IMG/VR virus record: IMGVR_UViG_3300036790_000223
Strand: one strand, 5' to 3'
Length of the DNA: 35,464 bases
From: a virus
Taxonomy: Duplodnaviria; Heunggongvirae; Uroviricota; Caudoviricetes
Shown here: positions 1-35,464 of the stretch, in pieces
Layout of the letters: every line of letters starts with the position of its first letter
Position numbering within the stretch: the first letter of the stretch is position 1
The notes under the pieces: model-generated
What the model was told of the DNA's origin: nothing
The model's database searches: none
Seen by the model: the letters and a program-made list of their open reading frames with translations, nothing else
Program-made: the position numbers and the translations under genes

Positions 1-966
1 ACTCTGCGTGATTACTGGACCGGTCACGGTCACGGTGGCCCCACTCACCACGCCTTTGAGCACGCCATCGCCTGGGGTACCGGGGGTGACTTTATGCGCT
101 GCGTGGCCCAGCTGACCGCCCACGGCAAGATGACCCCCGAACAAGCCAAGGGCTACTGCAACCTGCGCCATCATGAGGCCCTCGGCTACTGGCCCGCTCA
201 GCATGCCCGGATGGATAGGGGTAAGGGGCTCGGTTCCTGGCTGCGGGAGCAGCGCAACGACCGTGGCGAATGGGAAGACGGTGGCGAGGAGCCAGAGCCA
301 CCGCACCAGTCGCTCTACTCGCGGCTGGTCAACCCTGACAACCTGGCCGTGCCACCGAAGCCACAGGGGCGGCGGCACGCACCGATCTACCCGCGCGACG
401 TAGCCGAGGCTCCGATTGCGGCACTCAACCCGCTGCCGTTCCGGTCGAACTCGCACTTCTTCCGGAACCTGGTAGACCCGAACGAGACGGTGGACCTCAA
501 CGTGCGGCACCGGGTGGCTAAGGGCCTCGGTGCCTGGCTGAGTGAGGGACGCGACGCGCACGGCGAATGGACGCGCGGTGAGGGCGGCGCGATGACCCGC
601 CGCGATCCGGGGCCATCCGACTACGTGCAGCTGTTTCACGGCACCACAGCCGATAACGCACGTGACATCGCCCAGACCGGGATCCGCGAGCCCAGCTTCA
701 GCGAGAGCGACCCCACCTTGACCCCCGACCAGCACGGGGCGCAGGTGTGGGCCTACGAGCGCCACGGTGAGCTGGAGTGGCCTAAGAAGCCTGGCGCTGT
801 GGTGGAGGTTCGGGTGCCACGCGACAAGGAGAGCGAGTACCTGTACCCGGCGGGCTACATGGACACCCGAGCCCTGCGCAAGCCCATCCCGCCGGAGATG
901 ATCCACAGCTACAAGCCGGTCCCCGGCTTGACCCATGAGGACCGGGTAGCTTTGGGCGAGCGGTAA
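1..966 (+). CDS. 5'-truncated head-associated (MuF/head-morphogenesis-like) protein with C-terminal ADP-ribosyltransferase-like domain
   Basis: Frame 1 is open from base 1 (TLRDYWTGHG...IAWGTGGDFMRCV), so the gene starts upstream of the window. The YW..G...I.WG..GDF.RCV..L......AKG.C...H..A.G.WP block is one I recall from actinophage head-region proteins. The C-terminus has LFHGT...LTPD...A..WA...GAVVEVRVP...IPPE, the pattern of HGT-type ART folds. It lies directly upstream of the protease gene. Confidence 0.65.
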   Translation, partial: TLRDYWTGHGHGGPTHHAFEHAIAWGTGGDFMRCVAQLTAHGKMTPEQAKGYCNLRHHEALGYWPAQHARMDRGKGLGSWLREQRNDRGEWEDGGEEPEPPHQSLYSRLVNPDNLAVPPKPQGRRHAPIYPRDVAEAPIAALNPLPFRSNSHFFRNLVDPNETVDLNVRHRVAKGLGAWLSEGRDAHGEWTRGEGGAMTRRDPGPSDYVQLFHGTTADNARDIAQTGIREPSFSESDPTLTPDQHGAQVWAYERHGELEWPKKPGAVVEVRVPRDKESEYLYPAGYMDTRALRKPIPPEMIHSYKPVPGLTHEDRVALGER

Positions 967-982
967 GGCGTAACCGCTGGTC

Positions 983-1012
983 TTGCGCCTCACTGCCATC
1001 AGGTTGTATTGT
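983..1012 (+). promoter_or_regulatory. putative SigA-type promoter for the head operon
   Basis: TTGCGC (983-988), 18 nt, then TATTGT (1007-1012, TAnnnT) in an AT-rich patch of a GC-rich intergenic gap. The predicted start (~1018) coincides with the first base of a long stem. Confidence 0.45.
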
Positions 1013-1017
1013 TTATA

Positions 1018-1102
1018 GAAGTGCCAAGGGGCGCACTATGCCCTCGCACCGCCCACCCGTTCTCTTCAGGGTGCTGGCTCAGCTCCTTCCCCTTCGCACT
1101 TC
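1018..1102 (+). ncRNA. structured 5' leader or small RNA upstream of the protease gene
   Basis: GAAGTGC(1018-1024)-C-AAGGGG(1026-1031) pairs with CCCCTT(1089-1094)-C-GCACTTC(1096-1102). Inner hairpin GCCCACCC(1051-1058)/GGGTG-CT-GGC(1069-1078). Confidence 0.45.
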
Positions 1103-1122
1103 GAGCAAACCTGGAGGAGTCT

Positions 1123-4100
1123 TTGGCTGCCCAGGCGCTGGAGAAGTGGACCTACAACCCCAATCAGCAGCGTGGCTACGGCGGCCGGTTTGGCTCCGGC
1201 GGAGGACCCGCTCCAGCGGTTCAGCAGCAGCCCGCAGCCGCAGCTGGCCCGTCCGCACCACAGGAGTATGGCCCGCGAGGCAACGGCCCTGGCAAGCCAC
1301 CAGCCCCGGCTAAGAAGCCAGCCGCCAAGCCGAGCACCAAGCCAGCTGCCCAGGGGCAGCAGCCCGGGGCAAACGAGGTCTCCCCGGGCGAAAAGAAGGT
1401 CAACCAGCTGCTGACCCAGGCCCAGAACCTGGACAAAGAAGCAGCCACCATCTCCAAAAAGATCACCGCGCTGCGCAAGGAGCAGAAGGCGGCGCTGGCG
1501 GCTGCCAAAAAGGCCAGCGCCCCGGCCAGCTCCAGCCCCGCCAGCAGCGCTGCCCAGCCGGCGTCAGCAGCGCAGGCCAACGTCAGTGGCACAGCGGCGG
1601 GTTCTACCTCATCCACCTCTGCCGCTCAGTCCACTACGTCGCTGGCTGCCTCCTACACCGCGAAGGCGAAGGCCATCGGGGCACAGATTCACACCCTGCA
1701 GACCAAGGTGAACAGCCTCCACGCCCAAGCCAAGCAGCTGCGCGCTCAGGCTTCGCAGGTTAAGCACGTTGTCCCGGAAATCCACAAAGGAGCTGACGTG
1801 GCTACCACGCTCACCGAGCAGCCAGACGCGACCGTCTCGTTCCCGATCCTGAAGACGGAAACCACCGCCGATGGCGACCTGGTTGTCTACGGCAAGGCCA
1901 CCGATGGCACTCTCGACTCCGACGAGCAGATTGTGGACCCGGCCTGGTCGAGCAAGGCCCTGCAGAACTGGCTGAGCACCGGAGCCAACCTGCGAGTGCA
2001 GCACAACCCGCAGCGTGACCCAGCAGGAATCGGCCTGCAGGTTGACATGAACAAGGACAACTCCGGCGCACACTGGCTCAAGGCCCTGGTGGTGGAGCCG
2101 GTGGCTAAGCGGCTGGTGAGTAAGGGCGCACTGCGCGCCTTCAGCGTCGGGATCATGAAGCCACGCATCGTCACCGACCCTAAGGCCCGGGGCGGGCGGA
2201 TTGTCGATGGCGAGCTGGGCGAGGTCAGCCTGGTGGATCGCCCGGCCAACCGCAACTGCTCCTTCACCCTGGTGAAGGCAGACAAGACCGATGGCCACGC
2301 CGAGTGGGTGGGCGAACTGAATGGAGATCCCGAGTTCATGGCGAAGGCAACCGCGCCAAGCCCAACCGACGTAGCCCGCATGGTGAACAAGCGCGCCGTG
2401 GAGGCACCACCCGAGATGCCCGAGGTTCAGCAGGGCGACGTGCCGCTCAGTGTGTTCAGCGAGCCAGTGGCTAACCGGCTAGCCGAGGCCCTCAAGCGCG
2501 TCAAGGCCAACGGCGAGGTTGTGGACTCCAGCGGCAAGGACCGCTCCGACGTGGCTGGAGGGGACTTTGCTGGTCCAGGTAAGACCTTCCCGATTGAGAG
2601 CCAGGATGATGTCCCTGATGCTGCCAGCCTGGCGCACCACGCTAAGGACCCGGGCGCTGTGCGCAGCCGTATCCGCTCGATTGCTCAGCGTAAGTGGCCA
2701 GGGATGACCATGCCACCGTCGCTAGCCAGCAAGGGCGAACTGGACGAGCTGCCGAGCGCACTGATTAAGCAGCTTGACCTCGGCACGCTGAGCCTGGACG
2801 ACGCCTACAAGGCCATCACCGCCGCTGCCGACCTGATGAAGGGCGACGGAGGCGACTGCTCGACCTGCCACGGCACCGGCAAGATCCTCGAAGGCAACCG
2901 CCGCTGCCCCGACTGCCAGGGCTCAGGCAACAAGATCGAGTGGGCAGCTGAGATCACTAAGGGTGGCGGCCTGGCGAACTTTGGTGGTCACCAGTCGAAG
3001 CCGTACGGCGCTGGCGGCGTCAAGGACGACGATGATGATGACAAGCCCGACAACGCTGACGACAGCGGTGAGGCCGAGGACGACGTCAAGCAGGCCGTCC
3101 CCGCCACCGTGAAGATGTTCTGCCCGAACTGCGGCTCCAAGATGAAGAAGAAGGGCGCCTTCTGCCCTGGCTGCGGTTCCAAGGTGGCCATGCCGGATGA
3201 GACTAAGCACGTCATCCCGCACTCGCACCCCACCCCGGGTGACGGCGTGAAGGGCAAGGACACCGAGCCAGCTGCTCGCCACCGGGAGCCGGACGGTGAC
3301 CAGGTGGAGGACTTTGAACACGACAGCGGGATGGAAGACGGCGACGAGCACGGCAGCGGCAAGCCGCCCGAGCCCGCCCCCACCTGGGGCAAGAAGGGCC
3401 ACTCCGACCCAGACCCAGCCGATGGCGTCGACAACAAGAAGCCGACCGAGCGCGGCCCCGGTAAGGACGAGGAGAAGGAGCGTCCTGAGGCTGAGTTCGA
3501 GGTCAAGATGCGCACCACCGAGGCGCCCTACACCATGATGCGTGCCCACGATGCCGTCTGCGCTGCCTACAACGGCGCAGAGGTGCTGGCGGAGTACCCG
3601 TCGCTCAAGGGCTACACCGACGCCATTGACATCGAGCAGTGGCGTGATGCTGCCCGGGCCACGGTCGACGGTGGCAACCTGGCCGATGCACAGAAGGCCC
3701 TGGCCGTGGCGAGCGCGGCGGAGACGCTGTCCAAGATGGACCCAGAGGCTGTTGCTGATGGGCGGGCAGCCCTGCATAAGAACTTCGCCAGCATGTACCC
3801 GAGTGTCCACCTGTCGCCGGGGTCTATCAGCCCGACCCAGTTCAAGCGGCCTTACATCTCAGCGGGCCACTCCCCGCTGTCGGCTGAGGCACCTAAGGGC
3901 CAGCCAGACGGGCACATCCCGCCGAGCGCCCCGCACGCTGATGCGTTCACCCGTGGCCCGCTGACGGCCGGTCACGAGGCTGTCAGCCCGGCTAACGGTG
4001 GCACCCGTACCGTCGCCATGGCCACCGGCAAGAGCGCCGCTATGGGTGCTCTGACGGTCGTGCATGACGAAATCGCCAACCTGTTCCCCGAACTGTGCCC

Positions 4101-4674
4101 GATGGGCACTACGCACGTCACCCCGAGCGGCAAGAGCGCCCCGGTTAGCGATGGCATCGCGGCCCAGCTGCGCTCTCACTCTCAGCGTTCGGGCAGCACC
4201 CACGAAATCACCAAGTCCGAAACTCCGGTGGTGCCGGTGATCCGGGCACGAAAGAACAAGGCGGCCGGAAGCGACAACGCCCTCCTGGCGCAGCTGGTTC
4301 AGCAGAACGAGCAGCTGATCAAGGCCGTCAACTCCTATAACGCAGCTAACGAGTTCCTCACCAAGCAGGTCAGCGACCTGACTGACCGCGACGGTGAGTA
4401 CTCGCAGACGATCAACAAGATGCAGGCTGAACTTGATCACTTTGGCCGCATGCCTGACCCGATGATGGCGCCGCTACGCAGCGCTACCAGCTACGGTCCC
4501 GATGATGCCTCCAGCGGTGCTGTGCCAGCGGAGCGGCGCTCCCTGGTTGACGAGGCAGCCAACAAGGTCCGTGCAGAAAAGCTGATGTTCTTCAAGTCGC
4601 TCGCGGCGTCAGGTGACCCGCAACTCCGTGAAGGAGCCGAGCAGCAGATCGCCAAGCTGCTGGGCGCCCCCTAA
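1123..4674 (+). CDS. prohead (capsid maturation) protease fused to scaffold and accessory modules
   Basis: Start moved to TTG 1123 after GGAGGAG. HK97-type protease core: VVYGKATDGTLDSDEQIVD...LRVQH...AFSVG...EVSLVDRPAN. It is followed by CxxCxGxG and double zinc-ribbon motifs, an acidic linker and a C-terminal coiled-coil. It lies immediately before the capsid gene. Confidence 0.85.
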   Translation: MAAQALEKWTYNPNQQRGYGGRFGSGGGPAPAVQQQPAAAAGPSAPQEYGPRGNGPGKPPAPAKKPAAKPSTKPAAQGQQPGANEVSPGEKKVNQLLTQAQNLDKEAATISKKITALRKEQKAALAAAKKASAPASSSPASSAAQPASAAQANVSGTAAGSTSSTSAAQSTTSLAASYTAKAKAIGAQIHTLQTKVNSLHAQAKQLRAQASQVKHVVPEIHKGADVATTLTEQPDATVSFPILKTETTADGDLVVYGKATDGTLDSDEQIVDPAWSSKALQNWLSTGANLRVQHNPQRDPAGIGLQVDMNKDNSGAHWLKALVVEPVAKRLVSKGALRAFSVGIMKPRIVTDPKARGGRIVDGELGEVSLVDRPANRNCSFTLVKADKTDGHAEWVGELNGDPEFMAKATAPSPTDVARMVNKRAVEAPPEMPEVQQGDVPLSVFSEPVANRLAEALKRVKANGEVVDSSGKDRSDVAGGDFAGPGKTFPIESQDDVPDAASLAHHAKDPGAVRSRIRSIAQRKWPGMTMPPSLASKGELDELPSALIKQLDLGTLSLDDAYKAITAAADLMKGDGGDCSTCHGTGKILEGNRRCPDCQGSGNKIEWAAEITKGGGLANFGGHQSKPYGAGGVKDDDDDDKPDNADDSGEAEDDVKQAVPATVKMFCPNCGSKMKKKGAFCPGCGSKVAMPDETKHVIPHSHPTPGDGVKGKDTEPAARHREPDGDQVEDFEHDSGMEDGDEHGSGKPPEPAPTWGKKGHSDPDPADGVDNKKPTERGPGKDEEKERPEAEFEVKMRTTEAPYTMMRAHDAVCAAYNGAEVLAEYPSLKGYTDAIDIEQWRDAARATVDGGNLADAQKALAVASAAETLSKMDPEAVADGRAALHKNFASMYPSVHLSPGSISPTQFKRPYISAGHSPLSAEAPKGQPDGHIPPSAPHADAFTRGPLTAGHEAVSPANGGTRTVAMATGKSAAMGALTVVHDEIANLFPELCPMGTTHVTPSGKSAPVSDGIAAQLRSHSQRSGSTHEITKSETPVVPVIRARKNKAAGSDNALLAQLVQQNEQLIKAVNSYNAANEFLTKQVSDLTDRDGEYSQTINKMQAELDHFGRMPDPMMAPLRSATSYGPDDASSGAVPAERRSLVDEAANKVRAEKLMFFKSLAASGDPQLREGAEQQIAKLLGAP

Positions 4675-4709
4675 CCGTCGAAACAGCACCAGCCTGAAAG
4701 GGCAATTCC

Positions 4710-6557
4710 ATGGCAGACATCCTCACGCCGACCGAGGTGGCCTCCGAGGCCGCTAAGGAGGCGTCCTGGTATGACACCCCGGTCGACATGCTGGCCGGGC
4801 GCATGCCAGAAGCCGTCAAGGGCGCAGGCTTTGCCCGCCCCGGCGGTACCAAGGTCCTGGACAACCAGGATGAGATCTTCGACCGGTCGTTCAAGGCCAC
4901 GCAGGCTCTGCGCTCGGCCACGTTCAAGGGCTACCACGCGCCAGACTCGGTCCGTAAGTCGCTTAACCCGTCGTTCACCAGCCAGTTCGGTAACTTCATG
5001 GCTGCGGGGACGCCAGGCTTTGGTGACCAGGGCACCGGCCAGCTGGTCAGCCAGCTGAACTCGATCTTCAGCCAGACCGACGCGCTGAAGAACTTCACCC
5101 TGACCGCACCACTGGCTTCTGGCTTTGTGCCATTTGACCTCGTGGCGCCGTCCCGGCTGATCTACCCGGTCTACAGCCCGCTGCGCAACAAGATCCCGCG
5201 CACCCCGGGTCAGGGCACCAGCCGCCGGGTGAAGGTCGTCACTGGTGTTTCGGGCTCGCAGACTGGCGCTCAGGGCGTCATCGACATCTCGATTCCTGAG
5301 CTGGTCGCTGGCTCGTCCATCACGGGCACCTGGCCGCTGAACCTGCCTGCCTCGGGCAACCAGACGGCTGTGGACCTGAACATCCCCTACCAGTTCTTCG
5401 GCCTGACTGAGGCGCTGTCGTGGCTGGCTCAGTTTGGCGGCCAGGGCTTTGAGGACATGTCCGCCCTGGCGAACCTGATCCTGCTGCAGGAGTTCATGCT
5501 GGCGGAGGAGTACGCCCTGCTGGCGGCTACCCCGGTCAACCTGACCACTCCGGCTACCCCGACCGTGGCTGCCCGCGCGCCAGGCAGTAACGAGACTGCC
5601 GTGGCCAACGCCACCTACCAGGTGATCGTGACCGCGACTAACTACTACGGCGAGACCGTGGGCTCGGCTGCCTCGGGCACCGTCACCCCGTCTAGCCAGG
5701 TGATTGACGTCACCATCTCCCCAGTGGCCGGTGCGCAGCAGTACAACATCTACATCGGCACCACGGGCGTGGCATCGACCAGCTACCTGCAGGCTGGGAC
5801 CAGCTTCCAGGGTTCGACTACGTTCGTCGGTGCTCAGCAGGCTGGCGGCGTCGGTGGCCACAAGTTCACCATCCAGGGCACGGTCGCTACGGCGGCTAAC
5901 GGTGCCTCGCCTGTCGCGGACACCGGCACCGGCAAGTCCACCCGGATGGAGGGCCTGATCCCGACTCTGGCTGGCCAGAGCGCAGGCATCTACCCAACCT
6001 CGCCTCCATGGGAGGGTGGGTACGTCAACCAGTCGCTGGGTACGCATCTGTCGATCTCGGCAGTGAACAACGCCCTGCAGGCTCTGTTTGACGGTTCCGG
6101 CTCCAACAACCCGGGTGCGTTCCGCGCTGACCCGGCGGAGCTGGTTGGTGAGGGTGGCGACATTATGCGGATGTCTAACGACATCGTGCAAAGTGGCCAG
6201 GCCACCACCTACCAGCTTCTGGTGGACCAGGGCCAGGTGGACGGGGTTACCAGCGGTGCTGCGGTCTCGCAGTTCCAGAACCCGATCACCCGGTCCAAGA
6301 TCCAGATCCTGGTGCATCCGTGGCTGACGCAGGGCACCGCCATGCTGATGAGCTACACCCTCCCGTTCACCTGGTCCAACGTGGCCAACTGCTGGGAGAT
6401 GGTGATGGTTCAGGACTACCTGTCCATCAGCTGGCCAGTGATTGACGCCACCTTCAGGTACTCGCTGTTCCAGTACGGCGCTCTGGTTGCTCAGGCTCCG
6501 TACTACAGCGCCATCCTGCAGGGCATTCAGGTGTCGGACACCACGCCGTACGCCTGA
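4710..6557 (+). CDS. major capsid protein (HK97 fold) with N-terminal propeptide and internal Ig/FnIII-like insertion
   Basis: Follows the protease gene, RBS AAAGG. The GFVPFDLVAPSRLIYPVYSPLRNKIPR..G.G motif is typical of one large phage capsid family. Internal segment TPATPTVA...TYQVIVTATNYYGET...VIDVTISPVAGAQQYNIYIG is a beta-sandwich. Confidence 0.85.
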   Translation: MADILTPTEVASEAAKEASWYDTPVDMLAGRMPEAVKGAGFARPGGTKVLDNQDEIFDRSFKATQALRSATFKGYHAPDSVRKSLNPSFTSQFGNFMAAGTPGFGDQGTGQLVSQLNSIFSQTDALKNFTLTAPLASGFVPFDLVAPSRLIYPVYSPLRNKIPRTPGQGTSRRVKVVTGVSGSQTGAQGVIDISIPELVAGSSITGTWPLNLPASGNQTAVDLNIPYQFFGLTEALSWLAQFGGQGFEDMSALANLILLQEFMLAEEYALLAATPVNLTTPATPTVAARAPGSNETAVANATYQVIVTATNYYGETVGSAASGTVTPSSQVIDVTISPVAGAQQYNIYIGTTGVASTSYLQAGTSFQGSTTFVGAQQAGGVGGHKFTIQGTVATAANGASPVADTGTGKSTRMEGLIPTLAGQSAGIYPTSPPWEGGYVNQSLGTHLSISAVNNALQALFDGSGSNNPGAFRADPAELVGEGGDIMRMSNDIVQSGQATTYQLLVDQGQVDGVTSGAAVSQFQNPITRSKIQILVHPWLTQGTAMLMSYTLPFTWSNVANCWEMVMVQDYLSISWPVIDATFRYSLFQYGALVAQAPYYSAILQGIQVSDTTPYA

Positions 6558-6564
6558 TCTGAGC

Positions 6565-6624
6565 GTGGCCGGGCTCGTCCCCCCAGGCAGGCACAGCCTT
6601 TGCTGCGCGAGCCCGGCCACTTTT
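6565..6624 (+). terminator. long hairpin plus T-run after the capsid gene
   Basis: Perfect 13-bp inverted repeat GTGGCCGGGCTCG (6565-6577)/CGAGCCCGGCCAC (6608-6620) followed by TTTT. Confidence 0.6.
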
Positions 6625-6649
6625 ACCTGCCCTAAGGAAAGGGATAGCT

Positions 6650-6934
6650 GTGGCATCCACTCCAATTAACGTGACCTCCACGGCCACGGTGGTCGCTACG
6701 GCGTCCACTGGGGTCAACCAGACCATCCGCATTCACGTGGATGTCAACAGCCCCATCGTGTACCTGGGGTCTAACTCGGGTGTCACCTCCAGCACCGGCC
6801 TGGCCGTGGGCGGTGGCTCCAACGTCGTTATCGAGCGCGCAGGCATGGCACCGAGCACCGCGCTGACCATCTACGGACTGGTCGCCTCAGGCTCGGCGTC
6901 CGGTCGCCTGCAGGTTTCCAGCACCACCGCGTAG
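6650..6934 (+). CDS. small Ser/Thr-rich beta-strand virion protein (possible head decoration)
   Basis: GTG start after AAGGAAAGGG. 94 aa with the VYLG..SGVT..TG pattern seen in small phage structural proteins. Located directly after the capsid gene. Confidence 0.55.
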   Translation: MASTPINVTSTATVVATASTGVNQTIRIHVDVNSPIVYLGSNSGVTSSTGLAVGGGSNVVIERAGMAPSTALTIYGLVASGSASGRLQVSSTTA

Positions 6935-6945
6935 GAATCCCCGAT

Positions 6946-6969
6946 CCGGCACGGCGCCGGTTTCTGTTT
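6946..6969 (+). terminator. possible weak intrinsic terminator
   Basis: CCGGC-acggc-GCCGG followed by TTTCTGTTT just after the stop at 6934. Confidence 0.35.
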
Positions 6970-6999
6970 CCTTGAATCTCCCCAAAGGAGGAGGCATTC

Positions 7000-7665
7000 G
7001 TGCCTAGCATCATCAACCCTCAGGTCAATGAGACGCAGGCGCCGTACCAGTTCGACAGCGGCGTCATCATGGGCGGAGCCAACGTCGCAGGCGGCGGCTC
7101 GGCGCTTTCCCCGGCTAACGTCGGGCTCAAGGCGTGGGACTTCCCGCTGATCCTGGCTAACGGCACCGGCAGCGCCAAGGCGACCGCGCAGTCGCTGTAC
7201 CTGGCACAGATCAACCTGAACGTCAGCACGGTCATCAGCAACATTTACCTGAACTACCAGGCCGCCGGTACAGCGGTATCCACCACGGCGAGTTTCGCCG
7301 GGCTGTACTACGTCAACAGCACCAGCACGGCAACGCTAGTGGCGTCCACGACCCAGATTGGCAACTCGGCCACCGTGGCGGGGTTCGCCACCTGTCCGCT
7401 CACCGTGCCGTTCACGACGGCGGCCAGTGGGGCGTACTACGTGGGTGTGCTGCTCGGCACCTCCACCACCGTGCCGGTCTTCCGTACCGCCAACGGTGTG
7501 ATTACGGTGACGACCGACGCAACCACGGTAGCCGGGCCGAACGCTGTCGCGACGAACTACCAGTACGCGGTTGGGGGTACGTCCCTGACGGTGCTGCCAA
7601 CCTCGCTCACCCTGTCGTCCAACACCCTGACGGGTGCTTACGCCTTCTGGACTGGTGTGGCGTAG
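7000..7665 (+). CDS. virion-associated beta-sandwich protein (head fibre/decoration-like)
   Basis: GTG start after AAAGGAGGAGG. 221 aa rich in T/A/S/G with a SLYLAQI...FAGLY...LVAST...GAYYVGVL pattern typical of phage structural beta-sandwich domains. Confidence 0.55.
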   Translation: MPSIINPQVNETQAPYQFDSGVIMGGANVAGGGSALSPANVGLKAWDFPLILANGTGSAKATAQSLYLAQINLNVSTVISNIYLNYQAAGTAVSTTASFAGLYYVNSTSTATLVASTTQIGNSATVAGFATCPLTVPFTTAASGAYYVGVLLGTSTTVPVFRTANGVITVTTDATTVAGPNAVATNYQYAVGGTSLTVLPTSLTLSSNTLTGAYAFWTGVA

Positions 7666-7696
7666 CAGGGGTGGTATAACACGCATAGCAACAATG

Positions 7697-7746
7697 GGGC
7701 TCCCGCAGTCTCCCCCGGGAGATTGCGGGAGCCCTTTTCCTTCTTT
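7697..7746 (+). terminator. strong intrinsic terminator between the head genes and the sugar cassette
   Basis: About 17-bp stem GGGCTCCCGCAGTCTCC/GGAGATTGCGGGAGCCC (one G-U pair) followed by TTTTCCTTCTTT. Confidence 0.65.
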
Positions 7747-7768
7747 CGCCGGGGGGCGAACAGCAGCA

Positions 7769-8908
7769 ATGATGATCTTGTGGCACAGCAATGCCCCGTA
7801 CGCCTGTACGGGCTACGGGCAGCAGACTGCCTTGTGGCTGCCCCGGCTGCAGCAGTTGGGGCACGAGGTGGTTTCGTTTGCCCCCTCGGGCCACGCGGGG
7901 GCAGTGCTGAACTGGCAAGGCATCCCGGTCCTGCCTGCCTGGCGGGACGGGTTCGGAAGCGACATCCTGCTCGACCACTACAACAAGACGGGAGCGGACC
8001 TGCTGTTCACGCTGTGTGACAGCTACGCCCTGAACCCGCAGGTAATCGCGAAGTGCAACACCATGCACTGGGTGCCGATTGACTGTGCTCCGATGAACTC
8101 CCGGGAGCAGGCCAGCTTGCGCCATACCGGGGCGATGCCAGTGGCGATGTCTCAGTTCGGCAAGGCCCAGCTGCTGGCGGCTGGGTTCAGCCCGCGCTAC
8201 ATCCCGCACGGGATTGACTGCAGGATCTTCGCTCCGCCGGAGAGCCCCAAGGCTCAGCGTGACGTGGTTGGGGCGTCCGACGAGACGTTCTTGATCGGGC
8301 TCAACGCCTTCAACAAAGACGTCATGCGCAAGAGCTACCCAGAGCAGTTCCGGGCCTTCGCGGTGTTCCGCGAGCGGCACCCGGATTCCAAGCTGCTGGT
8401 GCATGCGGCGGTGGCTGACCCCTCAGCGGTTGACCTCAACGCCCTGGCCCGTGCGTGTGGCATCGAGAAGCACGTCTTCTTCCCTGACCAGTACGCCTAC
8501 GCCTGCGGCATGATGACATCCGAGAACATGGCCAGCTGGTACGGTGCGCTGGACCTGTACACAAACTGCTCCTACGGCGAGGGCTTCGGCATCCCGATCA
8601 TCGAGGCCCAAGCCTGCGGTGTGCCGGTGGTCGTCAGCGACGTGGCCTCGATGAGTGAGCTAGCTGGTCCAGGCTGGAAGGTCCCCACCGAGCCGTTCTG
8701 GGTGCCAGCGCACCAGGGCTGGTGGGGGCAGCCCGCCATGGCTGACATTGCCGATGCCTACGAGGCTGCCTGGCAGCTGCGTGAGGACGGCGGCATGGGC
8801 GCCCTGCGCCAGCAGTGCCGCGAGTTTGCGGTGAACTACGACGCCGACCACGTGCTCACCGAGTACTTTGAGCCAGTGCTGAAAGAGGCTGAAGCGAGCC
8901 TGCCGTAA
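7769..8908 (+). CDS. GT-B glycosyltransferase (GT4-like)
   Basis: Start moved to ATG 7769. N-terminal ILWHSNAP...TGYGQQT, central K..PE motif, and C-terminal EGFGIPIIEAQACGVPVVVSD GT4 signature. Confidence 0.9.
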   Translation: MMILWHSNAPYACTGYGQQTALWLPRLQQLGHEVVSFAPSGHAGAVLNWQGIPVLPAWRDGFGSDILLDHYNKTGADLLFTLCDSYALNPQVIAKCNTMHWVPIDCAPMNSREQASLRHTGAMPVAMSQFGKAQLLAAGFSPRYIPHGIDCRIFAPPESPKAQRDVVGASDETFLIGLNAFNKDVMRKSYPEQFRAFAVFRERHPDSKLLVHAAVADPSAVDLNALARACGIEKHVFFPDQYAYACGMMTSENMASWYGALDLYTNCSYGEGFGIPIIEAQACGVPVVVSDVASMSELAGPGWKVPTEPFWVPAHQGWWGQPAMADIADAYEAAWQLREDGGMGALRQQCREFAVNYDADHVLTEYFEPVLKEAEASLP

Positions 8909-9543
8909 TGGCCCCCCTGGTCACCGTGGTGACCGCCACCTGGGGACGGCCCCGCACCATCACCGATGTGGCGATTCCGTCGCTCGACGTGCAGACCTAC
9001 CCCGACATTCAGCACATCGTGGTCACCGATGGGCGAGACCCCGTGCTGAACGATGTGATGCTGAAGGCTGGCTACACCTGGGGCACGGGTAACCGGATGC
9101 TGGTGAACCTAGGCCGCAACTGGTCCCAGATTCACGGCGACGGTGGGGTCGGGGCTGTTCCGCGCCAGGTCGGCAGCCTGCTGGCGGCGGGTGAATACGT
9201 CTGCTACCTCGACGACGACAACACCTACCTGCCGCATCACATTGCCACCTTTGTGGCGGCGCTGGAGACCACCGGGGCGGACTTCGCCACCAGCCGCTGG
9301 TACCTGGGCGGTACGCACGCTCAGCCTTCGGGCAGCGCACCGCCACGCCGGGGTGAGACCGACACCAACGCCATCATGCACCGGGCCATGATCCTGAAGC
9401 ACGGCGGCTGGCAGCCTGACGGCTACGAGTCAGACGGCGCACTGGTGGAGCGGTGGATCGCGGCCGGGTGCCGCTGGACCTTTGTGGACGAGCCCACTGT
9501 GGTCGTGTGGTCACACCGGATGGGGGCAGCAGATGGGATATGA
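8908..9543 (+). CDS. GT-A glycosyltransferase (GT2-like)
   Basis: LVTVVTATWGRP...IVVTDG...GEYVCYLDDDN (DxD motif)...D. Start overlaps the upstream stop codon. Confidence 0.85.
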   Translation: MAPLVTVVTATWGRPRTITDVAIPSLDVQTYPDIQHIVVTDGRDPVLNDVMLKAGYTWGTGNRMLVNLGRNWSQIHGDGGVGAVPRQVGSLLAAGEYVCYLDDDNTYLPHHIATFVAALETTGADFATSRWYLGGTHAQPSGSAPPRRGETDTNAIMHRAMILKHGGWQPDGYESDGALVERWIAAGCRWTFVDEPTVVVWSHRMGAADGI

Positions 9544-10243
9544 GGGGTACGCCTACGGGCTAGAGCGCGCCACCACTACGGCGGTCGGTTTGCGCCTGCC
9601 TGCTTTCACTGCGGCCGAGCTGGGCGTGGCGGGCGGCCATGGGCTTATCGAGCTGGAAAACATGGCTGCGGAGCAGGAGCACCGGGGCGTCCAGATCACC
9701 GTCGCCGGGTTTGACCGGGCTGTGGGATTGCCCCATTCGAGCGACTACCGTGACCTCGGGTATGTGTGGCGTGGCGGCTTCTTCACCATGAATGAGCCAC
9801 TGCTGCGGGAGCACATGCGGCCCGAGACACAGCTGATGATCGGTGAGATAGAGGCCATCCTCGCTGCCTTCATGGTTGCCGAGCAGCCCCCCATCGGGTT
9901 CTTGGCGTTCGACCTGGACTACTACTCCTCCACCATGAAGGCACTGAACACCCTCGGCATGGCCCCTGTCCAGCGGTTCTTGCCCCGGGTGATGTGCTTC
10001 TTTGACGACACGGTGGGCTTCCACGACGAGTACCACTGTGACTTCGTCGGGGAGCTGGCCGCAATAGCCGAGTTCAACGCTACTCACCGTTACCGCAAGA
10101 TGGCCAAACTGAACGGCCTGCACTTGAAGCCGAGGATTGACGGTGCGGCCTGGGCTGAGGGCATCTATGTGCTGCACCTGTTTGATCACCCTCGCTACAG
10201 CGACTACGTGCTCAATGAGGTTGACAGGCAGCTACCGCTGTGA
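9533..10243 (+). CDS. TylF/MycF-like sugar O-methyltransferase
   Basis: Start moved to ATG 9533. Motifs ELGVAGGHG, GFD...GLP, FDLDYYSST..AL and FFDD match the TylF/NovP class of SAM-dependent sugar O-methyltransferases. Confidence 0.65.
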   Translation: MGYEGYAYGLERATTTAVGLRLPAFTAAELGVAGGHGLIELENMAAEQEHRGVQITVAGFDRAVGLPHSSDYRDLGYVWRGGFFTMNEPLLREHMRPETQLMIGEIEAILAAFMVAEQPPIGFLAFDLDYYSSTMKALNTLGMAPVQRFLPRVMCFFDDTVGFHDEYHCDFVGELAAIAEFNATHRYRKMAKLNGLHLKPRIDGAAWAEGIYVLHLFDHPRYSDYVLNEVDRQLPL

Positions 10244-11088
10244 AGGCGCTGGTGACCGGCAGTGCGGGGTTCATCGGGGGCCATGTCGCTGCAGCTCTGG
10301 AGCAGGCCAGCTGGTCAGTGACCGGAGCAGACATCGAGACCGGTACCGATGTGCGTCGTCTGCCGGTTGCCAGCTACGACCTGGTGGTGCATTGTGCAGC
10401 GGTGGTCGGCGGGCGGCGCGTGGTGGAGCTGGCTCCGCTGGAGCACGCAGCCAACCTGGCCATTGACGCGAGCCTGTTCGAGTGGGCTGCGGTCAGCCAG
10501 CCTGGCCGGGTGGTGTACTTTTCCTCCTCTTGCGCCTACCCGGCGAAGCTCTCCAGCACGCCGGGGCGGCTGCAGGAAGCCGAGATTGACCCCTACAGTC
10601 CACGCTGGCCCGACGAGCTGTACGGGTGGACGAAGCTGACCGGTGAGCTGGTGGCCGGTGTGGCGGCAGACGCTGGCATCCCGGTCAGCATCGTGCGGCC
10701 CTTCAGTGTCTACGGACCAGGGATGAAGGATGGCTTCGCCATCACGTCGTTCACCGACCAGATCCGCCGCAGGGCTGACCCCGTGGAAATCTGGGGACCC
10801 GGCACTCAGGTGCGTGACTTTATTCATGTGCGTGACGTAGCTCGCGCTGTGCTGGCCATGGCGGAGCAAGGCATCGACGGGCCGGTGAACCTGGGGACTG
10901 GGCGGGGCACCTCCCTGGTCAATCTGGTGCATATGATGGGCGATGCCGCCGGGTACGGCCCGGCCGTGTGCACCCAGAAAGGGATGCCTGCAGGGTTGCC
11001 GTGCCTGGTGGCCGACCCATCTTTGCTGCGCTCGTTCTGCGCTCCAGCCGTGAAGCTGGAGGACTACTTTGCTGAGGTGCTGGCGTGA
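10240..11088 (+). CDS. NAD-dependent NDP-sugar epimerase/reductase (GDP-mannose 3,5-epimerase / GDP-fucose synthase-like)
   Basis: GSAGFIG Rossmann motif, HCAAVVGG, SSSCAYP (carrying the Cys used by 3,5-epimerising enzymes) and YGWTK (YxxxK). Confidence 0.85.
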   Translation: MKALVTGSAGFIGGHVAAALEQASWSVTGADIETGTDVRRLPVASYDLVVHCAAVVGGRRVVELAPLEHAANLAIDASLFEWAAVSQPGRVVYFSSSCAYPAKLSSTPGRLQEAEIDPYSPRWPDELYGWTKLTGELVAGVAADAGIPVSIVRPFSVYGPGMKDGFAITSFTDQIRRRADPVEIWGPGTQVRDFIHVRDVARAVLAMAEQGIDGPVNLGTGRGTSLVNLVHMMGDAAGYGPAVCTQKGMPAGLPCLVADPSLLRSFCAPAVKLEDYFAEVLA

Positions 11089-12086
11089 AGGTTTTTGTCT
11101 CTGGGGTTGCCGGATTCATCGGCTCCCAGCTGGCCCGCCACGCCATCACTGAGGGCTGGACCGTTACCGGGATTGACTCCATGCTGTCAGGCGACGAGGC
11201 TAACGTCCCGGCGGAGGCGCGCTGGATGCGCTCCACCTGCCAGGCGGTCACCCACTACCGGCAGTTCCTGAGGGACGCCGACGTGGTGGTGCATTGCGCT
11301 GCCGCCCCCTACGAGGGACTGAGCGTGTTCAGCCCGCAGCTGGTATATGAGCACACGCTGATGTCCACGGTGGCGTTGGTACGGGCGTCTATCGCTGCCG
11401 GGGTGAAGCGCTTTGTGTTCTGCTCCTCGATGTCGCGCTACGGTGCCCAGGGTGTCCCGTTCCGTGAGGAGATGGACACCGCTCCGGTCGATCCCTACGG
11501 CTGCGCTAAGGTAGCCGCTGAAGAGGCCGTGAAGACCATCTGCCGCTTGCACGGGCTGGAGTGGGTCATCGTCGTGCCGCACAACGTGTACGGGCCAGGC
11601 CAGAAATACTGGGACCCCTACCGCAACGTGGCCGCCATCATGATCAACCGGGTGCTGAGCGGGAAGCCACCTATCATCTACGGCGACGGCTACCAGCGGC
11701 GCTGCTTGTCTTACATTGGCGACGTGGTCCCGGCCCTGGCCCAGGCGTGCACCTCCCGCTACGCCCACGGCGAGGTGTTCAACCTTGGCCCATCGGGTGA
11801 CGGTGAGACCATCACCGACCTGGCCACCCTGATCCTCGATGTCACCGGCTCCGATCTGGAGCCGCAGTACATGCCTCCCCGGCCCGCCGAGGTCCACTTC
11901 GCTACGTGCGATTGCTCTAAGTCGGCTGCCATGCTGGGCTACGAGCCCACCTGGGACCTGCGGGACGGGCTGGAGAAGCTGGCAGCCTGGATCGGGGAGC
12001 GGGGTCCCCGGCCGTTTACCTACCACCTGCCCATCGAGTTGCCTACTGATCAGACCCCGCGTACGTGGACTGAGAGGCTGATGTGA
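11085..12086 (+). CDS. NAD-dependent NDP-sugar epimerase/dehydratase (UDP-glucose 4-epimerase-like)
   Basis: GVAGFIG, HCAA, CSSMSRYG, PYGCAK (YxxxK), HNVYGPGQ and GDG.QRR motifs of extended SDRs. Confidence 0.88.
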   Translation: MKVFVSGVAGFIGSQLARHAITEGWTVTGIDSMLSGDEANVPAEARWMRSTCQAVTHYRQFLRDADVVVHCAAAPYEGLSVFSPQLVYEHTLMSTVALVRASIAAGVKRFVFCSSMSRYGAQGVPFREEMDTAPVDPYGCAKVAAEEAVKTICRLHGLEWVIVVPHNVYGPGQKYWDPYRNVAAIMINRVLSGKPPIIYGDGYQRRCLSYIGDVVPALAQACTSRYAHGEVFNLGPSGDGETITDLATLILDVTGSDLEPQYMPPRPAEVHFATCDCSKSAAMLGYEPTWDLRDGLEKLAAWIGERGPRPFTYHLPIELPTDQTPRTWTERLM

Positions 12087-12238
12087 GCGACACCCAGCTC
12101 AATCATGCTGGGAAGTGGGTGCCAGCCATCCCGCTGCCGCTGTACGGGCTGCGTAAGCGCTGCCATTGCGGTGCCAGGTTCTGGACGATGGCGGGTTACG
12201 ATGGCCACTACGCCCTAGCACACATTCTGGAGCTGTGA
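12083..12238 (+). CDS. 51-aa C2H2-type zinc-finger mini-protein (not in ORF track)
   Basis: GTG overlaps the upstream TGA and the stop abuts the next ATG. Translation MSDTQLNHAGKWVPAIPLPLYGLRKRCHCGARFWTMAGYDGHYALAHILEL contains CxC-x10-H-x4-H. Confidence 0.6.
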   Translation: MSDTQLNHAGKWVPAIPLPLYGLRKRCHCGARFWTMAGYDGHYALAHILEL

Positions 12239-12940
12239 ATGGCCAATATGTGCGTGATTGTGCCCACGCGCGAGAGAGCACCCAGCCTGGCCCGGTTTAC
12301 CGCTGCGGCTGGCCGCACCATGAGCGGTGACACTGAGTTGCTGTTCGTCATGGACGACGACGACCCGCTGCTAGATGACAACCGCAAGGCCGTGGGTGAG
12401 TGGGAAGTCATGACCTTGCCCCGGCAGTTCCTGGTGCCGAAGATGAACCACGCTGCCATGCGCAAGGTCACCGACTACCGGGTGCTGATGTTTCTGGGGG
12501 ACGACGTTCTGCCGATCACCCCGGGCTGGGATGCCTCTATCGTGGCCGCTATCGACGCCCTGGGCAGCGGCTACGCCTACCCGAACGACCTGCTGCGGGC
12601 GGACATTCCCGAGCACGTAGCCATCTCCAGCGACATCGTCTCGGCGCTGGGCTGGATGGCGTGCCCCGCGATGGACCACTTCTACATCGACAACGCCTGG
12701 GCTGACCTGGGCCACGGTGCGGGGTGCCTCACCTACTGTGAGGACGTAGTGATGGAGCACCTGCACTGGACACTGGGTAAGTCACCCCGTGACCACGTGA
12801 ACAACATGGCCATAGCCCGAGGTGGCCACGATCAGATCAAGTACCAGGAATGGCGCGACACCCGGCTGGCTGCTGACCTGGAAACCGTACGGGGGGTACG
12901 CGATGGCAAAGAAGCCCGTTCTCAAGGTGCGGTGCCCTAA
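12239..12940 (+). CDS. GT-A glycosyltransferase (GT2-like)
   Basis: CVIVPTRER...FVMDDDD...FLGDD (DxD-type)...HFYID...EHLH pattern. Confidence 0.82.
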   Translation: MANMCVIVPTRERAPSLARFTAAAGRTMSGDTELLFVMDDDDPLLDDNRKAVGEWEVMTLPRQFLVPKMNHAAMRKVTDYRVLMFLGDDVLPITPGWDASIVAAIDALGSGYAYPNDLLRADIPEHVAISSDIVSALGWMACPAMDHFYIDNAWADLGHGAGCLTYCEDVVMEHLHWTLGKSPRDHVNNMAIARGGHDQIKYQEWRDTRLAADLETVRGVRDGKEARSQGAVP

Positions 12941-12977
12941 GCATGGCTGGGTGACCGTGCCGCACAAGTGCACGTAG
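12903..12977 (+). CDS. possible 24-aa basic Cys/His microprotein
   Basis: ATG after a GGGGG tract. Translation MAKKPVLKVRCPKHGWVTVPHKCT. It overlaps the glycosyltransferase tail by 38 nt and ends exactly at the stop of the convergent gene. Confidence 0.3.
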   Translation: MAKKPVLKVRCPKHGWVTVPHKCT

Positions 12978-13301
12978 CTACCGCTGCTTGTTCTGCTTCT
13001 CCAGGTAGGCGGTGTATTCGGGGTCGTCCCGCTTGTGGGCGTAGGTCAGTTCCAGCTCCCGCATCCGGTGCTTGTGGGCCTGGCGCTTCTCGAAGGCACG
13101 GATGAACGGGGCAAACGGGTTCTTGATATGGCCGGTCGCTATCCCGGCACAGGTGAACAGGATGACGATCAGTGTGAACAGCGCACCGACCCCAAACATC
13201 CACCCATGCAGGACCTCGCTGTAGTGCGCTGCAGGGCTTAGCGTCGGTGGTGGCTTCCTGCCTAGCAGGTTGCGGCACAGCTTAGCTATCTCAGTGTCCA
13301 T
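12978..13301 (-). CDS. single-pass membrane protein, antisense insertion
   Basis: RBS AAGGA repeated upstream, hydrophobic span WMFGVGALFTLIVILFTCAGIA, charged C-terminal helix, and TATAAT on the minus strand at 13333-13328. Confidence 0.7.
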   Translation of the reverse strand: MDTEIAKLCRNLLGRKPPPTLSPAAHYSEVLHGWMFGVGALFTLIVILFTCAGIATGHIKNPFAPFIRAFEKRQAHKHRMRELELTYAHKRDDPEYTAYLEKQNKQR

Positions 13302-13345
13302 TTCCTTTTTCCTTTTCTTCCGGCCTGATTATACCTGGGGGATTC

Positions 13346-13618
13346 ATGCCGCAAGTACAGCTGCCGGTGGGCTGCAACTCGCTCAAGTTCCCAGACGGGA
13401 AAGAGTACTACGGCAAGCGCAGCGGCCACGTGAACGTAGACGACGACCACGCCAAGATGATCGCCCGCTCGTCCAACGGCCGAGCAGGCATCATCAACGG
13501 CTCGCTGACGGCAGCCATCGGCACGAAAGCTGGCCGGTGGTGTACCGAGTGCATCCGGCTCTGGCAGAGCTGGAGTAAGACCTGCCCTAAATGCGGCAGG
13601 GAGACTGAAGAGGAGTAA
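13346..13618 (+). CDS. hypothetical protein with C-terminal zinc ribbon
   Basis: 90 aa with CTEC...CPKCG. Tightly packed with the next gene. Confidence 0.72.
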   Translation: MPQVQLPVGCNSLKFPDGKEYYGKRSGHVNVDDDHAKMIARSSNGRAGIINGSLTAAIGTKAGRWCTECIRLWQSWSKTCPKCGRETEEE

Positions 13619-13620
13619 GC

Positions 13621-14244
13621 ATGGCCGTGTACGCCCGCAGTGACGTGATGAGCGTTGCTGTTCCCCGCGATAGCGGAGGCTGTGGGAACACCCACAGCCG
13701 ACCCGTTATCCAGGGAGCCCCGGTCAAGATCTGGAAGCTCGATTGCCCTCTGTGCTCAGGGCACCTGATGGCCGACATCAAGTCGTCCACGGTGAGCTGG
13801 ACCGACAAAGACCGGGTGAAGCACGAGTACAACACCAGCACCTGGTCTGCGACCCCGGAGCAGATCCCGCAAACCCCAGACGAAGAGCGTCACAGCACAG
13901 ACATGGAAAAGCGTGGTGGCGAGGCCATGGCCCGCTCGATGCAGGGCATGGCGATGGCCCTGGCGCAGCAGAACATGGGGCAGCTGGCGACGGACTCACA
14001 GACAGCGGTGGCTGCTGCTGCGGCGCAGAACGCAGCCGAAGAGAAGGCCGAGCTGCTGGAGCGGATCGCCAAGCTGGAGCACCTGATCAACGGCAACGGC
14101 CACGTCGAGCGAGAAGAGCGGCCAAAGGTGACCAAGCCAGCTCCCCGGGCGGTCCCCAGTGCGGGGAGCTGCATTGTGTGCGGGTCCCCCACCCGCGACA
14201 AGCCTAAGGGACCCGCACCTAAGCGGTGTGCTGAGCATCGGTAG
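13621..14244 (+). CDS. hypothetical protein with two Cys clusters and a coiled-coil
   Basis: RBS GAGGAG. Motifs GGCG..H...CPLC, coiled-coil AEEKAELLERIAKLE, and C-terminal CIVCG...RCAEH. Confidence 0.72.
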   Translation: MAVYARSDVMSVAVPRDSGGCGNTHSRPVIQGAPVKIWKLDCPLCSGHLMADIKSSTVSWTDKDRVKHEYNTSTWSATPEQIPQTPDEERHSTDMEKRGGEAMARSMQGMAMALAQQNMGQLATDSQTAVAAAAAQNAAEEKAELLERIAKLEHLINGNGHVEREERPKVTKPAPRAVPSAGSCIVCGSPTRDKPKGPAPKRCAEHR

Positions 14245-14422
14245 GGCCGGAAGGGACGCGGCTAGCTCTGTCGGACTGGGGGCGCCGGTGGCCAGGTTCG
14301 GGATGTCAGAGCCTGTTCGGCCGCAGGGCTGACTAGGCAGGGAGTGGATAGTCGGGCGTCGGTGCTCCCCCATTCGGGGGCCTGAGCGCGCGTGAGATCA
14401 ATCCTAACGCGGGAGGTGGGGT

Positions 14423-15355
14423 GTGGCGGTCTACGGCCCGGGAACCCCCTACGTGACGCCACAGCTGCTGCTCAACGCTCCCACGGGCATCTCCTGGAAG
14501 ACCATCCCGTCGCCCAAGGCTGCCACCGCTGAGCAATACGCCGAGCAGATCAACATCTGCGCTCGTGCCTCCTCCATGGTGGATACCGCCTGTAACAACA
14601 TCATCCGGGCCACCGTAGACACCGAGACCCAGTACGGGCCGGACTACTACATGACCATCAATAACCAGACGTTTGTCGGTAAGATCGTCCTGCAGCGCTC
14701 GCCCGTGATCGCGGTGCTGGGTGGGCAGTGGAACGCAGCCGGGACCTTTCCGCCGGACTGGCAGCCGCTGACCGCTGAGCAGTTCGCTATTGAGCGGCCG
14801 ATCATCGGCCTGTATGGCACCTCGGCGCCATCGGATGCTGGTGAAGGTGGCCAGGGGGTGCTGATCCAGCCGGGGATCTTGACCTGGGCCTACGGGCGTA
14901 ACGGCATCGCGCTGCAGGTCACCTACGTCAATGGCTGGCCACACACCTCGCTGACCGCCGAGGTCAGCGCCGGGGACTCCACGCTGGCCGTAGACGACGT
15001 CACCGGCTGGGCTCCGGTTGCCTCCGGGGGCCAGGGAGCCTGCGGCGTGCTGAAGGACTCCGCTGACCAGGAGAGCGTGACCGTAGCAGCAGCCAGCGCG
15101 ACATCCGGGCCGGGCATCGTGACCCTCACCACGCCACTGCAGTTTGGCCATGGGGCTGGGGTGGTGCTCACCACCATCCCCGAGCAGCTGCAGCAGGCGA
15201 CAATCTTGTTTGCGGTCAGCCAGGCCCTGACCCGGGGCGCCACCGCCACCACCATCCAGAACATCGCAGGCACCGGCCAGGCGACAGCATCGGGCTCTGA
15301 TGCACTGGACGCTGCGGCTCGTGCGCTGTGCAAGCCGTACGCTCGCGTCTGGTAG
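14423..15355 (+). CDS. head-to-tail adaptor/connector with inserted beta domain
   Basis: RBS GGGAGG. gp6-like layout: N-terminal YVT helix, ASSMVD..C, VTYVNGW, then IPEQLQQATIL. Position between head and tail genes. Confidence 0.65.
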   Translation: MAVYGPGTPYVTPQLLLNAPTGISWKTIPSPKAATAEQYAEQINICARASSMVDTACNNIIRATVDTETQYGPDYYMTINNQTFVGKIVLQRSPVIAVLGGQWNAAGTFPPDWQPLTAEQFAIERPIIGLYGTSAPSDAGEGGQGVLIQPGILTWAYGRNGIALQVTYVNGWPHTSLTAEVSAGDSTLAVDDVTGWAPVASGGQGACGVLKDSADQESVTVAAASATSGPGIVTLTTPLQFGHGAGVVLTTIPEQLQQATILFAVSQALTRGATATTIQNIAGTGQATASGSDALDAAARALCKPYARVW

Positions 15356-15364
15356 GAGAACCGG

Positions 15365-15496
15365 GTGAAGCCTGAAACCAGGATGCAGGTCGTCCGTAAG
15401 CAGGCCCGGCGAGACCGGGAGCGGCGCCTGCGCGAGGAGCAGGAGCGCAAGGAGCGGGAGCGCCGCATCCGGGCTCAGCTGCGGAAGGGCCACTGA
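15365..15496 (+). CDS. 43-aa highly charged helical mini-protein (not in ORF track)
   Basis: GTG after AGGAG. Translation MKPETRMQVVRKQARRDRERRLREEQERKERERRIRAQLRKGH. The stop abuts the next start. Confidence 0.5.
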   Translation: MKPETRMQVVRKQARRDRERRLREEQERKERERRIRAQLRKGH

Positions 15497-15997
15497 GTGC
15501 CGCTGAACAGCACGCAGCTGTGGATCAAGGGACTGCTGGACGGGCTGATCGTCCCCGGCAACGCCAACACCCTGCAGGCGTACATCACGCCGCTGGACCC
15601 GTACGAAGAAGACAACCCCGCTGCCTACATCTGGCCCACCTCAGGCAACGAAGACCGCCAGGCCATGCCCCGGGTCAATGCGGCCCCCGGCATCGGCGCA
15701 GGCTGGAAGACCCTGACCCACGAGCTGGCCATCTGGCTGACCTGGTTTAACGACGAGTCCGATCCCGACGCTGACATCAGCTTCCCGGCTGTGATCGACG
15801 TGGTGATGTTCACGCTGCGCTCCAGCGCCAACCCAGCGGTGATCTACGACCCGCTGACCGGGGTCGGCAGCCAGCTGATCGACGTTGGGGAGCGGATGAA
15901 CTGGCGGTTTGCCGGGATTCGCGCCACCGCCGACCAGCGGTGGAACCGTTACGACGCGGAGATCACAGCCACAATTATCGAGGAGCTTCAGTCGTAA
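15497..15997 (+). CDS. probable tail terminator/completion protein
   Basis: 166-aa acidic protein directly before the tail tube gene, with the PAAYIWP...L.IWL...F..VID.V...LR pattern. Confidence 0.55.
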   Translation: MPLNSTQLWIKGLLDGLIVPGNANTLQAYITPLDPYEEDNPAAYIWPTSGNEDRQAMPRVNAAPGIGAGWKTLTHELAIWLTWFNDESDPDADISFPAVIDVVMFTLRSSANPAVIYDPLTGVGSQLIDVGERMNWRFAGIRATADQRWNRYDAEITATIIEELQS

Positions 15998-16150
15998 CGG
16001 CCTGGGAAGGGCTGGCTAGCGGAGTCGGAACGGGACAGCTTGGGGACAGGCAAGTCGCGCCCTGGATTGTCGTAGAAAGATGTGCGGCGGTGCCTACGCC
16101 CTGCGCGCGCTCATTTAGGTAGCTTACTAGATCATCCTTTGGAGGATGGC

Positions 16151-17431
16151 GTGCCACAGCCAGCAGTGCCCACCGCCGTGTTCCCCGTCTCCGAGCGGTT
16201 TGTCGGGATTGCACGGGAGACCACGTACGGCACGGCAGTCAGCCCCACCGTGACCATCCCGATGACCAACTTTGCCCCATCCGACAAGCCCGTCTGGGTG
16301 ATGGACGAGGCATGGCGCGGGTCGATGTCGGGTGAGTACGACATGATCCAGGGTCCGCTGTGGGCAGAGACCAGCTTTGGCGGCCCGGTGTACGGCGACA
16401 CCATCGGCCACATGCTCTACAACATCCTGGGCGACTACACCCAGTCGGCTGCCTCCACCACCCCGACCGCCACGCTGAATGCGATTGGCACGGCGGGGGC
16501 GTCTACCTTGACGGTGGTCTCCGGCGGGGCGAGCTTCACCACTGGCATGTTCATCCAGGTGTTCCAGGCTGGATCCACCGGCCCGGCCGAGATTGTGCAG
16601 GTCACCTCAGGCTCGACCGGCACCACCATCGCGCTGTCAGCTGCGACCCCGCTGCGGTTCCAGCATTCCAGTGCTGCTGTGGTGCAGAACACCACCGTCG
16701 CCGCAGGCACCTACACCAACACCTTCACGGTGCTGAACAGCAACGACGGTGCCAACAACGGCCAGCCACCCAGCCACACCTTCACCGACCGGACCCAGGT
16801 GCCCGGGGCGGCGGGTAACTGGGCAGCACAGTATGCGTTCGGCTGCGTCTCCCAGATGACCCTCACCGGCTCAGCGCAGGGGATCTTCACCCACGCGGGC
16901 AACATGACCAGCTATGTCTACTCAACCGCGAGCGCCATCCCGGCGCTGGCGGTCTCCAGCGTGCGGGCCACGCCTAACTGGCGCTCCACCATTGCCCTGG
17001 CAGGCACGCTGCCGACCTTCCAGGTCAATGACATCGCGGAGTGGGAGTTCCAGCTCAACCGGGTGGTGCAGCCGATCCCGACCACGGATGGCTTCCAGAA
17101 CCCCTACACCATCGCCCGGGGCAAGTTCACCGCCACCGCCAAGCTGACCTTCATGCCTTCGGTGGATGAGAGTGCGCTGAACTACATGCTGAACAACACC
17201 CAGCCGCAGCTGCAGATCACCTACAGTAACGGCCTAGCCGGAGCTAGCAACATCACCTACAACATCAACGTGCTGCTTGGCGCGTTCGACACCGCCAACA
17301 TCAACGAAGCCAGTGCGCTGTTTGGCTACGACGTAACCGCCAAGCTGATCGCTAACACCTCCAACGTGGGCTGGTCGGGGGGGTACTCTCCAATCAGCGT
17401 CAGCGTCGCTAACGGCGTGCCCGTCTATTAA
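16151..17431 (+). CDS. major tail tube protein with inserted beta domain
   Basis: Start moved to GTG 16151 after GGAGG. N-terminal VGIARETTYGTAVSPTVTIP motif typical of siphophage tail tube proteins. It precedes the chaperone gene. Confidence 0.82.
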   Translation: MPQPAVPTAVFPVSERFVGIARETTYGTAVSPTVTIPMTNFAPSDKPVWVMDEAWRGSMSGEYDMIQGPLWAETSFGGPVYGDTIGHMLYNILGDYTQSAASTTPTATLNAIGTAGASTLTVVSGGASFTTGMFIQVFQAGSTGPAEIVQVTSGSTGTTIALSAATPLRFQHSSAAVVQNTTVAAGTYTNTFTVLNSNDGANNGQPPSHTFTDRTQVPGAAGNWAAQYAFGCVSQMTLTGSAQGIFTHAGNMTSYVYSTASAIPALAVSSVRATPNWRSTIALAGTLPTFQVNDIAEWEFQLNRVVQPIPTTDGFQNPYTIARGKFTATAKLTFMPSVDESALNYMLNNTQPQLQITYSNGLAGASNITYNINVLLGAFDTANINEASALFGYDVTAKLIANTSNVGWSGGYSPISVSVANGVPVY

Positions 17432-17461
17432 ACCCAATCACTAGAGCCTGGGGGGCTTGCA

Positions 17462-17896
17462 GTGAAGCTAGAGACCCAAAGTGGTCAGTGGATCGAGATG
17501 AAAGACATCGGCCAGCTGACCGCAGGCGACAAGCTAGCCATGCGCGGAGCGGTGCGGCTGCCACTCGGTGGCGACGCCGAGCGGCCCACCACCGTGTTCT
17601 CCTTTGGGGACATGGACTTTCAGATTTACGTGGTGGCGGCTCGGGTGATCATGGCCTGGAGCTACCCTTACACCCTGCCGAAGCAAGACCCCTCCCGTGA
17701 CGAACACGACTCTCCCGCCTACGAGGAGAGCCTCAAGCTGTTGCCGATTGACGACTGGAACGAGCTGGAGGGTGCGCTCGTCCCCTACAAGGCCAAGCTG
17801 GACCAAGACCCAAAAGCAGCCCGGACGACTTCTACTACCTCAAGGCATTCCTCGAAGGCAAAGGCCGCCGCCTCCCCGATAACCTCAGCGAACTGA
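17462..17896 (+). CDS. tail assembly chaperone, short form (lambda G-like)
   Basis: Follows the tail tube gene. WSYPYTLP...LKLLPIDDWNELE pattern. Contains a slippery heptamer near its 3' end. Confidence 0.75.
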   Translation: MKLETQSGQWIEMKDIGQLTAGDKLAMRGAVRLPLGGDAERPTTVFSFGDMDFQIYVVAARVIMAWSYPYTLPKQDPSRDEHDSPAYEESLKLLPIDDWNELEGALVPYKAKLDQDPKAARTTSTTSRHSSKAKAAASPITSAN

Positions 17897-18027
17897 CGCT
17901 GAAGAAGATCCTTTACCTGATTAAGTTCCAGCTCCACCCCGACCAGGCGGAAGCACTGCCACTCGATGTTGATGCGTGGCTGCTGCCGGTGGCGCTGACC
18001 ATTCAAAGGATCGAGAATGGCAATTAG
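17809..18027 (+). other. programmed -1 frameshift site and extension giving the long chaperone (G-T-like)
   Basis: C CCA AAA at 17809-17815 fits X XXY YYZ. The -1 frame is open for about 70 codons with no start of its own (SSPDDFYYLKAFLEG...FQLHPDQAEALPLDVDAWLLPVALTIQRIENGN) to TAG 18025-18027. Confidence 0.8.
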
Positions 18028-18532
18028 CCCCGAGGAGCTGCCGGACTACCTGTCCAAGCTCACCCGCCGGGTGAACGACCCGGCTGGACGCGCAGCAGCC
18101 GACGCGATGATCTCTGCGTTCGACTCTGGCATCAAGCGAGAAGAGCTGACCCGCACCGTGGGGCACCCGTCGATACCGGGGCAGCCTCCGGCCCTGGAGA
18201 GCGGACGGCTGCGGGCTAGCTTCAGGGTGCACAGGGCTCGCCCGGTGGGTGCTTACCGCTGGATGGGCAGCGACGGCCCCACCACGGTGTACGCCCGCAT
18301 CCAGGAGTACGGTGGGGACATCTGGGCTAAGCACACCTATGTGGACAAAAGGACCGGCCGTACCATGCCGGGGTTCTTGCGCTGGGAGGGTCCAGGCGGG
18401 GTCCACTTTGCACGTCACGTGCACCTGCCCGAGCGCAGCTACATGCGTACGGGTATCAAACGCATGCGCGCCGATGGCACCCTGCACAGGGCTGCCATCG
18501 GCGCTTTTTCTCGTGAGATGGGCTTCCTCTAA
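18017..18532 (+). CDS. HK97 gp10-like tail/neck component
   Basis: HPS.PGQPP...SGRLRAS...GPTTVYARIQEYGG...LRW...V.LPERSYMR pattern. Confidence 0.68.
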   Translation: MAISPEELPDYLSKLTRRVNDPAGRAAADAMISAFDSGIKREELTRTVGHPSIPGQPPALESGRLRASFRVHRARPVGAYRWMGSDGPTTVYARIQEYGGDIWAKHTYVDKRTGRTMPGFLRWEGPGGVHFARHVHLPERSYMRTGIKRMRADGTLHRAAIGAFSREMGFL

Positions 18533-18534
18533 AG

Positions 18535-18699
18535 GTGGTGGACCTGCGCGAGAAGCCGTGGCGCACTGGCCGCAAAGTTGGCCGCACCATCTACGCCCAG
18601 CTTGGCCCTGAGCCAGCAGACGGCGACCCGCTCATCGGGGTGATGGACACGCCAGAGCTGGCGGCTGCCGCTGTAGCTGCCCACAACGGTGGCCTCTAG
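18535..18699 (+). CDS. 54-aa hypothetical protein (not in ORF track)
   Basis: Translation MVDLREKPWRTGRKVGRTIYAQLGPEPADGDPLIGVMDTPELAAAAVAAHNGGL. I recall the WRTGRKVGRTIY...IG.MDTPELA motif from actinophage small proteins. Confidence 0.6.
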   Translation: MVDLREKPWRTGRKVGRTIYAQLGPEPADGDPLIGVMDTPELAAAAVAAHNGGL

Positions 18700-18713
18700 C
18701 GGCCCCGTCTTGC

Positions 18714-18884
18714 TCACCTGCCTACCACCTTTCCGGTACCCAGGCAGTAGGTGCAGTTCCGCTTGCGCGACTTGCCCCAGCTGTCTTTGTCGGTGATCTT
18801 CTTTTCGCCCCGGCACACCGGGCAGGTCCGCACGGCCTTTTGCATGGCCTTGCGCAGGCGGATGGCCTTACGTGGGTTCGGCAT
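18714..18884 (-). CDS. 56-aa basic DnaJ-type zinc-finger mini-protein (not in ORF track)
   Basis: ATG after GGAG. Translation MPNPRKAIRLRKAMQKAVRTCPVCRGEKKITDKDSWGKSRKRNCTYCLGTGKVVGR. Confidence 0.68.
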   Translation of the reverse strand: MPNPRKAIRLRKAMQKAVRTCPVCRGEKKITDKDSWGKSRKRNCTYCLGTGKVVGR

Positions 18885-18886
18885 TT

Positions 18887-19294
18887 TCAGTACAGCTCCA
18901 GGTCTTTAGTTACCAGGTCGATCCGGTCGTCGTAATCGGGGCCGATGGCCAGTGCTGTGTCTGTGGCCTGGCCACCGAACTCGGTCAGCCCGGCATCGGT
19001 GATCAGGTGCACGGTCAGCCCGGCTGCCTTAGCGGCCTCGTAGACCTCCAGCAACCCGGCTTCTGAGTCCACCTGGCACACCACCTTGCGGAAGCTGCCC
19101 GCCAGCCAGGCGCGCTCGACAGCGGTGAGCGGCAGCGGAATGTGCTCCCAGGGCTCGGCATGCTCCGGGTCGATAACCTCGCGGAGCCTGGCCCCGATAA
19201 AGGCCATGGACGCATGGGCGCCCTGGGCGATTTCCTTGCCGCGCCGCATCTTGAGGTCCTTGCGGATCACGATCACCTGCTTGGTGCTGCTCAT
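18887..19294 (-). CDS. pth2: peptidyl-tRNA hydrolase, Pth2 family
   Basis: True start is ATG 19294. KQVIVIRKDLKMRRGKEIAQGAHA...W...FRKVV...LITDAGLTE...T.LAIGP...ID.VT..L.LY is the full Pth2 signature. Confidence 0.92.
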   Translation of the reverse strand: MSSTKQVIVIRKDLKMRRGKEIAQGAHASMAFIGARLREVIDPEHAEPWEHIPLPLTAVERAWLAGSFRKVVCQVDSEAGLLEVYEAAKAAGLTVHLITDAGLTEFGGQATDTALAIGPDYDDRIDLVTKDLELY

Positions 19295-19413
19295 TTGCCC
19301 GGCACCCCGGTGGCGTCGTCCATGGTGGCCCAGAACGCCGCCCACAGTGCCTGGAAGCAGCGCGAGCACACCCTGAGCAGGGGCGACACTGCCGCCCCGC
19401 AGTTGCACTTCAT
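19291..19413 (-). CDS. 40-aa Cys-rich mini-protein (not in ORF track)
   Basis: RBS AGGAGG. Translation MKCNCGAAVSPLLRVCSRCFQALWAAFWATMDDATGVPGK. ATGA overlaps at both ends. Confidence 0.6.
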   Translation of the reverse strand: MKCNCGAAVSPLLRVCSRCFQALWAAFWATMDDATGVPGK

Positions 19414-19628
19414 AGCTCCTCCTGCTGCTTGTACCAGCGCTCCCGGCCACACGTGCCACAGATGGTGATGTGGGCGGCCACAAACCCGCCCTGCTCGTCA
19501 TGCCGGACGTCGAGCCCGGCATCGAGCCAGGGGCCATGGCGGCGCTGCTTTTTGAACAGGTCCCTGCGGCTACCGCAGGACACCTGCTGGACCGGGGGCT
19601 CCCATGCCTCCGGCTGTAGCGGCTGCAT
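19410..19628 (-). CDS. 72-aa hypothetical protein with CxxC
   Basis: RBS GAGGAG. Contains C...H...CGTCG. ATGA overlap with the next gene. Confidence 0.62.
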   Translation of the reverse strand: MQPLQPEAWEPPVQQVSCGSRRDLFKKQRRHGPWLDAGLDVRHDEQGGFVAAHITICGTCGRERWYKQQEEL

Positions 19629-19643
19629 GGGTGCTCCTCTGCG

Positions 19644-19883
19644 TTAGATCCAAGCCTTGACGATGGACTCCCAGGCCCAGCCACCCTTGCCGAAGGCGGT
19701 GCGACTGTGCCGGGGGGCACTGTGGCCGAACAAGCGGCCGATGCCACGCGCTACCAATGCAACCAGCGCGATCAGCGCGACCACAAACCCGACCGTGACG
19801 ATGATGGCGACCTTGACGGCCTGCCAGAGCGCCCAGATGGCGACAAAGACCAGGCCGAAGGGGCCGAAGTAGAAAATCCTCAT
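19644..19883 (-). CDS. 79-aa membrane protein, first gene of the antisense island
   Basis: RBS AAAGGA. Long hydrophobic stretch FGLVFVAIWALWQAVKVAIIVTVGFVVALIALVALV. Confidence 0.68.
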   Translation of the reverse strand: MRIFYFGPFGLVFVAIWALWQAVKVAIIVTVGFVVALIALVALVARGIGRLFGHSAPRHSRTAFGKGGWAWESIVKAWI

Positions 19884-19976
19884 TGTCCTTTTCCGTTCCT
19901 TGTGGGGTAGATCTTACCCCTACACATATGTAAACGGGTTAAGGGCACCTTTTATTTCCCTTGAGAGGAGGCGGAC

Positions 19977-22160
19977 ATGGCTGATCTCGATCCGGTGACC
20001 CAGAAGTTCATCGCTGACGTCTCTGACTACATCCGTCACCTCCAGGAGGCCACCGACGAGACTCGTCACTTTGCCGAGCAGGTCCAGGAGGCCACCCGCG
20101 ACCTGCTGGCTATGGCCGCCGCAGCTGATGTTGCCGCTAAGGAGATCGACAAGCTGCGCGGCAAGATGAACGACGCCAACCTGACCGACGCTAAGACCGC
20201 CGATGAACTGGCCCAGGTCCGCACCCGGCTGGATGAGGTTAAGGGTGCCGGGGACCAGGTGCACGGTTCTACCACCCGCGTCACCGAGGACATCAAGGCG
20301 GCCGGGGACCAAGCCAGCAAGCTGCACGAGAAGCTGAAGACCGCCACAGAGGACATGCGCCACACTTCCGAAGCCACCGACCGCGCCACCGAGCGGTTCA
20401 GCCACTTCCGGGAGATGGTGGGCTCGGTGGTGGAGCGCATCGGCACGATGCACACCGCCATTGTTGGCTTCTTTACCCACACAGACGAGGAGGCTCAGAA
20501 GGCCGAAGGCTCCAGCGGAGTGGGCGGGTTCTTCTCCAACTTTGGCCGTGGCGGTAAGTTCTGGCAGTCCATTGTGGGGTTCGTCGGGGAGTCCGAAGAG
20601 GGCGAAGCCTCACTGTCGGCCTTGACGGGGTCGCTGGGTGCGTTTGGCGCTGGGGCTCTGGTGATAGCTCCGGCCATCATCGGACTGGTCACCTGGGTTG
20701 GTGCGCTCGCTACTGGGTTCCTGGCGGCGGGGGCAGGCATCGGTGCCTTTGCGCTGCTGGCTAAGCCAGCCTTTGAGAAAGTCACCAAGGCCCTAGGTGA
20801 CAACCGCAAAGAGCTGGCCAAGCTGGACCCGGCAGAGCGCGGTGCGGTGCTAGGCATCCGCCATCTCAAGGATGCCTATGAGGCCATGTCCAAGGCGTTT
20901 GAGCCGGACGCCTTCAAGGTCCTCAATGACGGCCTCAAGATCGCCAACGAGCTGCTGCCGCAGATCAAGCCGTTTGCCGATACCGCTGCCACCGCCCTGG
21001 ACAAGGTCCTCAAGCAGCTGGACAAGTTCTTTGCCCCACGGCCGAAGGCTCCCGACCTGCCCCAGGGCATCCTGAAGGGCAACAAGATCGAAGCCCCGCC
21101 GCTGACCGGCTGGCAGGAGTTCGCTAAGTTCCTGCACACGCTGGAGGGGCCGTCGATCCAGGCGATAGCCAGGGGCATCGGCCGGGTAGCCGGAGCAGTG
21201 GCCCAGCTGATGGAGTCCTTCTCCAAAAAGGACGTCATCCACGCCATCAATATCCTGTTCGACATCTTGGCTGGCGTCATCAACCGCACCGCGTACGCCA
21301 TCCGCAACGTGATGAACATGTGGGACGACCTGAGTGCGGCCTTTAAGAACACTAAGCAGTGGATCAGCGACGCCCTCGCCTGGATTAAGAAGCTGGGCTC
21401 TGAATCCAAGCAGCAGATCGAGCAGGCGGCGCACAGCATCGAGCACCAGTGGGACAACCTGTGGTCGTTCACCGTGAAGGAATGGCGGCTGATCGGTGAG
21501 GCTATCGAGGCTGCGTGGCGGTTCATCTCGACCGTGGCCAACGCAGGCATGAACCACGTCGGTGCGATCATGATCAGCTTTGGGCACCGGGTCGAGGCCA
21601 TCTGGGACGCCGCCTGGAACGCCGTGGTCCGGGTTGCCCGGTCGGTCCCGGGCCGGATTGTTGCTGCGCTTGCTGCTTTGCCGGGGATGCTGTTTGGCGC
21701 TGGGGCACGGGCCATCGAGTCCCTGGCCCGGGGCATGCTGTCGGCTATTGGCTCGGTGATCTCTGCTGCCTCGGGCATCGCGTCAAAGATTGCCGGGTTC
21801 TTTGGCCTGTCGCCTGCTAAGTGGGGCGAGCTGTCGGGCTCGGGGGCACCAGAGGTCCGGGGGCGCCACTTTGCGCAGGACATGGCCCGGGGCATCTTGC
21901 AGGGTGCTCCGCAGGTGCACGCGGCGGTCAACTCCCTGGCTGGGGTGATGGGTGGCCGCACCAGCACGCTGGCGCTCGCCACGACCCAGATCGCACCGCA
22001 GCTGCACGTTCAGGTGCCCATTGCGATGGCTCCGGGCATGGGCTCGCTGACCAGCCCCCAGTTCCTGCAGGGGATTCAGCCGGTCGTCCAGGAGGCTATT
22101 CTTCGTTACGTTCAGCTCAACCAGGGCAACGGATTGTTTGCGTACGGGAGGCGCTCGTGA
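19977..22160 (+). CDS. tape measure protein
   Basis: RBS GAGGAGG. 727 aa: Ala-rich helical N-terminus, hydrophobic middle, W/F-periodic repeats, and C-terminal FFGLSPAKWGELSG motif as in actinophage tape measures. Confidence 0.9.
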   Translation: MADLDPVTQKFIADVSDYIRHLQEATDETRHFAEQVQEATRDLLAMAAAADVAAKEIDKLRGKMNDANLTDAKTADELAQVRTRLDEVKGAGDQVHGSTTRVTEDIKAAGDQASKLHEKLKTATEDMRHTSEATDRATERFSHFREMVGSVVERIGTMHTAIVGFFTHTDEEAQKAEGSSGVGGFFSNFGRGGKFWQSIVGFVGESEEGEASLSALTGSLGAFGAGALVIAPAIIGLVTWVGALATGFLAAGAGIGAFALLAKPAFEKVTKALGDNRKELAKLDPAERGAVLGIRHLKDAYEAMSKAFEPDAFKVLNDGLKIANELLPQIKPFADTAATALDKVLKQLDKFFAPRPKAPDLPQGILKGNKIEAPPLTGWQEFAKFLHTLEGPSIQAIARGIGRVAGAVAQLMESFSKKDVIHAINILFDILAGVINRTAYAIRNVMNMWDDLSAAFKNTKQWISDALAWIKKLGSESKQQIEQAAHSIEHQWDNLWSFTVKEWRLIGEAIEAAWRFISTVANAGMNHVGAIMISFGHRVEAIWDAAWNAVVRVARSVPGRIVAALAALPGMLFGAGARAIESLARGMLSAIGSVISAASGIASKIAGFFGLSPAKWGELSGSGAPEVRGRHFAQDMARGILQGAPQVHAAVNSLAGVMGGRTSTLALATTQIAPQLHVQVPIAMAPGMGSLTSPQFLQGIQPVVQEAILRYVQLNQGNGLFAYGRRS

Positions 22161-25100
22161 CCACAGCGATGACGGTTACCGCCACCGCTGGAGGAGCAGG
22201 GGCCACCCCCGGCATGGTGATGCGGGTCATCGTGTTGCGCAACCCGAACGCCTCGCCGCTGGGAGCCACCGCCACCCAGAGCGCAGCTGCAGCGCACGAG
22301 GTGAACCTGACCACCACGGTCACCCGCTCCATCACCCTGGGAGCGTGCACCAACGGCACCAACTCCACCATGGCTGCGGTGGGCCAGACCGCCTTCTACG
22401 ACAACGTGGTCGACAACACCAACATCTGTGCCTACGGCACGTTTACCGGCGGAGTCACCTCCACCACTTCCACCGAGCTGCTGGGGACGAACGGCTCGTT
22501 TCAGGGTGGGTGTGCGGCAGCGGAGTTCAAGCCACTGTCGGGCGACTTTCTGTATCAGGACTCCTCCGCCCCGCCGTCTAAGTCCACCACCAGCGCCACC
22601 GCGCTGACCACGGCCAGCTTCAGCCCGCCTGCGGGGAGCCTGCTGGTGTGCCTGGTGTCGGCTAACGGCTCGTTTGGCAACGCGGTGTCGATGGCCATCA
22701 CCGACAGTCAGTCGCTGAGCTGGACCGCCGCTGCCCAGGCCGACGCGGTTACCATGTGCTACGCCGGGGTGTTCTACGCGGTGGTTCCGGCGGTGGGCAC
22801 CCCCTACGCCCTGGGCCACACCACCTCCACCAGCTCCACCAACCAGGTCTCGCTGACGGTCAGCGCCACCTCCGGGCTGGGCGACGCGATCATTGTCGGC
22901 ATCAGTGAGGCCGTGACCGCCAACGCTATCGCCGGGGTGAACGACAGCCAGGGCAACACCTACCTGCCGGTCGCCACGCAGACCTCCACGGGCGTGCGGG
23001 CGGCTATGTGGGTGGCGCTGAATTGCGCGGTGCTCACCAACGGCACCGGGGTGATCGTGGTCACCTTTGGGGCAGCGGCAGCCACCGCGAAGGGCATCGC
23101 TGCGTTCGGCTGTAAGGGGGTTGCTAACGCAGCTGCCGTGGACGCCATCCCCACGCCTACCACGGGCACCTCCACCTCCCCCTCGATCACCTCAGGGACC
23201 CTGGTGCAGGCACCTGAGGTGGTCATCGCCCTGGAGGCGAACGTCGCGGCGGGCGGTGCCATCACCTGGTCTGGGTCACCCGGGGCGACCATCGCCGGGT
23301 TCCAGGCGGGCAGCGGGCAGTTCACCTCGATGGCGGGCTTCGCGGCGGCAGCGGTCACCTCCACCGCCTACCACGGCACCATCACCTCGTCGGCGTGGGC
23401 GATGGTGATGGTGTCGCTCACCCCGGTGCCCATCGAGACCCAGTTCACCATGGTGCCGACCTACATCTACCCGTTCGGCGCCGGGGCGACCGCCTGGAAC
23501 ACCCTGATTGGTGGCGCTCCTACCACAGGTTTGATGATCGCCAACGTCAACTCTGGACCGGGCGTGATTGTCGACGCCAACTACGCCGTGGTGATCCCCG
23601 CCGCCATCAACGCTGGCATCACGCTGTGTGGTTACGTGTTCACCAGCTTTGGTAACCGGCCCGTCTCCGCTATCGAAGCCGACATCGACACCTGGTTTAC
23701 GCTGTATGGCGTCAGGAGCATCTTCTTTGACGAGGTCAACGGTGCGGCGTCGTTCGACACCTACTACACCACCATTGTGGACTACGTGCACGGGGCCAGT
23801 GCCGGGTCGGTGGTGGTGCTCAACCCGGGTGTGGTGCCCGATGAGACATTCTTCACCAGTGTGATCTCCGCGCAGGACAAGATCATTGTCTGCGAGAACA
23901 CCCAGGCGGGATTCCCCGGTGACATCGCCGCAGCACCGTCGTGGCTGCTGACAACCCCCGCCAGCCAGATCTGCGTCACCATCAACACCTGCTCGTCGCC
24001 GTCCGACATGGTGTCGGACATTAACGCAGCGCGTAACTTCTTTAACGCGCAGTATGTCTACATCACCTACGACATCTTGTACGGGGTGCTGCCTAGCTAC
24101 TACTCCACCGAGGTGGCCTACCTGGCCTCAGGGGCTCCGGCCTTTGGCGGCACCTCCCCCGCAGTCGGGGTGACGCTAGCCGGGCACAACGGCCACGGCA
24201 CTCAGGTCGGGTTCGTGGTGCCGTCGCCTCCGCAGTACCCGCTGCAGGTCGGCGTGACCAACGTAGCCGGGGACTGGATGGTGGCGGTGATTGGCCTCCG
24301 CCAGGATCAGGGCTGGTGGAGCGGTGCCACCACCGGCACGCCCAGCGCGAACAACTACTTCACCCTGTCTACCGGTTCGTCGGTCTACGCCACGATCCAG
24401 GTCGCCCAGACCTTTACCGACGTGCTCAACCCGGGGCAGGTCTTCACGGTGGCCTCCATCGGCCCAGCGGCGGCCGGGCAGGCGAACATCTACTTCACCC
24501 CGGATGCGGGGGTCGCCATGACCAGCGACACCGTGACCCAGACCGGCACCACGGTGACCGTGGCTGACGACGCCCATAACTGGTGGTTCCCGGTCGGGGC
24601 GCCGACCATCACCACCACCGCCGCCGGGGTGACCCGTACTACCATCTGGGCAGCTCCAGCTGCCCGGGCTGCTACCTACGTGTCCGTCGTGCCGACCGAC
24701 TCCTACATGGCCCTCGGCGCGGTGATCTACGACGTCTCGGGGATCTCCCCCTTCGCGGCGGTAGGACCGGTGTTCAGCCTCGGGCAGTCGTCCCCGGCGC
24801 TAAGCCTCAGCGTGCCGCTGGGCGCCCCGCCAGACGGCCAGGCCATCATCATCACCGGGTCCACCTCCGACTCGGTTTCTAACATTCCCACCCTGGCTGA
24901 TGGTGGCTGGCTGAACCAGGTAGCCCAGCTGGCCGACAACGGCGTTGATGCGACCTCCGACCTTGTGGTGTACGGGGCAACCCAGGTCACCACCGGAGCC
25001 ACCAACGCCTCCTGGGCGACTACGGCTGCCGTGGACTGGTCGGGTGCGTCGGTGGCGATCTACGTCTCCGGCTCCAGTCCGGTGATCAGCGGCAACCCTA

Positions 25101-27682
25101 ACTGGCCTTACGTGGCTCATGAGCTAGTGCTGGACACTGGCCCCGGCGTCCCGGCAGACCAGATCACCTGGAGCCAGTTCAATGAGCTGGACTCGGTGCG
25201 CTCCCGGGTGCTGATGACCCAGATGACCCAAGGCAAGCAGTACATGCTGGACCAGCTGCAAACGGGCCAGGGCCAGGTCACCCTGGACGACCCTGACCAG
25301 GCGCTGATTCCGCCGGGCAGCGGGGACTTTGCCGGGATTGACTCCGGCACCCCCTACCGCACCCGCATGATGTGGGCTGGCGGATCTTGGTCGGTGCAGT
25401 GGTCAGGCGACGGGGTGACGGCCTTTCCGCAGCTGGACACCGGAGCCTCGATCCCAGCCGACCCCGGCACTAACTACACCGCCTCGGCGTGGCTGGCGTG
25501 CTCTACGGACTACGGCTCCGGCGTGTATGTGAACCTGCTGTTCTTCAGCTCGTCGTTCGCGTTCCTGGCGGACAACGTGGGCTCCATGGTCACTACCCCG
25601 GTGGCGGGTTTGTCTACCGTGTCCGGCATTGCCCCGCCCACCACCGCATGGTGCGCGGTAGTTATCCAGGCGGGCGGCACCCCGGCCTCGTCGCTGGTCT
25701 TCTACGCTCAGGCGGCCTACCCAGTCCCGCAGCCCAGCCTGGGTGCGGATGCCTACGTGGCGATCCCTTCAGCCGCGTCGTTCACGGCGGAGAACGGGGC
25801 TACGCTCGATGTGCTCAACCCGTGGGCCTACTCGCGGACCGGGCCACCGGTCGCTACGCCGTGGTTCATCCCGCTGGCGGGGTACTTCCAGCGCTGGCCA
25901 CCGAGCTGGGACGCCAACACCTACCGTGGTCAGAGCCAGGCCACCACGGCGGACATCTGGGCCTACGCCAACCGGCAGCTGAAGTCCTCCCTGCGGGAGG
26001 AGCAGCTGACCGACCACCCCTACGCCTACTGGCCCCTGGCCGATGCTGAAGAAGACATCAACCTGCGCTCCACCACCGGAGCGTCCAACTACGCCCCCGG
26101 CAACACCAACGTCCTGAACGTCACCCTGAGCAAGAACGGCAACAACAACGGCCAGGCGGCTCAGGCGTTCGGGCAGAATGCAGACGGGCTGCCCGGGGAC
26201 CAGGTCACCACCATCACCACCAGCTCCCGCACCAGCGCCAGCCCTGGCATGTGGGGGCAGACGTTCAGCTCAGCGGGCAGCTCCAACACCATCGGCTACT
26301 GCCTGCAGGTCCAGGACACCAACTTCCCCCCGATCACCACCGGGGTGACCATCTCCTGCTTCTTCCAGATGACGGCAGCCACCCCACCGGTCGACGGCAC
26401 GATCTTCGGCCTGTGCAACAACACCCAGCGCGTCTTGAAGATGGACCTCGACTCCGCCACCGGGCACCTGTTGCTGGTGTGGTTCGACCAGACTGGTGCA
26501 GGCACCACCGTCACCATCGAAAGCTCGTTTGACCTGCGCAATACCAGCACCCCCAGCCACTGCGCCATCTCCTTTGACCAGAACAGCTACACGGCCTACT
26601 TTGACGGCGGGGCCATCGTGGCCACCGGCACCTTCTCCAGTCCGCTGCCACCGACGTTTGAGTATTTCTCCGTGGGAGGCATAGCGAACCCGGTCGCCAC
26701 TGAGGGGTTCTACGCTGGCTTCTCCGGCCACGCCAGCGTGTATGGCTACATCGTGCCCTCGGTGCGGATCTTGAGCTGGTACTACTCGGGTAAGTTCAAC
26801 TTCGCTGCTGGCGGTAACGGCCAGCAGCCAGACGGCGAATCTGACGACACCCGGGTCTCCCGGCTGCTGGGTTACTCCGGCATCGTAGCCCCGAAGATGA
26901 TCCTGCAGGGGCTGATCAACCCGGTCAACCCGGAGCAGTCCAAGGTTGTCTCCATGCAGGACATCGGTGGCCAGCCTGCCGCGACCGCAGTCACCAACAT
27001 CGCCGCATCAACAGTGCCATCGCTGCTCTACATCTCACCCAACGGCGACATCAACTACTGGCAGAAGTCGTATGTCTACAACCTGCCCATCTCCTGGGTG
27101 CTGGGGGACAACGTCGCGGCGGGGGAGATCCCGTTCGGGAACGACTACTCCCCCGACTACGACCCAGCCCGCGTGGTGAACGACATTGCGCTGACCCAGC
27201 TAGACGACCAGTCGGTCACGGTGCCTGATGACTCCGTGCTGGAGCAGATGAGCCAGAACTCCTACGGCGACCAGACCTACCAGGCCACCGCCTACCTGCA
27301 GGCGGATGCGCTGTCGGCCTATGAGCTGGGACCGACCGTAGCCGACCTGGCAAACTTCATCGCTGAGGTCAACGCGCTGCCCCGGTTGCGGGTGGCGTCG
27401 GTCACGGTGAATGCGGCCAGCCAGCCTGCGGCGTGGCCGTTTGTGGCGGGGGCTTCGGTGGGGGACATGGTGGTGGTCAACCTGCGGATGCCAACCGCCA
27501 GTGCCCAGCTGGTGTCGATCACCGGCCGCATCACCCAGACCAACCGCAACTTCCAGTTCGACGCGACAGCGCTGGTAGCCACGCTGACAGCCCTGGTCGA
27601 CCTGGCCCCGGAGGACAGCGCCCTCACTGTGGATGACCCGATCTTGGGGCAGCTCAACGGCATCAACATCCTGGCCTGGTGA
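22157..27682 (+). CDS. 1841-aa tail-tip/hub protein with spherulin-4 (GH135-like), CBM-like and LamG-like domains
   Basis: GTG 22157 overlaps the tape measure TGA. N-terminal T/A/S-rich beta-sandwich repeats, a spherulin-4 domain at about 23444-24125, a hub-like segment (GKQYMLDQLQTGQGQVTLDD...GYFQRWP...DIWA), a LamG-like insert (PYAYWPLAD...HCAISF...AYFDG), and C-terminal DYD...VNDIAL...S...YG. Confidence 0.82.
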   Translation: MTTAMTVTATAGGAGATPGMVMRVIVLRNPNASPLGATATQSAAAAHEVNLTTTVTRSITLGACTNGTNSTMAAVGQTAFYDNVVDNTNICAYGTFTGGVTSTTSTELLGTNGSFQGGCAAAEFKPLSGDFLYQDSSAPPSKSTTSATALTTASFSPPAGSLLVCLVSANGSFGNAVSMAITDSQSLSWTAAAQADAVTMCYAGVFYAVVPAVGTPYALGHTTSTSSTNQVSLTVSATSGLGDAIIVGISEAVTANAIAGVNDSQGNTYLPVATQTSTGVRAAMWVALNCAVLTNGTGVIVVTFGAAAATAKGIAAFGCKGVANAAAVDAIPTPTTGTSTSPSITSGTLVQAPEVVIALEANVAAGGAITWSGSPGATIAGFQAGSGQFTSMAGFAAAAVTSTAYHGTITSSAWAMVMVSLTPVPIETQFTMVPTYIYPFGAGATAWNTLIGGAPTTGLMIANVNSGPGVIVDANYAVVIPAAINAGITLCGYVFTSFGNRPVSAIEADIDTWFTLYGVRSIFFDEVNGAASFDTYYTTIVDYVHGASAGSVVVLNPGVVPDETFFTSVISAQDKIIVCENTQAGFPGDIAAAPSWLLTTPASQICVTINTCSSPSDMVSDINAARNFFNAQYVYITYDILYGVLPSYYSTEVAYLASGAPAFGGTSPAVGVTLAGHNGHGTQVGFVVPSPPQYPLQVGVTNVAGDWMVAVIGLRQDQGWWSGATTGTPSANNYFTLSTGSSVYATIQVAQTFTDVLNPGQVFTVASIGPAAAGQANIYFTPDAGVAMTSDTVTQTGTTVTVADDAHNWWFPVGAPTITTTAAGVTRTTIWAAPAARAATYVSVVPTDSYMALGAVIYDVSGISPFAAVGPVFSLGQSSPALSLSVPLGAPPDGQAIIITGSTSDSVSNIPTLADGGWLNQVAQLADNGVDATSDLVVYGATQVTTGATNASWATTAAVDWSGASVAIYVSGSSPVISGNPNWPYVAHELVLDTGPGVPADQITWSQFNELDSVRSRVLMTQMTQGKQYMLDQLQTGQGQVTLDDPDQALIPPGSGDFAGIDSGTPYRTRMMWAGGSWSVQWSGDGVTAFPQLDTGASIPADPGTNYTASAWLACSTDYGSGVYVNLLFFSSSFAFLADNVGSMVTTPVAGLSTVSGIAPPTTAWCAVVIQAGGTPASSLVFYAQAAYPVPQPSLGADAYVAIPSAASFTAENGATLDVLNPWAYSRTGPPVATPWFIPLAGYFQRWPPSWDANTYRGQSQATTADIWAYANRQLKSSLREEQLTDHPYAYWPLADAEEDINLRSTTGASNYAPGNTNVLNVTLSKNGNNNGQAAQAFGQNADGLPGDQVTTITTSSRTSASPGMWGQTFSSAGSSNTIGYCLQVQDTNFPPITTGVTISCFFQMTAATPPVDGTIFGLCNNTQRVLKMDLDSATGHLLLVWFDQTGAGTTVTIESSFDLRNTSTPSHCAISFDQNSYTAYFDGGAIVATGTFSSPLPPTFEYFSVGGIANPVATEGFYAGFSGHASVYGYIVPSVRILSWYYSGKFNFAAGGNGQQPDGESDDTRVSRLLGYSGIVAPKMILQGLINPVNPEQSKVVSMQDIGGQPAATAVTNIAASTVPSLLYISPNGDINYWQKSYVYNLPISWVLGDNVAAGEIPFGNDYSPDYDPARVVNDIALTQLDDQSVTVPDDSVLEQMSQNSYGDQTYQATAYLQADALSAYELGPTVADLANFIAEVNALPRLRVASVTVNAASQPAAWPFVAGASVGDMVVVNLRMPTASAQLVSITGRITQTNRNFQFDATALVATLTALVDLAPEDSALTVDDPILGQLNGINILAW

Positions 27683-27691
27683 GGAGAAGCA

Positions 27692-28828
27692 ATGCCGATC
27701 ACGCTGCCGCCGACGCCTTCGACCTGGGCTACGGGCCAGCTTGTCCGCAGCTGGCAACTGACCAACGACGTCAACCAGGCGATAGCCTTTTTGACCTACC
27801 GGCCGGTGGCCTCGCTGTCGAACCAGACCGGTGGATCGTTTGCCAGCGGCGGCGACGACGCAATCACCATGGAAACCGAGTTCTACGACAACTGGAACGG
27901 CCACAACCTGGGCACCGCCAGCCAGTATTTTGCCCAGGTCGCAGGCTGGTACCTGTGCAAACTGTCGGTCGCTTTCGCCTACAACTCCTCCACCGAGGCT
28001 CTGTTCCGGGCCAGCTTTTCCGGCCAGAGCAACGGCTCCAGCTTCGGCACGACGGTCGGCCCCCGGATGGAAAACGGCTCGACCCACATTGCCGTGCCAG
28101 AGACGGTCGACCTGTACAAGATGGTCCAGACCGGAGCCATCGGCGGCAGCGGGGACTTTGTGCAGTGCCAGGCGGCGCAGTTCACCGGGTCCCCGGTCAA
28201 CGTGGAGGACGGTGCTGGCACCTTTCCGTACGCCTCGATCCGGTGGGTGGCGGCGACATCGGGCACGGTCAGCTTGCCGGTGCCGGTCAACCCAACCTGG
28301 CCAGTGCCCGGCGCCCCGGCCAACCCCTACATCACCAGCACCTTTCTGAACGCGAACATCCGCGACACGGTTAAGTTCTTGCTCTATCCGCCGATTTGCC
28401 GTGCGACCTACACCGGCTCGGGCTCGCTGGCCAGCCAGACCTTCCCGGCGGCGACAGCATTGCCGTTCACCGCTACGACCGTGGACAACTACTCCGCGTT
28501 CACTACCGGAGCTTCCGCCGGGTACACCGCTCCGGTCAGCGGCAACTATTTTGTCTACGGGCAGCTCAACATGGGTACCAACGCCAACGGCGGGGCCTAC
28601 GGTGCCGGGCTGGCTGTCAACGGGGGCACCGTGGTCTGGGGTGAGGTGGTCCACCGGCTGTCCGGTGGCGACACCAGCGGCACCGGGGTCAGTGTGCAGC
28701 GCCACGTGCGGCTCAATGCCGGGGACAAGGTGGCGCTGATGGTCACCCAGTCCAGCGGCAGCTCGGTGGCTTACGGTACCGGGCTCGACAACCAGTGCCG
28801 CATGGTCGTCGTTTGGGAGGGCGCCTAA
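27692..28828 (+). CDS. minor tail protein with two tandem linker plus C1q/TNF-like beta-sandwich modules
   Basis: RBS GAGGAG. Repeated P..W..G....LN..[VI]...[IV].FL.Y[RP]P followed by AGWYLC / SGNYFVYGQ...VRLNAGDKV beta patterns. Confidence 0.7.
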   Translation: MPITLPPTPSTWATGQLVRSWQLTNDVNQAIAFLTYRPVASLSNQTGGSFASGGDDAITMETEFYDNWNGHNLGTASQYFAQVAGWYLCKLSVAFAYNSSTEALFRASFSGQSNGSSFGTTVGPRMENGSTHIAVPETVDLYKMVQTGAIGGSGDFVQCQAAQFTGSPVNVEDGAGTFPYASIRWVAATSGTVSLPVPVNPTWPVPGAPANPYITSTFLNANIRDTVKFLLYPPICRATYTGSGSLASQTFPAATALPFTATTVDNYSAFTTGASAGYTAPVSGNYFVYGQLNMGTNANGGAYGAGLAVNGGTVVWGEVVHRLSGGDTSGTGVSVQRHVRLNAGDKVALMVTQSSGSSVAYGTGLDNQCRMVVVWEGA

Positions 28829-30040
28829 ATGGCGGTCGTCGTCACCAATGAGTTTGGCGGGATTGCCTCCGGCACTAACGTTGCCACCACCAACACCGCC
28901 ATCGCCGGGGACCCGTTCGATGTGGTGTCCATTGGCACCGGCACCACGTTGCAGTTCGACTCCACGCACGCCGTGCTCGGTGCTACCAGCTGCAAAGTGG
29001 CTACCGGCTCCACAGCCACCACGGCACTGGCCGAGTGGACCACCACGGTCGGCACCCAGACCACGGTGTTCTACCGGCAGTACCTGTACTTCACGGCGTT
29101 CCCGTCTGCCAACTTGCGGCCGATGGCGCTGCGCTCGGGCGGGTCGCTGGCGGCGGCCATCGGCATCACCACCAGCGGGAAGATCCAGCTGATCAACGCA
29201 GCCAACGCGGTCCTGGGGGCTACGGCTAACTCGATTCCACTGAACCAGTGGTTCCGGATCGAGGGGTTCGTCACCGGCAGCGCCACGGTGGGGGTCATAT
29301 CGCTGACGCTCTACAACGACCCCAACGGCTACGTAGCCACCGAAACGCAGACCTTCACCGGGGCCAACACCACCGGAGCGCTGACCCAGTACTGGTTTGG
29401 CCAGCAGGCTGGCGTGGCCAACGTCGGCCCTTACTGGATGGACGGGCTGGGCATCTCCACGGGTGGCTTCCTCGGCCCGTCGTACCTGACTCCGGTGCCG
29501 GTGCCGCTGCCGGTGTTCCCGGCCGGGACAGCAGAGATCCCCCAAGCCATGAACACCTTGATCCAGGCTCCGTTCACCTTTGTCACCGGTAAGGTCATGC
29601 TGCGTGCTCAGCAATCCGCCAGCCAGTCCATTGCCGGGGCTACGACCCTGATCCACTTTGGCGCCACCGCCACCGACATCCTGGAGGACCCCTACGGTGG
29701 CTGGTCCGCGACCCTGACAGCTACCCAGCCTGCGTGGTCGTGGTTGTGCCCGGTGGGTGCCACCGGCTGGTATGAAGTAACCAGTACTGCGTTCGCCGGG
29801 GCAGGCGGGGCGACGGACCAGATCCAGACCCTGATCTTCCGCTCCGGCACCCTCTACCGCACCTCCGCTACCACCTGGGCCGCGTCCAGCATCAACACCG
29901 GAGTCAGTGGCTCGGTTCTGGTCCCCCTCGCGGGCGGCCTGGACTACATCCAGGGCTACATCAACACCAGCTATTCCACCAACACCACCGCTACGGCTGG
30001 GCAGCTGCCGACTCTGGAGATTGCCTGGGTTAGCACATGA
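28829..30040 (+). CDS. minor tail protein: N-terminal jelly-roll (lectin/lyase-like) domain plus a third C1q-like module
   Basis: VFYRQYLYF...NQWFRIEGFV jelly-roll-like strand pattern, then VPLPVFPAG...MNTLIQAPFTFV...GWYEVT...GLDYIQ. Confidence 0.65.
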   Translation: MAVVVTNEFGGIASGTNVATTNTAIAGDPFDVVSIGTGTTLQFDSTHAVLGATSCKVATGSTATTALAEWTTTVGTQTTVFYRQYLYFTAFPSANLRPMALRSGGSLAAAIGITTSGKIQLINAANAVLGATANSIPLNQWFRIEGFVTGSATVGVISLTLYNDPNGYVATETQTFTGANTTGALTQYWFGQQAGVANVGPYWMDGLGISTGGFLGPSYLTPVPVPLPVFPAGTAEIPQAMNTLIQAPFTFVTGKVMLRAQQSASQSIAGATTLIHFGATATDILEDPYGGWSATLTATQPAWSWLCPVGATGWYEVTSTAFAGAGGATDQIQTLIFRSGTLYRTSATTWAASSINTGVSGSVLVPLAGGLDYIQGYINTSYSTNTTATAGQLPTLEIAWVST

Positions 30041-30052
30041 GGGGGGGCAGCC

Positions 30053-30418
30053 GTGGATCCAGCGTGGGTTACGGCGCTGGTTGCCATGGCTGTAGCTGTG
30101 TTCACCCTGCTGGGCTGGGCGATCCGCATGGCGTGGCGGACGGCGCGCAGCATCTGGCGGTTCCTGGATGACTACCACGGTCAGCCAGCACGCGATGGCC
30201 TCCCGGCCAGGCCAGGGTTCATTGCCCGGCTGACCAGGCTCGAAACCATGGTGTCCGCCGTGGTCGAAGAAACCAAGCCCAACGGCGGCTCGTCGATGCA
30301 TGATGTCGTCCATCAGACCGCATCCGACGTTCTGCGCCTGCGCAAAGACGTCATAGGACTAAAGAAACAGGTGGAGGGGATGGACTCAGGAGCCGTCGAT
30401 GCCGGAGCCGAACCATGA
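30053..30418 (+). CDS. lysis-cassette membrane protein
   Basis: N-terminal TM helix and DYHGQPARDGLPARPG...RL..LE...ETKPNGGSSMHD pattern, which I recall from actinophage genes preceding lysins. Confidence 0.72.
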   Translation: MDPAWVTALVAMAVAVFTLLGWAIRMAWRTARSIWRFLDDYHGQPARDGLPARPGFIARLTRLETMVSAVVEETKPNGGSSMHDVVHQTASDVLRLRKDVIGLKKQVEGMDSGAVDAGAEP

Positions 30419-30705
30419 CCGGACCACAGGTCACGCGGGGCACCATGGTTGTGTTCTGTGTACTCCTGGCGCTCGTGCTGGTGGTCGGTGCCGGGAACCT
30501 GGTTGCCACGTTCGCAGGCTCAAGCCAGCGCCAGGCCGACCACCGGGAGACCCTGCAGGCGCTGAAGACGCAGCGGCTGCAGGCAGCCCGGGTGTGCTCG
30601 GTGCTGCATCAGGTGGAAGCCATCCCGGCACCAGGTCCGGCGCTGTCCTACGACCAGCAGGTCCATGCCGCGCTGGGCAACCTTGGGGTGGGATTGGGGT
30701 GCTGA
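30415..30705 (+). CDS. signal-anchor membrane protein with two Cys (paralogue A)
   Basis: ATGA overlap with the upstream gene, TM VVFCVLLALVLVVGAGNL, RVC..L, and C-terminal LGC. Confidence 0.68.
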   Translation: MTGPQVTRGTMVVFCVLLALVLVVGAGNLVATFAGSSQRQADHRETLQALKTQRLQAARVCSVLHQVEAIPAPGPALSYDQQVHAALGNLGVGLGC

Positions 30706-31001
30706 ATGTGCAGGCTCGCATCTGGTGGGTGGTGATCATGGCGGTGCTCGTCATGGGCATCGCCAACCTGGCTTCCACCTACATCTACGTGCAGCAGTTC
30801 AAGAGCGAACAGCAGCGCCAGGGCGAGATAGCGGTCCAGCGGATCTGCACCACGCTAGGTGAGCTGGCTGCGCTCAAGCCACCGGTCGGGGATGCGAAGT
30901 CGAACCCGTCACGAGCCTACGAGCAGAAGCTGCATGCCACGCTCGATGGCCTGGCGCCCGACCTGGGCTGCCAGCCTTTCTCTCACCACTCCGGCAGCTG
31001 A
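30699..31001 (+). CDS. signal-anchor membrane protein with two Cys (paralogue B)
   Basis: Likely GTG start at 30699 or 30708. TM IWWVVIMAVLVMGIANL, RIC..L, YEQKLHA.L..L...LGC. Confidence 0.68.
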   Translation: MLNVQARIWWVVIMAVLVMGIANLASTYIYVQQFKSEQQRQGEIAVQRICTTLGELAALKPPVGDAKSNPSRAYEQKLHATLDGLAPDLGCQPFSHHSGS

Positions 31002-31144
31002 ATCCCGGCGCGGGTGGCGGTCTGGTAGACCTCCGCACGGGCAGCAACGATCTTGCGCTGCATCAGCGCCAGCTTGTAGTCGATCAGCGCCAGCCGGGCG
31101 GCTACCTCATCCACCTCTGACCAGCCTTCCTTTTCCTTTTCCAT
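30983..31144 (-). CDS. 53-aa helical mini-protein antisense within the lysis cassette (not in ORF track)
   Basis: ATG after GAGG. Translation MEKEKEGWSEVDEVAARLALIDYKLALMQRKIVAARAEVYQTATRAGIQLPEW. Fills the gap before the lysin. Confidence 0.45.
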   Translation of the reverse strand: MEKEKEGWSEVDEVAARLALIDYKLALMQRKIVAARAEVYQTATRAGIQLPEW

Positions 31145-31173
31145 GTCCTCAACCCTAACCCGGAGGCGGTGTA

Positions 31174-31623
31174 ATGATGATCTTCTACGACGCGGTTACC
31201 CCCGCGAACATCCCCACGGGGGCTCATGCGTGCCTGTATGCCGATGGCCTGTACAAGGCCACCCCGGCTCAGGCGGAGCGGTTTGCGGCAGTGCGCTGGA
31301 TCACGGTCGTAGGCGGTAGCGCGGCAGCTGCCTACGCGGGCTGCATCGACTTTGAGAACGGGAACCCGGCCTATCTCGGCGGTGCCTTGCGCTCCTGGGT
31401 GGCCGCCCGGCAGGCCCATGGCATGCGAGCCCGGGTCTACTGCAACCGGTCCGACCTGGCGACTGTGCGGATGCGCTGCGCTGAGCTGACGTATGAGGTC
31501 TGGCTGGCCACCCTGGACGGCAACAAGCTGCGCCCGAACTACACCACCCACCTGTGGGCGGTGCAGTACCAAGGCGGCCTGACCGCCAAGGTAGACGCGA
31601 ACATCCTGTACGGGCAGTGGTGA
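31174..31623 (+). CDS. endolysin, GH25-like muramidase catalytic domain only
   Basis: RBS GGAGG. YD.V...Y.DG...WITV...IDFE.G...VYCN.S...W.A......AVQY...D pattern. Located next to the holin. Confidence 0.72.
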   Translation: MMIFYDAVTPANIPTGAHACLYADGLYKATPAQAERFAAVRWITVVGGSAAAAYAGCIDFENGNPAYLGGALRSWVAARQAHGMRARVYCNRSDLATVRMRCAELTYEVWLATLDGNKLRPNYTTHLWAVQYQGGLTAKVDANILYGQW

Positions 31624-31743
31624 GCTAGCGCCCCTTACACAGGGGGGAATCGCACTTGAAGATGCAGATGCATGGCATATTCCGGTTGCCACGGCACCTG
31701 AAGCACTTCCGGTTCACCGGAATTCTCCTTTCGGGAGGTACAA

Positions 31744-32124
31744 ATGTCCGGTTTTATCAACTGGCTGAAGACCGAGTTGCCCATGACCAGCTCCCTGGTG
31801 CAGGCCGCACTGGCACTGGCTCTGGCCATCGGGCTGAACCTGACCGCCGGGCAGACCGGTGGCATTGAGGCTGCCGTGGCTGCCGTGCTGGCGCTCATCG
31901 TGGCTGTCGGCACCCGGCCGTTCCAGATCGCAGCCATCACGGGCGCCTCCCAGGCCCTCATCCTGCTGCTGGTGGCCTTCCAGGTCCCCAGCGTGAGTGC
32001 GGGCCTGGTCGGCACCGTGAACGCCGTCATCGTGGCTCTGGGCGCGCTGCTGATCCGTCAGCACGTGTCCCCGGTGACGCCTCCTGTGGTTCAGGTGACG
32101 GCACCGGTTCCGCTGGCCAAGTAG
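31744..32124 (+). CDS. holin
   Basis: RBS GGGAGG. 126 aa with about four hydrophobic helices and C-terminal RQHVSPV. Follows the lysin. Confidence 0.75.
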   Translation: MSGFINWLKTELPMTSSLVQAALALALAIGLNLTAGQTGGIEAAVAAVLALIVAVGTRPFQIAAITGASQALILLLVAFQVPSVSAGLVGTVNAVIVALGALLIRQHVSPVTPPVVQVTAPVPLAK

Positions 32125-32335
32125 CCACCAGCTCGATCCCGTCTACGGGGTTGCACCCGTCGCAGTGTTCCTCGTCACCTTCGCAGTACCCGGGGACGTT
32201 CGCGGCGTGAAGCCGGGCATTGGCGGGGATGCCCAGCTTCAGCATCCTCACGTGGATATCCTCCAGCGAGACACCGCATCCCGAGTACTCCGAGAACCAC
32301 GGGATGACGACGCGGTGCTCATCGCGCAGTCCCAT
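32027..32335 (-). CDS. hypothetical protein with Cys cluster
   Basis: Probable ATG at 32335. Contains YCEGDEEHCDGC. Its low-complexity tail overlaps the holin 3' end by about 100 nt, so the 3' end is uncertain. Confidence 0.45.
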   Translation of the reverse strand: MGLRDEHRVVIPWFSEYSGCGVSLEDIHVRMLKLGIPANARLHAANVPGYCEGDEEHCDGCNPVDGIELVATWPAEPVPSPEPQEASPGTRADGSAARPEPR

Positions 32336-32340
32336 CTTCC

Positions 32341-32574
32341 CTAGTCCCTTTCCCACTTCGTCTTAGGCCCGGTGCTCGCCGCAACGGCGGGCACCGGGTC
32401 TTTCAGTGTTCCTGGGCGGCACCGCTGGCAAGCGAAGTCGGGTGGGTGGTCGTGGGCCTTCTCCTTGCGGCGGACACGACGGCGCTGGGCCGGGGTCAGC
32501 CGGTAGAACCCGTCGCTCGTCTTGTACCCGGTGAGCACCAGGGTGTACAGCTCGATCCGGCGGGCGTTAAGCAC
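32341..32574 (-). CDS. 77-aa basic hypothetical protein
   Basis: GTG after AAAGGAGG. Contains LTPAQRRRVRRKEKAHDH...CQRC. Confidence 0.65.
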   Translation of the reverse strand: MLNARRIELYTLVLTGYKTSDGFYRLTPAQRRRVRRKEKAHDHPPDFACQRCRPGTLKDPVPAVAASTGPKTKWERD

Positions 32575-32734
32575 GGGCTGCCTCCTTTCCGTTCCCGTTC
32601 CCCTTCGGGGGGCTGCACTTCATGTGGCAGCCCCCGTCGTTATGGCCGTAGCGCTGGCACTGGTCATGCGAGCCGTATTGGCACATGTGGCAATCGCACT
32701 CGCAGGTTCCTGCCTTGGCGCAGTTAGCGGCCAC
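32567..32734 (-). CDS. 55-aa Cys/His-rich metallothionein-like mini-protein (not in ORF track)
   Basis: Translation MAANCAKAGTCECDCHMCQYGSHDQCQRYGHNDGGCHMKCSPPKGNGNGKEAARA: 8 Cys and 4 His in the first 40 aa. Start and stop overlap the neighbouring genes. Confidence 0.55.
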   Translation of the reverse strand: MAANCAKAGTCECDCHMCQYGSHDQCQRYGHNDGGCHMKCSPPKGNGNGKEAARA

Positions 32735-32870
32735 TCTTCGCCTTCTTCCTCGCCTCCAGCCGGGCCTTTGCGGCCTTACGGGCCTCTGCGGCCTGCTTAC
32801 GGCTCAGGGCGACCTGGGCAGCGCGCTCCTTCTGGGCGCGTTCCTTCCACACCTGCTCACGGGTTGCCAT
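32724..32870 (-). CDS. 48-aa Lys/Arg/Ala-rich helical mini-protein (not in ORF track)
   Basis: ATG after GGAG. Translation MATREQVWKERAQKERAAQVALSRKQAAEARKAAKARLEARKKAKSGR. Confidence 0.6.
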   Translation of the reverse strand: MATREQVWKERAQKERAAQVALSRKQAAEARKAAKARLEARKKAKSGR

Positions 32871-33204
32871 CGTCGGTCTCCATCAGGTCCACGATGCCCA
32901 TCACGGCATGCTTAGCAACCAGGCGGACGTCCTCTTCGGAGCGGCCCTCTTTGTCGTTGAAGCCCTCCACCGAGCAGTGCGGCTCCATCGGGAACAGCAG
33001 CTGGATCGAGCGGCTCACGGCTTCCCGGAACGCCCACATCAGGGGCTCGCCCTCGGTGAGGATGCCGGTGGCCTTCTGGTAGCTGCCCATCAGGCAGTAC
33101 CCCGAAGTCTGGTCGCCCATCTTGCCCTGAGTCCAGCCCCATTCGTTCCAGATGTAGTCCATGGTGTAGGCGACATCGGCCAGGTTTGCCTCGTGCTCGT
33201 TCAT
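32857..33204 (-). CDS. hypothetical protein (DUF6197-like from memory)
   Basis: GWTQG......GYCLMG...FND..GRS.EDV pattern common in actinophage small proteins. RBS GGGAG. Confidence 0.62.
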   Translation of the reverse strand: MNEHEANLADVAYTMDYIWNEWGWTQGKMGDQTSGYCLMGSYQKATGILTEGEPLMWAFREAVSRSIQLLFPMEPHCSVEGFNDKEGRSEEDVRLVAKHAVMGIVDLMETDDGNP

Positions 33205-33953
33205 CCGCTCCCCTCTCTCTGCTGATCGTTAGCCTTCTTCAGGATGCCTGCGATACCAGGAGGATAACGGTGGCGGCAGGCGTGGGCGTAGGGATTCGTC
33301 ACCGCTACCGACCAGTTCGGGTGCTCCTTACGCATCTTCTTCGTCCCGGCCTTGCGCTTGCGCTCGGAGTACTCCGGCTCGCAGCGGCGACGGTCGTTAC
33401 CGTAGAAGCCGTGTACCTTGCGGGCCATCTTGATCACGGCTTCCTCGTAGGTCTCGCCGCCGCAATCCAGCCGGTAGTTGTGGTAGTGGGTGCCGGGTGT
33501 GATGTGGAAGCGCTCCATCGTGACCCAGCTGAACTCGCCGGTCTCCAGCCACACCTCGGTGCGGGTGTTGAGTGCTGGGTCGGGGCTGATAGCCCCGGTG
33601 GCCGGGTTGACCCGGGTTACGTTGAGCCAGATGCCCCCGTTGCCAAACCCGTCGCCGTGTTCCAGGTGACGCATGTGCCGCAGCGGGTACTGGGTGCCCT
33701 TGCCGCTCTTCCAGGCTTCCAGCTTCCAGTAGATCGGGTGGCCGTCCAGGTAGCGCCAGGCGTTGATGAAGGCGCCAGGGTTGGCCTCGTAGGCCCGGAC
33801 GACCTCACCCCAGCTCTCCTCCAGGTAGAGCCGCAAGTCGTAGTACAGAGTGCGGCTGCGGGCCTTGGGGAAGCTGGGGTCGCCACTGGGGATCTTGGTG
33901 GCCAGCTTAGGCAGTCGGCTGGGCTTGGTCTTCAACGCTCGTTCCCTTCTCAC
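33201..33953 (-). CDS. 250-aa hypothetical protein
   Basis: Long ORF with natural composition, starting right after tRNA-Arg(CCT), with an ATGA overlap to the next gene. No family recognised. Confidence 0.72.
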   Translation of the reverse strand: MRRERALKTKPSRLPKLATKIPSGDPSFPKARSRTLYYDLRLYLEESWGEVVRAYEANPGAFINAWRYLDGHPIYWKLEAWKSGKGTQYPLRHMRHLEHGDGFGNGGIWLNVTRVNPATGAISPDPALNTRTEVWLETGEFSWVTMERFHITPGTHYHNYRLDCGGETYEEAVIKMARKVHGFYGNDRRRCEPEYSERKRKAGTKKMRKEHPNWSVAVTNPYAHACRHRYPPGIAGILKKANDQQREGSG

Positions 33954-33954
33954 G

Positions 33955-34028
33955 CTGGCCTGGCGGGACTCGAACCCGCGCCTGCCGCTTAGGAGGCGGC
34001 TGCTCTAATCCATCTGGGCTACAGGCCA
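33955..34028 (-). tRNA. tRNA-Arg (anticodon CCT)
   Basis: TGGCCTG/CAGGCCA acceptor, GCCGC-CTCCTAA-GCGGC anticodon arm, GCGGG-TTCGAGT-CCCGC T arm. CCA not encoded. Confidence 0.92.
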
Positions 34029-34029
34029 G

Positions 34030-34102
34030 TGCCCCCGCCGGGAGTCGGACCCGGTCCTGCAGCTTCGGAGGCTACCGTGCTAATCCGTTGCACTACAGGG
34101 GC
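34030..34102 (-). tRNA. tRNA-Arg (anticodon CCG)
   Basis: GCCCCTG/CGGGGGC acceptor, GTAGC-CTCCGAA-GCTGC anticodon arm, CCGGG-TCCGACT-CCCGG T arm with an atypical T-loop. CCA not encoded. Confidence 0.88.
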
Positions 34103-34186
34103 TTGATCGTGTATGCCTCTAGCTCCAGGGGGGCCAGGTCCATCCTCAGTTTCCTTCCTGCATTCCCTGACGGTACTTGGGCAATA

Positions 34187-34363
34187 CTACGCCCCGGGCG
34201 CGTCCTTAGGTACCTTTCCTTTGCCTTTGCAGGCCGGGCAGCGCTGGTCGTACGTGGCACCCTTGATAACCTTCACGATCCAGCCGGAGCCATTGCACGG
34301 CTTACACTTCACCAGCGGTACCGGTGAGCGGTGCTTGCCTGGCTTCTTCTTTCCGAACGGCAT
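34187..34363 (-). CDS. 58-aa basic DnaJ-type zinc-finger mini-protein
   Basis: ATG after GGGAAAGG. Translation MPFGKKKPGKHRSPVPLVKCKPCNGSGWIVKVIKGATYDQRCPACKGKGKVPKDAPGA has two CxxCxGxG motifs. Confidence 0.78.
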   Translation of the reverse strand: MPFGKKKPGKHRSPVPLVKCKPCNGSGWIVKVIKGATYDQRCPACKGKGKVPKDAPGA

Positions 34364-34478
34364 CCTTTCCCTTCCCTCCGTCACGGCGCTTACCTCGCTT
34401 GCGGTGCTCGGCTAGTCCCTTAATCGTTCCAGCCACTTTGCGACGGTGCTTGCGCTGATCTTTGTGGGACTTGCTCAT
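34302..34478 (-). CDS. 58-aa very basic mini-protein (not in ORF track)
   Basis: ATG after AAAGGAG immediately downstream of tRNA-Tyr. Begins MSKSHKDQRKHRRKVAGTIKGLAEHRKRGKRRDGG. Overlaps the next gene by 62 nt. Confidence 0.42.
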   Translation of the reverse strand: MSKSHKDQRKHRRKVAGTIKGLAEHRKRGKRRDGGKGKDAVRKEEARQAPLTGTAGEV

Positions 34479-34492
34479 GCTTCTCCTTTAGG

Positions 34493-34573
34493 TGGGCCGT
34501 GATGGATTCGAACCACCGCGCCTTACGGTTCCGGGCTACAACCGGATGCATTCGGCCACTCTGCCAACGACCC
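34493..34573 (-). tRNA. tRNA-Tyr (anticodon GTA)
   Basis: GGGTCGT/ACGGCCC acceptor, TCCGG-TTGTAGC-CCGGA anticodon arm, long variable arm, GGTGG-TTCGAAT-CCATC T arm. Confidence 0.92.
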
Positions 34574-34579
34574 ATCGGG

Positions 34580-34653
34580 GGTGAACGGCGGGGATCGAAC
34601 CCGCGACTACACGACCCACAATCGTGCGCTCTGCCAGCTGAGCTACGCCCACC
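34580..34653 (-). tRNA. tRNA-His (anticodon GTG)
   Basis: Encoded G-1:C73 pair, GTGGGCG/CGTTCAC acceptor, CACGA-TTGTGGG-TCGTG anticodon arm, GCGGG-TTCGATC-CCCGC T arm. Confidence 0.92.
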
Positions 34654-34654
34654 A

Positions 34655-34722
34655 TGGGAGAACAGGCTGTCCTCGCCTTGACTAGCCTTTGGTTTGAGGG
34701 GACTCGTTCCCCGCCTGTTCTC
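34655..34722 (-). ncRNA. candidate structured spacer RNA between tRNA-Val and tRNA-His
   Basis: Perfect 10-bp terminal stem GAGAACAGGC/GCCTGTTCTC, internal GGGGA-ACGAG-TCCCC hairpin, followed by CCA on the minus strand. Confidence 0.35.
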
Positions 34723-34723
34723 G

Positions 34724-34795
34724 TGGGCGATAGTGGGATCGAACCACTGACTTCCTCGGTGTGAACGAGGCGCTCTCCCGCTGAGCCAATCGCCC
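34724..34795 (-). tRNA. tRNA-Val (anticodon CAC)
   Basis: GGGCGAT/ATCGCCC acceptor, CCTCG-TTCACAC-CGAGG anticodon arm, AGTGG-TTCGATC-CCACT T arm. Confidence 0.93.
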
Positions 34796-34803
34796 GGGAG
34801 GGC

Positions 34804-34986
34804 TCACAAGGAGCCCCTGTCACCCTGCCAGTATCCACTGCCCTTGCACTTTGGGCAGGGAACTAGCCGGATGTCAGCATTACCAGTGCGGCGGTCAGCT
34901 ATCCGCTTCTCCACCTTGCCGGTTCCGCTGCAGTGGCGGCAGCGCACTTGACCTTGCCGCCCTAGCTTCTTCGGCTTCTTTGCCAT
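34804..34986 (-). CDS. 60-aa basic DnaJ-type zinc-finger mini-protein
   Basis: MAKKPKKLGRQGQVRCRHCSGTG...CPKCKGSG has two CxxCxGxG motifs. The start abuts the upstream stop. Confidence 0.78.
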   Translation of the reverse strand: MAKKPKKLGRQGQVRCRHCSGTGKVEKRIADRRTGNADIRLVPCPKCKGSGYWQGDRGSL

Positions 34987-35061
34987 CTACTTCGGCTTCG
35001 GCTTGGGCTTCGGCTTCGGCTTGGGCCTGGCTGTGGTTGGGATCAGAATCGGGTCTGGCAT
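34987..35061 (-). CDS. 24-aa Pro/Lys-repeat micropeptide
   Basis: ATG 35061 after GGGAGG. Translation MPDPILIPTTARPKPKPKPKPKPK. The stop abuts the next ATG. Confidence 0.55.
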   Translation of the reverse strand: MPDPILIPTTARPKPKPKPKPKPK

Positions 35062-35077
35062 ATCCTCCCTGCTCTCC

Positions 35078-35260
35078 CTAGGTTCGGCTCGATACGGTGC
35101 CGTTACCGTGGCAGGTGGGGCAGGTCTTGTAGACCGGCTTCTTGGTGCCACCGATGCCTGGCTTGGTCCCTGCGGGGATCTTCCCCTTCGGGGCTCCGTT
35201 GCCCGTGCACTGCGGACATGGCTTGGGGGCTTTGCCACCGCCCCCGACTCGCTTGCTCAA
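35078..35260 (-). CDS. 60-aa basic DnaJ-type zinc-finger mini-protein
   Basis: TTG start after AAAGGA. MSKRVGGGGKAPKPCPQCTGNG...CPTCHGNG has two CxxCxGxG motifs. Confidence 0.75.
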   Translation of the reverse strand: MSKRVGGGGKAPKPCPQCTGNGAPKGKIPAGTKPGIGGTKKPVYKTCPTCHGNGTVSSRT

Positions 35261-35286
35261 CTGCGCTTCCTTTCCCTTCCTGGGGG

Positions 35287-35424
35287 CTACTTGCCCTTCC
35301 TCTTGCACCGGCCACATGCCCAGCCCCGCGTCATCGCCCTAGCGCGATCCCGCAGGGTGTTGCACTTGACCAGCTTGGTCCGGCTGCAGCCGTCCTTACA
35401 GTGCAGCCGCACATCGAACGCCAT
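35287..35424 (-). CDS. 45-aa basic zinc-binding mini-protein (not in ORF track)
   Basis: ATG after AAAGGGG. Translation MAFDVRLHCKDGCSRTKLVKCNTLRDRARAMTRGWACGRCKRKGK (CxxxC...CxxC). Confidence 0.68.
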   Translation of the reverse strand: MAFDVRLHCKDGCSRTKLVKCNTLRDRARAMTRGWACGRCKRKGK

Positions 35425-35464
35425 TGGTGCACCCCTTTCGTTTCCCTTCCCTAACGCGCGCCCA

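Follow-up and report, generated by a model that had tools for sequence, protein, structure and literature searches.

A Spherulin-4/GH135 glycoside hydrolase domain within a giant tail-module protein of a Caudoviricetes phage

The P0002 gene, its neighbors, and its modules

The window, i.e., the whole stretch of DNA analyzed here, comprises 35,464 nucleotides of an uncultivated Caudoviricetes virus of high GC content (IMG/VR record IMGVR_UViG_3300036790_000223). Its tail morphogenesis module contains the gene of a giant protein, P0002, directly downstream of the tape measure (Table 1), and the corresponding genes of the relatives L001 and L008 occupy the same position. P0002 is encoded in a long plus-strand open reading frame (21821–27682). 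Its GTG start codon overlaps the TGA of the tape measure in a GTGA sequence, and GGGAGG lies six bases upstream. As residues 2–19 can be aligned to the homologous P0042 module, this start is favored over the ATG at codon 20, where the database copy P0003 begins. The conserved partner gene downstream has a counterpart of 375 aa in L001, where it follows the gene of P0004, the closest full-size relative of P0002. A search of the PDB with the two proteins encoded downstream of P0002 returned no meaningful match. The same structural operon also carries a glycan cassette (7634–12940) encoding a GT4, a GT2, and two SDR sugar-nucleotide enzymes. The SDR pair resembles a 4,6-dehydratase and a GDP-fucose-synthase-like reductase, although every score falls far short of its equivalog cut-off, and a GalE-type epimerase as a link to GalNAc was rejected on this likeness.

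Table 1. Features of the P0002 locus, with positions in the window.
Feature	Position	Strand	Basis
Tail tape measure protein, 727 aa	19977–22160	+	16 PHROG tape-measure families, best E 7.8e-27; weak Pfam PhageMin_Tail
Giant tail-module protein P0002, 1841 aa	22157–27682	+	Sequence read and translation
Module A, aa 1–210	22157–22786	+	39–44% identity to GH135-adjacent segments of P0042, P0040, P0039, P0095
Module B, aa 211–425, inserted between module A and GH135 domain	22787–23431	+	36% identity to P0004 N-terminus, aa 30–236
Spherulin-4/GH135 (Sph3-like) (β/α)8 glycoside hydrolase domain, aa 432–654	23450–24118	+	Pfam, PDB sequence match, model, Foldseek
SIFFDE, Asp-525 and Glu-526 at end of strand 4, equivalents of Sph3 Asp-166/Glu-167	23717–23734	+	phmmer alignment
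Glu-580 codon (IVCE, strand 6), equivalent of Sph3 Glu-222	23894–23896	+	Aligned to VVFE of Sph3
First module of conserved core, β-rich, aa 682–968	24200–25060	+	Start of region common to ~1150-aa relatives P0005–P0017; model pLDDT 55–80
CBM4/9-like β-sandwich, aa about 1058–1216	25328–25804	+	39% identity to P0047 aa 759–901; model pLDDT 80–89
Concanavalin/LamG/CBM40-like lectin-fold module, aa about 1276–1553	25982–26815	+	VIA-align to AbnA domain 4 and CBM40s
Most conserved C-terminal region, aa 1554–1841	26816–27679	+	38–44% identity to about 20 more proteins matching this part only
Downstream tail-module gene, 378 aa, conserved partner	27692–28828	+	PHROG family of unknown function as sole match

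The GH135 domain is part of an N-terminal extension of ~670 aa that is absent from most relatives of the P0002 core. Module A and the GH135 domain also occur together in further tail proteins of phages, and the Atlas features of module A are those of viral hypothetical proteins of about 200 aa. The idea that modules A and B are tandem copies was rejected, as no similarity is detectable between them. Within the core, the CBM4/9-like module gives a second, weaker match (28%, E 1.7e-6) to residues 570–701 of P0047, a segment identified as CBM_4_9 by Pfam (E 4.7e-17), and one homologue of the core has been named a CBM4/9 protein by JGI. The lectin-fold module superimposes on domain 4 of AbnA with a VIA-align Z of 15.8 and an rmsd of 3.2 over 174 residues, and on CBM40s with Z values of about 15; PF13385 Laminin_G_3 is found on four homologues of the core. 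The C-terminal region is a candidate for the tail-attachment or hub-like part of the protein. Its Atlas features point toward Sipho_Gp37, Prophage_tail, and Mu gpP at 0.87–0.89, which serve as leads only, and model confidence is low there.

The distal tail end is the probable site of P0002, since it is translated directly after the tape measure. The preliminary description had gone further and called it a tail-tip protein, a label with gene position behind it: neither PHROG nor Pfam matches any family in the core, a Dit, Tal, or hub domain included, and the model is poor there. Indeed, the model of the 1172-aa core has a mean pLDDT of 52.6, and its fold matches come from the LamG-like module only. 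A 12-sequence profile of the core found no match among PDB sequences, and PHROGs assigned no family to the whole of P0002. A β-helix or pectate-lyase fold was detected neither by Pfam nor among the fold matches listed, much of the core being modeled at low confidence.

The GH135 barrel and its acidic residues

The segment at 23450–24118 encodes a complete Spherulin-4/GH135 domain. The Pfam profile PF12138 (Spherulin4) is matched with 118.4 bits (gathering threshold 30.2; E 4.8e-34) over 235 of its 239 positions (3–237), far beyond chance and over nearly the same span as the one proposed from the sequence alone (23444–24125). A phmmer search against all PDB sequences returned Sph3 only (5C5G and 5D6T, E 6e-14), with an identity of about 27% to the P0002 domain. 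The AlphaFold model of the domain (pLDDT 93.4) consists of eight strand-helix units forming a (β/α)8 barrel. Its best Foldseek matches are again 5C5G and 5D6T (E 4e-13, TM 0.76–0.77, rmsd 2.8–3.3), and the next matches are 8 orders of magnitude weaker (E > 4e-5, TM < 0.6). NCBIfam contains no model matching the domain. Sph3 of Aspergillus, assigned to CAZy family GH135, is a retaining endo-α-1,4-N-acetylgalactosaminidase of galactosaminogalactan (GAG) biosynthesis.

All motifs of the spherulin-4 series that had been quoted for this domain are present, and its acidic residues are intact as described. The IFFDE and NPG motifs and the acid of IVCE align with IFFDE, NPG, and VVFE of Sph3, respectively. 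The SIFFDE motif had been correctly recognized, but the span given for it, 23720–23734, is that of IFFDE. The putative catalytic residues of Sph3 are Asp-166 and Glu-167 together with Glu-222 (PMC10485009), and their predicted equivalents in P0002 (Table 1) were obtained by mapping the residue numbers of A. fumigatus Sph3 onto the A. clavatus chain. The D166A variant of Sph3 is inactive (bioRxiv 10.1101/113696). Asp-525, Asn-556, Gly-558, and Glu-580 are invariant in all 37 relatives compared, which include nine phage proteins; Glu-526 is kept in 27 of the 37 and is thus not strictly conserved.

GC3 is 0.83 within the GH135 domain and 0.82–0.90 elsewhere in the gene. A recent horizontal insertion was therefore rejected, and the domain is a long-resident part of P0002.

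Related domains in phage tail proteins

In a tree of 149 domains, the P0002 domain falls into a clade of 10 with an SH-like support of 96. Nine members, P0002 included, are those whose contexts were examined, and all nine are located in phage tail or baseplate contexts. P0042 follows GPD, base_V, and gp25 genes, and P0047 follows base_V, gp25, and Baseplate_J. Two others come after genes of tape-measure size: P0051 lies between one of 2456 aa and a K1-lyase_C tailspike, and P0039 follows one of 1141 aa and precedes a pectate-lyase spike and a holin. P0040 is encoded beside a β-helix protein, P0045 and P0095 precede holins, and the only other annotated gene on the contig of P0041 weakly matches a phage family. 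The earlier proposal that the GH135 domain is built into a giant tail-module protein holds, with the tape measure directly upstream and a stop/start overlap between the two genes. The GH135 cassette is an accessory shuffled among the giant tail proteins of related phages.

Beyond the clade, Rctr41k_46 (gp46 of the GenBank phage Virus Rctr41k) represents an independent case, encoded by the last gene of a tail module, and in one BFVD protein an Sph3-type fold is joined to a domain named "Tip attachment protein J". Sph3-type domains seem to recur in the tail proteins of many uncultured phages, with a putative enzymatic use. At the nucleotide level, megablast of 21000–28000 against 50,697 phage records gave no match. 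In tblastn searches against phages, the GH135 domain matched one record only and the core (aa 940–1841) none. IMG/VR searches with the GH135 domain and with the C-terminus of the core found no relatives. A search of genome contigs with the domain found nothing and therefore gave no prophage or host lead. A high-GC Gram-positive bacterium is the probable host.

Proposed function and comparison with known systems

A virion-borne glycan hydrolase is the best and most economical reading of P0002, as nine of the ten clade members belong to phage tail or baseplate modules. We infer that P0002 is carried in the virion and that its GH135 module is hydrolytic and acts in adsorption; cleavage of a host surface polysaccharide at this step is likely. 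P0002 would then be a structural protein with a catalytically competent, retaining glycoside hydrolase domain of the Sph3 type as one of its modules. The lectin-like modules may hold the virion on the surface polysaccharide of the host (capsule, EPS, or wall-linked glycan), while the barrel would cleave the polymer by means of Asp-525/Glu-526 and Glu-580, giving access to the cell wall. By analogy with Sph3, the substrate might be guessed to be an α-1,4-linked polymer of the GalNAc/GalN type; a Pel-like matrix or fungal GAG, as previously suggested, is likewise a guess.

The barrel could instead be a non-cutting, lectin-like receptor-binding module for a hexosamine-containing glycan, which we consider unlikely. 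Binding without cleavage is conceivable for the P0002 domain since Sph3 can bind uncut polymer: Sph3h attaches to Pel yet is unable to break up Pel biofilms, whereas PelA cuts both Pel and GAG, and the inactive D166A variant still binds GAG (bioRxiv 10.1101/113696). The statement in the preliminary description that Sph3 cuts Pel is accordingly incorrect. P0002 also already has several binding-type modules. However, all three acids are present, two of them without exception among the relatives, and such purifying selection on catalytic residues would be unexpected for a pure lectin. An enzyme that breaches the wall proper for DNA injection, acting on a peptidoglycan-linked glycopolymer or linker rather than on capsule or EPS, would suit the position of P0002, as wall-degrading domains are common in tape-measure-adjacent (Tal-type) proteins. 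This reading is nevertheless very unlikely: no peptidoglycan activity is known for GH135, and the domain resides in the dispensable, shuffled N-terminal extension rather than in the conserved core.

The presence of GT4, GT2, and SDR genes in the structural operon raises another alternative, in which the enzyme acts on glycan made by the phage itself, i.e., virion glycans produced by the cassette, and trims it, transglycosylates it, or frees progeny. A biosynthetic role has a precedent in the fungus, where GAG is no longer produced once Sph3 is lost and where Sph3 has been suggested to act as a transglycosylase (PMC9860509). Yet, the SDR pair looks suited to 6-deoxyhexose synthesis rather than to a GalE/UDP-GalNAc route, the fusion partner of the domain is a tail protein and not a biosynthetic enzyme, and the relatives examined have no annotated glycosyltransferase within 8–10 kb of the gene; we regard this alternative as quite unlikely. 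Least probable of all, to the point of being barely credible, is an auxiliary "sporulation" gene that modulates spore formation in the host. It would agree with the name of the Pfam family and with the reading of Hwang et al. 2021, who interpreted the "SSF" (spherulation-specific family 4) proteins of Atacama viruses as sporulation auxiliary genes (PMC8269230). However, the sole characterized member of the family is a glycoside hydrolase, the P0002 domain is an in-frame part of a structural tail protein and groups with other tail proteins in its clade, and the synteny without homology reported by these authors is what would be expected from swapped tail-protein modules.

For a hydrolase carried on the tail, Sph3 is the closest enzyme for comparison. 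Both belong to PF12138 and share the (β/α)8 fold and the aligned IFFDE, NPG, and strand-6 Glu signatures, although Sph3 is a membrane-anchored fungal biosynthetic enzyme of ~250 aa, whereas the phage domain is one module of a predicted structural protein of 1841 aa. The hydrolase domain of PelA and Ega3 (GH114) are likewise TIM-barrel endo-enzymes on α-1,4-GalN/GalNAc polymers, but they belong to other families and are absent from the PDB sequence matches and from the best 50 Foldseek matches listed. To date, the phage depolymerases studied have mostly been β-helix spikes of phages of Gram-negative bacteria, and we know of few from phages of high-GC Gram-positive bacteria. Virion depolymerases such as Klebsiella KP34gp57 and the K1-specific endosialidases, which are tailspikes and fibers whose β-helix domains act as lyases or hydrolases, resemble P0002 in the fusion of an enzyme to a tail protein, in their lectin-like modules, and in modular exchange. 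Differently, the catalytic module of P0002 is a TIM barrel, and its carrier is encoded directly after the tape measure and not by a terminal spike gene. In relatives, genes of β-helix spikes neighbor those of GH135 proteins.

Viral members of the family are already on record. The automatic label "Spherulation-specific family 4" is carried in UniProt and BFVD by proteins of Siphoviridae sp. ct3CA7, ct89S11, and others, by A0A5K7NK77 of Rothia phage Spartoi (362 aa), and by gp46 of Virus Rctr41k. They come from tailed phages and are large, with several domains and the same fold (TM 0.76–0.83), but with only 16–31% identity to the P0002 domain. The view that GH135 was not previously known as a phage tail enzyme therefore stands for characterized enzymes and not for viral Spherulin-4 proteins as such (PMC8269230; UniProt/BFVD names); a characterized phage GH135 would be new. 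In the published literature, as far as searched, no bacterial or phage Spherulin-4 member has been assayed, and the fungal Sph3 alone has been characterized.

If the proposed function is correct, the GH135 barrel adds a new catalytic family to virion enzymes and offers a first functional handle on thousands of uncharacterized bacterial Spherulin-4 proteins, for which 3487 cluster representatives exist. It would also suggest that hexosamine-rich polymers on the surface of high-GC soil bacteria serve phages as receptors, and it would correct the published sporulation-auxiliary reading of viral "spherulation" proteins. Sph3 and PelA are under exploration as antibiofilm agents, and phage versions with other specificities could serve as useful reagents.

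A further idea, to which we give even less weight than to a wall-breaching enzyme, is that infected cells display a hexosamine polymer made by the phage and that the tail GH135 is a receptor-destroying or escape enzyme. This would mean superinfection exclusion together with self-release. With glycan-building genes in the structural operon, the arrangement would mirror, in a phage, the synthase-deacetylase-Sph3 logic of fungal GAG.

Identity and Fold of the Spherulin-4/GH135 Domain

P0002, the 1841-residue tail-module protein, contains Spherulin4 (PF12138) as its sole Pfam family, matched with an E-value of 4.8e-34 and 118 bits (cut-off 30) over 235 of the 239 profile positions. The only matches in a search against all PDB sequences were the entries of Sph3 (5C5G and 5D6T, E 6e-14), a fungal GH135 enzyme of galactosaminogalactan biosynthesis, with which the IFFDE and NPG motifs and the strand-6 Glu line up. 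The AlphaFold2 model of the domain, based on an alignment with 37 relatives, has a mean pLDDT of 93.4 and comprises eight strand-helix units. Foldseek ranked Sph3 at the top (E 4e-13, TM 0.76–0.77), followed by structures with E > 4e-5 and TM < 0.6. Asp525, Asn556, Gly558, and Glu580 are invariant in the 37-sequence alignment, and Glu526 is found in 27 sequences; Asp525, Glu526, and Glu580 match Asp166, Glu167, and Glu222 of Sph3, which are listed as its putative catalytic residues (PMC10485009), and the D166A mutant of Sph3 is inactive (bioRxiv 10.1101/113696). Since the Pfam, PDB, model, Foldseek, and residue evidence agree, the GH135 domain noted in the preliminary description is confirmed in full.

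Genomic Setting and Architecture of the Carrier Protein

The window (35.5 kb, G+C 62–67%) comes from an uncultivated tailed phage, of which it forms the structural arm; a glycan-building cassette, located inside the structural operon, is followed by tail genes including the tape measure. The gene content of the cassette suggests production of a 6-deoxyhexose for virion glycosylation. The head module also encodes a 1221-residue protein in which one region weakly resembles a head maturation protease (phrog_80) and residues ~616–735 hold CXXCXGXG-like motifs of zinc-ribbon/DnaJ type, and five tRNA genes (Arg-CCT, Arg-CCG, Tyr-GTA, His-GTG, and Val-CAC) are clustered near the other end. In two contigs of related phages, the tail operon contains, in opposite orientation and several genes ahead of the one of tape-measure size, a small Imm_superinfect (superinfection immunity) gene (L001 4714–5079 and L008 3558–3785, both minus).

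Features of the window and of P0002 (aa, residues of P0002)
Feature	Position	Strand	Remarks
Head-module protein	1009–4674	+	1221 aa
Major capsid gene (likely)	4710–6557		phrog_13692, E 4.5e-60; distant tblastn match annotated "major head protein"
GT4-type glycosyltransferase	7634–8908	+	Glycan-building cassette (7634–12940)
GT2	8908–9543	+	Cassette
ORF of 253 aa		+	Cassette; no assignment
Extended SDR enzyme	10240–11088	+	Cassette; nearest to GDP-L-fucose synthase, score far under equivalog cut-off
Extended SDR enzyme	11085–12086	+	Cassette; nearest to 4,6-dehydratases and GalE, score far under equivalog cut-off
Further GT	12239–12940	+	Cassette; phrog_14945
Tape measure	19977–22160	+	16 PHROG tape-measure families
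Long ORF	21821–27682		P0002 most likely from GTG 22157
Module A	aa 1–210
Module B	aa 211–425
Spherulin-4/GH135	23450–24118 (aa 432–654)		PF12138
Conserved core	aa ~670–1841
CBM4/9-like sandwich	aa ~1058–1216		39% identity to P0047 aa 759–901
LamG/CBM40-like domain	aa ~1276–1553		VIA-align Z 15.8, rmsd 3.2, 174 residues
tRNA cluster	33954–34795	–	5 tRNAs

The most likely start of P0002 is the GTG, judging from the GGGAGG six bases before it and from its overlap (GTGA) with the stop codon of the tape measure. Because residues 2–19 can be aligned with a homologous module in another phage protein, the ATG at codon 20, where the database copy P0003 (on a 116,795-bp contig) begins, is disfavored. 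GC3 is 0.82–0.90 throughout the gene and 0.83 in the enzyme domain.

Homologues of the whole protein define the conserved core: nine relatives of 1088–1168 residues align end to end with the core part only, and the last ~430 residues alone are common to ~20 further homologues. The closest full-size relative, P0004 (1839 residues), shares 52% identity over the C-terminal 920 residues as well as module B and the first core module; it lacks the Spherulin4 domain and carries an unrelated insert of ~400 residues elsewhere. Thus, GH135 belongs to a lineage-specific N-terminal extension formed by modules A and B, between which no relatedness was detected, and the enzyme itself. The core includes two recognizable modules of carbohydrate-binding type, and the CBM4/9-like one also matches, more weakly (28%), residues 570–701 of P0047, a segment called CBM_4_9 by Pfam. 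The remaining core is poorly modeled (pLDDT 52.6) and had no match in PHROG, Pfam, or PDB sequences; language-model features of the C-terminal 300 residues gave weak pointers to hub-type tail families (0.87–0.89), which serve as leads only. For these reasons, "tail-tip protein", the term used in the preliminary description, is a putative identity, reasonably inferred from the position of the gene.

A Phage-Tail Clade within the Spherulin-4 Family

An exhaustive HMMER search with the domain yielded 3487 cluster representatives (E ≤ 1e-3), mostly short proteins of 250–450 residues; the nearest relatives, at 40–47% identity, are large. A FastTree phylogeny of 149 domain copies places the domain within a clade of ten (SH-like support 96). 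Of the other nine members, one is the 247-residue P0043; genomic contexts were looked up for the remaining eight, and all eight lie in phage tail or baseplate regions. P0042 (119.6-kb contig) follows Phage_GPD, base_V, and gp25 genes, and P0047 follows base_V, gp25, and Baseplate_J. P0051 is located between a 2456-residue tape-measure-sized gene and a K1-lyase_C spike, with WhiB nearby, while P0039 comes after Phage_tube_2 and a 1141-residue gene and precedes a pectate-lyase-like spike, a holin, and an Rv2525c-like glycosidase. P0040 adjoins a β-helix protein, P0045 and P0095 are directly upstream of holins, and the only other annotated gene on the 5.4-kb contig of P0041 weakly matches the phage family Phage_phiTE_241_C.

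Module A and core parts of P0002 recur in different orders in P0040, P0039, and P0095, and module A and GH135 are directly adjacent in P0042; the pair therefore behaves as a cassette that moves between giant tail proteins. In three different tail proteins (window 23429–23449, P0042 residue 731, and P0051 residue 361), GH135 is bounded on its N-terminal side by a short conserved junction, ETQF/EAQR followed by a hydrophobic strand, at which the cassette may recombine or be linked.

More distant, independent cases of GH135 in phages are Rctr41k_46 (31.5% identity), the last tail gene of the sole GenBank phage record matched, and eight BFVD viral proteins predicted to have the same fold (TM 0.76–0.83). 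Among the latter are a protein of Rothia phage Spartoi, several from metagenomic siphoviruses that bear the name "Spherulation-specific family 4", and one that also has a "Tip attachment protein J" domain.

P0039 (1885 residues; L008 8001–13658, on a 103.6-kb contig of a related phage), encoded after the tape-measure-sized gene, has two Spherulin-4 domains of different clades, one of them in the phage-tail clade, and a He_PIG Ig domain; together with the following spike, it looks like a multi-enzyme tail end. Elsewhere in the HMMER set, a Ser/Thr protein kinase domain is joined to two copies of Spherulin-4 in P0044 (959 residues), and P0038, P0046, and P0101 contain two or three such copies in tandem, pointing to unexplored architectures in the bacterial family.

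None of the papers in the library searched connects GH135 or spherulin with an enzyme of phage tails, which upholds the view of the preliminary description that none has been characterized in this role. Spherulin-4 in viral proteins is already on record, in automatic UniProt names and an Atacama study (PMC8269230), so the present domain is not a one-off but a good, well-supported example of a tail-depolymerase variant that recurs yet is unstudied. It adds a GH135 gene directly after the tape measure, an enzyme in a dispensable N-terminal extension, a cassette of module A and GH135 shuffled between giant tail proteins, and a supported phage-tail clade.

Proposed Function and Alternatives

The best reading is that the P0002 domain is probably a virion-borne glycan hydrolase. 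We infer that P0002 is incorporated in the virion and acts in adsorption: its lectin-like modules would attach the tail to a surface polysaccharide of the host, which the GH135 barrel would cleave, by a retaining mechanism if the analogy with Sph3 holds (PMC9860509). A non-cutting lectin is unlikely, as the putative catalytic acids Asp525 and Glu580 are invariant. The neighboring glycan cassette and the biosynthetic role of Sph3 would fit action on a glycan made by the phage; however, the SDR pair resembles a 6-deoxyhexose route rather than a GalNAc route, which leaves this quite improbable. A wall-breaching enzyme is also quite improbable. Hwang et al. 2021 (PMC8269230) proposed a "sporulation auxiliary gene", a reading that is based on the name of the family and is hardly credible: the non-homologous "SSF" proteins that they described between conserved flanking genes are the expected outcome of swapped tail modules.

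For the favored virion-borne hydrolase, an α-1,4-linked GalNAc/GalN polymer is a possible though doubtful substrate, suggested by analogy. Pel is such a polymer (PMC9135694), and its loci do occur in Gram-positive bacteria, as stated in the preliminary description, including actinobacteria (PMC7112168). The premise that Sph3 cuts Pel, treated there as established, is wrong because Sph3 attaches to Pel biofilms without disrupting them (bioRxiv 10.1101/113696); nothing supported a fungal matrix as the target. An actinobacterial host is plausible, given the G+C content of 62–67% and the WhiB and Rv2525c-like lysin genes in related contigs.
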